Source: a virus
Taxonomy: Duplodnaviria; Caudoviricetes
Reading direction: 5' to 3' (one strand)
DNA: 64,000 nucleotides
IMG/VR virus record: IMGVR_UViG_3300032038_000027
Span: 51,744 to 115,743 of that record
Below are positions 1-64,000 of this stretch, piece after piece. How positions within the stretch are numbered: position 1 is the first letter of the stretch; the number at the start of each line of letters is the position of its first letter. The notes under the pieces were generated by a model. The model was not told the DNA's origin. It was given only the letters and a program-made list of their open reading frames with translations, and searched no databases. Both the position numbers and the translations under genes were made by a program.

Positions 1-21
1 TGGACTGTTAATGCTATCAAT

Positions 22-3000
22 ATGTATGTTGAATGGAATTATAATGAAGCAACGATTCATACAGATGACACGTTTAGTATTGAATGGACACCATATGGTG
101 ATTTGGTAAAAACTACTCATATCATTATTAATGAAGGAACTCCAAGCGAAATCGTAAGGACTTCTACTACGGCAAAATCTGGCGATCCTGAGAGTATTGA
201 ATTATCTAAACTTTCTCATGGTAGTCATATGGTTAAATTATATGTTACTGCGGTTGTTAATGATAATGAAATTTCTACTACGCCAATGTACCATGATATG
301 ATTTTCGTAGATGATGAATCTACTACTCCGATTATTGCAACTAATTTTAGAGGCACTACTATGACGCAGTACAACACTGTGCGTATTCCTATTGTTGCTT
401 ATACTCCGAACAGTTTAACATCTGACGTTATTTTCTCGGTTAATGGAGTTGAAGTTGGTAGATGGATGAATTGTGATAGAACATTACATAATTTCAACTA
501 TACGCCAACAGATTATGGTACAAAAACATTCCGCGTTACTAACGGTAGCATTTATCGTGAGTTTACTATTGTTGTTGAAGAACTTGACATTGATAACGAG
601 GAAATTGCGAACTATAAATTCAAATTAAAAGCAAGTGATTTTGCGGGTAACGATAACTTGCGTGCATGGTCACAGGATGGCGTTGATTTAACATTCTCTG
701 ATAATTTCGATTGGGATAATGGCGGTATTAAGACCGAAGAAGATTCTGAGGGAAATATCAGACAGTATATTTGCGTTAAAGCAGGTACAAGAATGACGAT
801 CAATCACAAGCCGTTTAGTACCGATATTCGTACAGCCGGACAGACTTTCAAATTTATTTTCAAAACGGTTAATTGCCGCAATTATGATGCCAAAATCGCA
901 ACTTGTTTTGCGGATAATGTTGGTATTGAGATGTATGCTTATAAAGCAACATTTAGATCGACTGGTACAAAGATTTCAGTTGATTATAGCGATAATGAAT
1001 ATATTGAATTTGAATATGATGTATATCCGTCAAACGCTAAAGGTCGTTATATGATGACATGGCTTGACGGTGTGCCTTCATCTGCTCGTGTGTATAACGC
1101 TTCTGATAGCTTTACACAGGGTATTAATAATCAAAAGAATATCGTTATCGGTTCTGATGATTGTGATGTATATATTTATCTTGCAAAATTATATAATCGT
1201 GGTTTATCAAGAGATAATCATATTGAAAACTTTATTGCTGATGCACCAAATGCGCAAGAAATGTTAAAGCGTTATACTCGTAATGATATTCTTGATAATA
1301 AAATTATTAGTTATCAGAAACTATATCAAAACAATCCTGATTGTCGTGTATGGTTATATGATATTCCTTATATGACTACGGGTAAAAAGGACTATGTTGA
1401 TAATTGTATTTTTAATCAGTTCTGGGTTAATGGCGATCAGTATTATACATTATCAGGTGTTGGTACAATGTCTGTACAGGGTACTTCATCTGTTGACTAT
1501 ATTCGTGGTGCGGCAAATACGGATATCAACTTCAAGGTCTTAAAAGATGGTTATGACAACGATCTATTAGAGAATGGTGTTGTAGAGAAAGATTTATACG
1601 GTAATAACTATTATGTTGGTGATAAATCTACTGGTCATGTTACTGTGTTCGATGTAGATGAAAACACTAAATTAACCGCAGATTGTATTCCGATTGAGAG
1701 AGATTCAAGCGGTAATGTTACAAAGTATATTAAAGCATTAGGCTATAAAGTCAATGATGATTCTACTCCTATTTCATATTCTAACACGAAAGTAAATTTT
1801 GCTTCTTGTGAGCAAGTTAATAATATGCTTAATGCGGCATGGTATCAGCGTTTTCAGCCTTATAAGAGTAAGACACCGCGCGATTGTATGGAATTTGCTA
1901 TGGGTGTTCAGTTTATTAAGGACGAAGGTAATATCCCTGATACAGAATCACACTTTATTCTATTTGATAATGATAGATACAACTTCTATTCTATTGCAAA
2001 CATGGGTACAAGTAAAAAGAATGTTCATGTATTCCATGATATGTCTAATCCGAATGAATGTTGTGTTGAGGTAATGAACAACCTTAATGACCTTTGCCGT
2101 ATGGTTACGGATGATATGACTAATCTTGACTGGTCTGGTAAAGTCGATGGAAAAGATCATTCATTTGAAATGCGTTATCCTGATACTTCAAATCCGTCAC
2201 AGTCTATTAAGACAGCATGGCAGAGATTCGTTACATGGATGGCAACTAACAATCCGAACGCTGCTACAGATCAGCTTCTGTCTACTCCCGAAACTTATGG
2301 TGAGTATACGTTTAGAGGTCATGATGGCGATGGAGATCAGGTTCTAAAAGGAACTAAAGTTACGCAATATGCGGGTACATACACACACGATACATTTAAT
2401 CGTCGTGTTGCTAAAATGCTATCTGAATGTGAAGATTATCTCATAATGGATTCTGTTATCTATCATTTTGTTTATATTGAAAGACATACGATGGTGGATA
2501 ATGTTTCTAAAAATACTTTCTGGTCTACCCGTGATGGTATTCATTGGGATTTATCTAAAGCATATGATATGGACACATCCGACGGTAACAATAATGAAGG
2601 CAAAATGACGTTTGATTACGGCTATGAAGCTAATGATAAAGTTATTGTTGACGATAGCGGTTCGACATCTACTAAAGATGTATTTAATGCAAAGGATGCC
2701 GTATGGTTTGTATTCTCTAATGCTCTATTAGAGGCTTGCGAAACAATGTTTGTTGATCGTGAAAAAGAAGGATGTTGGTCTGCATCCGCATATCATGAAT
2801 TTTTCTTAGCGGAGCAAAGAAAAGTCCCTGAGAGAATTTGGGTTGAATGTTATTGGTACGATTATTTAAGAACCTTAGAAGATGGTATCAACGATAGTTG
2901 GATTGAGTTCCTTGACGGTGGTACTAAAGCACATCAAAGATGGCATTATGAGTTCTTTGAAGAAATTTATGATAGCTCAAAATATCGCGGTAATAATGCG

Positions 3001-6000
3001 ACAGCTAATAATATTAACTTCCGTGGTTATCATCCAGAAAAATGGGATGGTATTTCAGATGAAACATGGGCACAAATTTCGCCACTACATCAAATTCCCA
3101 TTAAAATGTTTAATAAATGTTATGTCAATGTATCTGTTGATGGTAACTTGTATAGACAAAAAGTGGAAAAGGGACAAACATATGTTGTTGACTTTAGCGC
3201 ACAGTCTAAACTGAACGATACTGTCATTAATATTTATTCTGCACAGATGATTCAAGAAATCGGCAACTTATCTCGTCTTTATCCGGGTACGCTGAATCTT
3301 TCTAACGCAAAGAGATTACGTTCTTTGACCGTAGGTTCGGCTGTTGAAGGATATAGAAATATGAACCTTAGTGCATTAACTCTTGGTCAAAACACAATGC
3401 TTGAATATCTGTATGTTCAGAATTTAGGCTATGTTGATGGCGGTCTTGATTTGAGTTCTTGCCCATCATTGATTTATTTGGATGCAAGTGGTTCTACATT
3501 TACTGCGTATACTTTCGCAAATGCGGGATTATTACAAACTGCTATTATTGAAAAGCCAACGGCTTTAGTAATGAGAAACCTGTTATATATTGATGATAAT
3601 CATCTATCTATCAATGATAACAGTTTATTTGATACAATTATTATCGAGAATTGTCCGCAACTCGATACCGAGGCGATTACCGATGCGGCAAAATCTTCAC
3701 TAACAAAAGTTCGTCTGTTAGGTATTGATTGGGATATGCTTGATACAACTTTACTTAACGCACTTTTGACAAAACAGGGTGTTGGCGATGATGGTAGCTT
3801 TACTCCTGTTTCTGTATTAACTGGTTCTGTGCATTTTGATACATTAACTGAGCGTGATCTTAATATGTTCCGTAGGGCATGGAGTCCAGAGGCTTTATCT
3901 ATTACTGCGGATAACTTAATTGAACAATGTGCTTTAACATTTTTAAATTATGATGAATCATCGATTTATGGCAAAGATGGCGATGAATATGTTCAATGGG
4001 TTGATAAAGGACAGAGAGCGTATGACCCATTAGAAGCTGACCCTGCGGAAATCAATACGCCTGTTAAGCCAAGCTCTGAAATGTACGATTATACATTTTC
4101 ACATTGGGCGATTTATCAAGATGGTGTAATTAGCGATACACCTTATGATTTCTCAAATGTTGTTCTCACTCCTATTACTTTAATTGCCGTATATACTCAA
4201 TCTCTCCGTACTTTCACTGTTAATTGGTATACCGCGCCTGTTAATAATGGTATGATTAGAGGAAGTTGGGATTCAGAGAATAATAAAGCAAATCGTACTC
4301 TAATTCATTCTGAAACTGGTATTTCATATGGCGAAGAAGCTGTTTTAGATAATTTCAAAAAGCTGAGTGTTAAAGATATATCATCTGGAAGCACTCAATA
4401 TGTTGAATGTTACAATTTTGAAAATTGGAACAGATCAACGGGCAATATCACAGAAGATATTGATGTATATGCTGTTTGGGATTATGCAAAGGTATTCAAA
4501 GATGTTGACGATAATCTAATCTTAAAAGATAGTTTGGGAGCGAATAAGAATTTAAAGGATATGTCAACAGCCGAAATCGCTATTGTTATGGCAAAAGGCG
4601 AAACTCGTAATTTCTTTGAAAACAAAGACTATTTTGATTTTGTTATGGGGCACGATTATGACTTTAAGAATGTTGACTCAGATACATTAGTTGATATTGA
4701 CAACTATTTATATGTAGATGGTCTTGAAGGCATTATTCCTGTCGATAAGAACGGAAATCAGATTAAATTATTTGCTGAAGATAGTCCGTCATTTACAATG
4801 GCTATTGATATGATGGTTACTAATGACGCACATGATTATTCTCCGCAAAATAAAAATACTCTTTTATCTTGCTTTGAAAACCCTGATAACGGCAATTATG
4901 GCGTTGCTTTACGCAGTATGGGTAGTAAAGTTAATGTATTATGGGGCGATAAATCAGACGATTTAGGCTATAATACAGCGCGAGATATGATTGTATTAAG
5001 ACATATTAAAGGTAGTCCAACGTTATATATCTATTCGTTTAATGGTTCTGCTCCTGCTGCTGAAAATTATGGTGATACTTTAAAGACAGTTGAATCTGTT
5101 CGTACCGCGTTTAATTATACCGATGCTCCTTTAGTATTTGGTAGTATTGCTGAATACGATGAAGATTCACAAAGATATATAGCAAGTACAGATGATACTT
5201 ATTTAGGTGCAGGTATGATTTATTGGTGCAAAATTTGGTATGCTGATTTAGGTGATACTGTTGCCAGAAATCTCGCCTCATGGACTCGTGATGAAGATAG
5301 ACAAGATTATTTTGAGGTTGCACTTGATTCTACTGGTGAATGGTTAGGCAGTCCTTATATTATTTCTGGTACTGTCAATAAACGTCCAAACGCTTCATTC
5401 TGTTCAAATAACTTAATGAGATATCTACATAGGATGAATAGCGATAATACCAACTCAGGAGGTTGGGGCGGTAATCAAGCCACTGGTAAATACCAATATT
5501 CTATGCACAACTTTATGCAGACACGTTTTTATCCTGCAATTCCCAACAATGTGCGCAGTTTAATTGTTCAAGTTAAAGTGCCATCAACTATTGGTGGAGC
5601 GTCAACTTCTATCGGTAATTATGATAGCTATGTTTATATTCCTTGTTTGCGTGAGGAAACTGGCGATACCGGAGCGGGATATGCTAATGAGGGTGAACGT
5701 ATTCCGTGGAATGTTACAAATGCTCGTAGGCTGAAATTCAGAGATATTATCGTATTAGATACCTCTTTAAACGCTGCGGGTAACGCTGTACATTCAGGCG
5801 CTAACGAACCAATCTTCGGGCAAGGTAAAGGCTTCTATGACCCAGATACAAATCCGAACGGCGTTCGAGAATTTGATATTTGGCAAAACGGTACTAACAC
5901 TGGTTATATTTATTTGTCAGCCGAAACATTAAGGAAGAAACAGATCACGCCTACGACGAGAATCACACGCGGCGACGAGCTGTTAGGCGGTTGGGTGGCA

Positions 6001-6156
6001 GCTGTGGTTTGGTGGTTGCGCTCTCCGAATACTGGTAATACCATCAGCTTCTGGAGCATCTACACCATTGGCACGACGAACTACAGCGGCGCGAGCTACT
6101 TCTACGCGCTTTGCCCCTGTTTCTCTCTTTACGCAGAAATTGACGATTCAGAATAA
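22..6156 (+). CDS. Giant tail/receptor-binding protein, DGR target (likely 5'-partial; CotH-like kinase-type region, LRR-like repeats, LamG-like region, C-terminal CLec-like variable domain)
   Basis: 2044-aa ORF; the frame is open from base 1. DNVSKN and YDMDTSDG motifs, LxxLxL repeats, C-terminal WWLRSP...ALCPCF encoded by the VR. Domain calls are by motif recognition only. Confidence 0.8.
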   Translation: MYVEWNYNEATIHTDDTFSIEWTPYGDLVKTTHIIINEGTPSEIVRTSTTAKSGDPESIELSKLSHGSHMVKLYVTAVVNDNEISTTPMYHDMIFVDDESTTPIIATNFRGTTMTQYNTVRIPIVAYTPNSLTSDVIFSVNGVEVGRWMNCDRTLHNFNYTPTDYGTKTFRVTNGSIYREFTIVVEELDIDNEEIANYKFKLKASDFAGNDNLRAWSQDGVDLTFSDNFDWDNGGIKTEEDSEGNIRQYICVKAGTRMTINHKPFSTDIRTAGQTFKFIFKTVNCRNYDAKIATCFADNVGIEMYAYKATFRSTGTKISVDYSDNEYIEFEYDVYPSNAKGRYMMTWLDGVPSSARVYNASDSFTQGINNQKNIVIGSDDCDVYIYLAKLYNRGLSRDNHIENFIADAPNAQEMLKRYTRNDILDNKIISYQKLYQNNPDCRVWLYDIPYMTTGKKDYVDNCIFNQFWVNGDQYYTLSGVGTMSVQGTSSVDYIRGAANTDINFKVLKDGYDNDLLENGVVEKDLYGNNYYVGDKSTGHVTVFDVDENTKLTADCIPIERDSSGNVTKYIKALGYKVNDDSTPISYSNTKVNFASCEQVNNMLNAAWYQRFQPYKSKTPRDCMEFAMGVQFIKDEGNIPDTESHFILFDNDRYNFYSIANMGTSKKNVHVFHDMSNPNECCVEVMNNLNDLCRMVTDDMTNLDWSGKVDGKDHSFEMRYPDTSNPSQSIKTAWQRFVTWMATNNPNAATDQLLSTPETYGEYTFRGHDGDGDQVLKGTKVTQYAGTYTHDTFNRRVAKMLSECEDYLIMDSVIYHFVYIERHTMVDNVSKNTFWSTRDGIHWDLSKAYDMDTSDGNNNEGKMTFDYGYEANDKVIVDDSGSTSTKDVFNAKDAVWFVFSNALLEACETMFVDREKEGCWSASAYHEFFLAEQRKVPERIWVECYWYDYLRTLEDGINDSWIEFLDGGTKAHQRWHYEFFEEIYDSSKYRGNNATANNINFRGYHPEKWDGISDETWAQISPLHQIPIKMFNKCYVNVSVDGNLYRQKVEKGQTYVVDFSAQSKLNDTVINIYSAQMIQEIGNLSRLYPGTLNLSNAKRLRSLTVGSAVEGYRNMNLSALTLGQNTMLEYLYVQNLGYVDGGLDLSSCPSLIYLDASGSTFTAYTFANAGLLQTAIIEKPTALVMRNLLYIDDNHLSINDNSLFDTIIIENCPQLDTEAITDAAKSSLTKVRLLGIDWDMLDTTLLNALLTKQGVGDDGSFTPVSVLTGSVHFDTLTERDLNMFRRAWSPEALSITADNLIEQCALTFLNYDESSIYGKDGDEYVQWVDKGQRAYDPLEADPAEINTPVKPSSEMYDYTFSHWAIYQDGVISDTPYDFSNVVLTPITLIAVYTQSLRTFTVNWYTAPVNNGMIRGSWDSENNKANRTLIHSETGISYGEEAVLDNFKKLSVKDISSGSTQYVECYNFENWNRSTGNITEDIDVYAVWDYAKVFKDVDDNLILKDSLGANKNLKDMSTAEIAIVMAKGETRNFFENKDYFDFVMGHDYDFKNVDSDTLVDIDNYLYVDGLEGIIPVDKNGNQIKLFAEDSPSFTMAIDMMVTNDAHDYSPQNKNTLLSCFENPDNGNYGVALRSMGSKVNVLWGDKSDDLGYNTARDMIVLRHIKGSPTLYIYSFNGSAPAAENYGDTLKTVESVRTAFNYTDAPLVFGSIAEYDEDSQRYIASTDDTYLGAGMIYWCKIWYADLGDTVARNLASWTRDEDRQDYFEVALDSTGEWLGSPYIISGTVNKRPNASFCSNNLMRYLHRMNSDNTNSGGWGGNQATGKYQYSMHNFMQTRFYPAIPNNVRSLIVQVKVPSTIGGASTSIGNYDSYVYIPCLREETGDTGAGYANEGERIPWNVTNARRLKFRDIIVLDTSLNAAGNAVHSGANEPIFGQGKGFYDPDTNPNGVREFDIWQNGTNTGYIYLSAETLRKKQITPTTRITRGDELLGGWVAAVVWWLRSPNTGNTISFWSIYTIGTTNYSGASYFYALCPCFSLYAEIDDSE
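6002..6125 (+). repeat. DGR variable repeat (VR)
   Basis: 124-bp ungapped match to 7139-7262 with 12 mismatches, all opposite TR adenines (6 A>T, 6 A>G). Confidence 0.97.
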
Positions 6157-6205
6157 ATATAAATCGTGCGCAAAGCAAAATATATTAGTTATGATTATTT
6201 ATTTA

Positions 6206-6250
6206 AAGACCTATATCTGGTGGTAACTCGCTTACCACCAAATAGGTCTT
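6206..6250 (+). terminator. Hairpin downstream of VR (DGR homing hairpin and/or intrinsic terminator)
   Basis: AAGACCTAT-atc-TGGTGGTAA-ctcgc-TTACCACCA-a-ATAGGTCTT followed by an AT-rich run. Confidence 0.65.
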
Positions 6251-6266
6251 ATTTATTTAAGGAAAG

Positions 6267-7082
6267 ATGATGATAAAATTGTCCGTATTAAAAGTAAATA
6301 GGCATTTATCTCATACTGAATATGAGGAAGCATATTATAGATATTTTCATGATTCAGAAAGAATATTGAACAAATGTTCTAAAAGACGAGAGAAATATAT
6401 AGCTCAACCTATTGCGGAATTGAATGTACTTCTGTATGAGGAAATAATGTCTATTACAACAAATCTATATGCAAGGTCAAAAGAGAAAAAGAAACAAAAA
6501 CAAGACAAAATACAAAATTGTTTCAAATATATAAAAGGACTGAATAAAGCTATTATGGTTTATGCAAATATTAGAGAAATCAGTTTTGATTCACAATGTA
6601 GGTGGTGCGAACCTCTCGTTGATATAATGGAATATTTGAATAATAAAGTAGATCATCCATATCCACATTCTAAGTATAAATTTCGAGTTTTAGATTGGGA
6701 TAAGATCAAAGATTTCGAGGTATTGAATAATATGTGTGAACTTCATAGGTATTGTCATTGTAAAGCCGTAAGAGCTAAAGAAATATTGGACGATAATACA
6801 GTTTCTCTATTGATATACTTAATCGACGAATCGTTCTACTTAACGATGATAGCAAATTCATATATTCCTCGTACTAAAGCTGAATATGAAGAACGTAAAA
6901 AGATGCTCGATGAATCTTTGGCTCTTCTATATCATATTCAAAGACCTATGATTACACTTTATAATGTGATGAAATATAGTAATAGGATTCAAACTGAATG
7001 GAGCAATCTTTTAACTAAACAAATTAAGTTATTAAATGGTTTGCGAGAATCGGATAAATCTCGATTTAGCAAACTATCTTAA
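6267..7082 (+). CDS. avd: DGR accessory variability determinant (Avd-like), apparently double-length
   Basis: Lies between target and TR. Basic and helical; SVLK..R..S N-terminus; ANS.IP....E...R and W..LL......L.GLRESD..RF resemble Avd-type four-helix bundles. Confidence 0.7.
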   Translation: MMIKLSVLKVNRHLSHTEYEEAYYRYFHDSERILNKCSKRREKYIAQPIAELNVLLYEEIMSITTNLYARSKEKKKQKQDKIQNCFKYIKGLNKAIMVYANIREISFDSQCRWCEPLVDIMEYLNNKVDHPYPHSKYKFRVLDWDKIKDFEVLNNMCELHRYCHCKAVRAKEILDDNTVSLLIYLIDESFYLTMIANSYIPRTKAEYEERKKMLDESLALLYHIQRPMITLYNVMKYSNRIQTEWSNLLTKQIKLLNGLRESDKSRFSKLS

Positions 7083-7138
7083 TATATCATTAGGTTAAGG
7101 GCTAATTTTATGGTAGGCGCTTTTGCGGGCTGCCTTGT

Positions 7139-7262
7139 CTGTGGTTTGGTGGTTGCGCTCTCCGAATACTGGTAATACCAACAACTTCTGGAACATCAAC
7201 ACCAATGGCACGACGAACAACAACAACGCGAACAACTTCTACGCGCTTTGCCCCTGATTCTC
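7139..7262 (+). ncRNA. DGR template repeat (TR)
   Basis: AAC-rich non-coding copy of the VR lying between avd and RT; has TGA where the VR has TGT. Confidence 0.95.
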
Positions 7263-7579
7263 ATTTTATAGTAGCTACGTTATAGGAGTGAAGGAGATAT
7301 TTTTTAAGATATTATCTAAATTGAGAAGGAGCTTTTAACCTTCTATTTTATTTTTTTAAAATAGCAAATATACGCACCGATTATGCTTTAATTTTCGGTA
7401 CGCCATGCTGTATTATGCGGCATGACGGTTCTGTTTCAGGAAAGTTGAAGCTACTTGCATGGTAGTGGGGATTGCGGCAACCACTATTTCATACTTGCCT
7501 GAGAAAGCTGTAACTCGCAATCAAATATTAAGCCCGACAGAAGTATTTTAAACTAATTATATTGAAAAGAGGTGAATAG

Positions 7580-8887
7580 ATTATAAATAATAATGAACGA
7601 ATACAAAATAGAATAGCTCGTGATAAAATTAGAAGAGCTATTAAAAAAGAATTTAAGAATAAAGATTTTGATGATTTCTATCAAGTTATTACTATGGAAC
7701 ATTATACTGCGGCTTTATATAAGTGTAAAAAGGGAGTCATGTGGAAAGGTAAACCTCAAAAATATTGTTTTATGGCTATAACACGGATGGATGAAACGAT
7801 CAACTCAGTAATTAAAGGTGAGTTGCCATCTCTCAAAAATTATAAAGTAATGATATTGAGGGAGCGCGGAACTGAAAGAAGTATTGTTGCCATAGTATTT
7901 GATGACCGCATCACGCAGAGAACATTAGCGGATTTTGCTTTAGTTCCTGTCGTGTCGCGGTCTTTAATATATGATAATGGTGCAAGTACAAAAGGCAAAG
8001 GAACTGATTTTGCACGCAACAGAATAAATAAGTTTATGCACGATGCTGCCTGTAAATATGGAGATGATTTCTACATATTGAAATTTGATTTCAAAAAATT
8101 TTTCGAAAGCATACCACACTCAACTTGTCAAAAGATATATGAGAAATATTTTAATGATAAAAGAATAGTGGATTTAATTATGAATATCATAAAATCATAT
8201 TATAAACCACTAATTATGGAAATCGAGGATGAAAATGAGCGAGAAGAACAGCTACGAAAATTAGAAAACAATGAATTGTGTGGAATTACATTAGGAAGTC
8301 AAATTTCGCAAGTTACTGCTTTAATTGTGCCAAACGCAATAGATCATTATATTAAAGATAAATGTGGCATTAAATATTATGTTAGATATATGGATGATGG
8401 TATTGTAATTCATCATGACAAAGAGGTTTTAATCAAACTTCTTGATGACTTAAAAAAGATTGCAGATGAATTAGGATTATCTTTTAATGAGAACAAAACT
8501 ATGATTGTTAAAGCAAAGAAAGGCTTTGTATTTCTTAAAGTAAAATATAGAGTTGTTGAAAATAAAGTTGTTAAAACATTATCTCGTTCCGGTATTACTC
8601 GCATGAGAAGAAAACTTAAAAAATACGCAATTAAAGTTCAAAATAACGAAATGACATTAGATGATGTTTATAATTCAATGCAATCTTGGTTAGATCACGC
8701 TAAAATAGCAAATTCTTATCGAACTGTTCAAAATATGTTGAAGCTGTATGATGATCTATTTGATGGATATCTAATTACGGATAAATATTTTGAAAAAATA
8801 AAACAAAATAAGAAGGAGGGTAATAATCTTGAAATATTACAAAATAATAAGTGGGCAGCTTTTCGTTGGGATAGCTACGACATCTGA
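7580..8887 (+). CDS. DGR reverse transcriptase
   Basis: LKFDFKKFF, GITLGSQISQ and YVRYMDD motifs. The frame is open from 7580 (ATT/ATA) just after SD AGAGGTG; first ATG is at 7694. Confidence 0.93.
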   Translation: MINNNERIQNRIARDKIRRAIKKEFKNKDFDDFYQVITMEHYTAALYKCKKGVMWKGKPQKYCFMAITRMDETINSVIKGELPSLKNYKVMILRERGTERSIVAIVFDDRITQRTLADFALVPVVSRSLIYDNGASTKGKGTDFARNRINKFMHDAACKYGDDFYILKFDFKKFFESIPHSTCQKIYEKYFNDKRIVDLIMNIIKSYYKPLIMEIEDENEREEQLRKLENNELCGITLGSQISQVTALIVPNAIDHYIKDKCGIKYYVRYMDDGIVIHHDKEVLIKLLDDLKKIADELGLSFNENKTMIVKAKKGFVFLKVKYRVVENKVVKTLSRSGITRMRRKLKKYAIKVQNNEMTLDDVYNSMQSWLDHAKIANSYRTVQNMLKLYDDLFDGYLITDKYFEKIKQNKKEGNNLEILQNNKWAAFRWDSYDI

Positions 8888-9587
8888 ATTGCGTAAAATC
8901 CAATCAAAACATAATATTCTTGTTGAATGTAAAGAGCGTGAAGCTCAATGTGTTCAATGTAATGAATATTACTATCATGCGGGTTGGATGCTGCCAATTC
9001 CAGAAAACGTCGGGGCGATTTTCGCGCAAGTAATCGAAATTGACAAGGAAGAATATGATTATTTATACGAATTGATTGATGGTGATGAAGATATTCCAGA
9101 CCCAGAACCGCCAGAGCCAGAACCCGAACCTATTGAACCTGATTCTGATATCACAGTAGAGTATGCAAGGAAATTAAAAACTGAACAAATGGAAAAATAT
9201 AAAGATAATATTCTTTATGAAGGAATTGATGTAATTCTGCCGGATGGTACTGCTTCTCATTTTAGACTTAGAACCGGAGATCAATTATATTTATTTAGAT
9301 TAGAGTTGATGGCTAATAATGGAGCGGAAAAAATCGCATATCATTCTGATGATGATCTTTGCAAATATTATACACGAGAGGAAATTCTTTCGATAACAGG
9401 GCAGGTATTACCATATATCACATATCATGAAACGTATTTTAATAGTTTGAAATACTATATCAATCATTATTTAGATACTGTTGCAGATATTGCAAATGTT
9501 TATTATGGCATGGATATTCCCGAAGAAAGTCAATCGGAAGTTTGGAATGATATTATTAATGGTAAGATTAATGCGGATTCTATTTAA
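8829..9587 (+). CDS. Phage tail-associated hypothetical protein with PE-rich linker
   Basis: 252-aa ORF, TTG start after SD AAGGAGG; PDPEPPEPEPEP linker; overlaps the RT 3' end. Confidence 0.55.
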   Translation: MKYYKIISGQLFVGIATTSELRKIQSKHNILVECKEREAQCVQCNEYYYHAGWMLPIPENVGAIFAQVIEIDKEEYDYLYELIDGDEDIPDPEPPEPEPEPIEPDSDITVEYARKLKTEQMEKYKDNILYEGIDVILPDGTASHFRLRTGDQLYLFRLELMANNGAEKIAYHSDDDLCKYYTREEILSITGQVLPYITYHETYFNSLKYYINHYLDTVADIANVYYGMDIPEESQSEVWNDIINGKINADSI

Positions 9588-9987
9588 ATATATTATATTG
9601 TTATCAGTAGGTGGGTTATTATATTGTGGCTGCGAAATATTATGGCGTGGCTATACCCATTGGACTATGTTTTTTGTAGGTGGCATTTGTTTCATATTTT
9701 GTGGTAGTTTAAATGAAATATTTGATAAAAATATGCCATTATGGAAACAGATGGCAATTTGTTCCTTTGGGATAACGTTAATAGAGTTCATATCTGGTTT
9801 TATTCTTAATATCATCATGCAATTACATATATGGGATTATAGTAATATGCCATTAAATGTTTTAGGACAAGTCTGTTTACCATTTATGATATTATGGTTT
9901 ATTCTATCTTTAGTGGCGATTGTCGTTGATGATTGGATAAGGTATTTATGGTTTGGTGAAGAAAAACCACATTACAAATTATGGTGA
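9571..9987 (+). CDS. Putative membrane protein (DUF1113/ABC_trans_CmpB-like)
   Basis: Hydrophobic helices; EILWRGYTHWTMF and WDYSNMPLNVLGQVCL; likely ATG at 9571. Confidence 0.7.
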   Translation: MRILFKYIILLSVGGLLYCGCEILWRGYTHWTMFFVGGICFIFCGSLNEIFDKNMPLWKQMAICSFGITLIEFISGFILNIIMQLHIWDYSNMPLNVLGQVCLPFMILWFILSLVAIVVDDWIRYLWFGEEKPHYKLW

Positions 9988-10013
9988 TCTTAAATTTAGT
10001 CAATAATAAAAAT

Positions 10014-10037
10014 AGGGCTACAAGAAATTGTAGCCCT
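10014..10037. terminator. Bidirectional intrinsic terminator between convergent modules
   Basis: AGGGCTACAA-gaaa-TTGTAGCCCT perfect 10-bp stem with A-run and T-run flanks. Confidence 0.85.
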
Positions 10038-10050
10038 TAATTTTTGCGCT

Positions 10051-11205
10051 TTATAAATTGTTTTTCAATGAATCTACCGCCAAATATCCCTCGGCTTCAG
10101 CAAAATGAATGTAAGTATCGAGCGTGATCTGCACGCTTGCATGACCGAGTAGAGTAGAGATTGTTTTAATATCTGTATGATTTCTAAATAGCATATTGGC
10201 AAAAGTGTGCCTCAAAGAATGTGTTGAACCTTTATTTATATTTGTATTTTGAATTATTCTGCGGAAGGTTCTATCATATTGTTGCGGCGCAAGAACACCG
10301 CCATCTTTCGCACATACTATTCTTTCAGACAGCGGAAATTTATCGCACATTCTTTGTAATGCTTTTTCAGCCATTTCATTTAGCGGAATTTTTCTATAGC
10401 CGGAATATGTTTTGGTAGTTGTAGATATTGTTTCATATCCTATGGCATTTCCATTATCATCACGTTTTCTAACTGTCTGCACATTTTCTCTGATAGTCAA
10501 AACATGATTTTCTTTATTCCAATCCGATTTTTTGAGAGCTACAATCTCACCTCTTCTCGCCCCGGTATTAAGCTGCAAGATATAAGCATCACCATATAAA
10601 TATACTGGCGTTTCTGAATTTGGATATAATCTTCTACATTCTTCAACTATAAGTCTTGATTCCTTATCGGTAAACCACACCATGTCTTTTTTTGGAAAAC
10701 TGGATTTTTTCGCAAGAACAACTCCATCCATCGGATTATATTCAATGTGTTTCATTTTAAAAGCGTGAGAAAGAATCATTTTTGCGCCATCACGAGCTTT
10801 TTTCACAGTAGAGTATGACAATCCTTGCTTCTTTAATGTGTTTAGCATGATCTGTATATCTTTTGTTGTAATTTCAGAAATACGAATCATTCCGATATGA
10901 GGATAAATTTGATTTTTAAATGTTTTTTCAAGAGTATCATATGTGGATGCTTTAACGGTGTTTAATTTATATGTTACGAGCCATTCCTTTGCATATGTTT
11001 CGAATGATGTGGTTATAGGGTTGATATGAGTTTCGACATTGAATTGATTGATCTGCTTTTGTACTTCCATTTTTGTCTTGCCTGAAAAATAAGCCATTTC
11101 TGGTTTACCATTAGATTTGTATCTGCCCGTTCTTATTCTGCCGTAATATTTATCACCTCTTTTGTAAATACTTCCTGTTCCTTTTGGTCGTCGTGTTTGA
11201 GCCAT
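10051..11205 (-). CDS. int: Tyrosine integrase
   Basis: N-terminal RRPKGTGSIY arm-binding region; TGARRGE (R), HSLRHT (HxxR), LLGH, and DTY (catalytic Y). Confidence 0.95.
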   Translation of the reverse strand: MAQTRRPKGTGSIYKRGDKYYGRIRTGRYKSNGKPEMAYFSGKTKMEVQKQINQFNVETHINPITTSFETYAKEWLVTYKLNTVKASTYDTLEKTFKNQIYPHIGMIRISEITTKDIQIMLNTLKKQGLSYSTVKKARDGAKMILSHAFKMKHIEYNPMDGVVLAKKSSFPKKDMVWFTDKESRLIVEECRRLYPNSETPVYLYGDAYILQLNTGARRGEIVALKKSDWNKENHVLTIRENVQTVRKRDDNGNAIGYETISTTTKTYSGYRKIPLNEMAEKALQRMCDKFPLSERIVCAKDGGVLAPQQYDRTFRRIIQNTNINKGSTHSLRHTFANMLFRNHTDIKTISTLLGHASVQITLDTYIHFAEAEGYLAVDSLKNNL

Positions 11206-11257
11206 AAAGACATCTCCTTTGCAAGATAAAAATATGTAAAATACATGATATTTTTGG

Positions 11258-11301
11258 ATAGTGCTACAAATTAGCCTTTTGTAGCACTATTGTAGCACTA
11301 T
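11258..11301. repeat. Integrase arm-type sites (three copies of TTGTAGCACTAT, one inverted)
   Basis: Inverted copy at 11258-11269; direct copies at 11279-11290 and 11290-11301. Confidence 0.8.
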
Positions 11302-11408
11302 AATTTGGAATTAGGTGATATTAGATAACATTTCTATGCCTATATTATTTTGTCATTAATTTAAAAAAATGACGAAAAATATTATCAAACATTTGTTTGC
11401 AATTATGT

Positions 11409-11437
11409 ATTATAGCACATATTTTCGAGAATGTCAA
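11409..11437 (-). promoter_or_regulatory. Consensus sigma-A promoter upstream of int
   Basis: TTGACA-17 bp-TATAAT with extended TG on the - strand. Confidence 0.8.
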
Positions 11438-11495
11438 ACAATATTATAAAACAATAGTATGCTCAAAAATGGCTTATCCATGCGGTTTTTAATAT

Positions 11496-11529
11496 AAAAA
11501 AGCACCCCAACTCCGAAGAATTGAGGTGC
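11496..11529 (-). terminator. Intrinsic terminator after tRNA-Cys
   Basis: GCACCTCAATTC-TTCG-GAGTTGGGGTGC followed by T6 on the - strand. Confidence 0.9.
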
Positions 11530-11536
11530 GAAAATT

Positions 11537-11611
11537 TGGAGGCGACGAACGGATTTGAACCGATGAATCAGGCTTTTGCAGAGCCGTGCCTTACCACTTG
11601 GCTACGTCGCC
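11537..11611 (-). tRNA. tRNA-Cys(GCA)
   Basis: GGCGACGTAGCCAAGTGGTAAGGCACGGCTCTGCAAAAGCCTGATTCATCGGTTCAAATCCGTTCGTCGCCTCCA; cloverleaf with GCA anticodon and encoded CCA. Confidence 0.93.
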
Positions 11612-11635
11612 GTATATCAAATTTTATTCCGCGAT

Positions 11636-11652
11636 AAGGTTTTGCAGACCTT
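11636..11652 (-). other. Putative attP core (copy of a tRNA-Cys anticodon stem-loop)
   Basis: AAGGT-CTGCAAA-ACCTT on the - strand, between the two arm-repeat clusters and between int and xis. Confidence 0.7.
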
Positions 11653-11709
11653 GATTCCTCAACTCAAAACAATAGATGTAACCTACGCTTTTCAAGCATT
11701 GTTTCTGTT

Positions 11710-11732
11710 TTGTAGCACTATTGTCGCACTAT
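11710..11732. repeat. Integrase arm-type sites (two tandem copies)
   Basis: TTGTAGCACTAT (11710-11721) and TTGTCGCACTAT (11721-11732). Confidence 0.8.
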
Positions 11733-11755
11733 TATTTTTCTTAGAAAGAAAATAA

Positions 11756-11959
11756 TCAATAATGGTAAACTTTATTTGTTTGTTTATTAAACCATTTTTC
11801 AAAATTTTCTTTGCTAACATAAAGCCTATTATTAAGTTTCACAGACGGAAATCCATCGCTCCGCATAAGTTCATATGCTTTTGTTCTGCCTAAAGATAGA
11901 ATATTTTGCACATCTGTTACTGTATATATAATAGTATCACATTCAAAATCCTTTGTCAA
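11756..11959 (-). CDS. xis: Excisionase-like HTH protein
   Basis: 67 aa; YTVTDVQNILSLGRTKAYELM...FPSVK is typical of HTH_17; next to attP. Confidence 0.8.
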   Translation of the reverse strand: MTKDFECDTIIYTVTDVQNILSLGRTKAYELMRSDGFPSVKLNNRLYVSKENFEKWFNKQTNKVYHY

Positions 11960-11999
11960 TCATAAACCTCCTATATAAATGGATATAAGGTAGGAGAAT

Positions 12000-12440
12000 T
12001 TATCTCCTACCAAATTCCCTTTTGTCACTTCGCCACACCATAATGTTTTGATGGGCTTCAGCTTCTTCTTTTGTTGTAAATACGCGCATATTAATGCTGT
12101 TTTGATTAGATAGCATAAGATCATTTGATACAGATGAACCGATATCTGTTTTCATTGTGAAACTATAATAGAGTTTCTTTTTAAGGGTAATTTTATACAG
12201 TCGCATTTTAACTATTTTATTTGATATATCATCTTTTGGCATAATCACATAATATAAGTTACCGACTTGTAATTCTTTTGATATGTGATTCATTATAATG
12301 CCTAAAGCATCTGAAAGTCCCGCAACATAGTGTTCTTGACAACTATTTTGAATACCTTTCATTTCAAAATTGATCTTATCTTGTAATTCTTTAATTGCCG
12401 GATGCGTGTATTCAATTTGAATCGGTGCTACCAAAGCCAC
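12000..12440 (-). CDS. Hypothetical protein
   Basis: ORF in operon position; start uncertain. Confidence 0.5.
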   Translation of the reverse strand: MALVAPIQIEYTHPAIKELQDKINFEMKGIQNSCQEHYVAGLSDALGIIMNHISKELQVGNLYYVIMPKDDISNKIVKMRLYKITLKKKLYYSFTMKTDIGSSVSNDLMLSNQNSINMRVFTTKEEAEAHQNIMVWRSDKREFGRR

Positions 12441-12948
12441 CTTCTCTCGTTGATTCTACATTATCCTCTTCTGCAATTCCATAAGGTAAAAATACGCCCT
12501 GAAACATAGCAGCACCTGCGCAAATTTGAAACTGCTTATTCTTGCCAAGAGTTGAATCATTTACGAGCTTAACAAAAATATGTCCTTCATTTTTCGCACC
12601 ATAATAGTCTGAATCAATAATGCCAACTGTATTTGCTAATCGCAATCCAAACTTAAATCCGAGTCCACTTCTTGGATATGCGGTTAATACCCAACCATTA
12701 TCAATTTTGCAACGAATACCGGTAGGAATGGTGATACTTTCATCATATGGAATTTCAATGCTGATCGGACAAAAGAAATCATATCCTGCACTTCCACTTG
12801 TCGCACGCTTTGGTAATACAATATTATCATAAATAGTTTTAATGATTTCATCTTGCCATTCGACAGGCATATAATCAAATACTTCGAGCCAATCAGATTT
12901 AAATTGTTCAAAACTGACTTTTTCGAATTTCGCAATCGTATTGTTCAT
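12412..12948 (-). CDS. dut: Trimeric dUTPase
   Basis: SAGYDF, PRSGLG, GIIDSDYY and REGGFGST motifs. Confidence 0.95.
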   Translation of the reverse strand: MNNTIAKFEKVSFEQFKSDWLEVFDYMPVEWQDEIIKTIYDNIVLPKRATSGSAGYDFFCPISIEIPYDESITIPTGIRCKIDNGWVLTAYPRSGLGFKFGLRLANTVGIIDSDYYGAKNEGHIFVKLVNDSTLGKNKQFQICAGAAMFQGVFLPYGIAEEDNVESTREGGFGSTDSN

Positions 12949-13511
12949 TATCCCTCTCCTTGTTTTCTACAAAAGAATTTATTATCATGTAAATGTTTAA
13001 ATAAGTTTTGTTTTAGATTCTGCGTATCAATTACTCTTTGATTGTAGCTTCCTGCCCAAATAATTTTTTCGTTATATGTATCTACTTTATCTTCATCAAA
13101 ACGTCCTTCGACTACTGTATCAACACAACAAACGGTTTCAAATCTATTATAAGGTGGGCTATCTTGAATCCATTCGGTTAAAATTTCATCAAAAGTATAT
13201 CCAGTATATAACCATATTTTTTTATCTGGGAAACGTTCTTTAACTGAACGAATTATATGATTAACATAACCGAGATTTTCATCACATAGCGGTTCGCCGC
13301 CTAATACGGTAAATCTATCTATATAAGGTTTATTAATACATTTATATAGGAAACTTTCTGTTTCATAAGTAAATTCTTTGCCTCCATTAAAATCCCACGT
13401 TTCTGGGTTAAAGCAATTTTTACAATGAAATTTACAACCTTGAACGAAGAGGGACACGCCAATTCCCTCTCCGTTCGTGTATTCGCATTTATCAATAAAG
13501 GCGTATCTCAT
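12948..13511 (-). CDS. nrdG: Anaerobic ribonucleotide reductase activase
   Basis: CKFHCKNC radical-SAM motif, LGGEP, GSYNQRVID; follows nrdD. Confidence 0.95.
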   Translation of the reverse strand: MRYAFIDKCEYTNGEGIGVSLFVQGCKFHCKNCFNPETWDFNGGKEFTYETESFLYKCINKPYIDRFTVLGGEPLCDENLGYVNHIIRSVKERFPDKKIWLYTGYTFDEILTEWIQDSPPYNRFETVCCVDTVVEGRFDEDKVDTYNEKIIWAGSYNQRVIDTQNLKQNLFKHLHDNKFFCRKQGEG

Positions 13512-13515
13512 AGCA

Positions 13516-14481
13516 TTATCCTTTTAAATGTTTTACTCTATCTTCGGTTTCTGCTCTTTTGCCCGGATTAAATGCTTCAATGTAATCACCAGTTAGATAT
13601 CCTGTTACTCGGCGCAATCTGCGAATTTCTGTACATCCACATTTGGGGCAAGCATCTTTAATTTCATCCGTCCAACCGCAGTTTTTGCACATATCATTAG
13701 GTACATTTGCCGCCGCATAAGGAATATCCTTATCCATCGCATAGTTAATAATGGTTTCAACTGCTTTAGGATTATCTTTTACACGAGCATTTAATTCAAC
13801 ATAAGTAATACAACCTGCACTTGAATAACCAGTTAATTGAGATTCAATATCAATTTTTTCGAAAGGAGTCATTTCTTTCCAAACAGGAACATGAATTGAA
13901 TTAGTAAAATATTCACGATCAGAAACATTTGGAATAACGCCATATTTTTCTTTAAACTTCTTCATGGCTGTATAGCAAAGATTTTCAGCAGGAGTATAAT
14001 ACACACCAAAGTTTAGTTTATATTTAGTTTTAAATTCAGCGCAGCGATCTTTGAATAATTGCTCAATTTTTTTCGCAAGTTCCATGCCTCTTTCTTCGGT
14101 ATGATCGCAACCGATAAGAATTTGAAGAGCTTCTGCAAGACCGAGCTGACCTACTGCAAGCGTACCATGCTTTAATGCAGATCGAATATCTTTACCATCA
14201 TAGCCCTCCATTAAACCGTTTTCATACATGAACTTTGCGGCATCTGCGGGCTGAGAACAAATATATTCAAATCTTTCAATAAGCATATCTTTCGCTTCGT
14301 GGATTTTTGCATCGAGCATATTTAAGAATACAGTAGGAATATCATCGTCATAATTTGAATCATATGATTCTTTCGCCATCATAGCGATTGTCGGTAAAAT
14401 AATTGTTACGGGGCAGATATTTCCACGACCATCTTTTAATTGACCGAAGCCGTTAATATCATACCCATTAGCTGTTCTACA
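13516..14481 (-). CDS. nrdD: Class III ribonucleotide reductase, exon 2
   Basis: Begins CRTANGYDING...GRGNI and ends with Zn-site cysteines and the RVTGYL glycyl-radical motif. Confidence 0.92.
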   Translation of the reverse strand, partial: CRTANGYDINGFGQLKDGRGNICPVTIILPTIAMMAKESYDSNYDDDIPTVFLNMLDAKIHEAKDMLIERFEYICSQPADAAKFMYENGLMEGYDGKDIRSALKHGTLAVGQLGLAEALQILIGCDHTEERGMELAKKIEQLFKDRCAEFKTKYKLNFGVYYTPAENLCYTAMKKFKEKYGVIPNVSDREYFTNSIHVPVWKEMTPFEKIDIESQLTGYSSAGCITYVELNARVKDNPKAVETIINYAMDKDIPYAAANVPNDMCKNCGWTDEIKDACPKCGCTEIRRLRRVTGYLTGDYIEAFNPGKRAETEDRVKHLKG

Positions 14482-14750
14482 CGTTTAAACCCTCTGTCAC
14501 CAGAGGAACTGACTATATCTTCTATCTTTCGATAGCCTTCCGCTTCGGATGCGTGCCTATCTCGCATCCTACTCCCTTACATTCATCAGGGATAGTCGAT
14601 ACACTTTTAATTTAGCATAGATATTTTAATACTATTCTAAATCACTTAGCACGGTTTCAACTTATTAACTAAGTCCTGACCGTTAGCCCGTTTTATCGGA
14701 CACCTTCGGGCGAAGTTCAAAAGGTTTTAGATGAGCTGTAGTTTACGCTT
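14482..14750 (-). ncRNA. Group I intron in nrdD (269 nt, no ORF)
   Basis: Exon ends in U (ATG GGT) and intron ends in G. P1 AUGGGU/GCUCAU, P10 CUACA/UGUAG, core AUCGACUA and AGAUAUAGUC. Splicing restores STMG-CRT in frame. Confidence 0.9.
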
Positions 14751-16091
14751 ACCCATCGTTGAGAAATATGTTTTAGGGTCATTTCTGTCATATCCCTTAT
14801 TACCAGACCAATCTACATTAGCGTAGTTCGGATATAATCTTAATGATGTTGATCTGATTGCTAACTGGAATAAATCGTAATTTGGTTCGCCCTCTTTACG
14901 ATTCACGCCGCGCATTAATTGAAAAATACCGCACGGGAAAATAGAGGTTTTATGTAGCTTGCCGATACCTTTAATCGAGGTTTCGAGTAGGCAACGAATA
15001 ATCAGTCTACCTTCGGGAGAAGTGCAAGTACCGTAGTTGATTGAGGTGAATGGCAACTGGTTTCCTGACCTGCTTTGAAGTGTATTTAAATTGTGATACA
15101 TTCCCTCAACAGCTTGTTTGGTTTCAATAATTGTGTCATATAAAGCACTTTGCGCGTATTTCTTGTTTAAATCAGTATTACCGAGATGATAATCATCTTC
15201 GGTTGTATTAGTTGCGGCGAAAAATTCGTCCTTATGGGAATCTACCCAATCATCAAATCTGTTTCTCCAAACAATATTGCCATCAACGATTTCTTTGTAA
15301 TCATCGAAAACCATATTAATGAGATCAAGTTCGACAAACTCAGGACGATCTTTTAGCCATGCGGCGATATAATGCTTTAGGAAACTTTTCTTAACATACG
15401 GCACCATTGTCCAATCTAAGTGTGTAGCGGAAACGCCGCCAAATTGCTGAAGGCTCTGTAATTGGAAAATCACAGCTACTAATTGAAAAGCTGTGCCTAC
15501 AGATTGTGCGGGTCGAACATCTGTTTGTCTTGTGTTAAATCCATTTGCTAATAATTTATCAAAAGGAATAGACAAGCAGTTATGATCTCCGACAGAATAA
15601 TGGTCTAAATCATGAACGTAAATCATATTATTCACATGATTGATATAAGACATTTTAGACATTCGATTATTTAGTGCATCGTCTTTCATGGTTACACTTA
15701 GCGCAGCGCCCATTCTGCCGCCAAATGAATGTTCATCAACATTTGCGTTCTGATTCTTAACATTCTTCGCAAAGAGTTTTTCTTCCACTTCTTTCGAAAG
15801 TTTACTCTTTTGTTGTCTTGCGCGTGTTCTGTCGTTACGATAGATAATGTATGCTTTTGCGACATCTTTGCGAGAACTCTGCATGAGCTGCTTTTCGATA
15901 AGGTCTTGGATTTCTTCTACATTCATTTGTGGCTTATCAAGATTTGTAATGGATTGAGCAATATTCTCACAAATCTTTTCGGACGTTTCATCAAAATAGC
16001 CATCAATTTCGATGAAAGCCTTTTTCATGGCGTTGAGAATTTTCTGAACATTAAACTCTACAACACGACCATCACGTTTAATTACTTTCAT
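14751..16091 (-). CDS. nrdD: Class III ribonucleotide reductase, exon 1 (ATP-cone)
   Basis: MKVIKRDG ATP-cone, HDLD, NTLQSRSGNQLPFTSINYG; spliced product about 768 aa. Confidence 0.92.
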
Positions 16092-16674
16092 TAGATACCT
16101 CCATATTGTGTGTTTCACCATTTAAGGCGTGATTGTATATTAGACTAACAACTTCTTCGGGCGAAAGTTTGTATCTATCATTTTCAATAACGTAATTAAC
16201 TTCACGCTCAAATCCGGCAAACTGCCCTTCATCAGATGTGCAACGGCGATACGCTTCTTCAATATCGTCGCCACGTTCTAACATTTTAATTAGTCGAGAA
16301 CGTCGATCTACATTAAGATAAACGATAACCATATCAGTATGGTAATATTTATTGTATGTTTTAAACGCCCTAACGCCAGTAGGATTAAGAACTACAACTT
16401 GATTTAGCATTGGGTTCATATCAATTTTTGTGCCATATTGCCAATTCTTATATGTAACAAATTCAAAGAACTCATTATTATCTTTCATTCGGTTGAATTG
16501 CTCGTCCGTTACAAAGTGATAGTCAACACAATCTTGCTCATTTTCTCTTGGCTTTCTTGTAGTGTATGTGATAACTTGTTTTATATCATTACGATTATCA
16601 TCGTTAATCATTTTGGCGCAAGTAGATTTACCACTCGCACTTGCACCTGCTAAAATCAATATCATTCGTTCCAT
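16078..16674 (-). CDS. gmk: Guanylate kinase
   Basis: GASASGKS P-loop, TTRKPRENE, DYHFV, WQYGT. Confidence 0.9.
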   Translation of the reverse strand: MERMILILAGASASGKSTCAKMINDDNRNDIKQVITYTTRKPRENEQDCVDYHFVTDEQFNRMKDNNEFFEFVTYKNWQYGTKIDMNPMLNQVVVLNPTGVRAFKTYNKYYHTDMVIVYLNVDRRSRLIKMLERGDDIEEAYRRCTSDEGQFAGFEREVNYVIENDRYKLSPEEVVSLIYNHALNGETHNMEVSNESN

Positions 16675-16988
16675 TCCTCCGATAAATCAATATCTAATAA
16701 TTTAGCTTTTTCATGTAATGTTAAATCATTAAATAGCTCTTGATATAATTCATCAGGCGTGATTTCAAGTAGTTGCGCTTTTTGAGATAATGATGTTTCA
16801 TTGAATATTTTTTGCAACATTTTTCTCGCACATTCCGCGCAAATATCTGTTTCATTATCGAGATTATATTTTGCATAGTCCCCACATATATCGCAGTATC
16901 TAACTGGAACATTCATATAAGGGCATGATTTTCCCAAGCATCCCATTTCAGTAGGACAGCCAACGCAGTTATCTTCATAACGTAGCAT
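16662..16988 (-). CDS. Cys-rich hypothetical protein
   Basis: 108-aa ORF with multiple CxxC motifs. Confidence 0.6.
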   Translation of the reverse strand: MLRYEDNCVGCPTEMGCLGKSCPYMNVPVRYCDICGDYAKYNLDNETDICAECARKMLQKIFNETSLSQKAQLLEITPDELYQELFNDLTLHEKAKLLDIDLSEEWNE

Positions 16989-17505
16989 TATTTATCCTCC
17001 TGAACACCTTGAAATCGACCTGTTTCCCGTTATAATAATCTTTTTCTAATTTCGCTGAAGATTCAGCCCAATCAGGCATTGTATTTAATGCAGGAAAATG
17101 AGTATCAGCTTCAAAAGTATCATGTAAATAGGTTACATACGCAAGATCACATAACGGCAACAGTTGTTTATAAATACTTTCGCCGCCGATAATATATAAA
17201 TTTTGTTGATGAATATGACTAATTCGTTTTACATTATTGATATATTGTTTCACATGATACATATTCGAATATATAACACCGTTATCATCTCTAACTGGAT
17301 TTGCGTATTCGTGCGTAATAACAATATTTGTACGATGCGGCAAAGGCTTTAAACCAAGAGATAAGAATGTATTCTTGCCCATGATAACGATATTATCTGT
17401 TGTTAATTCTTTAAAGCGTTTCAAATCTTTAGGGATTTTGAATAGGAGCTGATTTTTGTTACCTATTCCCCAATTTTCATCAACGGCTACAATAGCTATA
17501 ACCAT
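16975..17505 (-). CDS. folA: Dihydrofolate reductase
   Basis: IVAVDENWGIG, IMGKNTF, PLPHRTNIVI, IIGGESIY, ADTHFP. Confidence 0.95.
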   Translation of the reverse strand: MVIAIVAVDENWGIGNKNQLLFKIPKDLKRFKELTTDNIVIMGKNTFLSLGLKPLPHRTNIVITHEYANPVRDDNGVIYSNMYHVKQYINNVKRISHIHQQNLYIIGGESIYKQLLPLCDLAYVTYLHDTFEADTHFPALNTMPDWAESSAKLEKDYYNGKQVDFKVFRRINNATL

Positions 17506-17513
17506 TTCGCACC

Positions 17514-18359
17514 TCAGATTCCAATATCTAATGTTAATTGTGGCTTGATCGGGTCATAATTAATCATCTCAAAATCATCAATGGTAAAGTCATAAAAATT
17601 GTTTTTATCAGGGTTCAGAATAAGTTGCGGCTGATTTTCTGGCTGATCGTCAATATGTTTATTAAATCTTTTGAAAAGTTCGTCCGCAGCTTCGGTGTGC
17701 CTATCATATATTTGCTCATTGGCAACAACATGAGAGAATACGCCCGGTTCATATCCTGTATGTCTTGCAATCATCATCAGTAGTGCGGCATATTGTACTT
17801 CATTTACGCCACCGCCGCCAGATGCCATTAACATATCGCCAGAGCGTTGAATTAGCATCATATCAAGGAATTTACCTCTAACGTTCCAAATTGTTAAGAA
17901 GGCGCAAGGTGCAAGTCCGGGTGTTTCATTCAAATCCGTATCTTGCCAAAGATTGACGATTTTGCGGCGACCATAAGGGTCTGTTTGAATATCTTTGATT
18001 AATTTATTAATTAAATCGTAACGCTTTACAGTGCCGCCATATCTTTGCCCGATAGTGCCATCGCCAATATCCCATTCATTCCACCATTTAACACCCATCT
18101 GCTCCATTTCTGAAATTACATTGGTAGGCTTTTGATAAATGGTGAAAATCTCTTTGATTGCTGTTCTCCATGCAATTGGTCTTAGGGTGCAGATCGGAAA
18201 TTCGCCAATGCCTAAATCATACATTCTTCCAACATGATTAACTGAATATGTATGTGCAGGTGTGCCGTCTTTGTATTTCGGGCGCGGATTTTCATCTTTA
18301 TAACCAAATTCTTTAATTTTTTGAATACCATAAGCTAAGTAATAATCAGCTTTTGTCAT
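17514..18359 (-). CDS. thyA: Thymidylate synthase
   Basis: GLAPCA catalytic Cys, QRSGD, IYDRH; adjacent to DHFR. Confidence 0.93.
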   Translation of the reverse strand: MTKADYYLAYGIQKIKEFGYKDENPRPKYKDGTPAHTYSVNHVGRMYDLGIGEFPICTLRPIAWRTAIKEIFTIYQKPTNVISEMEQMGVKWWNEWDIGDGTIGQRYGGTVKRYDLINKLIKDIQTDPYGRRKIVNLWQDTDLNETPGLAPCAFLTIWNVRGKFLDMMLIQRSGDMLMASGGGGVNEVQYAALLMMIARHTGYEPGVFSHVVANEQIYDRHTEAADELFKRFNKHIDDQPENQPQLILNPDKNNFYDFTIDDFEMINYDPIKPQLTLDIGI

Positions 18360-18363
18360 TTAT

Positions 18364-18630
18364 TCACTCTCCATACTTTGCGATATACGCATTATTTTTA
18401 AATGTGATCTTATATTCGTTAGTAGTTTCTTTTTGCTCGAATTGATCGTAAATTGGTTCAGTGCGAGAAATAGATATTGAAATAGGAGAATTTGATCTCG
18501 CTACTTGCTCCATTAGCCCAGAAAACTCACTCATGATAAGTAATGCAGGAGATGTTATTTGTTTCGCGCTCTTTACGCCGTCATTGTTAAGTTCAATTAA
18601 TACGGTGAAAATTTCAAAAGTTTCAAACAT
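18364..18630 (-). CDS. Hypothetical protein
   Basis: 88-aa ORF with SD. Confidence 0.55.
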   Translation of the reverse strand: MFETFEIFTVLIELNNDGVKSAKQITSPALLIMSEFSGLMEQVARSNSPISISISRTEPIYDQFEQKETTNEYKITFKNNAYIAKYGE

Positions 18631-18644
18631 TTTAGCTCCTTATC

Positions 18645-19871
18645 TTAACTTAATTCTACTAAGTATTTGATTGTTGATTGTTCTTCTTTATAAACTATAA
18701 TTTCATCGTTATAGAGCATTTTCCCTGCATGAGCGTGTAAACAATTTGCGCCCGGACAATTCTTTTGCAAGCGATCATAATTAAAATCATAATATTTTGA
18801 ATCATGCGAATATACATCAAACGGCTTGCCATAGGCAACACTCATGAGCGCCATGAAACCTGAGTGTGAATTACCTCTCGCCCAATAGCTACCATTAATA
18901 CTTGTATATCCTAATGACTTTTTGGCTTTTGGCGCATAATAAATGCCATATCCAAACATTTTGCCTGTGATAACAGCATTTGTAGGTCTAAGGACTAAAC
19001 CGCCTTGAATAATCGACCACCAATTCTCATTTCTGCTACCATGAAACAGCAAACGAACATCATGAATATGATTCTCTGCAACAAAGTTATCAAATCTTTC
19101 TTGCGTTTTAATATTCGTAACCTTCCATGCGTTGCGAAATCTGTCTACGCAACTGCCAAGAGCCACTTTGATTGTTGCAATATCATCTCTATCACATTCT
19201 TCAATAATAAGCCCAAGAGATTCAAGAATCGTTTTATCATAAATGGGTGCTGTTTCATCATGCACTGTTTCATCAAGCGCTTGTTTTTCAATTACTTGTC
19301 CTTTCATAACGTCAAGCAGATTTTGCTCTTTATCAATGATCTTATTAAAATCTTTATTGTCTTTTGCGAGATAGCTTCCTACGCTACCCATTTTTCGCGG
19401 AATAGTAGTAAACAACTTGATTAAACTATCATTAAAGTCTTGAACGTTAGTGATGGAAAGTAATCCATTGATAATATCTTGCGCTTCGTCGATCATCGCA
19501 TGAGTAACTTTATTAGAAGAAACAGTGTAATTTTCGCTAATAACTTTCTTTGCCATACGTTGTAAACGATCAACAATATTCGCTATATTAGCATTTTCAA
19601 TGGGCTTATATTCTGGATTCATTGTCGGCGAAACTTTCTGAATAGTAATTAAATCTTGTACTAAATCCGTCTGATCTTTATACCCTTTACGAATTTTTTC
19701 TTTATATTTTTTATCCCATTCAGATAACGGATAGGAGCGAATTTGTGGATTGCTCCCTACTCTGCCATATTCAGCAATCCACGAATCGCCATTTGGTTTC
19801 ATGTCATAATATTTATTGTTGTTCGCTCCTGCCGTAACCATAACTAAGTGTTTAGGAGTGTAATCCGGCAT
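18645..19871 (-). CDS. WGR-domain poly(ADP-ribose) polymerase-like protein
   Basis: N-terminal NNNKYY...YGRVG (WGR-like), helical middle, catalytic LLFHGSR, GKMFGYGIYYA and NDEIIVY (H-Y-E triad). Confidence 0.88.
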   Translation of the reverse strand: MPDYTPKHLVMVTAGANNNKYYDMKPNGDSWIAEYGRVGSNPQIRSYPLSEWDKKYKEKIRKGYKDQTDLVQDLITIQKVSPTMNPEYKPIENANIANIVDRLQRMAKKVISENYTVSSNKVTHAMIDEAQDIINGLLSITNVQDFNDSLIKLFTTIPRKMGSVGSYLAKDNKDFNKIIDKEQNLLDVMKGQVIEKQALDETVHDETAPIYDKTILESLGLIIEECDRDDIATIKVALGSCVDRFRNAWKVTNIKTQERFDNFVAENHIHDVRLLFHGSRNENWWSIIQGGLVLRPTNAVITGKMFGYGIYYAPKAKKSLGYTSINGSYWARGNSHSGFMALMSVAYGKPFDVYSHDSKYYDFNYDRLQKNCPGANCLHAHAGKMLYNDEIIVYKEEQSTIKYLVELS

Positions 19872-19881
19872 AAGTCACCTC

Positions 19882-20319
19882 TTAAAGCGTATAAACAACA
19901 ATTTCAATATCAGTACCACTAAAGACATCTTCGAGAATGTCTTTTACCGTTTCCCAATTCAATCGGTCAAGTCCGCAGCCAATTCGCGGAATAGCTAATT
20001 TGTCAATGTCAAAAAGGCACATTTGTTCTTTCATATCCACCAATGAATCATAAAGATCATCATAAGTTGGTTTATGGAAACAACGGGCTTTAGTGACCAA
20101 ATTAAATACATTATCTACAAGTAGCGCACGACCTACATTCGCAAATTTTGCACCTTCAGGAATCGCATAATCTCTGTGTAGCTTAAATTTCATGTTATAA
20201 GTTTCATCAAACTTAACCGCAATTCCCGCGCCAAGAGCGTAATCGCCACTGATACAATGTGCAAGGTAATATCCTTGCGGGGCTGAGAATAGATCACCCT
20301 GTTTTTCAATTAATTGCAT
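19882..20319 (-). CDS. Macrodomain ADP-ribose glycohydrolase (TARG1/OARD1/DarG-like)
   Basis: HCISGDYALGAGIA, FNLVTK, KPTY, LAIPRIGCGLD. Confidence 0.88.
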   Translation of the reverse strand: MQLIEKQGDLFSAPQGYYLAHCISGDYALGAGIAVKFDETYNMKFKLHRDYAIPEGAKFANVGRALLVDNVFNLVTKARCFHKPTYDDLYDSLVDMKEQMCLFDIDKLAIPRIGCGLDRLNWETVKDILEDVFSGTDIEIVVYTL

Positions 20320-20337
20320 ATAAATAAACCTCCATGT

Positions 20338-22245
20338 TTATAATGAGGATATTTTTTGATAGCGAGATATCCATAACTCGCTTGTATTGGGTATAGATTC
20401 CCATTTACCTAATTCATTTTTGCGCTGTTTAGGCTTTTTTGTAGTGCTGCTGATCGTAACAATATCGCCCTCTTCTAATACGCATTTTTTGAATAAAGGT
20501 TTTGAGATTTTACAGTCAATAGTCGTACCATTTTTTAAAGAGTACATTTTACAGCGCGGAGAATATTTAGTATCAATTTCTAATACTACCGCCATACCAC
20601 TGTATCTATCATCACGAATAGTTAAATATCCAAGATACTCTTTTTGCGCTTTGATATCGTCTGATAATTTTCGTGGCGAAAATTTCAGCTTATTTGCAAC
20701 AGAATTAGCAAATTCTCTAAAATTCACATCCGTAAACATTGTTTGTGTTTCTCTTTTGGCATAAGGCTTAATATCTTCAGTGCCTAAATTAAATGTAGCT
20801 AAAGCATCTTTTTTAAATTGTTTCTTGCCGACGAATTTGTTGAAAAATTCAGCTTGTTTTAGCAATAAGTTAATATCGCCAAATTCAGAAAAGTAATCCA
20901 ATTCAATCAAACACTTTAATTGTGATTTTGTTGCAGAAGTTTTATACTTTATATCAAATAGTAATTCAAAGAATGTCTTATAATTATTGTCGCGAAATTC
21001 GTAGATTTCATCAGCTACTTTAGCGTTCATGCCTTTAATACTCTGTATGCCTTTATAAATACTGTAATCAGTCCTTGATAAAGCATAATCGCCTTTTGAA
21101 TATCTGAACTTAATCGGGCGCAATTTTATTCCCCAATAATCCAATTCTTTAGTAAGTCTTAATGTACGCTTTTCGTCATCACCATAAAAGTTTAGAGCTG
21201 TTGTATAATATTCCAATGGATAATGTGATTTTAAATACGCGCCGTATAAGCTATCGTAAGCATAAGAGAGAGAATGTGAAGCGTTAAATGAATAGTGCGC
21301 CGCTTGTTCAACAACTGTCCACGTTCCATCAAAATTATCAGGATTTCCAACTTTTTTATTCCAACCTTCAAGAAGTTGTTGTTTCAGTGCTTTCAATTCC
21401 GGCTCTTTAAATTTTTTCTTTGATATTTTTTTGATAATATCATATGAACCTGTTTCTTTAACGCCTAACCAGATCAAGTATTTCATGATTAGTTCCTGAT
21501 AAATCATGCGGTTATTGCCCTCTGCGAGAAGATCATCTAATTCTTTAACACCAGTAGAGTAATCTTTGCGATCTATGAAATCTTGTAAAAGGCTTGCGCA
21601 ACCCGGACGAATGATCGCAACAAACGCAGACATCTCAGATACACTTTTAGGTTTATAACGTTTGACCAAGCCTGTTGCGAAATCGCTATCAGCCTGATTG
21701 ATAGTACACGTTAATCCATTTTTATATATGTCAAATGTTTCATCGTCAAGTAATTCGTTAAATTCGCGGATTGTTGGAATAGGAATATTCGCCATTTTGC
21801 ACACTTCGCGAATAATTGCCCAAACTGTGACGGTCAAATAATCATTTTTCAAATATTTATATTTATCACAGTTGTAACCATCAAGTAGACAACATATTTT
21901 CGGCGAATCTTTAGAATTTGTTCTAATAAGACCTAATTCTTGTCTTACAGGTTTATAGTACAATAACATCGAGCATGGTGATTCGGATATGCTTTCTATA
22001 ACTCCGATGAATCGTTTGCTTTCTTGTATGATATTCTTCCATTTCTTATCATGCTCGTAAGCTGCTAAATTTTTCGCTACATCATCGTAGTCTTTAATAT
22101 CTAATCCAATTCCTTTGCAGTAAAGGCGAAACGCTTTTGCGGCTTGTAATGGATTCCATGCTACCATCCATGCGCAATTTTCTGCGCCAAGTAAATCTTC
22201 TGTTGCTTTAATAAATGGAACTCTGTCTGTTGTATTAAGGTCTAT
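20338..22245 (-). CDS. dnaE: Family C DNA polymerase (Pol III alpha-type), exon 2
   Basis: Starts IDLNTTDR; includes KNDYL, IIRPG, IYQE and YSFNASHS. Confidence 0.9.
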   Translation of the reverse strand: MDLNTTDRVPFIKATEDLLGAENCAWMVAWNPLQAAKAFRLYCKGIGLDIKDYDDVAKNLAAYEHDKKWKNIIQESKRFIGVIESISESPCSMLLYYKPVRQELGLIRTNSKDSPKICCLLDGYNCDKYKYLKNDYLTVTVWAIIREVCKMANIPIPTIREFNELLDDETFDIYKNGLTCTINQADSDFATGLVKRYKPKSVSEMSAFVAIIRPGCASLLQDFIDRKDYSTGVKELDDLLAEGNNRMIYQELIMKYLIWLGVKETGSYDIIKKISKKKFKEPELKALKQQLLEGWNKKVGNPDNFDGTWTVVEQAAHYSFNASHSLSYAYDSLYGAYLKSHYPLEYYTTALNFYGDDEKRTLRLTKELDYWGIKLRPIKFRYSKGDYALSRTDYSIYKGIQSIKGMNAKVADEIYEFRDNNYKTFFELLFDIKYKTSATKSQLKCLIELDYFSEFGDINLLLKQAEFFNKFVGKKQFKKDALATFNLGTEDIKPYAKRETQTMFTDVNFREFANSVANKLKFSPRKLSDDIKAQKEYLGYLTIRDDRYSGMAVVLEIDTKYSPRCKMYSLKNGTTIDCKISKPLFKKCVLEEGDIVTISSTTKKPKQRKNELGKWESIPNTSELWISRYQKISSL

Positions 22246-23217
22246 CCTTTATACCCTCGGTTTCCCGATATTTATTAGGGGAGTAGACTATACCATCATC
22301 GTTGATATTATCTTGGATGCCAGTTGGTAGTCGTTGGGGGCTTTAATAATATAAATTATTACTATCCCTGCTGATTGCCCATTGTTACATACGCAACATT
22401 TTCACACTTTGGTAGTTACGTCTTTAGGGGTTTCCAGCATATTCTGGTTTTCATTACATATCACTATGTAATGCGACAAAATAACTATGTTATAAATATT
22501 TCCAATGCAATCCCGCCGCTGTCCTTGTTGGGTGCTTTAACGCAACGGTCAATGAACCATCTGATTTAATTTTATATTTTTCTTTTGCATATTTGATACA
22601 TTCAAATATTTCACCAGTTTCAATGCACATGATTCTTTTAGCATTTGGATTATTTTCATTTTTATATATAGGATTGTTTCGTTGCTTTATACTTAATTTT
22701 TCTTTTTGGTCGTCTGTCCAATAATGTTTAAAATTAGGATTATTCTCGCCAGACACTAATTTGGAAATTTTTGCTCTAAATTCAGCGGATTGATATATTC
22801 CGCTTTCTTGACGTTCTTTAAGAACTCTGGCTTTATAATCTTCATCTTCCCATTTCTTCTTATTAATTTGCGATTGCTTTTTTCTAAACTCTTCGGGTGC
22901 TTTCCAACCTACAGTACCTTCACCACCTTTCGTAAGATTATACCCATTTGGTGCTTTAGAGTTATACATTTCAATATATTTCTTTTCTAAAGCGCAAGCA
23001 CTTTCGAATGTTAAATTATCAGCTATAATTTTATGGCTGAAGTTTTCCCAACCATATTTATTAATCGCATTTCTAAAATATCCTTTATATCCTTTACCAC
23101 CTTTTCTCCATCTTTTTTCCGGTGGTATTTGACTGGTTATTCCTATATATTTTTTACCATTGAACAAATTTGTGTGCATATATACGCACCAATTAGAATT
23201 AACATTGTTATACATTT
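22246..23217 (-). ncRNA. Group I intron in DNA polymerase gene (972 nt) carrying a homing endonuclease
   Basis: Exon ends GAU and intron ends G. Core CAACGACUA and AUGGUAUAGUCUAC. Splicing restores SLPD-IDLN in frame. Confidence 0.9.
22490..23215 (-). CDS. Intron-encoded GIY-YIG homing endonuclease (NUMOD-type repeats)
   Basis: CVYMHTN...KKYIGIT, NGYNLTKGGEG, GENNPNF repeats. Confidence 0.9.
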   Translation of the reverse strand: MYNNVNSNWCVYMHTNLFNGKKYIGITSQIPPEKRWRKGGKGYKGYFRNAINKYGWENFSHKIIADNLTFESACALEKKYIEMYNSKAPNGYNLTKGGEGTVGWKAPEEFRKKQSQINKKKWEDEDYKARVLKERQESGIYQSAEFRAKISKLVSGENNPNFKHYWTDDQKEKLSIKQRNNPIYKNENNPNAKRIMCIETGEIFECIKYAKEKYKIKSDGSLTVALKHPTRTAAGLHWKYL

Positions 23218-24408
23218 ATCGGGTAAAGACCTTGCACCCAATATTCTTTCGACAGACATAAATCTATGTGGAAACAGCGTAATCGGTGAAGCAATACGAT
23301 CAATATCGGTTAAACCAAGTAATTTAGTAATATAAAAACTGGGAGCTGACCCGCGCCCCGTATTGGTTAATCTGCCATCATATTTTGCTTGTCCGTTTTT
23401 TGCAACAATATAATCAATTAAGAAATAGTTCTCCATATGAGTTTTTTCAACGATATCTAACTCATACTCAATAGCTTTGGTGTATTCTTCCCAACGCTCT
23501 TTTGGAACATTATGTTTCTCGATATCCCATTGATTATTGATAATTTCGCGCAAATCTTCTGTTGGTGTTTCAGAAACTTGCGGCAATTTTATATCATCAT
23601 TAATCAATGTAATCGATTCACATTCATCAAACACATTAGTCTTATCGAGCGCAGATTTTGCCAACGAACTTTTTACAACACCTTGCTTATCATATCTGTC
23701 GAGGATTTCATCATATCCGGGATAATCAAGACACATTTCATCTTCATTATCATATTTAAAACCTTTGGCTTCTAATAGAATATCGCGATATTTTGAATCC
23801 TCTGGATAAATATAGTGACTATCATTTGCATGAATTATCGGTATTCCAACTTGCTCATGAAGTTTCAGCATTTTTTGATTTACGGTCTTTTGTAGAGCGA
23901 AATTATGATTTTGAATTTCTAAAAAGAAATTATCTCCGAACTTTCTATATAAAGCTAAGATCAATTCACTATCGTCCCAAATTCCCGCAACACACGCTGT
24001 TGTAATAATGAAGTTTTTAGGATTTAAAGAGAATAATAATTGCCGATCAATTCTTGGTTTGCGATAAAAGCCCGTAATATGCGCCTCAGACATGATATCA
24101 TTAAGCTGCATTACACCTTCATTATTTTTCGCAATAATTATTAAGTGCTTGTTGCTATTATCTTTTTCAAATCTATCAGTAACATAATACGCTTCAGTTC
24201 CATAACACATTTTGAGATTATATTTTTTAGATTTCTCCATCCACTCAAAAATGTTGCCTGTAACGCCATGATTCACAGTAAAAACGGTATCATGCCCTAA
24301 TTCAACAGCACGTTTACAATAATCTTCGGGACTTACTGCAACGTCCATCATCCACGGATTACCATAATAATCATGCTTATGATAATTTTTATAAATATCA
24401 GTTATCAT
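23218..24408 (-). CDS. dnaE: Family C DNA polymerase, exon 1 (PHP domain)
   Basis: NYHKHD, HANDSHY, GRGSA, RSLPD; spliced product about 1032 aa. Confidence 0.9.
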
Positions 24409-25213
24409 TTTTATTCCACCATTTCTTTCTGCTTTCTTTGTTATATTCGCAGCTATTACGGAAATTACAAAGATTATTACAATAGAAATAATCCGTATTA
24501 GCGGGAAAATCTGTTTCTTTCTCTATTTTTTTAATGGTGGTTTTGAACCATTCCATAGTTTCATCATATTCTTTTTTGATGAAAGGAATCGTCGCTAATT
24601 TGCCATTTTCTTTAAAATGATGCCATGTCATTTCTTTTGGAAATTCATCGTATAATTGATGAACAGCATGGGCGTATAAGTACATTTGCTTTTTATAAGA
24701 ATAGAAGCTGTGCGCAACACTTTTTTTGACTTCTCCATTCTTTTTAAATGGATAAGCTGAACTTTTATGATCGAGTACAACAATTCTGCCGTCACGTTTG
24801 TCGCGCAAGAGTAAATCAATATATCCTATGAAATCATATTTATACAGCTTGAATTTTGCTTTTAATTCTATTCCTATAACATCGTAATATTTTAACCACG
24901 GGAAAGATAAATTACTAAAATAATCAGATAATTTGTTATATGTGTTCTCCATAATTGAATCTTTAACTTTATAGAAAACATTATTATCATAATTTGTTTC
25001 GAAATATTTTAGCGCATTATCTATGGTCAATTCTTTTTTAAATATCAATTCCATAATACTGTGAACGTAACTTCCGATTTCAGCATAGTAGTTACCTTCG
25101 GATAAATACAGATCGTTATCATGGATAATATATTGCAAATAATACTCATATGGACAATGCTCAAAACAGGTGGTGCGAGAGTAAGACCACCTGATCTGAT
25201 GTTCTTTGTCTAT
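24398..25213 (-). CDS. PD-(D/E)XK Cas4/AddB-like exonuclease
   Basis: WSYSR...CPY N-terminus (frame extends to ATA at 25213 after a GGTGGTG SD), GYIDLL, VLDHKS, QMYLY, C-terminal CxxxCxFxxxC. Confidence 0.85.
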   Translation of the reverse strand: MDKEHQIRWSYSRTTCFEHCPYEYYLQYIIHDNDLYLSEGNYYAEIGSYVHSIMELIFKKELTIDNALKYFETNYDNNVFYKVKDSIMENTYNKLSDYFSNLSFPWLKYYDVIGIELKAKFKLYKYDFIGYIDLLLRDKRDGRIVVLDHKSSAYPFKKNGEVKKSVAHSFYSYKKQMYLYAHAVHQLYDEFPKEMTWHHFKENGKLATIPFIKKEYDETMEWFKTTIKKIEKETDFPANTDYFYCNNLCNFRNSCEYNKESRKKWWNKNDN

Positions 25214-25217
25214 ACCT

Positions 25218-26225
25218 TTACACCACCTTTCTTTTATTAGAATACAAATCCTCCCAGACTTCTTTACCGCAATCTACGGGGGAATTTTTTGCTTCTTGTC
25301 CACCTAAATATCCGTAAGCATCATGAATTTCATATACATTAGTTATACGGCGCAAAATATCAATATCGTGTTTTACGTCATTTGCGTTATAACTAACATC
25401 GGAATCATAAGCGAACACTATATTCACATTCAGTTTAACTAATAATTGTATTTGTTCCGGCGTTAATGTATGCTTTTCAGCAGAGGCGCAATTTTTGTAA
25501 CCCCAACCATATGCTTTCATTACGCTCTTAACAGATTCAAAAATAATAATTTCGTTAGCTTCTTTAATGTTTTCAAGTGTGATATTTAGCCCTTGAAAAT
25601 AATCCATTACGCCAACTTTATAATAGTTTATATATTTTGATAAACCCAATTCTTTATAATTAAGATATCTGGTGCGCCCTTTTATATTGATTAAATCACC
25701 TTGGATATCATAAACAGGATATACAATTCTATTGCTGTAAATATCAATTCTTACACCAAACAAATCCATTACTTCTTGCGAAATACCTTCTTCGAGCCAT
25801 TCTGTTGCTTTTAGATCGGCATCGAATTTTTCGAGCGTACTATCGGGCAGGATAGTATGCTCAAATGTGTCATTTTCATGGTGCAACACTTTGCGATATT
25901 TTTTCAGCATCGTCATAGTAGACGATTTACAAATTTTACTCAGATCAAGACTTGCGAGTTTTGCAGCTTTTTGAACAGCATCATCAAAACTTAGTTTTTC
26001 AAATGCCATTAAATAACCGATAATGCCGCCACCCACACCACACGAGAAACAATAGAAAGAATTAACAGATGGGGTGAAACACAAAGACGGGGTGAGGTCT
26101 GTATGTAGCGGACAATTTGTAAAATAATGATCTTGCCGCTCAACGAAGTCCATTTGAGTTTGGGCATATTCAAAGAGGTTAGCGTTTTCGTTGATTTCAG
26201 CTAAAGTGTCATCATCGTATTTCAC
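25218..26225 (-). CDS. dnaG: DNA primase (CHC2 Zn finger + TOPRIM)
   Basis: CPLH...FYCFSC, IIFES, AYDSD. Confidence 0.85.
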   Translation of the reverse strand: MKYDDDTLAEINENANLFEYAQTQMDFVERQDHYFTNCPLHTDLTPSLCFTPSVNSFYCFSCGVGGGIIGYLMAFEKLSFDDAVQKAAKLASLDLSKICKSSTMTMLKKYRKVLHHENDTFEHTILPDSTLEKFDADLKATEWLEEGISQEVMDLFGVRIDIYSNRIVYPVYDIQGDLINIKGRTRYLNYKELGLSKYINYYKVGVMDYFQGLNITLENIKEANEIIIFESVKSVMKAYGWGYKNCASAEKHTLTPEQIQLLVKLNVNIVFAYDSDVSYNANDVKHDIDILRRITNVYEIHDAYGYLGGQEAKNSPVDCGKEVWEDLYSNKRKVV

Positions 26226-26244
26226 ATCTAACCCTCTTTCTTAT

Positions 26245-27600
26245 TTATGTAAAACTATTATCTCTTTGATGTTGCTGCGCCTCGATAATTGTAAATGTAT
26301 CTCCTGAGAAAACGAAATCAATATAATCTTTTTCGTCATCTTCCATCATTTGTTCTCCTAATCTATTTACATATATCTTGGCATAAGCATTACCACATTC
26401 CATTCCATCATCCGCTATCATAGCTTGGGTTTTATATCCCCATTTAATTCCTACGGATAGATAACGATTGATCTTATCTGAATCAGCGACTTCATCTTGA
26501 CGGTTAAGTTGACAAGCGGAAAGAACAGCTAAATCAAGTTCACCCGCAATCATGTTTTTCAAAAAATCACACTGAGCGCCCAGAATATTGTAATTCTCAC
26601 TTGTTTTCTTTGCGTTTGATTTCATATAATCAAATACAACGAAAGTTAAGCCCATTTTATATTTCAGCATTTTACAAATGGAGTATAATTTTTCGTTACT
26701 CATGTTTGGGGCGAAAAGATGAACAAAAGGTTGTTTTTTAATCCACGCCTTACAATCCTCAATTTTCTTTGCTTCTTGTTCGTTGTAATTGCCGGATTTT
26801 ATCTTTTTTACGCTGATTCCTGTGATATGTGCCATTAGACGCTCAACATATAATCGTGTTTTCATTTCTGTATCTACGACTAATGTTGGCACGCCGTTTC
26901 GCAACTTATGGACAACTTCATTCATTAACAAAATTGATTTGCCTTTTTTATACTTTGCTTGTACAACAACTAATTCACCTTGTTCAAATGTAAAATAATT
27001 ATTGAACATAGGATATTTTGATGGGATTCCATATAAGCCATTTTCTGATCGGCGGCTTACAATTTCATCCCAATAATCATCAATATCTTCTCCTAATAAA
27101 TGAATTTCATTATTAGTTGTTAAATATTTTTCTGTTAATTCATTGATGTCTGTGTAAGTTGCGGAATCTAAATCATCTAACGAAATATTAGAGTCGTAAC
27201 ATTTACGTTCTAAGTTTTTAAGCAGTTTAATATAATCTCTTTTGAACGAAAGCGAGATCACATTATCAACAAGCATCTTATATTCTTCAAGAGTATTTCG
27301 TGTAGTTTCCTTATAAAGTTCTAAAACCTCTTGAATGGATGGAAGATTATATTTTTCTATTTCTCTTGCAACCGCCGCATTACTTTGTAATTTATTTGAA
27401 ATATTGTAGGCATCAATATTAGTGATACCATCCCGATATAGTTCTTGAATTGCCCAATAGATACAAGCATTTTCTTTCCCTACAAAATAATTTGGTTTCA
27501 AGTAATCAGTATGTAGAATAAATTCGGGATGTTGAATCACAGTACCAATGATGCCGCTTTCAGACTGAATGTCGGAAAGCTCAGATATATTGTGATTCAT
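26245..27600 (-). CDS. dnaB: Replicative DnaB-like helicase
   Basis: KKGKS Walker A, DTEM, VFDY, QLNR. Confidence 0.85.
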   Translation of the reverse strand: MNHNISELSDIQSESGIIGTVIQHPEFILHTDYLKPNYFVGKENACIYWAIQELYRDGITNIDAYNISNKLQSNAAVAREIEKYNLPSIQEVLELYKETTRNTLEEYKMLVDNVISLSFKRDYIKLLKNLERKCYDSNISLDDLDSATYTDINELTEKYLTTNNEIHLLGEDIDDYWDEIVSRRSENGLYGIPSKYPMFNNYFTFEQGELVVVQAKYKKGKSILLMNEVVHKLRNGVPTLVVDTEMKTRLYVERLMAHITGISVKKIKSGNYNEQEAKKIEDCKAWIKKQPFVHLFAPNMSNEKLYSICKMLKYKMGLTFVVFDYMKSNAKKTSENYNILGAQCDFLKNMIAGELDLAVLSACQLNRQDEVADSDKINRYLSVGIKWGYKTQAMIADDGMECGNAYAKIYVNRLGEQMMEDDEKDYIDFVFSGDTFTIIEAQQHQRDNSFT

Positions 27601-28169
27601 TAACTACCTCCCTTTAAAATACCTCCGAAGCCCTTTTTTGCTGAATGGTTAATAGTAAATTCGGGAGCGTTTTTACTATCTTCTGCTGTAAAATCAGAAA
27701 ATGATTTTATACCGCTTTTGCGTAGCTTTTCTTTTCGATATGCGGACTTTATTTCTTCTTTATCAACGTAGTATCTAAACCCGTTAGGGTAGCGGAGTGG
27801 CATTTTGTGGTCTACAATATAATCCATAGTAAAAGTAAGATATTCTGTAGAAATACCACGCCCAATTAAATCATTCAATACACGCTTTAATTCGCTAATC
27901 ACAACAGTATTACTAATGTGCAAAAACCATTGATTCTTGATATATTCAATATCCGCTTTTGTGTTTTTATTAGCTATTTTCTTAGCATTTTCAGTTTTTT
28001 TGACGATTTTTGCTTGCTTTTCAGCTAATTGTTTGGCTTCAAAGCAATCTTTATGGAAATAAAATGTCTTTTTTATTTTTACATACGGTTCACAAGAGAT
28101 ATCAATTTCTTTGCTATTATGCAAGCAATCAGCATATCTACAGATTTTAATATCTGTTTTTTTGCTCAT
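27600..28169 (-). CDS. Hypothetical replication-region protein
   Basis: 189-aa ORF translationally coupled to the helicase. Confidence 0.55.
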   Translation of the reverse strand: MSKKTDIKICRYADCLHNSKEIDISCEPYVKIKKTFYFHKDCFEAKQLAEKQAKIVKKTENAKKIANKNTKADIEYIKNQWFLHISNTVVISELKRVLNDLIGRGISTEYLTFTMDYIVDHKMPLRYPNGFRYYVDKEEIKSAYRKEKLRKSGIKSFSDFTAEDSKNAPEFTINHSAKKGFGGILKGGS

Positions 28170-28780
28170 TATTCCTCTTCCTCTAATAAATAGGTTGATT
28201 CAAGGTCTGATTCATGGATTGCCAAAATCAATGGATATTTACGAATAGCTGCGCTAAGTGTATTCCATGACTCCTTCGGTTCAGTAAAGCCCATATGCCA
28301 ACGAATAGCATATCTCTCGACAGGCTCTAACGTAATATAACTCTCAACTATCATCACGGATTTCTCTCCGTGTCCATATGGAATCCTATCGTCTACTACA
28401 TAACCCGGTACGGATTGCCAATCAAATCGACCTTTTTCATCACGCTTTGTGCCATGTTCGTCATATATCTTCTTGTTTCTATACTCAACGTTATAGAAAT
28501 ATGTTTTGCAAATATCGTGCAGTAGCGCAGAAATGACGATATTATCGTGAGTAACATTTACACAATGCGGTTCTTTGTTGATAAATTTCTTATTCAGTTG
28601 TTCGTAAACATTTAAGGTATGTTCAAGCAATCCACCCTCATGACATGAGTGATAGCGTGTACTCGCCGGAGCGGTATAGAAGTCTGACTTTCTAATGAAA
28701 GAAAGCAGATCATCCATACCGTCACGACTAACATCACCTAATAATGTTTCGAACTTTACAACATTATCTTGATTCATCAT
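28169..28780 (-). CDS. HD-domain phosphohydrolase
   Basis: APASTRYH...GGLLEH, LLHDICK, GHGEKS, IRWHMG. Confidence 0.85.
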   Translation of the reverse strand: MMNQDNVVKFETLLGDVSRDGMDDLLSFIRKSDFYTAPASTRYHSCHEGGLLEHTLNVYEQLNKKFINKEPHCVNVTHDNIVISALLHDICKTYFYNVEYRNKKIYDEHGTKRDEKGRFDWQSVPGYVVDDRIPYGHGEKSVMIVESYITLEPVERYAIRWHMGFTEPKESWNTLSAAIRKYPLILAIHESDLESTYLLEEEE

Positions 28781-28782
28781 TA

Positions 28783-29265
28783 TTATTCAAAAGGAAGATC
28801 GTCGTCATCATCAACGGCAACATCCGGCTTCTTAGTAGACGGCTTTCTTGTCGGCTTCGCCGCTTCGCCGTTGCCATTGTAAATTTCAAGGGCATAAACG
28901 TGGAAATTGGTATAACCAACTTTCTTTTCCGCATCATAAGGTGTCTTAACACCAGTAGCGAGAAGTCTTACGGTAAGACCATTCTCAGGGATTTCAACGC
29001 CCTTGATAGCTTCATGCGCCTGTCCGCTAAGAGTAACGAACTTATTATTCATATCCGTTTCATAATGAGCCTTGCCGCTTTCATCAACTCTCTTAACAGA
29101 TGTGCTAAGTTCAACCGTAGAGAACTCGCCTCTATCAGTAACAGCCCAAATACGGGCGAAACCACCAGAGCGATTTTTTGCGATAAGTGCAGACAGCTCC
29201 TTTTCATTCATACCAAGATCGTTTGCTAAACCTTTAACGTAAATATTTGCTGAACAAAATGCCAT
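28783..29265 (-). CDS. ssb: Single-stranded DNA-binding protein (putative)
   Basis: Acidic DDDDDLPFE tail; next to the SSAP. Confidence 0.7.
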   Translation of the reverse strand: MAFCSANIYVKGLANDLGMNEKELSALIAKNRSGGFARIWAVTDRGEFSTVELSTSVKRVDESGKAHYETDMNNKFVTLSGQAHEAIKGVEIPENGLTVRLLATGVKTPYDAEKKVGYTNFHVYALEIYNGNGEAAKPTRKPSTKKPDVAVDDDDDLPFE

Positions 29266-29284
29266 AATTGTTACCTCTTTCTTA

Positions 29285-29977
29285 TTATTTTCTTACTGCA
29301 AGCAGATTTTTTTGGAGAGTTTTAAGAATCTCTTCGTCATCAATAGTCTTATAATTGCCGCGAATCAAATCATCATCAATGTTCGGATTTGCGGTCTTTT
29401 CAGCCTTCTTGCAAAGATCAGATACTTGTTTCTTTGCCTTATCCGATAATGCAGTTTTCTTTGTGACCAGATCGCCGATTTCCTTTTTCAGCTTAATTAC
29501 CTCGGCAGCAACATCAGGCAAATCTTCACCCATGAATACATATAGACCAATACCGTGTAAAGCAAGGCACTTAGCGAGGCAACGCTTGAATGACTTATTC
29601 GCCACAAATGATGTGATCTTGTCAATGGTAACAGGCTGATTCTTATGATCGAGGATAGGAAGTGTTTCAACGTGAGATACGCCGCAAATTGTAACTTCTA
29701 CCTCTACCCAACCGTACTTGCCATCATCATGCCAAAATCTGGTGTTACCATATTCATCCATAATCTGCGGAATAATTCTGAAATTAGCGTCCGGGAAACG
29801 TGACTTTACTTCAGCCCACGCCGCAGCCCACGGCAAATAAGATAACTGGTTTTTTGTCTTGACTTTGTTTGAAACATCAACATTATTAAGTGTTTCAAAC
29901 ACTTTTTTCTCAGTGTATTCTGAGTTTAATGTTTCGACATTTGTTTGAATGTTATCCATAACAATCAATCCTTTCAT
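29285..29977 (-). CDS. Sak/DUF1071 (Rad52-like) single-strand annealing protein
   Basis: LSYLPWAAAW, LPILDHKN, KRCLAKCLALHGIGLYVFMGEDLP. Confidence 0.85.
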   Translation of the reverse strand: MKGLIVMDNIQTNVETLNSEYTEKKVFETLNNVDVSNKVKTKNQLSYLPWAAAWAEVKSRFPDANFRIIPQIMDEYGNTRFWHDDGKYGWVEVEVTICGVSHVETLPILDHKNQPVTIDKITSFVANKSFKRCLAKCLALHGIGLYVFMGEDLPDVAAEVIKLKKEIGDLVTKKTALSDKAKKQVSDLCKKAEKTANPNIDDDLIRGNYKTIDDEEILKTLQKNLLAVRK

Positions 29978-30011
29978 TAAATAATAAATCTATGTAATCA
30001 CTCTAAGAGTG

Positions 30012-30353
30012 TTATTGTTTTTTGACTGCGCGGCAAATATAACCATGATTGAGGAAACTAATAAATGCACGAAATTGCATACTTTCAATCCATCCATAGT
30101 GTCTTATTGCATCACGGAAATAAAATAAAGATTCGCCGTTTTCTTTGAGATGAAAGTATTCATCAACGCTTTTAATTGGTTCGCCTTGACGATATTGGCG
30201 ACGACTTTCGAGATATTCATCATATTTCTTGCGCTTTTCACATTCGCGACAAACTTCACCAACTATGCCCCAATTTGAGCTGTCGTATCTCGTCTGACCA
30301 CTTGGCGTTTTATATGAATAGGCGCATTTACATTTATTACAAGGTTTCTGCAT
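30012..30353 (-). CDS. Hypothetical protein
   Basis: 113-aa ORF with CxxC motifs. Confidence 0.5.
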   Translation of the reverse strand: MQKPCNKCKCAYSYKTPSGQTRYDSSNWGIVGEVCRECEKRKKYDEYLESRRQYRQGEPIKSVDEYFHLKENGESLFYFRDAIRHYGWIESMQFRAFISFLNHGYICRAVKKQ

Positions 30354-30364
30354 AATACATCACT

Positions 30365-31471
30365 TTAATGCGCCGCCACATCCGCTTCATGGATTAGCAT
30401 AACGTCATTAAACATATCCTCTCCAATTAGCTTTAAATCACGATTGCGCGATTTTTCTGATCTATTCCAACTCATGTACGGGTGCATATGGTAATAAATC
30501 AAATTACATAAATAACTCAATTTATCGGAATTAAGTTCATCCATAAAGCCGTAGAATAGAGCCTCATAAGCGCCGACACATTGATGCTGATAATAGTGAC
30601 ATTCACCGTCGTCAATTCCCTTGAAGTTCACTCTTGTCTTTGTGTGTTCTTTGCCGTTATCATGTAACACAGTTGCAAATTTAAAGAGAACAAAATCATT
30701 TTTAACCTTTGCGGCAATTTCATCTCGATCAACATACTCTAACGCCTTAATAGAATGACTGCCCAAAGTGAGTGCATGATGTGAATTTTCTTGGTCAAAA
30801 TGTGCCGCTCTTGAAAGATAATCCATGAGATAATAAGTGTTTGAATAAGTATTAACTATACTTTTATCAAAGATATAATAAATATCATTAAATCCCTCAT
30901 GCTTATGTGGCGGTGTGTAGTTAAAATACATTCTCTTAACTACTTCCTGCGGTACTTTCTGGGTGCGAAATTCATTTGTCGGTCTTTCGGCGCACCTTTG
31001 CAAACATTTCTCATAAGGTGTCGCCATTACCACACAAATCTTCTCGCAATCAATTTTCTTAATACGTTGCAGGAAATCAATTCTCAATGACTTTTTGATA
31101 TTTGTCGCATCATAAATAACGCTTTTACCGTTAGACAAATCATTGATGATATTTTTATGTAATTGATTGAAAAGAGTTTGATTATCTCCTTGAATAGCTG
31201 CATCACCATATAATTCATGGCGTAATTTATCAGAAGAATGAATAATTGGAGTAATTAATAAATGAGCATTAAATGTTGCGTCGAATTTAATCTTGTTGCC
31301 GTGTAGACAAGTTGTGGGATATTCTTCGGAAATATGAATTCGATTTTCCGCATAATAAGATTTGCCAGAACCCGGAAGTCCTATCATCATAATGAAATAA
31401 GGCTTCTCTTTTTTATCTAATAAAAGCTGATAATCATTGAATAAAATATTATTTTGCTGATTATTTTTCAC
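30365..31471 (-). CDS. Polynucleotide kinase-like AAA_33 + HD-domain protein
   Basis: GLPGSGKS, SSD, YDATN; C-terminal VLHDNGK, HM and HEAD. Confidence 0.8.
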   Translation of the reverse strand: MKNNQQNNILFNDYQLLLDKKEKPYFIMMIGLPGSGKSYYAENRIHISEEYPTTCLHGNKIKFDATFNAHLLITPIIHSSDKLRHELYGDAAIQGDNQTLFNQLHKNIINDLSNGKSVIYDATNIKKSLRIDFLQRIKKIDCEKICVVMATPYEKCLQRCAERPTNEFRTQKVPQEVVKRMYFNYTPPHKHEGFNDIYYIFDKSIVNTYSNTYYLMDYLSRAAHFDQENSHHALTLGSHSIKALEYVDRDEIAAKVKNDFVLFKFATVLHDNGKEHTKTRVNFKGIDDGECHYYQHQCVGAYEALFYGFMDELNSDKLSYLCNLIYYHMHPYMSWNRSEKSRNRDLKLIGEDMFNDVMLIHEADVAAH

Positions 31472-31860
31472 TGTTCATCATCCTCTTCAAGCTCTGGAAT
31501 CCGATCATTCTCTTGAATATCTTCGTCAATTACTTTCTTATCCTGTTCGGTGATAAGTCCAAATTCAGCCATTTCGGGGTTGTTATTCGCCACTCGGCAA
31601 TAAGCCTTGACCTCACTAATGCGCTGAATAAGCGGTTTAGATGTATCGGCGAGCTTATCAAGCACAACCTTAGAGCAAATATAAATTCCCTTTTTCAAGC
31701 CCTCTACGAATTGTTTCCGTAAGGCATCAGCAATAATCCGATTCATTTCTTCATCGGCTTTTCTTTTTTCTTCCTCGGTGATTTTCTTAGGTGCGGCAGG
31801 TTCAACACCTAAAGGGGTAATCGGTGATTTAGGATTAGTTGTGTCCATATTAACCTCCAT
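31468..31860 (-). CDS. Hypothetical protein
   Basis: 130-aa ORF. Confidence 0.5.
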   Translation of the reverse strand: MEVNMDTTNPKSPITPLGVEPAAPKKITEEEKRKADEEMNRIIADALRKQFVEGLKKGIYICSKVVLDKLADTSKPLIQRISEVKAYCRVANNNPEMAEFGLITEQDKKVIDEDIQENDRIPELEEDDEQ

Positions 31861-31862
31861 AA

Positions 31863-33038
31863 TTAACTGTGATGTTTTAGTAGGTATTCGTTTGATACAT
31901 TCTTAAAGCTCATATCATTAGTCGGGTCACGCAATACAACACCCTCACGAAGAACATTAGGATTGATCGCTGAAGGAGCGGTTGCATATTTCTTAAACGT
32001 TTCCATATCATTCGGGATATGGTAATTTGTATCTAAGATAGGCACAAATTTCATGCCCATGCTTTCGACAATTTCTTTCGCTTCAACTGACGGCAAACGC
32101 CCACGATCTGAACGAATAAAGTTAAAGATATATAAATCATCTTCATCAAGTTTCAACGGATTGCCTTGAACCTTGCCAACAGCTTCACCTTGAATACATA
32201 CATAATCAAGCTCCGGAAATGCGTTCAGATAACTTTTTAATACATTTTCAATATCGTATTTAAAGGCGTTATTCCAATAAATATTTTCATCGTGATAACA
32301 CTCCTGATCGGGCGTAAGTTGTCGCACATTTCTTGAAAGAACATAAAACTCAAACTTCTTCTTACCTTTGCGTTCGAGAATATATGTTGAACTCGTTCCA
32401 TCTAATTTTTCAGTAACAACGAATTTGTTTGGTAAACCTAATACCCACGGCATATTTTCGCAGCGCTCTTCGTCGGTCTTATGTACAAACGAGAACTGAG
32501 TAGGAAAAGCAAGTGGTTTATCTTTCTTTCTACCAAAGATAAAGAATAGTAACTTTCTGCCCCACTTTCGTTTCATCAGCTTTCTGATAAATGGCTTTCT
32601 AAATAATTCTTTATGTCGTGCAGCCATTGATTTATATTTTGCGTTAGGGTCTGGCTTTGCGGATTTTCTGACATTATCTTCCGGCACATAGTATTTTACT
32701 CCCAACAGATCAGTAACATCAGCACCGATATCAAGATCATTGACTTCCGGGAATACATTCGCGGGCATCAATAGACCCTGCGATAATACCTTGCACATCT
32801 TTTGCGTTTTGATCTTATAATGCTTTGACTCTAAAAACGCAAAACGCTCGTCTGTTTCGGGAACTTTACTGTCAATTTCAAAGTAAATTGCCCTATCCCC
32901 TACATTAAATTCATCTTTACGAACGACACACCACCAACCGTTTGTTCTTGCATGAACAACACGATCATAGTTCGGAATCGGGCGAATTTCATCAATCGTA
33001 ACAATATAAGCTAACGCTCTTTTGCTATTACTTACCAT
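31863..33038 (-). CDS. RNA ligase (Rnl2/DRB0094-like)
   Basis: TEKLDG motif I, IQGE, FVP, REGVVLR, SFKNVS. Confidence 0.88.
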   Translation of the reverse strand: MVSNSKRALAYIVTIDEIRPIPNYDRVVHARTNGWWCVVRKDEFNVGDRAIYFEIDSKVPETDERFAFLESKHYKIKTQKMCKVLSQGLLMPANVFPEVNDLDIGADVTDLLGVKYYVPEDNVRKSAKPDPNAKYKSMAARHKELFRKPFIRKLMKRKWGRKLLFFIFGRKKDKPLAFPTQFSFVHKTDEERCENMPWVLGLPNKFVVTEKLDGTSSTYILERKGKKKFEFYVLSRNVRQLTPDQECYHDENIYWNNAFKYDIENVLKSYLNAFPELDYVCIQGEAVGKVQGNPLKLDEDDLYIFNFIRSDRGRLPSVEAKEIVESMGMKFVPILDTNYHIPNDMETFKKYATAPSAINPNVLREGVVLRDPTNDMSFKNVSNEYLLKHHS

Positions 33039-33273
33039 TGTTTCGCCTCCGCTTGTTATATTTCTTTCTATTAGGTCTGGCGCGTGTCATCTTGCCCTTT
33101 TCATCAAATCCAATAGTTTCGCCATCAGCTACATGACCGCAATTTGGACAAGTATATTTCGTATATGAATTACTTGGTTCAAAGCAATAGCTGATTGTCA
33201 TTTCAACATTACATTTTTTGCAAATCATTTTTACCTCCTGTAATCTTTCAGTACAGCAATTAAGAATAATCAA
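33028..33273 (-). CDS. Zn-ribbon hypothetical protein
   Basis: CKKC and CPNCG motifs. Confidence 0.5.
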   Translation of the reverse strand: MIILNCCTERLQEVKMICKKCNVEMTISYCFEPSNSYTKYTCPNCGHVADGETIGFDEKGKMTRARPNRKKYNKRRRNNGK

Positions 33274-33830
33274 TTAATAATTTCGGCGATTTCATATTTC
33301 TCAGCTTCTCCGCTTCTAATGTACCAATTCATTTTCTTGTCTGCAATTTCATGCAGTTTTTCAAGAGGAATTTTAGTGCGTTCAGCCACAAAGTATTCAT
33401 ACTGAGCATATATTCTCTTTGTTTCATCAATATCTTCAATTAAATCGTTTAATTTACCGCTTATTCTTGTACTTGTTTGGTGGTACATGAGTACCGCATT
33501 TTTAGACATAAATCTTTTATGTCCGGCAAGAAATATCTTGAATCCTGCGCTCATAGCATATCCCATGCAATATGTATAAATAGGTGTCTTAGAATTAAGC
33601 ATTATACCGATTATGCTCCACGCATCATATGCACTACCTCCGCGTGAATCAATATAAAAATGAATAGGTTGCCTTGTATATTCTTTCAGTTGAGTTTCTT
33701 TATTATCATCGGCAAAAATTAGCGATAATAAATAAGAATTGATCTGTCCACAAATTTCATTATCAATTATATCATTCACGACAATTACTCTATTATTTTC
33801 ATCAAAGGATATATTTGCGATCTGAACCAC
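33270..33830 (-). CDS. clpP: ClpP-like protease subunit
   Basis: YIDSRGG, GYAMSAG (catalytic Ser), LMYHQ. Confidence 0.85.
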   Translation of the reverse strand: MVQIANISFDENNRVIVVNDIIDNEICGQINSYLLSLIFADDNKETQLKEYTRQPIHFYIDSRGGSAYDAWSIIGIMLNSKTPIYTYCMGYAMSAGFKIFLAGHKRFMSKNAVLMYHQTSTRISGKLNDLIEDIDETKRIYAQYEYFVAERTKIPLEKLHEIADKKMNWYIRSGEAEKYEIAEIIN

Positions 33831-34413
33831 TCCTTAAAGTGTTATTATGAATAATTCTTATAACACCCGCCCATGAATTTGCTATTACCATACTATCGCT
33901 ATTAATTTTATAATTCCGATTATGCGGTGCGTCAAATAAAATTTTAAATTGTTTTTCACTCGTTAAATTATGAACACCATCATCAATTAGAAAGTGTCCG
34001 TTAATCAAGTCTTTACGAGAAGTAATAATAACATCATTCCATGAAATAAATGGAAAATATTTCTTTACCACATACTCAAATTTCGGCTCAACACACTTAT
34101 AATATGTAGTAGAGCAAGGCATGATATGATAGCCTTCATCAGACAGTAATTTAAGTGATTCCACAGCACCAAATTTAGGTTTAACGGTGCACCAGAATAG
34201 TTTGCTGTTAAATGGTTCATATATTTCATCATTCTTTAATGTCGGAAATGCTTTCTGCATATTCCATTCAGTAATATCATCAACGGACACACTCAATGAG
34301 TGCATACGATTCAAACGCTCTACCCATGCAGGTAATAAGTCTATCATTACATCATCTATGTCAACCAAAATAATGATTTGATCTGGCGGCAAATTATAAT
34401 ACGGTTTCTTCAT
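33802..34413 (-). CDS. 5'(3')-deoxyribonucleotidase (NT5C, HAD)
   Basis: VDIDDV, LIDDG, FDAPHN. Confidence 0.85.
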   Translation of the reverse strand: MKKPYYNLPPDQIIILVDIDDVMIDLLPAWVERLNRMHSLSVSVDDITEWNMQKAFPTLKNDEIYEPFNSKLFWCTVKPKFGAVESLKLLSDEGYHIMPCSTTYYKCVEPKFEYVVKKYFPFISWNDVIITSRKDLINGHFLIDDGVHNLTSEKQFKILFDAPHNRNYKINSDSMVIANSWAGVIRIIHNNTLRSGSDRKYIL

Positions 34414-34416
34414 AAA

Positions 34417-34962
34417 TCAATCCCACAAACAATAGTAATACTTTTTGAACAAATCCATAAATTCACACAAACATTCTTCGCGATATTTTTCTAATTCTAT
34501 ATCAGCTTCTAAATGTTTCTTGATGATGTTTTCATATTCCGGCACATCATCTGCGGAACTATTCAAATAATCGCATATGTTCCCAATCGTTTCCCGATAT
34601 TCATCATCGTATGGATTTTTCTTTGTACAAGTAAATTCATCAGATTCGCCGAGCAAGAAAATCATTCTGTTTAATAATTTGACATATGCTTCATCTTGCT
34701 TGTCCACATCACAAGGGTCAACATTTTCATCAATTTGAATTGTTGGTACGCCACAATGATTATCTCTAAGAGTTGTTAAAATCTTTATCATTGTAGGTGC
34801 GAACCAAGTATCGACTTCCCAATTTGCGGTGATATCATAACCATTCTTAATAAGATAATGAAGATCACTGAAATATCTCGGAATTGCTTTAATATTTTTA
34901 TACCAACGTTTTTTATCCCAACAAAAACAACGTTGCCATATTTTGCGATTGTATAAAATCAT
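34417..34962 (-). CDS. Hypothetical protein
   Basis: 181-aa ORF ending LWD. Confidence 0.55.
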   Translation of the reverse strand: MILYNRKIWQRCFCWDKKRWYKNIKAIPRYFSDLHYLIKNGYDITANWEVDTWFAPTMIKILTTLRDNHCGVPTIQIDENVDPCDVDKQDEAYVKLLNRMIFLLGESDEFTCTKKNPYDDEYRETIGNICDYLNSSADDVPEYENIIKKHLEADIELEKYREECLCEFMDLFKKYYYCLWD

Positions 34963-34973
34963 AATGTATCACC

Positions 34974-35462
34974 TTATGAAAATTTTATATTAGACTTACT
35001 TGGGATGGTTATCCTATATTGCGTATCACCATACGATAAACACCAAAGATTCCAGAAGGGATTTGCTTTGCGAGAAGTAATCTCTACATTTGGTGTTTCT
35101 GATTTATCAAAGTTCAAATGAACATCCTCTTTTTTGTCTTTATAAACTGTTATTTCATCATCTTTATATGCAAAATAATATCGAGAATCCTCAAATTCAC
35201 CGCTAATTTCAAGATAATAATCAATATTATCGTCAGAAGTTTGAATCAAATCATATGTTTCGCACGTTGCATATGATGCAGAATCATTTGAATATATAAT
35301 TGCACCAGTTATGAGATTAATGATTGAACCTAAAAATAAACTACCAATAATGGCAACCGCACAAGCCGTTACAATTAAACCGATAAGATGTGATACATCA
35401 TCTCGAAAATAAATAATAATTATAGCTGCAATAATAGCAAATACCAAAATATATGTAAGCAT
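34974..35462 (-). CDS. Membrane protein
   Basis: Two N-terminal hydrophobic helices. Confidence 0.55.
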   Translation of the reverse strand: MLTYILVFAIIAAIIIIYFRDDVSHLIGLIVTACAVAIIGSLFLGSIINLITGAIIYSNDSASYATCETYDLIQTSDDNIDYYLEISGEFEDSRYYFAYKDDEITVYKDKKEDVHLNFDKSETPNVEITSRKANPFWNLWCLSYGDTQYRITIPSKSNIKFS

Positions 35463-35471
35463 ATTAACTCC

Positions 35472-36062
35472 TTATCTATTCAAAATATTAATCTGGCAAC
35501 TTTCCATAACATCGAGAGCTTCATTATGTTTTTCTGGTGTAGTTCCGGCACAACACGAGGCATCAACATAAATTTCAGCAAATGGAAACTCTGTCTTTAA
35601 ATATAATGCGTTGCTAATAACACAAATATCAGTGCAAAGACCGATCAAATGAAATTCAAGAGATTTGCCATTTGTAAGTTTACCTGCCAACATTTCGCCC
35701 ACCATTAAAGGAAGAACAGTTGAAGCGAAAATACCTTTTGCTGCAATTCTTTCCTTAGAAATTTTCTTTTCGCAAATATATGTTTTCAATTCATCGGGGA
35801 AATCCCAACCATTAGTTTTATAAATACAATGCGGTACAGGAAGATGTTGTCCTTCAACTGTTTTTAAATAACTATCATCATAGTGTGTATCTTTTGTAAA
35901 GAAAATCTCGTCATCCCAATTTTTGATCTTATCCATAACATTAGAATAGATAGCTTGCGCCTCTTTCGTGCCTAATGTGCCATTGATAAAATCATTTTGG
36001 AAATCAATACAAAATAAAACCTTAATTTTATCCATTTGAAACCTCGTCATCCATGTGTTCAT
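35472..36062 (-). CDS. Nicotinamidase/isochorismatase-family hydrolase
   Basis: IDFQNDF, DTH, PVPHC, GLCTDICV; start likely near 36033. Confidence 0.85.
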   Translation of the reverse strand: MNTWMTRFQMDKIKVLFCIDFQNDFINGTLGTKEAQAIYSNVMDKIKNWDDEIFFTKDTHYDDSYLKTVEGQHLPVPHCIYKTNGWDFPDELKTYICEKKISKERIAAKGIFASTVLPLMVGEMLAGKLTNGKSLEFHLIGLCTDICVISNALYLKTEFPFAEIYVDASCCAGTTPEKHNEALDVMESCQINILNR

Positions 36063-36459
36063 ATTGATACTGTGCTATAAGATCACAACCAATTTTCTTT
36101 GCATATTCCTCGGTTTTTGCGTAAACCCAAACTTCATAACGCTCTTGATTATAAATACTTGCTGCACGACAATATTTAACATTATTGATTTCAATACTTT
36201 CATCATAATGATCTCGTTCAAAAGTAGTAATTTCATTATCATTTAAATATTTGCTAACTTTATATAAATGATATCCTCGCGCCGCAAAATCTACGGCTTG
36301 TTCATATTGGTCACTGTCATATATTTCAATATTAGCATTACTATCCCAAACTGAGTTGCTATAATAATTCCTTAATTTTTCAGCCATCTCTGGTGTAGTA
36401 GCAACACCACAAACATGATAATCTGAATAGCTACCCGCAGTAATTACATAAATTTTCAT
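36028..36459 (-). CDS. Hypothetical protein
   Basis: MKIYVITAGSYSDY N-terminus, a style common in phage ORFs. Confidence 0.55.
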   Translation of the reverse strand: MKIYVITAGSYSDYHVCGVATTPEMAEKLRNYYSNSVWDSNANIEIYDSDQYEQAVDFAARGYHLYKVSKYLNDNEITTFERDHYDESIEINNVKYCRAASIYNQERYEVWVYAKTEEYAKKIGCDLIAQYQYEHMDDEVSNG

Positions 36460-36484
36460 ATATTATCCTTTCACACCAATGATT

Positions 36485-36889
36485 TTATTCTTTTGTGATC
36501 TTATATCCTAATTTTTGAATCAATTTTAATGTTTCCATAGCCGTATTCAGATCATATGCCTGTTCACATTCCGGCAACTCGTCATAAGGAACAAGACAAG
36601 GATTTGTCTTTGCGACATCATCACGGGTTTCGCCATATGTCCAACCATCACGAATCCTACCTTCAGCCCAAACATCATGAACATTAGCGGCGATTTTTTC
36701 GCTCAACTCCATAATATTATCACTTAATTCAACATCGGTTGTATCAATAGGCTTTGGCTTATATGCCTCTGGTTCTCCTGTTTCTTCTTCACCGAATATT
36801 GAATTTAAAAATAGCGCAAATGCAGCTATACAAGCGATAATACACATAAGTTGTACAATATTACAAAATAACATAACCATAATTAACAC
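36485..36889 (-). CDS. RyR-domain protein with N-terminal TM segment
   Basis: YKPKPIDT, IAANVHDVWA, GWTYG, PCLVPYDEL. Confidence 0.85.
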   Translation of the reverse strand: MLIMVMLFCNIVQLMCIIACIAAFALFLNSIFGEEETGEPEAYKPKPIDTTDVELSDNIMELSEKIAANVHDVWAEGRIRDGWTYGETRDDVAKTNPCLVPYDELPECEQAYDLNTAMETLKLIQKLGYKITKE

Positions 36890-36938
36890 TCCGATACGGT
36901 ACTATCAAGATAAATAATATATTCATATTTGATTTCGC

Positions 36939-37508
36939 TCATTTGTACCTCCGCTTAATGGTCGCACGATTTCTATTATTAAATTTTTCAGAACAGTAAT
37001 TATTTATATAATAAATTGCAAGAATAATTGATTCAATCATACGCTCATCTTCTTTATCCATATGACAAATTGGCATTTCGGAATAATGATGACATAGATC
37101 AATCATAAATTGCCACAAATTATTTTGTTGCTTAATCTTTGATTCTAAAACATGAATGGGAACAAATTCTTTAACTGAAAAAGTAAAAGGATATTTCGTA
37201 CTCCTTTCTAAAAGAGTATTTATAAAACCGAATAAACCTTTTTCAATCAAAATATCACAATGAAATTTTGTAGATTCGTATAAATGCTGCGGAATATTTT
37301 CAATCTCAGTTAATAATGCAAGCATAATTGTATCAGCATAATCCGCATCTTTTAAGCAATATCCCGATTCGCGCGAATTATAATAATAGCTATCAACAAT
37401 ATGCCAACCTTTATTTTCACCGTCAGAATATCTCCATAAAGTCCATGCCATAGGGTTTACTGTTCCATAATTAACCGATAAGATAAAATGATTATTATCC
37501 ATTGTCAA
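36939..37508 (-). CDS. Hypothetical protein, weakly resembling a terminase RNase H-like nuclease domain
   Basis: VNYGTVNP and YYYNSRE resemble DYG..NP and eYY motifs of large terminases, but the acidic residue is replaced. Confidence 0.35.
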   Translation of the reverse strand: MTMDNNHFILSVNYGTVNPMAWTLWRYSDGENKGWHIVDSYYYNSRESGYCLKDADYADTIMLALLTEIENIPQHLYESTKFHCDILIEKGLFGFINTLLERSTKYPFTFSVKEFVPIHVLESKIKQQNNLWQFMIDLCHHYSEMPICHMDKEDERMIESIILAIYYINNYCSEKFNNRNRATIKRRYK

Positions 37509-37896
37509 ACTCCTTACCCGGATAGAAAATGTATGTTTTGATTCTTTTACTCTTTGCGATGCCTACCATGTGCGAAGTTCCGCGACTTTTGCCATCCCAA
37601 AAAGCTATTAAAACACCCTTATGACCATCTTCTTTTGCCCATTGTGCCATTTGAGTATTTCTAATAAATCCGGCTGATTTGCCATAGTTTGTCCATTGAG
37701 CGTGATAGATCGTCAATTTAATATTGTTTTCACGAGCGTATCTATTACCGAGAAGATCAGCACCTTTTGCGCCGCCAGTAATTATTTCAATATAGTCACA
37801 ATCATATTTTGAAATAACTTCATCAATCTTTTCTTTAACATAATCATAATCATTAAACGAGCGGCAACCCGCAACAATTATTCTTAAATTCACCAT
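37495..37896 (-). CDS. YspA-like SLOG family protein (DUF2493)
   Basis: IIVAGCRSF, TGGAKGAD, GKSAGFIRN, AFWDGKSRGT. Confidence 0.85.
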   Translation of the reverse strand: MVNLRIIVAGCRSFNDYDYVKEKIDEVISKYDCDYIEIITGGAKGADLLGNRYARENNIKLTIYHAQWTNYGKSAGFIRNTQMAQWAKEDGHKGVLIAFWDGKSRGTSHMVGIAKSKRIKTYIFYPGKEFDNG

Positions 37897-37904
37897 ATTA
37901 TCAC

Positions 37905-38411
37905 CTATATAAGATTTTTTAAATATGCAATTACTGCTTTCAAATCATAATAATCCATTATATCATTTAAAGATAATTCATCGGGTGAAACTTCAGTATA
38001 ATAATGTTTCAATCTGCCTTTTTTAAAATTTTTATGTGATGCTGTCTTATTATAACCGTATAGTAGAATATTGCCCTTTTGTGTTGTTCGTGCGCTGACA
38101 TATGTATGTTCTTTAATTACAGCTTCAGCAAAACTTTGCCAATCATCATATGTTTCATCCGAATCAGGCTTTCTTTCGCCAATGTACACTTGTGATCTGC
38201 TATCGAATAACTTGCCGTTAATCCGCACTTCAAGGCGTTCATTATAATATGCGATGTCATTTGATTTTTTATAATAATGTTCAAGTGCCTGTTTAACACG
38301 AAATACAGGAATTAATTTTGCACCATTAGTATAGATTTCTTGCTTATCTTTAAATGAATGATCTTCAAGAAATTCTTCTATTGTATCAGGGAATGACATA
38401 ATGTCCGGCAT
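37905..38411 (-). CDS. Hypothetical protein
   Basis: 168-aa ORF. Confidence 0.5.
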   Translation of the reverse strand: MPDIMSFPDTIEEFLEDHSFKDKQEIYTNGAKLIPVFRVKQALEHYYKKSNDIAYYNERLEVRINGKLFDSRSQVYIGERKPDSDETYDDWQSFAEAVIKEHTYVSARTTQKGNILLYGYNKTASHKNFKKGRLKHYYTEVSPDELSLNDIMDYYDLKAVIAYLKNLI

Positions 38412-38436
38412 TTAATCGCTCTCACTTTCTTTAAAT

Positions 38437-38808
38437 TTATCTCCTATATTCATTCACAATTTTGTGATTGGCTTCCCGGAGCTTTTCAATTTCTCTTAGA
38501 TTTTGCCGATAATTTGCAATAGAAATGCGCAAATTTGGCGGGAAATCTACTGTTTCTTTACGCGAAAAATTAGTTATTCGATATGATATTATTTCATCAC
38601 GATATATACAATACACATATCTATAGTCTTTCGGATTGATATAAAACTTAACTGCACTTTTAACGGTTTCGCCATTTATAAAATGTAAATTATAATATGA
38701 TTTGTACAGCCTCAAAATATGCCCATCATAATCGGAATGTGCGGAAATTAAATCGCCGAATTTCTTATCATCAAATATTTTGATGTCTGCATAAAACTCA
38801 TTATTCAC
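38437..38808 (-). CDS. Hypothetical protein
   Basis: 123-aa ORF. Confidence 0.5.
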   Translation of the reverse strand: MNNEFYADIKIFDDKKFGDLISAHSDYDGHILRLYKSYYNLHFINGETVKSAVKFYINPKDYRYVYCIYRDEIISYRITNFSRKETVDFPPNLRISIANYRQNLREIEKLREANHKIVNEYRR

Positions 38809-38829
38809 ATCAATGCCTCATATGGTAGA

Positions 38830-39126
38830 TCATGATTTGTTGCGCATAAAGTTAATCATCTTATTAACACCATCAATTACACCAACATAGTATTCTACGT
38901 CAAGTTGAGCTGATGATAATTGCTTACTTAATGCTTTATTATTTGATGATAATTCTTGATTCTTATTCTTTAAATCATTATTTTTGTCGTTTAATTCTGA
39001 TAATTCTGTCTTTAACTTATCAATATAAGAATTTAATTCCGCAATTCTCGCTTTGTATTCAGCGATGATTCCAGAGCCATCGTTATGTGTTTCGTTTGTT
39101 TCGTACATTTGTTCTAATCCTCCCAC
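38830..39126 (-). CDS. Coiled-coil protein
   Basis: Heptad-rich ORF. Confidence 0.5.
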   Translation of the reverse strand: MGGLEQMYETNETHNDGSGIIAEYKARIAELNSYIDKLKTELSELNDKNNDLKNKNQELSSNNKALSKQLSSAQLDVEYYVGVIDGVNKMINFMRNKS

Positions 39127-39151
39127 TTATATTAATATTTGTCATAATATG

Positions 39152-39946
39152 CTAATCCTTTTTTAATGGTTTAACAAAGCTAAATTCATATACATCTGTT
39201 GGTTCAACTAAAATGTGATGACAAGTTTCGCCATCATATATGCTGCCTTTGTGGTGATTACAAAGCGGTGATCTTACGTCCTCGCCGCAGATAGAACAAA
39301 TGGTACGATTTACGCTACAACCAATAGATACTTCATTTAATTCACCGGATTCAATTTGTTGGATTATTTCAGCGTTTTCGTTTGAGCGTATCATAAATAT
39401 TCTTGCAGTTAAATTGAAAAGCTGCTCTCCGGTCTTAGTAGCTTTGCCATCAGGTGCTTCAACATCGCAAGAAATAATTCGCATTATCTGAGTTGGCATG
39501 ACATCGGTATCAACATATCCAGTTTTGCCAACGAATAATTTCTTAAAGCCATATAATGTATCTACGGAAAATTGTTCATTATCTTTGTCGATATCATTAT
39601 TACAAAGAATAACAGTAAACAAATAAACTTCTTCAGGATTCAAATAGCGGCGAGAATAGCTATTGACGAGTTCCATTTCTTCTGCGCTCCACTTTGATGC
39701 CGCAAGAGAACCTACACGACAGTTCCAAAACTCCGCAGCTTTACCGTAACCATCTTCGAGAACAACGAAATCGCCTTCAACATATTGCGAACGATGTTCA
39801 AACTCTCTTGTTTGAATTTTGCAATCGCAACATTCTATATTGAATTTTTCGGTATAAATTCCACCACTTGCGATAGTGCGATGAAGAACATGAAATCTTG
39901 ATTTGCCGCCACATATCGGGCAATTTTTTAAAATCATTTTAACCAC
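39152..39946 (-). CDS. Lar-like Zn ribbon fused to a prohead-protease-like domain
   Basis: N-terminal CPICGG...CCDC...FWN; C-terminal DIDKDNEQF, EVSIGC, CSICG and EFSFV. Confidence 0.5.
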   Translation of the reverse strand: MVKMILKNCPICGGKSRFHVLHRTIASGGIYTEKFNIECCDCKIQTREFEHRSQYVEGDFVVLEDGYGKAAEFWNCRVGSLAASKWSAEEMELVNSYSRRYLNPEEVYLFTVILCNNDIDKDNEQFSVDTLYGFKKLFVGKTGYVDTDVMPTQIMRIISCDVEAPDGKATKTGEQLFNLTARIFMIRSNENAEIIQQIESGELNEVSIGCSVNRTICSICGEDVRSPLCNHHKGSIYDGETCHHILVEPTDVYEFSFVKPLKKD

Positions 39947-40330
39947 CTACAATAAATTTGATAAATATTCGCGCAATTCTTTTACGATCACAGGATTTTT
40001 TCTTAATAGGTTCTTTGTGTATTTGAGATCATCATTTGCGACAGGTGCAATATTTTGTTGATCTTCGCCCGGAATAGGAGGCAACTCCATCCAATACCGC
40101 ACATTAGTCCATTCGTAATATCCTACTTCAGAATCATAAGCATACCAACCGCTTTCGCCACGTTTATGATTGAAATCATCATTATCGACTGCATATAAAT
40201 TTCTCGCAAAATAACAAATATTATGCCTGAGATATTTTTTGCCGCCAGATATTGATTCTGTTAAAACATAATAGCGTTTACGATCTTTTTGCGGTAACTC
40301 TTTGCTTGCATCATGCCAAAACATTTCCAT
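39947..40330 (-). CDS. DUF551-like protein
   Basis: WHDASKELP...VRYWMELP. Confidence 0.65.
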   Translation of the reverse strand: MEMFWHDASKELPQKDRKRYYVLTESISGGKKYLRHNICYFARNLYAVDNDDFNHKRGESGWYAYDSEVGYYEWTNVRYWMELPPIPGEDQQNIAPVANDDLKYTKNLLRKNPVIVKELREYLSNLL

Positions 40331-40335
40331 TTATG

Positions 40336-40620
40336 TCATCTTTCCTTCGTGATTTCATATTGTGTTGCACACATTCCTATACATTGTGGCGTTTCATATT
40401 TTTTATTACCGAATCTTTTGGAACATACATAATGAGTATCATGCCAATTAATTCTATCGTCAGGAAATGATCTTTCGTCAATCACCAAATCATTAATATC
40501 AAATAAGTTTTGCGAATGATACTTTATGATATATTCAAACATTTCTTCTTTTGTATTAAACTCTTTTGCTTCTGCCATAGCATCAGCTAAAAGGTAACGG
40601 CGCGGTCTAAATATATACAT
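40336..40620 (-). CDS. Hypothetical protein
   Basis: 94-aa ORF. Confidence 0.5.
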   Translation of the reverse strand: MYIFRPRRYLLADAMAEAKEFNTKEEMFEYIIKYHSQNLFDINDLVIDERSFPDDRINWHDTHYVCSKRFGNKKYETPQCIGMCATQYEITKER

Positions 40621-40634
40621 TACACATTACCCCT

Positions 40635-41057
40635 CTATGAAATCGCTTTATATTCGTGAATTATTGCACGCTTGAAATTATCATCGCGATTTATGCACAT
40701 TCTCCATATTTCAGTAAGAGGAATTTCAATAACGATAAAGCTCACATTTGGCAGAAGAGCCATAATTTTTAATTGCACATTCAAATAACCAGTTTCTACA
40801 CCTGCACCGATCTCGTCTAATCCGTTATATTCTATCGAACTATCTTTTATAATCTCGGCATCTAATTTGATTATTTCAGCTTTTTCATATGAACCATGTT
40901 CACATATTTCTTTATCTTTCGATAAATAATATGCTAATACTGTTTCTGCTTCTTCATTGAAGTCAAATCTATGAGAAAGTTCTTTAACTGCTTGCACCTG
41001 TTCATATTCTCTCAGAGTGAATATATCTTTATAATTATTTGGCAATTTAACTGTCAT
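40635..41057 (-). CDS. Hypothetical protein
   Basis: 140-aa ORF. Confidence 0.5.
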   Translation of the reverse strand: MTVKLPNNYKDIFTLREYEQVQAVKELSHRFDFNEEAETVLAYYLSKDKEICEHGSYEKAEIIKLDAEIIKDSSIEYNGLDEIGAGVETGYLNVQLKIMALLPNVSFIVIEIPLTEIWRMCINRDDNFKRAIIHEYKAIS

Positions 41058-41068
41058 TGTTGTCCCTC

Positions 41069-41749
41069 TTAATCATCAATTTTAACGCATTTCTTTCGGT
41101 CGAATTGATATTTACCTTTTTCGCCACCAATTTCTTTGTCGCTAACAATTCTTTCCATACCGTTACTACGCAACTTAATATCACATGAATAATCTTCGTG
41201 TTGAGTGACCGAAATTACTTTATATGTATCTAATGACCAATCTAAGCAATACTCATATGCAAATAGAATATCTCCAACTTGGCATGGTGGTGCTTTTCGT
41301 AAAGATTTTAAACCATCAAGAGTAAATGCTTCATGAACGCTAACATAATATTTATTGGGTTTATAATCAGCGTATGTTACTTCACGAACTTGCTCATAAA
41401 TCTTAATGTCGCTATGATCGCCAATGGTTAGCCAATGATATTTAACACGATCACGAAATTGCTTATTATAGATTCGATATTCTTGTCCGGGCGCAATAGA
41501 TAATCTTTTTACAATATCTTCTTTTGAAAATTCTATAAAAGCACCGTAATCTCCAATTACAATACGATCATATTTTTTACATATGATAGTGCCTTCGATG
41601 GTATATAATTCTTTATTATCACCATTTACATCTAAATAAGCAGGTATATTCTCAGCCCAAAATGTTCTATATTTTTCAGATAGATCATCTGGTAATTTTT
41701 TGTATTTATACTTTTCTGCTAATTTTGCTTCAATTCGTAATGTATTCAT
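41069..41749 (-). CDS. Hypothetical protein
   Basis: 226-aa ORF containing RIVIGDYGAFIE. Confidence 0.55.
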   Translation of the reverse strand: MNTLRIEAKLAEKYKYKKLPDDLSEKYRTFWAENIPAYLDVNGDNKELYTIEGTIICKKYDRIVIGDYGAFIEFSKEDIVKRLSIAPGQEYRIYNKQFRDRVKYHWLTIGDHSDIKIYEQVREVTYADYKPNKYYVSVHEAFTLDGLKSLRKAPPCQVGDILFAYEYCLDWSLDTYKVISVTQHEDYSCDIKLRSNGMERIVSDKEIGGEKGKYQFDRKKCVKIDD

Positions 41750-42066
41750 TATATTTCAACCTCTTGCTCCCACCTTATACAAGCAGCATTGTTAATCAGT
41801 TCATTAGTAAAATAAGGTTTTAAGAATTGAATTTGAGGCTCAGTTAGGAACTTATTCCATTCAATATAAAATTTGCGATAAGGTGCAAGAGAACAAGTAA
41901 TATGTACCCACGAATGACTTAAAAGAATATCATCGACAGATTTATAACCTTCATATCCGAACTTTTTACAAATCTCTTTTGCCATTTCTATATGATCGTA
42001 AAGATCACATTCATACATATCACCATCAGGCGCAAGCCAACCTACTTGTAGTCCATTATATTTCAT
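41749..42066 (-). CDS. Hypothetical protein
   Basis: GWLAPDG...H motif. Confidence 0.55.
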   Translation of the reverse strand: MKYNGLQVGWLAPDGDMYECDLYDHIEMAKEICKKFGYEGYKSVDDILLSHSWVHITCSLAPYRKFYIEWNKFLTEPQIQFLKPYFTNELINNAACIRWEQEVEI

Positions 42067-42081
42067 AATCCACCTTAACTT

Positions 42082-42471
42082 TTACATCAGATAATCATAA
42101 TTTGCCCTTGCTACCCACTCAGCATTTTGAAAAATTATGACTGCCTTGCCATTATCATCTCTTATAAAAATGCAAGGAGTTTTTACATCGGGATTTTGTG
42201 GAGAAACATATAATACTTTATCTCCAAATCTAAATTCATAGCTTTTATTAGCAGATTCTTGCTTTTTATCATCAAGTATAATGTATTGTTTCTCGCCATC
42301 TACCATTTTCCAAAATGTATAAGCAGTTCGCGGAACTGCAATATCAAAGTATTCAAATTCTTCTTTCGTGTTTGATTGAATGATCTGACAATCTGGTGGA
42401 GTTGTGAAAATCGGGTGAAAATCAACACCGTCTGCTTCTAATTCATTCATTGTTTTTAAAAATGGATTCAT
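42082..42471 (-). CDS. Hypothetical protein
   Basis: 129 aa; C-terminus resembles 47010-47201. Confidence 0.5.
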   Translation of the reverse strand: MNPFLKTMNELEADGVDFHPIFTTPPDCQIIQSNTKEEFEYFDIAVPRTAYTFWKMVDGEKQYIILDDKKQESANKSYEFRFGDKVLYVSPQNPDVKTPCIFIRDDNGKAVIIFQNAEWVARANYDYLM

Positions 42472-42541
42472 TTTTTGTTCCTTATCTAATTATATTTTAG
42501 AAATGATCTCATTAAAAACTGCATCTCGTTCAGATTCAGTT

Positions 42542-43396
42542 TTAGCGCACCAAATGTAACCTATCTTTGGCAACTTGAAACCACTTTTCCTCAATTTCAA
42601 TACCGATAAAATGACGATCTAAAGCGATTGCAGCCGCGCCGGATGTTCCGCTACCCATAAAAATGTCTAAAACAATATCGCCCGGTTCACTCCATGTCTT
42701 GATCTGGTCGCTTGCAAGCTGCTCCGGGAATGGAGCAGGATGACCTTTGGTCGCTTTATCCTTATTTGTTAAATAAGTAAAGATGTTACCGTGTTGCTTA
42801 TATTGATTAACTACATGAGAACCACAATTAACTAATCCGCTGTCATTACTCTTATGGTATGTTGCTCCACCCCAAGTTTTTGTTCCGGCATATTTGCATG
42901 GTATCATAATTGGGTGGAAAGATTTTGGACGACCTTTAGAGAACACAAACATATACTCAAATTCCTGCTCATACCTACGGTGAGTAAGCGGTACATAATT
43001 TTGTTTTCTGTATATCATTGTGTCATATATGTTAAAGCCACAATCTTTAAACATTAATGCCTGTCGAAAACTTGTGCCTGTTTCTGAACCGTTGAACGTA
43101 GCGTCGGCAACTATCCATATAACGACACCGCCATTTTTTACTACGCGATATAGTTCTTTTACAATCTTTACAAAGTGTTCCCAACTCAACCGATCATTAT
43201 TAGTTCCATATTTTCTGAGATTGTCATATGGTGGAGAAGTAATCACCATGTCAACACTATTTGCCTCCATTGAAGATAAAGTTGTTAAGCAATCGTCACA
43301 GTACAGACTACAACACTCGCTAATATACTCATTAATGATTATATTACCCCCATTCTCTAATATCGTTTTAAAATATCGAATTATAAAATATACCAA
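42542..43396 (-). CDS. N4-cytosine/N6-adenine DNA methyltransferase (beta class)
   Basis: TSPPY, HPAPFP, DIFMGSGTS; true start probably near 43340 after a GGGGGT SD. Confidence 0.92.
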   Translation of the reverse strand: MVYFIIRYFKTILENGGNIIINEYISECCSLYCDDCLTTLSSMEANSVDMVITSPPYDNLRKYGTNNDRLSWEHFVKIVKELYRVVKNGGVVIWIVADATFNGSETGTSFRQALMFKDCGFNIYDTMIYRKQNYVPLTHRRYEQEFEYMFVFSKGRPKSFHPIMIPCKYAGTKTWGGATYHKSNDSGLVNCGSHVVNQYKQHGNIFTYLTNKDKATKGHPAPFPEQLASDQIKTWSEPGDIVLDIFMGSGTSGAAAIALDRHFIGIEIEEKWFQVAKDRLHLVR

Positions 43397-43568
43397 GAAA
43401 CATAGAAACGATAAACCCTATAATACTAATTCCACCACAAAATTTAGCTGTCCCAAAAATGTCTGATTTTTCTTTAAATAAAGAAATTCCACATATTAAG
43501 AAAATGAAAGCGAGCATAAAAATGCCAACTTGACTTCCAAGAAATGATTTAATGCTAACTATATTCAT
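43368..43568 (-). CDS. Small membrane protein
   Basis: Two hydrophobic segments. Confidence 0.5.
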   Translation of the reverse strand: MNIVSIKSFLGSQVGIFMLAFIFLICGISLFKEKSDIFGTAKFCGGISIIGFIVSMFLGIFYNSIF

Positions 43569-43578
43569 ACATTAACAC

Positions 43579-44118
43579 TTATTGTTCTATTCCTTTCACG
43601 CGACAGTAAACATCTGCTACGATCTCTTTGTAGCCGCCTATATAGCCCTCAATGTTTTTATATTCAACATTATAATTATCAAGTAATTGTTTGATTTCAT
43701 CACCTATCTTATCTGATTCTTCTTCTGTCTGAAATCGCCCGTTAGGATTGTATTCTTTCACTCTTGTAAGATAATAATTCATATTATCATAAGAGTTAAA
43801 TACGTCTAATACATAATTATTAAAACTTTCTTTAAGATTAGATGTTTGATTATATTGAATAGAAAGTAATAGCGGAGAATCAGTAACGATTACATTTACT
43901 TTATTGGTGCATCTTGATATTTTGAATGACTGTTTTCCAAAGATATATGCTTGGTTTTCAAATACAGCTTTATTGCCTTCCCACAATTTATCTTTTGCAA
44001 ATTCCGTTACAAGCTCCGCATCTATTCCTTGCATTTTAAGTAGCGCAAAAACATATGCTGCACCCGTACTTTTACCTGCGCCGGGTGCGCCAAATAAATT
44101 AACAATAATTGTTTTCAA
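43579..44118 (-). CDS. AAA_28/NadR-like P-loop kinase
   Basis: GAPGAGKS, TEFAK, TDSPLL, GRFQ. Confidence 0.75.
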   Translation of the reverse strand: MKTIIVNLFGAPGAGKSTGAAYVFALLKMQGIDAELVTEFAKDKLWEGNKAVFENQAYIFGKQSFKISRCTNKVNVIVTDSPLLLSIQYNQTSNLKESFNNYVLDVFNSYDNMNYYLTRVKEYNPNGRFQTEEESDKIGDEIKQLLDNYNVEYKNIEGYIGGYKEIVADVYCRVKGIEQ

Positions 44119-44128
44119 ACAATCACTC

Positions 44129-45070
44129 CTATTGGATTTTTACATTTATGTAATCAAGCACATTTTTCATTCCTAAACCACCGTCATTCCAATCTCTCAT
44201 ACAATACTCCCATAACTTCGGATGCGTTTCATGTAATCTTTGAAATCTATTAGGTTCTTTTTCAAGATGACATCCAAAGCCGCAGAAAACACAGCCCGTT
44301 CTATCACAGCCGGTCGTATATAGTTTGCCGTTTTCATCTTCCTTGATTTCGCTGTAAACAGAAGCATAGGGAATGTTGTAATTGCGGAGATATTGCAATA
44401 CGTCTTGCTCAGTCCAAAAGCTCATAGGGCGGGAAGTTGGACGTTTACTATTAAAAGCATTACAACCATACATTAACCAGTTAGACTTTCTCTGCACTGA
44501 TTCTTCTGTCATAGTTGCGATAATTGGAACTTTACCAGTTTCTTTTTCATACTGTTTGGCAGGATTCTTTTTCATCACATCACAGCATTTATCAGAAATA
44601 AGAAATGGAGCATCAACTAAATATTTATGACATTCCGAAATTTTACCACGACCATATTTATTGCCATTCCAACGAATATCTTTTAGCTTTTCAGATTTTG
44701 TAGTTCGATATTCTTGAATAAAAGCCGCTTGTTCTTTTCCTATAATGGGATAGCCATATGTTTCGATAACTTTTCTGAAATTCATCTTTGGTTTAAGTCG
44801 AATAACATTTTCTTGACTTAACGCAAATTCCCTTACTTCTGGATATTCCAATCCCGTATCGACAAATACCGCAGGAATATTTGGTCTTAATTGTCTGGCA
44901 ATATGTAATAATACTGTGCTGTCCTTACCTCCGCTAAACGAAACATAAGCATCATATTCTCTTAACCATTCTCTAATTCTGTTTGTTGTTAGACCAATCT
45001 TGACATTTAAAGGCATTGATTGAAAATACTTTAAATGCTCTGCGGTAAAACTTGAATTAGATTTTTTATT
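44129..45070 (-). CDS. PAPS-reductase-family (PP-loop) protein; native start lies on the flipped segment (predicted OFF)
   Basis: SFSGGKDS, VDTGLEY, CC, RTGCVFC. The frame is open to 45076 but closed by TAA at 45077-45079, and there is no SD-preceded start. Confidence 0.85.
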   Translation of the reverse strand, partial: NKKSNSSFTAEHLKYFQSMPLNVKIGLTTNRIREWLREYDAYVSFSGGKDSTVLLHIARQLRPNIPAVFVDTGLEYPEVREFALSQENVIRLKPKMNFRKVIETYGYPIIGKEQAAFIQEYRTTKSEKLKDIRWNGNKYGRGKISECHKYLVDAPFLISDKCCDVMKKNPAKQYEKETGKVPIIATMTEESVQRKSNWLMYGCNAFNSKRPTSRPMSFWTEQDVLQYLRNYNIPYASVYSEIKEDENGKLYTTGCDRTGCVFCGFGCHLEKEPNRFQRLHETHPKLWEYCMRDWNDGGLGMKNVLDYINVKIQ

Positions 45071-45203
45071 TAGATTTTAGTCAAATAAAATACCAATGTT
45101 TCGGTAAATTATTTAGCTGTTATCAATTAGATCATAAAGTGAAAGTTTAATAAGCAGCGAAAGTTAGGTGTTTAATAAATGGAAGAGCCAAATAAAAAAT
45201 CTA
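45058..45203. promoter_or_regulatory. Putative invertible start-codon switch A
   Basis: 14-bp perfect IR at 45058-45071/45190-45203; AGGTG-8nt-ATG GAA GAG CCA on the + strand becomes in frame with the gene after inversion. Confidence 0.8.
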
Positions 45204-45235
45204 TTTGATTGTTAAATTATCGTTCATAAATTTAT

Positions 45236-45445
45236 TTATTTCTTAATTTTTAGTTTTATCGTTTCTGGCACAACTTCGGCAAACCCAATTCCAATATCAT
45301 ATTCATCATCAGATTGACCTTCATAATCATCCACGATAATTTCTCCTATGAATTTTCTACCATCATAATTGTTAATTAAATCGCCTGAGATAGTCTTACC
45401 ATTGTCTTTTCGCTTTCCCGAAAAAATATATTTGGAATTATTCAT
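45236..45445 (-). CDS. YopX-like short protein
   Basis: FSGKRKDNGKTISGDL...EVVPET. Confidence 0.6.
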   Translation of the reverse strand: MNNSKYIFSGKRKDNGKTISGDLINNYDGRKFIGEIIVDDYEGQSDDEYDIGIGFAEVVPETIKLKIKK

Positions 45446-45447
45446 TT

Positions 45448-46125
45448 TTACCTCTTGGCATCTCCAATATCATTCACATAAAAATAAGATTGTGGCGATC
45501 TTGTTAATTTCATTTTAGGACAATCTTCACCGCTAAAATCATATCCACATACCATCATATTCTCACAATAATCAAACATATATGCGTCACATGATTTGCA
45601 AGGTCGCTTATCTTCGTCATAATTCCAATACTTAGAAAATTCTCCAAGCTCTTTTGGTTTATCATAAATAATAAGATTTGTAATGTGCCAAAGGTAAACG
45701 TCATTACGGTTGTTATATCTCATGATTTCACCAAGCGACATACAAATTCTAAGTAATGGTGTTGTAAAATCTACAAATAATCCAGAAGCATTTGGGTCTA
45801 ACCAATCTGTTCGATCACATATAAACTCGCCGATAACTTTCCCATTAAGAAAATTATCTTTGTTCCATTGGTTAGGAAACCGAGCTAACTCAATAGATGA
45901 ACCATATTTGATTTCGCCGTTTGGTAATCTGTATAATTCATCTGTATAAAGCGAAACATCTGAATTGTAATTTTTAGGTTTAGAGCAATATATATAGCAC
46001 TTGAATGGTGGCTTTATTTTTGGAATTGTTTTCTTAACTTCCTCGGTTTTCTCTCCATCAATAATTTTTGCACACAATTTTGGGTTTATATTGATTAGTA
46101 TAGCTTTACCAGAATTTTCGCTCAT
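45448..46125 (-). CDS. ASCH-domain protein
   Basis: ILININP...IIDGEKTEEV, CYIY, GKVIGEF, PQSYFYV. Confidence 0.75.
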   Translation of the reverse strand: MSENSGKAILININPKLCAKIIDGEKTEEVKKTIPKIKPPFKCYIYCSKPKNYNSDVSLYTDELYRLPNGEIKYGSSIELARFPNQWNKDNFLNGKVIGEFICDRTDWLDPNASGLFVDFTTPLLRICMSLGEIMRYNNRNDVYLWHITNLIIYDKPKELGEFSKYWNYDEDKRPCKSCDAYMFDYCENMMVCGYDFSGEDCPKMKLTRSPQSYFYVNDIGDAKR

Positions 46126-46150
46126 TTTAGAATCTCACTTTCCTTGTTAT

Positions 46151-46657
46151 TTATAGTTCAACTTTAAATAAAAGATTTTTTGCAGAATTTAAGATATCTT
46201 CATCTGTAGAAATTCTATGCCAAAAATCAGAAATACTTTCGCAAAAATGTATTTCATCCATTATTCCGACAAATGTTGATACATACCATTCGTCATTAGA
46301 ACTCGGAAACAACTGAAATATCGTATCTTTGCCATTAATAAGCGTAGGAAAATGCTTAAACATAGAAGTCAGAACACGATAAATATAATCCGGCACAGAA
46401 AGAACATCTGCATCATCACCGATATCTTCTATGATGATGTAATTATTATCAGTGCCTTGAAAATAATGTTCTACTACATAGTTCCATTTTGATTCCGGCA
46501 CACTAAAAGTATTACTACCAGAATGTTCTTTTAATTTGCTATACGTCACTTTAAATTCTCGGATTAGTCGCAAATTACATTCAAATTTAATATCATTGAT
46601 TTTGAATTTCATTGAATCTAATTCTTTACTGCTGCTGAGATTCATCATTACCTCCAT
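46151..46657 (-). CDS. Hypothetical protein
   Basis: 168-aa ORF. Confidence 0.5.
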   Translation of the reverse strand: MEVMMNLSSSKELDSMKFKINDIKFECNLRLIREFKVTYSKLKEHSGSNTFSVPESKWNYVVEHYFQGTDNNYIIIEDIGDDADVLSVPDYIYRVLTSMFKHFPTLINGKDTIFQLFPSSNDEWYVSTFVGIMDEIHFCESISDFWHRISTDEDILNSAKNLLFKVEL

Positions 46658-46994
46658 CGGGTTCGTTCAGCAGCTTGCCGTGCAGATCATAAATATCAAG
46701 ATGATCTCTTGATAATAAATCCTCGAATCCTTCATATTTTTCGCTCTTATATGTCGGAACTGGCGTTACATCCGTCCACGATTTGTTCTTTTTAACAATA
46801 ACAATATAATTCATATACACATATACATAATAATCATTATTGTTTAAGACGACCTCTGTTAAGATAAAGTTCTCAGTATCGGGCGCAAGATCAGCACGAA
46901 TCAAACTTTCATTAGCGAATCTTTCATCAACCAAAAGTTCGCACACCTTGTTATAAATACTATTAATGTCATAATCTACTTGAATATTTACCAT
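46626..46994 (-). CDS. Hypothetical protein
   Basis: 122-aa ORF. Confidence 0.5.
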   Translation of the reverse strand: MVNIQVDYDINSIYNKVCELLVDERFANESLIRADLAPDTENFILTEVVLNNNDYYVYVYMNYIVIVKKNKSWTDVTPVPTYKSEKYEGFEDLLSRDHLDIYDLHGKLLNEPDGGNDESQQQ

Positions 46995-47009
46995 TTCAAT
47001 AAATCCACC

Positions 47010-47201
47010 TCAATTCTTTAATGCGGTTAAATAGCTATCATTGGCGAAAAATTCCATATCAGAATTTTCAAATTGAATTACTGCATGATGTTTTGAATAT
47101 CTAATAAAGACACATTTAGATACCAATCCATTTCGATAGGGAGATGAATATAGGCATTGATCTCCGCTTTTAAATTTATTAGGATAATGGATTCTCGACA
47201 T
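47010..47201 (-). CDS. Hypothetical protein
   Basis: 63 aa; similar to the C-terminus of 42082-42471. Confidence 0.55.
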   Translation of the reverse strand: MSRIHYPNKFKSGDQCLYSSPYRNGLVSKCVFIRYSKHHAVIQFENSDMEFFANDSYLTALKN

Positions 47202-47344
47202 TAACCTTTCCTCTTTTTATTCACGATGATAGCAATAATTCCAACAATAAGTTGCAAGATATTCACGACGAGAATTGCGAATGAAAAGTTGCCCAAATAT
47301 GCTTCATTCGCAACATTTCGCAAAAATTGCAAAAATTCCTCCAT
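47201..47344 (-). CDS. Small single-TM protein (47 aa, absent from the ORF track)
   Basis: MEEFLQFLRNVANEAYLGNFSFAILVVNILQLIVGIIAIIVNKKRKG; fills the gap exactly, with a GGGTGA SD. Confidence 0.65.
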   Translation of the reverse strand: MEEFLQFLRNVANEAYLGNFSFAILVVNILQLIVGIIAIIVNKKRKG

Positions 47345-47545
47345 TTAATCACCCTGCTTTACCTGTCGTATTCTGACTATTTCAATTTCTTTAGGTTTAT
47401 ATCTCTTTTTTAATTTCCTTAAAACCTTGCGTCTTGCTCCGGCTTCAGTAAATGCGCGGACGTAAACAGTCCTTTTCTGCGGACGATAAACACCGATATA
47501 ATACAGCATGGTTACAACGGCTCTTACTTTCCATTTCTTAATCAT
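47345..47545 (-). CDS. Basic hypothetical protein
   Basis: 66-aa ORF. Confidence 0.5.
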   Translation of the reverse strand: MIKKWKVRAVVTMLYYIGVYRPQKRTVYVRAFTEAGARRKVLRKLKKRYKPKEIEIVRIRQVKQGD

Positions 47546-47548
47546 AGA

Positions 47549-47827
47549 TCATTCCCATGCAAATAATTGTCCGCATCTTGGACAACGATTATCCCTTGTT
47601 AAACAATTAGCAGCTCGCCCATCTCTAATTCTTCTGCCACAAGCAGGGCAATATCTTTTTAAAGCACTTCCATTCGGAGCAGTAGGAGTATTTTTCGCAA
47701 TCACTTCATCAATGGCTTGAACCAAATTATATGGTAAAGGACATAAAGATTCTTTGGATTTTGATTCTAAGATAACTTTCACATCTTTTAAGCAATCAAG
47801 AAGTTCATAGTCATTCATATATATCAC
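47549..47827 (-). CDS. Zn-ribbon protein
   Basis: CPACG...CPRCGQ. Confidence 0.6.
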   Translation of the reverse strand: MIYMNDYELLDCLKDVKVILESKSKESLCPLPYNLVQAIDEVIAKNTPTAPNGSALKRYCPACGRRIRDGRAANCLTRDNRCPRCGQLFAWE

Positions 47828-48237
47828 TCCTTTTTAAAGGATTTAATTGATACGAATAATCGTTTAATACGTTTTTTAGTCTTTTTAATAAACTGGCGAT
47901 AATTCCTATTCCTATATTCTTTGCGACTATATGTGATGAATCCTTTCTGAGATAACTCAAAATATCTATCAAATGTAGATTTCTTCATCCAACGAAATCT
48001 TTTGGAATTATCTTCAGAAACACATCCAAACTCCCACGCAACATAACGCATAATCCACGCAAAGAATCTTTCAAAAATATTAAGATAAACCCTCATATCA
48101 ACAATATATGTACCTTTAGGAATAAGTTCATCGCACTCAGGTATAAATACCTGTCTTGTGCAAATATATGTGTCATAACAAAACGGACTTTTAATCACAT
48201 AATAAGTTTCGCCACTTGTACTATTTGGATTTATCAT
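47824..48237 (-). CDS. Hypothetical protein
   Basis: 137-aa ORF. Confidence 0.5.
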   Translation of the reverse strand: MINPNSTSGETYYVIKSPFCYDTYICTRQVFIPECDELIPKGTYIVDMRVYLNIFERFFAWIMRYVAWEFGCVSEDNSKRFRWMKKSTFDRYFELSQKGFITYSRKEYRNRNYRQFIKKTKKRIKRLFVSIKSFKKE

Positions 48238-48248
48238 TTTGATCTCCT

Positions 48249-49058
48249 TTAATCGGATTTCTTTAATACTGTATTTGCTGCTTTAGATTTCTTTAATATT
48301 GTATTTGCTGCTTCAGATATTCTTCTTAATGCTATATCATCATATTCAAGATTGTTCTCGATGCCGATGAAATAACGATTTGTATTCACGCACGCTACGC
48401 CAGTTGAACCGCTGCCCATACAATTATCAAGAACTACGTCGCCCGGATTCGTATATGTTTTAATCAAATACTCTAATAAGGCAACTGGCTTTTGAGTTGG
48501 ATGAAATCTACCTCCATCTCTCGGATAACTTAATATACTTAGCGGATTTCGCGCACCGTCCAAAGATTCAGTATAAGCTACTCCCCTATTGCCGTAATTA
48601 TCAGACAATCTACCGTTTTTAGTCTTTTTATACGGCGAGGAATACCATAACTGCTTATTATATATAGGTTTCTTTTTGTAAAAAATCGCAATTTCTTCAT
48701 GGGATTTAAGTGGCTTTACATTGGCGTTTAGAAAATCTGAGCCGCGCTGCTTATCCCAAATCAGATTGTATCGCCATAGCTTAGTATTAGATAACATGAG
48801 ATTTGCCATGAATAAACCATCACAAAATAAAGCGATACAACCGTGTTCTTTAATAATTCTTGTGTAATGCTCCCATAATTTATCGAGCGGAATAACTATG
48901 TCCCATTTATTATGGGTTGTACCATAAGGCAGATCACATAAAATCATGTCTATGGATTCATCTGGTATTGTTTGCATTACATTTAAACAGTCACCAAAAT
49001 GTAATTCATAGTTATACGGGGGGGGTGTTGAAGCTGAATTGTTAAATATTTTTCTCAC
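48249..49058 (-). CDS. N6-adenine/N4-cytosine DNA methyltransferase (beta class), in-frame C8 tract
   Basis: CDLPY, HPTQKP, DNCMGSGSTG; poly-C at 49018-49025. Confidence 0.92.
   Translation of the reverse strand: MRKIFNNSASTPPPYNYELHFGDCLNVMQTIPDESIDMILCDLPYGTTHNKWDIVIPLDKLWEHYTRIIKEHGCIALFCDGLFMANLMLSNTKLWRYNLIWDKQRGSDFLNANVKPLKSHEEIAIFYKKKPIYNKQLWYSSPYKKTKNGRLSDNYGNRGVAYTESLDGARNPLSILSYPRDGGRFHPTQKPVALLEYLIKTYTNPGDVVLDNCMGSGSTGVACVNTNRYFIGIENNLEYDDIALRRISEAANTILKKSKAANTVLKKSD
48256..48313. repeat. 30-bp-period tandem duplication at the MTase 3' end
   Basis: GATTTCTTTAATA(C/T)TGTATTTGCTGCTT twice; encodes AANT(I/V)LKKS twice. Confidence 0.85.
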
Positions 49059-49750
49059 CTTGCTCTTGATTTGTTGCTAAAATACGCTCTTTGGCGATTT
49101 CAAAAGAGTGATCGTCTAATTCAATACCGAAGAATTTTCTGCCAGTTTCCAATGCGGCGATTCCCGTAGTTCCCGAACCCATACAAGGGTCAAAGATCAA
49201 ATCACCAACATTACTATTGTCTAATAGTAATTCTTTACATAAATCGAGATTCTTTTGAGTAGGATGAACCTTATTCCTGCCACACGGATATTCAAAAACT
49301 GTATTCTTACAATTAGCATTAAAAACTGCACCACGTTTTTTAAACCATATAGCGTTTTCAATGCCGGATAAGTAAATGTATTTGCCGTTCATTGGAGAAG
49401 GATTAGTTTTCTTCCAAATTAATTGGCGCACCGTACCTTTATGTTTATCTTGTAAATCTTGAAAGAAATTTTTAATTTCGCTTAATTGATGCTGACCACA
49501 AAATATAATAATTGTGCCAGAAGTAACACGATTGATTTCTTTAAGAAAATCTATTAGACAAAAAGTAGTAATATCTGCATATTCTTTGTTGAGATTTCTC
49601 AAACCGTTATCAGCACGATTGATCTCACCATACGGAATATCTGTTAATGTAACATTTACTGAATCAGATTCCATTTGTTGCAAAACTGTCATGCAATCTG
49701 CATTTAATAATTTTGCGGGGGGGGGTTCTACTGGCTATTGAATTAATCAT
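49042..49750 (-). CDS. Beta-class DNA methyltransferase, frameshifted at a C9 tract (phase-variable, predicted OFF)
   Basis: TDIPY, HPTQK, DPCMGSGTTG. The SD-preceded ATG at 49750 joins the main frame only with C8 or C11 at 49717-49725. Confidence 0.85.
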
Positions 49751-49781
49751 AATCATTCCTATCTTTCAATACAGTAATTAG

Positions 49782-50120
49782 TTATATAAGTTCAATGCCA
49801 CATTTGGGGCAAAATTTCGCTGCCACTAAATCGAATTGTCCCTCAACCTTTGGAGCGGTTGATGTGAATAATAAGCAATTACACTTCGGGCAGAACATCT
49901 TGATAGTTTCGCCATATTTGGAAATTCGCTTTACTGCAATATTATCATTCAATACAGCGGTGTTGATCTTCCTGCGAATATTAAGCATATTGGTGTGGGT
50001 TGTATTGGTTATACGGGTATTGCATTTGATACAATACACACCTGCACGTTTGCCTTCCATTTTTGCATAAACATCTTGACTACCGCAGGATGGACAAGTA
50101 TAAACTATCTCTTTAGCCAT
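49782..50120 (-). CDS. Double Zn-ribbon protein
   Basis: Four CxxC motifs. Confidence 0.6.
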   Translation of the reverse strand: MAKEIVYTCPSCGSQDVYAKMEGKRAGVYCIKCNTRITNTTHTNMLNIRRKINTAVLNDNIAVKRISKYGETIKMFCPKCNCLLFTSTAPKVEGQFDLVAAKFCPKCGIELI

Positions 50121-51576
50121 TACGACACACCATCTTATTGTAACGATCAGTAAGATAGTTCATAATTTCATTGTGCGAATTTCTCAGATTCTCTTGCATA
50201 ATCTGATCTACAACATCGTCTAAAGCTGCGCCGATTTCTTTACCTTTATAACCAATAGACATTACATCATTACCGTCAACGGTTAAATATCTCATATCGG
50301 CAAATCCACTCTCGCGGAAATCCTCTTGAATACAATGAAAAACATTCTCTGTAATATAAGCATATGCTAACAGCTTTTTGTTTTCATCATTTGCTAAAAC
50401 AGCTTTCAAATAATCGAAAACCATATCCGTCATAACACAGTTGTGAGTTTTACGATAAACATCGCGGCAGAAATATCTAACGAATTTCATATAATCAAGG
50501 GATTTAATTTCGCCAAGTGTCGTAATGCGCGGAATACCGCTCTTTTGCGGAGATTCAATGTATTCAAAATAATACTTCGCAATAGCATCTGAATACGGCT
50601 TATTTTGCCACCCATTAAATTCATCAATCATATTTTGGGCGGCACTATGAATCGTAGCAACCTCTTTAATGAGCCTGTTAGAATAACGAAGTTTTTTCAT
50701 GACAGATTCTACATTATAATCATGAAAAACCACCGCTAATCTTAATGTTAGATCATTATATGTATGCTCCAAATTCTCATAAATACCACGAGGGTACACC
50801 CAAAGTTGTCCTATAATATCTTGAATAACCACCATGAATAAACGAAAATATTTAATCATAGTTTCACGATCAAGCCGATTATAATGAACTATATCTGAAA
50901 TTGATGAAAAGTATGTATCTTTAAGCATACGAGAAAATTCTGATCTAATTCTCTCAACTGAAACACATGACACGGCTTTAATAAGATTAGTGTTTAATGC
51001 TTTATATGTTTCTTCCTCAATCGCAAAGCTATATGTCAAAGCGAAACGTAGCGCACGAAGTCGTCGCAAAGCATCTTCATTAAATCTGTCTACAGGATTA
51101 CCAACGCAACGAATAATGCCATTTTTGAGATCGTTTTCGCCACCAAATGGGTCAATTAATCCGCTTGTATAGTTATATGCCATAGCGTTGATCGTAAAAT
51201 CTCTGCGTGACAAATCCTCTTGAATATCAGAAACAAATTCTACATTATTTGGGTGGCGTGAATCATCATACTGACCATCTTTGCGGAAAGTTGTTACTTC
51301 AAATGCTCCGTCTGGTTCGCCATCATTCTGAAGAACTACGGTTATTGTGCCATGCTGAATACCTGTCGGAACAATAGGACAATCATAAAATACTTCAGCG
51401 ACTTGTTCCGGCAAAGCAGATGTAGTAATATCCCAATCTTTTGGAGCTTTGCACATCAACGAATCACGAACGCAGCCACCAACAACATATGCTTCGAATC
51501 CCGCTTTTTCGAGCTTATCAATAATATATTCAACTCTAATAGGCAATTTAATCTCAATCATTATATTCACCGCCAA
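50113..51576 (-). CDS. cca: Class II tRNA nucleotidyltransferase (CCA-adding-like)
   Basis: VGGCVRD, DWDITT, EVTTFR, DLSRRDFTINAMA, RFNEDALR. Confidence 0.88.
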   Translation of the reverse strand: MAVNIMIEIKLPIRVEYIIDKLEKAGFEAYVVGGCVRDSLMCKAPKDWDITTSALPEQVAEVFYDCPIVPTGIQHGTITVVLQNDGEPDGAFEVTTFRKDGQYDDSRHPNNVEFVSDIQEDLSRRDFTINAMAYNYTSGLIDPFGGENDLKNGIIRCVGNPVDRFNEDALRRLRALRFALTYSFAIEEETYKALNTNLIKAVSCVSVERIRSEFSRMLKDTYFSSISDIVHYNRLDRETMIKYFRLFMVVIQDIIGQLWVYPRGIYENLEHTYNDLTLRLAVVFHDYNVESVMKKLRYSNRLIKEVATIHSAAQNMIDEFNGWQNKPYSDAIAKYYFEYIESPQKSGIPRITTLGEIKSLDYMKFVRYFCRDVYRKTHNCVMTDMVFDYLKAVLANDENKKLLAYAYITENVFHCIQEDFRESGFADMRYLTVDGNDVMSIGYKGKEIGAALDDVVDQIMQENLRNSHNEIMNYLTDRYNKMVCRNG

Positions 51577-52498
51577 AAGGATATTTCACAGGATTCTTAA
51601 TAGGCTCTAAAAATTTCGCAAGCATATGATTATATCTAAATACAAGATCGGAATCTGTCGGCGTTTGACCGTTCATGTAGCGCAAAATCTGCGGCAAAAT
51701 GTCGCCATCTACACACTTGATTTGAGTTGGCTCAAATGCAAAATATTTAGCCCACCCATAATCACCAAGTTTGCTTAAACAGAATACTTCCATTCTAAAC
51801 AAAGCACCAATATCACAATCCAGAACATCTTTTAATTCTGTAAGAGTAACATCACCGACGTTTTCAATGATAATTTCATCGTTGCTTACGCTGTAAATTT
51901 TAATATCGGGCATTTTTTCGGAAATCAAAAACGCTAAATGAGTAGTTAAATATCTTTCGTATTGTATCTGCTTTTTAGGGTTACAAGCACCCATAATCAC
52001 TTGACGAATATACTTGCTATGAATGATGTGCTGAAAATTAGTAAACATACCAATGTATTGTTCCCATGTTTCAGCGTTTTTGAAAATTTGCGAATTAAAA
52101 TGCCGTAATGCGGAAAAATTCGCCTTTTTCATATCAATCGAAATAAAGTGCTTATTATCATTTTCATCAATATAAAGATTTCTATTAGGAAAATTACCAA
52201 TGGGCGCAATAGCGCCGACATCAACATTATTAAAAATGTTATAATATTCATTCTCTTTAATCATGTTGATAATGCTATCTTTAACGGAATTATAGAACTC
52301 AAAATATGATTGCTCGTCGGGATAGTGTTCTAACTCTTTCGCAAATAGAACGAATTTTTCAACGCACCCATAATAATCATCGAGTAATTCCAACCTTTGC
52401 GAAAAATACGGTTCATCAAAAACTGTGATCGGCACGTTCGCATCTTTACAGAATCGCTTTTTTAATGCAACTGAGCTTAAAACCTGTTCATATGTCAT
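51554..52498 (-). CDS. Hypothetical protein with polymerase-palm-like acidic motifs
   Basis: FISIDMKKANF and SNDEIII. Confidence 0.45.
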   Translation of the reverse strand: MTYEQVLSSVALKKRFCKDANVPITVFDEPYFSQRLELLDDYYGCVEKFVLFAKELEHYPDEQSYFEFYNSVKDSIINMIKENEYYNIFNNVDVGAIAPIGNFPNRNLYIDENDNKHFISIDMKKANFSALRHFNSQIFKNAETWEQYIGMFTNFQHIIHSKYIRQVIMGACNPKKQIQYERYLTTHLAFLISEKMPDIKIYSVSNDEIIIENVGDVTLTELKDVLDCDIGALFRMEVFCLSKLGDYGWAKYFAFEPTQIKCVDGDILPQILRYMNGQTPTDSDLVFRYNHMLAKFLEPIKNPVKYPFGGEYND

Positions 52499-53547
52499 TA
52501 TCTCAACACCAATCTATTCATGGAATATTTTCTCACACCAGTTTGCCAATTAATTTCAATTAGCAATTCATCAATCTTTTTGCGATCTGGCGCTTCCGGC
52601 AAGGAAGTTGTCTTAGAAAGTTTATTTAGCTTATTTTCATATTCATCTACAATATCATAAAACTCTGGCAGTACCTGACGATCATCATCAAGATATTTAC
52701 CGTTGCGAATATCCATCAAGAAATCATGCTCTTTTTCACGATATGTAATAATTTCGCCGTTTTCAAGAATATCAAAAGCCATTAAATACAAGCGTACAAG
52801 GTGCATCATGTGCTTACCTAATTTATTATGCTCAATAGCTTTTTCATTTCTCTTACCCATTTTCTTATATCCGCTGAGAATAGCTTGCATATCAGAGAAC
52901 ATAGATTTATGATCTCTCAAAGGATAATGATCTAAATGAATATCACAGAAGATTTCACTATCATAGCCTTCCCTATCAGTTTCATCAACATAAAGTTCTA
53001 TTGCACCGGGCGGGACATTCTCGTATCTTTCGCTAAACATAACAGAAGCGTGTTTGATGCTATTAAGAATGTTTTGCTCTTGATGTGTCTGATCTGTTAA
53101 TCTCGCAGATTTATTTTCAAGCCTACGAAGCTGCGAATTTGCATACCCTCCAAAAGAATGAATTGCTTTTTTAGATAAGAACAGATGTTTATTTTGTAAT
53201 AACAAATCACCTGCATATGTTGTATGTAAATAGTGTTCGGGCTTCAATCCCAGAATTTCTATCGTATTGGGATTACAATCATAAAGCAGCTTAAATATTT
53301 TATTAACTGAATAGATTGTCGTATCGGTTTCAACATCAACAACCTGTTCAAAATCTTTACCGCTTAAAATATTTTCAGCAGAATTGGCGGCGATTCCCCG
53401 AATGTCTAAATCGGAGTTTTCATTATTAGTGCCATATGCGTGGCTGCCGCCAAGTCCAAGAAGAATAATCTTATCATTATTGATTTCCGGGTTATCTCTT
53501 AAAGAATCATATTCTTTTTTCTTAATTGTTTCTCTATAATCATTCAT
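52498..53547 (-). CDS. Pol-beta-superfamily nucleotidyltransferase (RlaP/YcgL-like)
   Basis: GGSHAYGTN..SDLDIRG, NPNTIEIL, KHMMHLVRL. Confidence 0.85.
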   Translation of the reverse strand: MNDYRETIKKKEYDSLRDNPEINNDKIILLGLGGSHAYGTNNENSDLDIRGIAANSAENILSGKDFEQVVDVETDTTIYSVNKIFKLLYDCNPNTIEILGLKPEHYLHTTYAGDLLLQNKHLFLSKKAIHSFGGYANSQLRRLENKSARLTDQTHQEQNILNSIKHASVMFSERYENVPPGAIELYVDETDREGYDSEIFCDIHLDHYPLRDHKSMFSDMQAILSGYKKMGKRNEKAIEHNKLGKHMMHLVRLYLMAFDILENGEIITYREKEHDFLMDIRNGKYLDDDRQVLPEFYDIVDEYENKLNKLSKTTSLPEAPDRKKIDELLIEINWQTGVRKYSMNRLVLR

Positions 53548-53564
53548 AACTTTCAGTACAGCAA

Positions 53565-54377
53565 TTAACGCTTTGAATAAATCTCAAACAAGTCATTATC
53601 TAAATATTGCTTTAGATACTGATCTGCGTTTGAGATCAAATCATCTTTCTCAAATAATTCTTCAGCAATACCGCCACCAATCGCCGCTATAGTATCTGTG
53701 TCTACTTTGAATGACAAAACATTATGGATAAACTCAGAATAACTATCAGCTTCATATAAACAGCGAATTGCGAAAGGAACGCTACCTTGACAAGTTTCAT
53801 CCCAATGATAATATTTACGCATTTCTGACAAAGAATTTTCTGCGCTGAAAGCATAATTGCATTTCGGATAACGCCAATTTACAAATGATAGAATATCGTC
53901 CTTTGTGGCGTTATCATATTTTACCATCCAAACGCAAGTCGCAATCGTAATTGCACCCTTGATTCCCTCGTCGTGATTATGTGTAACTTCTGCCGATCTA
54001 TGTGCAAAAAGAACAACATCGGCGAGCTTGTTATAATAATCACCTATGTAAGACACACGCATAGCTGCGCCGTTGCCATAACTGTTATAAGGCTCATGAT
54101 TATCACTCTCTAACCAGTCCATGAACATTGAACCATAACCGCCATATTTGTACTTAATTCCGTACTCTAAATACGCAGATTTGAAGTCTGGGTCGTCTGG
54201 ATTTCGCAAAATTGCGGCTTTTGTGGCTAAAGATAGCACAGAATCGTCTGTAAAATGCGTTTTTTCTCCAAATAAAATAGGTGTTTTATCACGGTTATAA
54301 TAATCGTCTGCAAACTCATTTTTGAACTCATATGCAGAACCAATGATATCTCCTAAGATCGCTCCCTTTAGAGCCAT
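53565..54377 (-). CDS. ADP-ribosylglycohydrolase (DraG/ARH family)
   Basis: GDIIG, FTDD, SYGNGAAMR, TH, DTDTIAAI. Confidence 0.92.
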   Translation of the reverse strand: MALKGAILGDIIGSAYEFKNEFADDYYNRDKTPILFGEKTHFTDDSVLSLATKAAILRNPDDPDFKSAYLEYGIKYKYGGYGSMFMDWLESDNHEPYNSYGNGAAMRVSYIGDYYNKLADVVLFAHRSAEVTHNHDEGIKGAITIATCVWMVKYDNATKDDILSFVNWRYPKCNYAFSAENSLSEMRKYYHWDETCQGSVPFAIRCLYEADSYSEFIHNVLSFKVDTDTIAAIGGGIAEELFEKDDLISNADQYLKQYLDNDLFEIYSKR

Positions 54378-54405
54378 ATAATATTCCCTCCGGCTTACCG
54401 ATCAG

Positions 54406-54729
54406 TTAGCTAACCACCACACCATCAACGCACCAGTATTGAAGTTCACCATCATTATTAACAGTTGCGTTGCTGAAAATTACAGGAATACCCGCAACGC
54501 CTTGAATAATATTTTTGAAATCATTATACCCCATCAGGATATTAGATGGTGTTTTTACTTCTATGTATACCCCATCGGGAGTTTTATATATAAATTCGCG
54601 CAGATAAGGAAGTTTATCAAGCAACTTATCGGTGAAATTCTCAATAAATTTATCTAATGCATCTGTATTAAAAACCATCTCAATAAATTCTCTACCTGCA
54701 TCCTGCTTTCCCACAACTAAATCTCTCAT
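54406..54729 (-). CDS. Hypothetical protein, first gene after the leftward promoter
   Basis: A GGAGG SD supports a start near 54729 rather than the track start. Confidence 0.5.
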   Translation of the reverse strand: MRDLVVGKQDAGREFIEMVFNTDALDKFIENFTDKLLDKLPYLREFIYKTPDGVYIEVKTPSNILMGYNDFKNIIQGVAGIPVIFSNATVNNDGELQYWCVDGVVVS

Positions 54730-54780
54730 GATAAACATCCTCCATTTTCTTTTATTTCGAATGAATTTTCGAATAAATTG

Positions 54781-54809
54781 TTGACTTTTCAAGAAATTTC
54801 GACTATAAT
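54781..54809 (+). promoter_or_regulatory. Rightward promoter for repressor/ImmA genes
   Basis: TTGACT-17 bp-TATAAT. Confidence 0.75.
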
Positions 54810-54847
54810 TTTATTGAAAATAAGTCCGTTTTTCTCCAACGGTTCTT

Positions 54848-54876
54848 ATTTTAGCAGAATATTTTCTACTTGTCAA
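54848..54876 (-). promoter_or_regulatory. Leftward promoter (face-to-face with the rightward one)
   Basis: TTGACA-17 bp-TAAAAT with extended TG. Confidence 0.75.
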
Positions 54877-54917
54877 GTCCTACAGAAGAAAATATCACTA
54901 AATTGAGGTGCGAAATT

Positions 54918-55271
54918 ATGGAAAACATTCTTTACGCTCGTATTAAACAGCTATGTGACGAACGAGGAATAAGCATAAAGAAACTTGAATCTATGCTTGG
55001 TTTTGGTGCATCTTCAATTCAAAAATGGAAAGATTCTACATCTCCATCTATAGATAAAGTAAAACGTGTTGCGACGTTTTTCAATGTTTCTATTGATTAT
55101 CTAACCGGTAGGACAGACATAAGAGAAATAGATTATTTTAAAGAACCTAATGTCGTCACATTCCAACGTGCGCGAGAAAAGATGGATTCAGATACCGAAG
55201 AGCGCATGATGGCTACTTTGCGTGCGGCATTTGGTAATGATTACTTTCCGCAGGAGGATAATAACGAATAA
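54918..55271 (+). CDS. XRE-family HTH repressor (ImmR/CI-like)
   Basis: RIKQLCDERGISIKKLE...SPSIDKV...VSIDYLTG; GAGGTG SD before ATG at 54918. Confidence 0.9.
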   Translation: MENILYARIKQLCDERGISIKKLESMLGFGASSIQKWKDSTSPSIDKVKRVATFFNVSIDYLTGRTDIREIDYFKEPNVVTFQRAREKMDSDTEERMMATLRAAFGNDYFPQEDNNE

Positions 55272-55895
55272 ATGATAAGATATGCCTTTGTGAATAATCA
55301 AGTATTACGAATTTATAGAAGTTTACCTTATATTGAATTTCCGATCAACGTAAAGAATATTATTAGTTTAATCCCAAATTGTAGATATATGTCGTATGAA
55401 CAATTTGCAAAATTAAGTGATTGTTCGGTTGATGATGTTATCAAATTTTGTAAAAGTAGATTTGGCTGTACAAAATATGATGCTAAAAGTGATAGATATA
55501 TAATTCTGTGTAATGAGCAAACAAACGATAATAATAATATAGGTCGTCAAGCATGGACGTTAGCTCATGAAATAGGTCATATTGTGTGCAATCATCATAA
55601 GATCATTCTCTACTCTAAACCAAATAGTGAAAAAATAGTGAAATCTATTACGAAAGATTTTGAAAGTGAAGCGGATTATTTCACCGCTATGTTGCTTTCC
55701 CCATTTCCTATCTTTGGTGCATTTAATATCCATTCTGTAATAGATATTAAGAACACATTTGGATTGTCAATGCAAGCCGCACGAAATCGTTTTGCTCATT
55801 ATCAACGATGGAAATTAAACCATCGTAAAACATCATGGGAACATGATATGCTAAATACTATCACATTCAATTATTTAAAAGCAAGTTCATTATAA
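55272..55895 (+). CDS. ImmA/IrrE-family metallopeptidase
   Basis: WTLAHEIGH, ESEADYF; adjacent to the XRE repressor. Confidence 0.9.
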   Translation: MIRYAFVNNQVLRIYRSLPYIEFPINVKNIISLIPNCRYMSYEQFAKLSDCSVDDVIKFCKSRFGCTKYDAKSDRYIILCNEQTNDNNNIGRQAWTLAHEIGHIVCNHHKIILYSKPNSEKIVKSITKDFESEADYFTAMLLSPFPIFGAFNIHSVIDIKNTFGLSMQAARNRFAHYQRWKLNHRKTSWEHDMLNTITFNYLKASSL

Positions 55896-55898
55896 GTC

Positions 55899-55940
55899 GC
55901 ATGGTAATGTATATTAAGATATACACTACCATGCTTTTTT
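55899..55940 (+). terminator. Intrinsic terminator between immA-like gene and groEL
   Basis: GCATGGTA-a-TGTATAT-taag-ATATACA-c-TACCATGC followed by T6. Confidence 0.85.
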
Positions 55941-55946
55941 ATTTAA

Positions 55947-57566
55947 TTACTGCGCGGTAGGAATTTGTACAGGCTCTTTTTCATCTGCCACAAGAGTTTC
56001 AGTTGTCAGAATCATACCTGCAACAGACATAGCATTTTCAAGTGCCTTAATAGTCACCTTTGCAGGGTCGATAATGCCACTTTCGAGCATATCAACCATT
56101 TCGCCGCTCGTAACATCGAATCCCATATTGGGGTTGTTTCTTTCAACATTATCGACTTTATATCTAAGAGCGCAACCGGATGGCGATAATCCTGCGTTAT
56201 TGACAATGTTGTTAAAAGGCTCTGAAATTGCAAAAGAAACTGCATCAAAATATTTCTGATCTTCTGATTCAGAATACTTAGCAGCAAGCGGAACAATAGC
56301 GTTCATAAGAGCAATACCGCCGCCCGGAACAATGCCAAACTCGATAGCTGCTCTTGTCGCTGACAGTGCATCTTCAAGACGAAGTTTCTTATCCTTCAAC
56401 TCGATCTCTGTATTTGCACCAACGCGAATAACTGCAACACCATTTGTCATCTTTGCAAGACGTTCCTTGAACTGCTTGCGATCATATTCATTAGTCGCTG
56501 AGTCACAAGCGCAACGAATAGAATTTGCTCTTTCCTCGATATTCTTTGTATCGCCATGACCGCCGATAATAGTAGTGCTTTCCTTTTCAACCTTAACCTT
56601 GTCGGCACTACCAAGATCATCAATAGTGACATCTTTAATTGTATATCCTAACTTAGATGTGAAACACTTAGCGCCAGTTACAACAGCAATATCCTCTAAC
56701 CATGCTTCTCTGTTTTCGCCAAACTTAGGAGGCTTTACGCACACAACATTGATAATGCCTTTCATCTTATTAGTAATAAGAGTACCCGCAACCTCATTAC
56801 TAATTTCATCAGAAATAATTACTAAACTTCTGCCACGCTTTACCGTGCTTTCAAGTAGCGGAAGGATATCAGGAACAGAATTGATTCGAATATCAGAAAC
56901 GAGAATAAGAGGATTATTGTATTCCGCAACCATTTTGTCGGGGTCTGTTACCATATAAGGTGAAATATAGCCCTTGTCAAACTGAATACCCTTTACGATC
57001 TCATGCTTAGTTTCGTTTGTCTGAGAATCATCAACAGTAATCACCAGATCGTTACCAAGTTCACTAATAATATTCGCAATAATTTCGCCAAACTCAGGGT
57101 CACGAGAAGAAATTGTGGCTACCTTTTCAATATCATCACTACCACGCACAGGAATAGCATATGCTCTAATGATAGAGATTACATCTTCAACAACCTTCTC
57201 CATATTTCTCTTAACGATAACGGGATTCTCGCCAGATGCAACTAATTTCATTCCCTGCTCAACAAGAGCTTGTGCAAGCACAATAGCGGTAGTTGTGCCA
57301 TCGCCGGAATCCGTATTTGTTTGTGAAGAAATTTCACTTACGAGCTTTGCACCCATATTTTCAAATTCATCCGGCAAACTAATCTCTTTGGCAATAGTTA
57401 CGCCATCATTAGTGATTAGCGGAAATGTATAAGAGCGATCAAGGGCGACAAATCTTCCCTTTGCGCCAAGTGTTGACTTTACGCAATTTGCAACAATATT
57501 GATTCCCTTAATAAGCGCATTTTTAGCTTCAGCACCCATAAGAATTTTCTTAGCCATTGTCATCAT
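55947..57566 (-). CDS. groEL: Chaperonin GroEL
   Basis: ITNDGVTIAKEI, GDGTTT, FDKGYISPY, GIVPGGG, GIIDPAKV. Confidence 0.97.
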   Translation of the reverse strand: MMTMAKKILMGAEAKNALIKGINIVANCVKSTLGAKGRFVALDRSYTFPLITNDGVTIAKEISLPDEFENMGAKLVSEISSQTNTDSGDGTTTAIVLAQALVEQGMKLVASGENPVIVKRNMEKVVEDVISIIRAYAIPVRGSDDIEKVATISSRDPEFGEIIANIISELGNDLVITVDDSQTNETKHEIVKGIQFDKGYISPYMVTDPDKMVAEYNNPLILVSDIRINSVPDILPLLESTVKRGRSLVIISDEISNEVAGTLITNKMKGIINVVCVKPPKFGENREAWLEDIAVVTGAKCFTSKLGYTIKDVTIDDLGSADKVKVEKESTTIIGGHGDTKNIEERANSIRCACDSATNEYDRKQFKERLAKMTNGVAVIRVGANTEIELKDKKLRLEDALSATRAAIEFGIVPGGGIALMNAIVPLAAKYSESEDQKYFDAVSFAISEPFNNIVNNAGLSPSGCALRYKVDNVERNNPNMGFDVTSGEMVDMLESGIIDPAKVTIKALENAMSVAGMILTTETLVADEKEPVQIPTAQ

Positions 57567-57840
57567 CCTCCGTATTCAGCTTTAAAATAATATCCTTATT
57601 CTTTGCAATATAATACTCTTGTCCATCATACTCAATTCTTAGAGTTTCACGAAAATCAAAAAGCACAATATCGCCAATTTCAAGATTATGATGTTTCTGC
57701 TTATTAACAACTTTCGCAATACAGCGTGTGTCCTTATTGTTAGTAAGAATCAAACTATTTGAGCCATCATGTTCAATTTCACAAGGTAAAAGCAGTAGAT
57801 AATTATTAAACATTTCGCCCTGTTCAATCTTATTATTCAT
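57550..57840 (-). CDS. groES: Divergent co-chaperonin GroES-like
   Basis: 96 aa directly upstream of groEL; IGDIVLF and YDGQEYYI...DII. Confidence 0.65.
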   Translation of the reverse strand: MNNKIEQGEMFNNYLLLLPCEIEHDGSNSLILTNNKDTRCIAKVVNKQKHHNLEIGDIVLFDFRETLRIEYDGQEYYIAKNKDIILKLNTEDDDNG

Positions 57841-57860
57841 CTTTCAATCCCTCTCTTTTA

Positions 57861-58295
57861 TTATTCTGCATCAGTCACAAAACGATAAGGCTTCTTTTCT
57901 ACAATAGGTAAAGCCTTAGTAATGTAATATACAGCGATGTTTTCAACAGCACCTTCAATTTGCTGCTCATTGATTCTATGATCGTACATAATCACATTAG
58001 ATTCAATTTGCATTGACTTTGCTGTAGGCTTTGCAATCGTAATTGTGCCGCCATTTGTGAATCGAATTACATAATAGAGATTACTATTTTTAGCTGTATA
58101 TTCTTGAATTTCATCAATTAACGAAGTAGAAATCTTATTGTAATATTCACTTAATTCATTACAAAGAGCGATTGCCTTTTCACGATCTGCCATAAAGAAC
58201 AGAATTTGATAGTTATGATACATCTGAAGTCTTTTAAGGATTCTATCAATCAAAAAAGTCTGATTATTAATCATTTGTTTCACCTCTCTTCCCAC
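57861..58295 (-). CDS. Hypothetical protein
   Basis: IRFTNGGTITI motif. Confidence 0.5.
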   Translation of the reverse strand: MGREVKQMINNQTFLIDRILKRLQMYHNYQILFFMADREKAIALCNELSEYYNKISTSLIDEIQEYTAKNSNLYYVIRFTNGGTITIAKPTAKSMQIESNVIMYDHRINEQQIEGAVENIAVYYITKALPIVEKKPYRFVTDAE

Positions 58296-59356
58296 GGAAA
58301 ATTATTTGTTCCAAAATGTCCAAATTTAGCTGTTTCATAGAATTTAACATGACCATCATTAAGATGTAAGTCCTTAATCATTCTTTCTGGGGTACATTCT
58401 TCAAGATATTGATATTTATTGATACCAAGAATTGCATTATTTCTGTCACTAATTGCAATATTTTTATCGCTTTGAATATCAATAGATACAGGCTCGGCAA
58501 TACCAATAGCATAAGATAGTTGAACTTGCACCCAATTCAAATCTTCATTACGGTTTAAAACATCAATGGCGATCTGTCGTGCCTTATAAGCTGCGGAACG
58601 ATCAACCTTAGTCGCATCTTTACCGGAGAAAGCACCGCCACCAATCGGCGCAAATGAATGATAATTGTCTACACATAGCTTTCTGCCAGTTAATCCCGCA
58701 TCGCCATCAAAACCACCAATCAGAAATTTGCCAGTAGGATTGATATGAAAATTCTCAATAGAGATATAAAATTGATGACATAAACTACGGCAAAAATCTA
58801 TTAGAATCTGATCTGTTTCTTTGCGTTCAACTTCTGTATTTTGATATGAGATAATAAAATCTTTAATGTAGCGCAATTTGTTATTTTCATCATAACAACC
58901 GACAATCTGTGCTTTACCATCTGGTAAAAATCTTGAATCTGATCGTCGCAAGGAATCATAATACATTGAAAGTATCTGAAGAATATTCATAGCAAGTGGA
59001 ATATTATTTTGCGTATCTCTACAAGCAAATCCGAACATCATTCCTTGATCTCCTGCACCGCCGATATCCACACCTTGTGCAATATCGGGAGATTGTTTAC
59101 CAATGTTATTGATTACAGCATATTCTCTTGTATAACCCACATCTTGTAAGACTTTTCTTACAACTTCTTGGATATTAACATTAGCGGTTGATGTAACTTC
59201 GCCAGTTACGAAAATCACACCTTTGCCGCCAACTACTTCGATTCCGCAGCGACTATTGCGATCTTTCGCCAAATAAGCGTCAAGAATAGCATCGCTAATC
59301 TGATCGCAAACTTTATCCGGGTGTCCTCTAAAAACTATCTCATTACTATATAGCAT
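58280..59356 (-). CDS. metK: S-adenosylmethionine synthetase
   Basis: GHPDKVCDQISD, GAGDQG, PDGKAQ, GLTGRK, GGGAFSGKD.TKVDRS. Confidence 0.97.
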   Translation of the reverse strand: MLYSNEIVFRGHPDKVCDQISDAILDAYLAKDRNSRCGIEVVGGKGVIFVTGEVTSTANVNIQEVVRKVLQDVGYTREYAVINNIGKQSPDIAQGVDIGGAGDQGMMFGFACRDTQNNIPLAMNILQILSMYYDSLRRSDSRFLPDGKAQIVGCYDENNKLRYIKDFIISYQNTEVERKETDQILIDFCRSLCHQFYISIENFHINPTGKFLIGGFDGDAGLTGRKLCVDNYHSFAPIGGGAFSGKDATKVDRSAAYKARQIAIDVLNRNEDLNWVQVQLSYAIGIAEPVSIDIQSDKNIAISDRNNAILGINKYQYLEECTPERMIKDLHLNDGHVKFYETAKFGHFGTNNFPWEER

Positions 59357-60275
59357 TTGGTTTTATATCCTTTTCAATATATAATTTGTATTTTCGTATT
59401 ACATCTTCAAAAAATCTATTCCATTCGCTATCTTTAAGATCATATATGCCTTTTGACTTTAATAAATCCGAGCGAAGAAAACTCCTTCTCAAAGAATCAA
59501 CCATATGGGATTTACATATAGGATATACTTTTGCAAAATTTCTGAACACTATCCATGCTTCGTTCCGCAAAACTACATCTCCCCAAGCATCATCATAAAT
59601 AAATTTCTTGTGTTTCTCTTTAATTTCAGGGAAATATTTACTTATGATAACGCTTAACGGTGCGCCAATATCTTCAACCGGAGGTCTAAAAGATTGCGAG
59701 AAGAAATCACGGTGTTTAAGCCATAGATCGTTATCTTTAATAAAACATTGAAATTTCGCACGATCACCAAGCCAACTAACAGAAAACGATGGTTTTATAC
59801 CTTTTAATTCAAATGGCTTTTCAAGTTTTGGTTCACCATAAATACGATATGAATAAATTTCACAGATCATAGGCTCTAAAAAGTATTTTTCATATACTTC
59901 GCGCAAATTATCGGACACAGTTACAATATCAAATGTAACAGGAAAATTTAACTTACCATACGGCACGACTTGATAATCTACTCTATCGAGATATTCACAA
60001 TCATCCATACTATCACGGTAAAATCTAACGATTATTGAAAAATCGCTTGTTTCACATTGTCGCCATTCTCGCCAACCGTCTTTTCGTTTCTCGACCTTAA
60101 TAGGATAGGATTTGTCGCGCATTAAGTTTATATATGTCAGATAAGTCTTATCGGTATAAGGCTCTATTTTTATGATCTTTTCGGACGGGAAATATTTCGC
60201 AGCTTCTTCTTTAGTATCAGCATATATCTTTGGCTGATAATCTCTACCATCAAGGGTTAATATCCAACGGTTCAT
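59346..60275 (-). CDS. Hypothetical protein
   Basis: Long ORF; likely start MNRW at 60275 after an AGGAG SD. Confidence 0.55.
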   Translation of the reverse strand: MNRWILTLDGRDYQPKIYADTKEEAAKYFPSEKIIKIEPYTDKTYLTYINLMRDKSYPIKVEKRKDGWREWRQCETSDFSIIVRFYRDSMDDCEYLDRVDYQVVPYGKLNFPVTFDIVTVSDNLREVYEKYFLEPMICEIYSYRIYGEPKLEKPFELKGIKPSFSVSWLGDRAKFQCFIKDNDLWLKHRDFFSQSFRPPVEDIGAPLSVIISKYFPEIKEKHKKFIYDDAWGDVVLRNEAWIVFRNFAKVYPICKSHMVDSLRRSFLRSDLLKSKGIYDLKDSEWNRFFEDVIRKYKLYIEKDIKPNAI

Positions 60276-60633
60276 TTTCGCTCCTATTATAATATGGCAC
60301 AAGACAAGGAGTATACGTTTTACAATCAACATGATTAGAATGTAAAAGCGCATTAATTCGCAACCCGGTTGCAACCCAATCCTTATTCAAAACTAATGTG
60401 ATCTTGCTCTGATTGCTGAAAAATATATGTCCTTGTTCATGTCTATGAACAAATTTCACATTAGGGATTTGGCGACAACATTCGCGCAATTCTTTAATAC
60501 TTGCAAATACCACCAATGCTTGAAAGCGAGGATAAGTGCAACAATAAAATATAATCTCACCCATTGTATCGAAAGAATACTTTTTATGAATCGGATTAAG
60601 ATATGTATTACCCAAAGAAGCCTCCGAACGCAA
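60250..60633 (-). CDS. Hypothetical protein
   Basis: IFFSNQSKITL...GLRIN; start uncertain. Confidence 0.45.
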   Translation of the reverse strand: MRSEASLGNTYLNPIHKKYSFDTMGEIIFYCCTYPRFQALVVFASIKELRECCRQIPNVKFVHRHEQGHIFFSNQSKITLVLNKDWVATGLRINALLHSNHVDCKTYTPCLVPYYNRSENEPLDINP

Positions 60634-60766
60634 GCAGCGCTACCTGTATGCCAACACTAATCAACGCTCCCCAAAAATTATTCTTCGTTTCTTTACCGTG
60701 TAGATATGCGTTTGCACATAAACTTAATCCCATAAGAACAATCCAAATAATTTGGCACACACCCAT
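60608..60766 (-). CDS. Small two-TM protein (52 aa, absent from the ORF track)
   Basis: MGVCQIIWIVLMGLSLCANAYLHGKETKNNFWGALISVGIQVALLAFGGFFG after a GAGGTGA SD. Confidence 0.7.
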   Translation of the reverse strand: MGVCQIIWIVLMGLSLCANAYLHGKETKNNFWGALISVGIQVALLAFGGFFG

Positions 60767-60767
60767 G

Positions 60768-61166
60768 TTAATCACCTCTGCTTTCAAACATCACTTGATG
60801 ATGCTCCTTAATTTGTGGAAAATCGGACTTTAACATCGCTTTTAATTCGGCAACTAATCCCTTTAAATATGCCTTTGTTAAGCCGCTAAAAACATATTCA
60901 CATATATATTTCTTATCCGCAGAACCGCCAAACATGATACACAGATCAAGTTTATTACCCCAATCAATAACTCCATCTATGACTTTTTTGTGTTCATTAT
61001 ATATTTTAGCGGTTGCCTCATTAAGTGCTTCGGTCAATAATTCTGATTTATCGAGATCATTATAATATACTGTATCGTTTGCCTCATTAAGTGCTTCTGA
61101 TTTATCGGGAACATTATTTGAATCGACAATATCCGATTTAAGTATAAACATTCCTTTAACCATCAT
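60768..61166 (-). CDS. Hypothetical protein with internal duplication
   Basis: DKSE and EALNEA are each repeated. Confidence 0.5.
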   Translation of the reverse strand: MMVKGMFILKSDIVDSNNVPDKSEALNEANDTVYYNDLDKSELLTEALNEATAKIYNEHKKVIDGVIDWGNKLDLCIMFGGSADKKYICEYVFSGLTKAYLKGLVAELKAMLKSDFPQIKEHHQVMFESRGD

Positions 61167-62100
61167 TTCTTATCAGACCTTTCAAAATATGTTTGATAAC
61201 TTCAATACACCAACCATCGCCGCACATATTATAAATATGACTATCTGCAAAATCCATTTTATACCACTCAGGTATCGTTTGTAATTTACGATATTCATGC
61301 GGTGTGAGTTTGCGACATCTGCCGTGATCGTATACTTTCTTTTGCAAATTCCCGCCACGACAAGCTGTCAATGTTGGTGATTTATAATTAGGATTGTTGA
61401 CACGTTTTAAGATATCGTGTCCATTAATATGTAATATAGCGCAAACTTTTTTGCCATCATAATAATCATAGCTTTGCGTATAATAATATTTTTCATCTAC
61501 ATCTGAATCCATAATATCGCGCAAAACTAATGAACAATTATCCGGCAACTTATTTATAGGAATGTTTGTCCAATAATTTCTCGCCCGATCTTGTGCGGAA
61601 AATAAATTTGCGTTTATTAAAATGGGTTCAACTCCTAATATTTTGCTCATTTCATGAATATCATCTTTGCGATTACTATCCACGTTTTCTACGAGAAAAT
61701 AAACCATAGAATTATTATTTATTTGAATCCATTTAAGAATCTTAGCGCATGAGTAGAATAAACTTGATGAACCTTTTAATCCATTATTATATTCTGATCT
61801 ACCCATTGTAACTTTAGATAATGATCGACACGGACTGCCGAACATCACCAAATCAATTCTTGGTAAACTTTGTAACATATTATCAGTAATTTTCGTTACA
61901 TCTCCAAGCTGTATGGTGTTCGGAAAATTATCTTGTGTGCATTTTATCGCAACTTTATCAATTTCACTCGCATAATAATTATTGATCTTAAACCCTAATT
62001 CGGTTAATGCAATTTGACCGCAACTCATTCCATCACACAAACTAAGCACATTTAATCCTTCATCGCCAAATAAAGTGTTGTTTTTATCTTTTAATTCTAT
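61156..62100 (-). CDS. C5-cytosine DNA methyltransferase (switch B, predicted ON)
   Basis: VLSLCDG, FGSPC, LVENV, QDRAR, GDGW. Frame extends to ATA at 62100 after a GGTGA SD; GTG at 62049 is an alternative start. Confidence 0.9.
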   Translation of the reverse strand: MELKDKNNTLFGDEGLNVLSLCDGMSCGQIALTELGFKINNYYASEIDKVAIKCTQDNFPNTIQLGDVTKITDNMLQSLPRIDLVMFGSPCRSLSKVTMGRSEYNNGLKGSSSLFYSCAKILKWIQINNNSMVYFLVENVDSNRKDDIHEMSKILGVEPILINANLFSAQDRARNYWTNIPINKLPDNCSLVLRDIMDSDVDEKYYYTQSYDYYDGKKVCAILHINGHDILKRVNNPNYKSPTLTACRGGNLQKKVYDHGRCRKLTPHEYRKLQTIPEWYKMDFADSHIYNMCGDGWCIEVIKHILKGLIRNDG

Positions 62101-62220
62101 TTTAAGTCACCAAACTTTCGAATGTTAATTTCATATTATATGATGGTTAATTGTTGATAATTCAATATAACTCCGCAATATAAGGGCTTTCTTAACAAAA
62201 TTCGCACAATAAAAACAACA
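62076..62220. promoter_or_regulatory. Putative invertible start-codon switch B
   Basis: 12-bp perfect IR at 62076-62087/62209-62220. The current orientation supplies SD+ATA; the flipped one gives an in-frame TAA (62193-62195). Confidence 0.7.
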
Positions 62221-62225
62221 TTTGC

Positions 62226-63752
62226 TTAATGAAACATATTTTTCATTAAATGCGCAATTACCTCTACAGTCCAACCGTTGCCTAAACATTTATAAGCCTG
62301 TGAATCACTAATCACGCTAAAATCATACCATTCCGGCACAGTCTGTAATCTCTTACATTCACTCACCGTTAATTTTCTGATTATGTAAAAACCATCTGCT
62401 AATTTAATAGGATAGGTTTTACCTTTAATTTCAATCATACCGTTCTCTACGGTATGAACAACATAAGTTTTACCATCTGCTGACGATACAGCTTTAATTG
62501 GTTTATCGTTTTCAAACTTAACTGGAATAGCATAAAGTCCAGTATTAGAACCAATCCCACCACTATTGGATTGTTGCGTTACTGATTTACCATTTATACT
62601 ATAAATTCTGTTGCCTTGCCCACCGTTTCCTATTTCACCGATTTTATGAGATGTAAGTAATTTATCATGTTCAATATTTTCATTTACTGGTTCAATTACA
62701 CCTTCATAACCGCGACCATGAATAATATTTTCTTCAAGATTTCTTCCATTACCGATTTTATAATATGTAGCTCTTAAACAACTTGATTTATCTTTACATC
62801 TCGTAGTAACCGGCTCAGCAACCATCCTGCGTGCAGCGACAGATGTTAAAGCAGCAGACTTATTATCTGTTTTAGCTTCATATCTGCGGTCATACGTTCC
62901 ATCAGATTGTTTCTTTCTGCCGTATACTTGTTCTTGTACAGCTACAGGTTCGGCAACACCACTTGCTCCGTAGGTAGAAGTATATTTGCAAATATTCGCA
63001 ATACTTGTTTGCTGATATTGTGCTTTAATTGTTTGAGATTTGCCATCCTTAGTAGTATTCACAGGTTCAAATGTCATTTGACCTTGATTTTTCTTAAAAT
63101 ATTCTCGCGTAGTAGTTCTCCCGATACTGCTAATAATTGCGCGAGATTTATCACGATTAACTACGCCATCAAGAACATCTCGTAATAATATTCCCCTATC
63201 TTCCGGTTGCGGAATATCAGCTTTTCTATATGTGCCATCATCATTTCTGATTCCGCACCAATAATATCTATTGCGATTTTGTGCCGATACTAAAGCGGAA
63301 TTTATTAAAATAGGTTCAAATCCGAATGTATTTGAAATACTTTCGTAAATAGCTTTTGCCATTGACTTATTGTTTTCATAAATAAAGTATTTAGGTTTAG
63401 CTTCTTTCAATGCTCTAACATATTGACTGAATAATTCCCAACCTAAACCACTTGCTTCAGTTTCGCGGCGATCATTCTTTTGAGCGATTGACCAATATGT
63501 GCAAGGGCTGCCGCCAATTAAGAAATCAATATTTTCATATTGAGTGAAATCCGCGTCAAATACATCACCATTTTGCTCGATCTCAGGGAAATTATGCTGT
63601 GTAACAGCGATCGCATACTTGTCGATCTCATAAGCGGAATATTTTGCAACGTTAATGCCGCTGCTCATGAACGCCAACATTCCGCAAGCCATGCCGTCAA
63701 ATAGGCTCAGAACTGAAACTCCGTCATTTGCGGATAAATCAGTGTTTTTATT
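62226..63752 (-). CDS. C5-cytosine DNA methyltransferase with extended multi-segment variable region (switch C, predicted OFF)
   Basis: VLSLFDGM, GGSPC, IYENN, QNRNR, LGNGW. The frame is closed by TAA at 63753-63755 with no SD-supported start before motif I. Confidence 0.9.
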   Translation of the reverse strand, partial: NKNTDLSANDGVSVLSLFDGMACGMLAFMSSGINVAKYSAYEIDKYAIAVTQHNFPEIEQNGDVFDADFTQYENIDFLIGGSPCTYWSIAQKNDRRETEASGLGWELFSQYVRALKEAKPKYFIYENNKSMAKAIYESISNTFGFEPILINSALVSAQNRNRYYWCGIRNDDGTYRKADIPQPEDRGILLRDVLDGVVNRDKSRAIISSIGRTTTREYFKKNQGQMTFEPVNTTKDGKSQTIKAQYQQTSIANICKYTSTYGASGVAEPVAVQEQVYGRKKQSDGTYDRRYEAKTDNKSAALTSVAARRMVAEPVTTRCKDKSSCLRATYYKIGNGRNLEENIIHGRGYEGVIEPVNENIEHDKLLTSHKIGEIGNGGQGNRIYSINGKSVTQQSNSGGIGSNTGLYAIPVKFENDKPIKAVSSADGKTYVVHTVENGMIEIKGKTYPIKLADGFYIIRKLTVSECKRLQTVPEWYDFSVISDSQAYKCLGNGWTVEVIAHLMKNMFH

Positions 63753-63886
63753 TTAAATTCCGGTACTTTAAATGCCCAATAATTGAGAATTTATAATTCG
63801 CTGTTTATCTTAGATATTTTAACAACGACATAAAAACATATAGAAAGGTGGGTGTTTCACAATAGATTTAGCCAATAAAAACACTG
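63740..63886. promoter_or_regulatory. Putative invertible start-codon switch C
   Basis: 13-bp perfect IR at 63740-63752/63874-63886; GAAAGGTGGGTG-7nt-ATA GAT TTA GCC on the + strand becomes in frame after inversion. Confidence 0.78.
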
Positions 63887-63892
63887 TTTACT

Positions 63893-64000
63893 TGTATGCG
63901 GGTGAGGATTCGCACCTCACATGGCACACTTTCGCTTAGTTATCGAGTTTCTTCCACCCTACTCTCACTTCGCCACAGGAAATTGTGTACCTTCCCATCA
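63893..64000 (-). ncRNA. Possible tRNA-like RNA 3' end (truncated by window edge)
   Basis: T-arm-like GTGAGG-TGCGAAT-CCTCAC followed by CCGCATAC; no full cloverleaf visible. Confidence 0.3.

Follow-up and report, generated by a model that had tools for sequence, protein, structure and literature searches.

How could a DNA methyltransferase gene that has kept all of its motifs be left without a place to begin translation? The question is raised by a gene near the end of a single linear IMG/VR rumen phage record of 115,743 bases, of which bases 51744–115743 were the main subject of analysis. This stretch, hereafter the window, makes up the final 64 kb of the 115.7 kb record and ends at the last base of the contig; positions are given in window coordinates unless a record coordinate is shown. 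The record is 34% GC with an estimated completeness of 74% (CheckV), and the public sequencing runs that share sequence with the window are almost all bovine gut metagenomes. Nearly all of the long open reading frames (ORFs) between ~12 kb and 63.7 kb are on the minus strand, and the last 8 kb code for a GroEL-like chaperonin, a SAM synthetase, and two C5 cytosine methyltransferases, referred to here as B and C. The GroEL-family chaperonin and the complete SAM synthetase (55947–59356) are located immediately downstream, in transcription order, of both methyltransferases. Across the record, a Shine-Dalgarno (SD)-like core is found upstream of 55% of the long ORFs, against a background of 10%, with a spacing peak at 6–8 nt, and the host therefore uses SD-led initiation.

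The two contig ends have features of their own. At the contig start (G000:C1:1–230, outside the window) there is a GC-rich tandem repeat with a 77-nt unit in ~2.5 copies, which is unlike the AT-rich remainder; this end may be chimeric or artefactual. At the opposite end (63890–64000) is a minus-strand ORF that is cut by the contig end and has its stop near 63940. This ORF is followed by a hairpin (GTGAGG-7 nt-CCTCAC, ~63900–63920) that is GC-rich, lacks a T-run, and is positioned just outside the distal repeat arm of cassette C described below. There are no Rfam matches in 63500–64000.

Methyltransferase C is a clear member of the C5 family, with matches above the curated cut-offs to PF00145 (1.1e-39; 137 bits vs a cut-off of 22) and TIGR00675 (122 bits vs a cut-off of 100.65), and with motifs I, IV (PC), VI, IX, and X in place. 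It aligns to M.HhaI residues 11–196, 216–267, and 272–317, which spans motifs I–VIII, the TRD, and motifs IX–X, and it retains the PC, ENN, TRD, and GNG motifs. The closest homologs are P0002 and P0003, the first of which is 94% identical; only distant methyltransferase matches are found in the cultured-phage collection.

The unusual feature of the gene is its 5′ end. The minus-strand frame reads ...*NKNTDLSANDGVSVLSLFDGMACGM, and there is no ATG, GTG, or TTG in it ahead of an ATG that is located within motif I. The stretch GVSVLSLFDGMACG aligns with M.HhaI residues 11–24 (GLRFIDLFAGLGGF), such that the ATG (63692–63690) corresponds to L21, past strand beta-1 and past F18 and G20. By comparison, most of the 120 homologs listed have a Met 2–25 residues ahead of VLSLFDG. 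The initial annotation had proposed that a start at 63692 lies inside motif I and would lose the conserved strand, and that the frame is closed by a TAA at 63753–63755; the M.HhaI alignment bears out the first point, and the second is confirmed in the sequence. Judged from its reading frame, gene C appears to have no usable start in the present orientation. Recoding of TGA was considered for this gene and rejected, as it opens no upstream start.

A candidate start is present nearby, but on the other strand. The 5′ end of the ORF is overlapped by one arm of an inverted repeat bounding a short segment, which is the architecture of a partial intergenic inverton; the positions of its parts, together with those of two sister cassettes, are shown in Table 1. 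The two arms match at 15 of 16 positions (63737–63752/63874–63889), including a perfect stretch of 13 nt. At the far end of the segment, on the opposite strand to the gene, is what gene C lacks, namely a putative ribosome-binding site and start position together with the four initial codons: an SD-like GAAAGGTGGGTG, 7 nt, and then ATA GAT TTA GCC leading into the repeat. These elements, which belong in front of gene C, point the wrong way, so the gene is predicted to be off at present. In the present orientation the SD and ATA open just a 25-codon plus-strand ORF.

Table 1. Features of cassette C, the methyltransferase C gene, and sister cassettes A and B (window coordinates).
Feature	Position	Strand	Description
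C5 cytosine DNA methyltransferase C	62226–63752	−	508-codon open frame following TAA; first canonical start ATG 63692
Gene-proximal inverted-repeat arm C	63737–63752		Perfect core 63740–63752; encodes methyltransferase N-K-N-T
Invertible interior C, 121 nt	63753–63873		Predicted OFF orientation now; in-frame TAA 63753–63755 abuts proximal arm
Promoter-like TTGAGA-17-TATCTT	63783–63811	+	Inside segment; 9/12 matches; not above chance
SD-like and putative start module	63843–63873	+	SD-like GAAAGGTGGGTG 63843–63854, 7 nt, putative initiator ATA 63862–63864, GAT TTA GCC
Distal inverted-repeat arm C	63874–63889		Perfect core 63874–63886, reads AATAAAAACACTG
Cassette B	62076–62220		12-nt repeats TGTTGTTTTTAT, 121-nt spacer; ON, before C5 methyltransferase B (61156–62100, −)
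Cassette A	45058–45203		14-nt repeats TAGATTTTTTATTT, 118-nt spacer; OFF, before PAPS-reductase-family gene (44129–45016, −)

When positions 63753–63873 are flipped in silico, the frame reads *KGGCFTIDLANKNTDLSANDGVSVLSLFDGM... and is open as a single frame. This frame (IDLANKNTDLSANDGVSVLSLFDGM) is colinear, without gaps, with that of the paralogous methyltransferase B. A BLASTP comparison of methyltransferases C and B (36% identity) opens at residue 1 of C and residue 5 of B, and thus exactly four residues come from each cassette, IELK in B and IDLA in flipped C. The initial annotation had described a start-less methyltransferase rescued by inversion, in which the plus-strand GAAAGGTGGGTG-7 nt-ATA GAT TTA GCC leads into the repeat and would become colinear with the start of B. 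The module is seen as described, the in-silico flip and the BLASTP comparison agree with the colinearity, and the rescue is supported by the anatomy, the in-frame flip, the colinearity with B, and the flipped forms of A and B in a related phage (see below). We consider it likely that switch C is a partial intergenic inverton, a small cassette whose inversion gates translation of methyltransferase C and which is now OFF.

Cassette C is not alone. A repeat scan and a cassette profile identify three such cassettes in the 115.7 kb record, and no fourth copy is found there with a profile of the three, noting that this profile is self-trained and its E-values are not independent. All three are positioned at the 5′ ends of DNA-modification genes; the PAPS-reductase-family gene of cassette A is followed by an AAA ATPase and then an N6/N4 methyltransferase. 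The cassettes have a common register, with GAAAG-N3-GGTG, 7–8 nt, AT(G/A) GA, nine more bases, and then the repeat (ATAAAAA), and the repeat core TTTTTAT is present in each. The spacers of B and C are identical in length. The SD-start module faces the gene in B and faces away from it in A and C; the hidden start of cassette A is a normal ATG, and an ATA is found in the same register in B and C. Outside of their 3′ 50 nt the cassettes are only ~48–54% alike, and the blastn match between C and B is not significant on its own (E 0.16). The likeness among the three, as judged from these alignments, is in architecture and short motifs and not in long homology. None of the 5′ regions at 48 loci encoding homologs of methyltransferase C (31 viral, 17 genomic) has a repeat-flanked cassette like C, and the cassette therefore looks confined to the present phage lineage. 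The more distant homologs at these loci have ordinary starts (but compare L015 and L017, below). Programmed frameshifting from small upstream ORFs was also considered for B and C, and rejected, as the leader frames differ between the two and there is no slippery site.

Evidence for inversion in natural DNA comes from contigs of four public runs, compared with window positions 44001–64000; these derive from relatives of the phage, sharing at most 0.31 of sampled words. In run X19, a 36.6 kb contig of a related phage is colinear with the window over most of 44001–64000 and is mostly 85–97% alike. Both sister cassettes are flipped in this contig. For cassette B, there is a joint at 62087/62208 between opposite strands with 12 shared letters, which are exactly the repeat; the segment 60322–62087 is on one strand and 62076–62208 on the other, the latter with 3 differences in 133 positions. 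For cassette A, the joint is at 45071/45189, also between opposite strands, and the 14 shared letters are again exactly the repeat. With A and B each flipped at their repeats, the cassette family therefore does invert, and the difference in orientation with breakpoints within the repeats bears the signature of conservative site-specific recombination. Several short-sided joints that touch cassette arms (52655 to 62081, 62604 to 45050) are probably low-complexity matches.

Both orientations are thus represented for A and B (X19 vs the record), and C is seen only in its present orientation. The X19 contig does not run on into a C-like gene, and no opposite-strand joint for C is present among the joints listed, which are all but seven, where the cover over 62.7–64 kb is of low-depth contigs only. 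Exact scans of the viral contig collection gave no matches for the gene-side flank of C, the cassette interior, or a degenerate cassette signature, and the metagenome collections gave none for the degenerate signature or for a wobble-degenerate N-terminal coding pattern. This failure to find a flipped C allele is what would be expected if C, or the family as a whole, had once flipped and C is now locked OFF, with methyltransferase C as a young pseudogene; the one mismatch in the 16-nt repeat of C fits this as well. We regard such a frozen inversion as unlikely. The 13-nt core is perfect, and the gene is otherwise intact, with its 508-codon frame and all motifs kept, as expected of a reversible OFF state rather than decay. 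Moreover, the sister cassettes differ in orientation between close relatives with repeats (12 and 14 nt) that are shorter.

Less probable again is that the present orientation already yields the enzyme, from either a CTG at the L of VLSL or the ATG at 63692, and that the repeat is irrelevant to expression. There is a GGAG 8 nt ahead of the CTG codon within the ORF, and about one in ten of the 120 homologs listed, the two closest among them, have internal Mets as their annotated starts, like methyltransferase C; in addition, the first codon of the relatives L015 and L017 appears to be an ATA or ATT that immediately follows a stop codon. However, strand beta-1 would be lost in part or in full with a start at either the CTG or the ATG, and the F and G of motif I would also be lost with the latter. 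Expression from the present orientation would also leave as an unexplained coincidence the SD-start module on the opposite strand, which is in frame once flipped and matches that of B.

A chance inverted repeat or an assembly artefact is very improbable. The contig end is only 114 nt away from the site, and chance alone should give about two inverted repeats of 13 nt per 115 kb at this composition (our own estimate), with four seen (within 40–400 nt) in the record outside of one AT-rich repeat region. However, the 121-nt spacer shared with B, the common TTTTTAT core and SD/start register, the continuous frame after the flip, and the A and B inversions in independent data all argue against it, and as the repeats are shorter than assembler k-mers, an assembler would not create the inversion unless both forms exist. 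What is beyond chance for C is the combination of the 121-nt spacer of B, the TTTTTAT core, the early-codon position in a paralog, and the in-frame flip.

An invertible cassette could act on transcription or on translation. The initial annotation suggested that a weak TTGAGA-17-TATCTT within the segment might add promoter control; the hexamers are present at 63783–63811, but such sites are at chance level, with 10 in 61900–64000 compared to 9.4 ± 3.4 in shuffled sequences. No terminator-like site is found in cassette C in either orientation. With a co-directional gene array, promoter hexamers at chance level, and no terminator, control is therefore most simply translational.

The ATA codon is the putative initiator of both B and C, judging from its position: it stands where A has ATG and where homologs have either Met or the next residue, and the 7-nt spacing between it and the SD-like sequence of C is typical for the phage (peak 6–8 nt). 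ATA is a poor initiator, and as it is found in two cassettes that have diverged, low methyltransferase output may be under selection. We note that the two viral homologs L015 and L017 (~3000–3015) also lack a canonical start and have ATA ATT AAT AAA AAA straight after a stop codon, with AAGGAGA upstream; non-canonical ATA or ATT starts may recur in the enzyme family to which methyltransferase C belongs.

The record encodes two tyrosine recombinases, one at 10051–11205 (beside a tRNA-Cys gene) and one at G000:C1:30373–30924, and neither they nor any other recombinase gene is next to cassette C. There is no match to the serine recombinase family PF00239 in the 115.7 kb record, which is 74% complete by estimate. 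Each of the six cassette arms consists, from outside to inside, of wAAA, five locus-specific bases (TAGAT, TGTTG, or CAGTG), and TTTTTAT(T). This layout seems to resemble a tyrosine-recombinase core, with two inverted half-sites around a crossover region. The crossover region of such a core must match between recombining partners, and the locus-specific centers may prevent recombination between the three switches.

We propose that strand exchange within the 13–16-nt repeats is carried out by a site-specific recombinase, for which the two phage tyrosine recombinases are the most likely candidates, and that each arm would function as a core site with an invariant inner half-site (TTTTTAT), a locus-specific 5-nt center, and a degenerate outer half-site (wAAA). 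In the OFF state the TAA directly adjoins the repeat and neither an SD nor a start precedes motif I, such that only a truncated and presumably dead product would be made. In the ON state, GAAAGGTGGGTG-7 nt-ATA and three further codons would be joined in frame to the repeat-encoded N-K-N-T, and flipped C would yield a full-length enzyme from a weak, non-canonical ATA start. Together, cassettes A, B, and C and two nearby poly-G tracts would give a phage population with mixed DNA-modification states.

Several features of the neighboring modification genes are also of note. Methyltransferase B has an AAGGA-6 nt-GTG (GTG 62049) just ahead of LSLCDG (62040–62070), which may serve as a start independent of the cassette, in which case B would be only partly switchable; methyltransferase C has no canonical codon at the equivalent position. 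In a 94 kb IMG/VR relative (L037:3960–4030), a homolog of methyltransferase B with 77% identity has a normal GGAGG-ATG start, but this is one base out of frame with the body of the enzyme across a G7 run. The offset reflects either an assembly error or a switch at the same gene that works by slippage of the homopolymer. In the 115.7 kb, 34% GC record, G/C homopolymers of at least 7 are limited to a G8 (49018–49025) and a G9 (49717–49725), which are at the 5′ ends of two adjacent minus-strand ORFs. In the X19 relative, a joint between 49010 and 49736 spans both runs, and the intervening gene is absent.

In bacteria, DNA methylation is known to be phase-variable, and in phages, tail fibres are known to be subject to programmed inversion. 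A broader reading for this phage, which we offer tentatively and hold as possible but not probable, is of a combinatorial phase-variable epigenome, in which the start-codon invertons A, B, and C and the two poly-G tracts would switch five DNA-modification genes independently. One lysate could then contain as many as 32 modification states, a hedge against restriction or methylation-dependent restriction in different hosts, with the 5-nt cores keeping the switches independent and one recombinase serving them all. The five genes stand next to the phage SAM synthetase. More generally, by flipping the translation starts of its orphan methyltransferases, along with that of a PAPS-reductase-like enzyme, a phage would gain a form of bet-hedging on its side of the restriction-modification arms race. 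The case also exposes a blind spot in gene calling, as genes of this kind appear 'start-less' or N-terminally truncated in databases, and the cassette would represent a compact, portable translational switch of ~150 bp.

In the full-text literature we found no phage methyltransferase switched by inversion of its start; the searches returned phase-variable hsdS and Mod systems and phage tail-fibre inversions. Several known systems share parts of the design. The phase-variable methyltransferases and phasevarions (Mod with simple repeats, hsdS with inversions; PMC7672463) likewise show stochastic ON/OFF or specificity switching of methylation, but they are bacterial and depend on repeat slippage or hsdS shuffling, whereas the phage cassette is predicted to flip the translation start of an orphan C5 methyltransferase. 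The Mu G segment with Gin and the P1 C segment with Cin are, like the present case, phage genomes with their own programmed inversion and a mixed phage population. These use serine invertases and an enhancer to swap tail-fibre C-termini and change host range; in contrast, no serine recombinase is found in the present record and the targets are DNA-modification enzymes.

The E. coli fimS switch (FimB/FimE) is an ON/OFF inversion by tyrosine recombinases with very short (9-bp) repeats, which is reminiscent of the short arms here. However, fimS carries a promoter and is wholly upstream of fimA, and cassette C has no promoter above chance and is predicted to control translation initiation. The RecV switches of Clostridioides difficile (cwpV, flgB, and other Cdi sites; PMC5903667, PMC5386303) are small tyrosine-recombinase switches with a closer resemblance: a short segment with short inverted repeats is positioned between upstream transcription and a coding sequence, in a low-GC host that uses SD sequences, and several switches are scattered in one genome without an adjacent recombinase gene. 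They differ in being on a bacterial chromosome and in acting within the 5′ UTR, through a terminator or an RNA-level effect. In the phage, one arm of C is inside the ORF, the flipped piece would carry the SD, the start, and four codons, and the switch is ahead of DNA-modification genes.

Placement of one of the two repeats within a coding sequence, with its partner lying beyond it, is shared with partial intergenic invertons and gene-altering programmed inversions (Milman et al. 2023, PMC9881135; Chanin et al., PMC10028968), and DNA methyltransferase and restriction-modification genes are enriched among the targets of gene-altering inversions (PMC9881135, PMC10028968). Those described are mostly long shufflon-type domain swaps (hsdS, PglX, tail fibres) with repeats of at least 22 bp (PMC9881135, PMC10028968), unlike the 147-bp ON/OFF start-codon cassette proposed here, which has 13–16-nt repeats and no alternative coding module. 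By these comparisons, the closest matches in proposed mechanism are the C. difficile RecV-type switches (PMC5903667), the partial intergenic invertons (PMC9881135, PMC10028968), and fimS. The phage system differs from these in four respects: it is in a phage, a repeat is within the ORF, the SD, start, and first codons are what is flipped with no alternative module, and it is one of a set of three.
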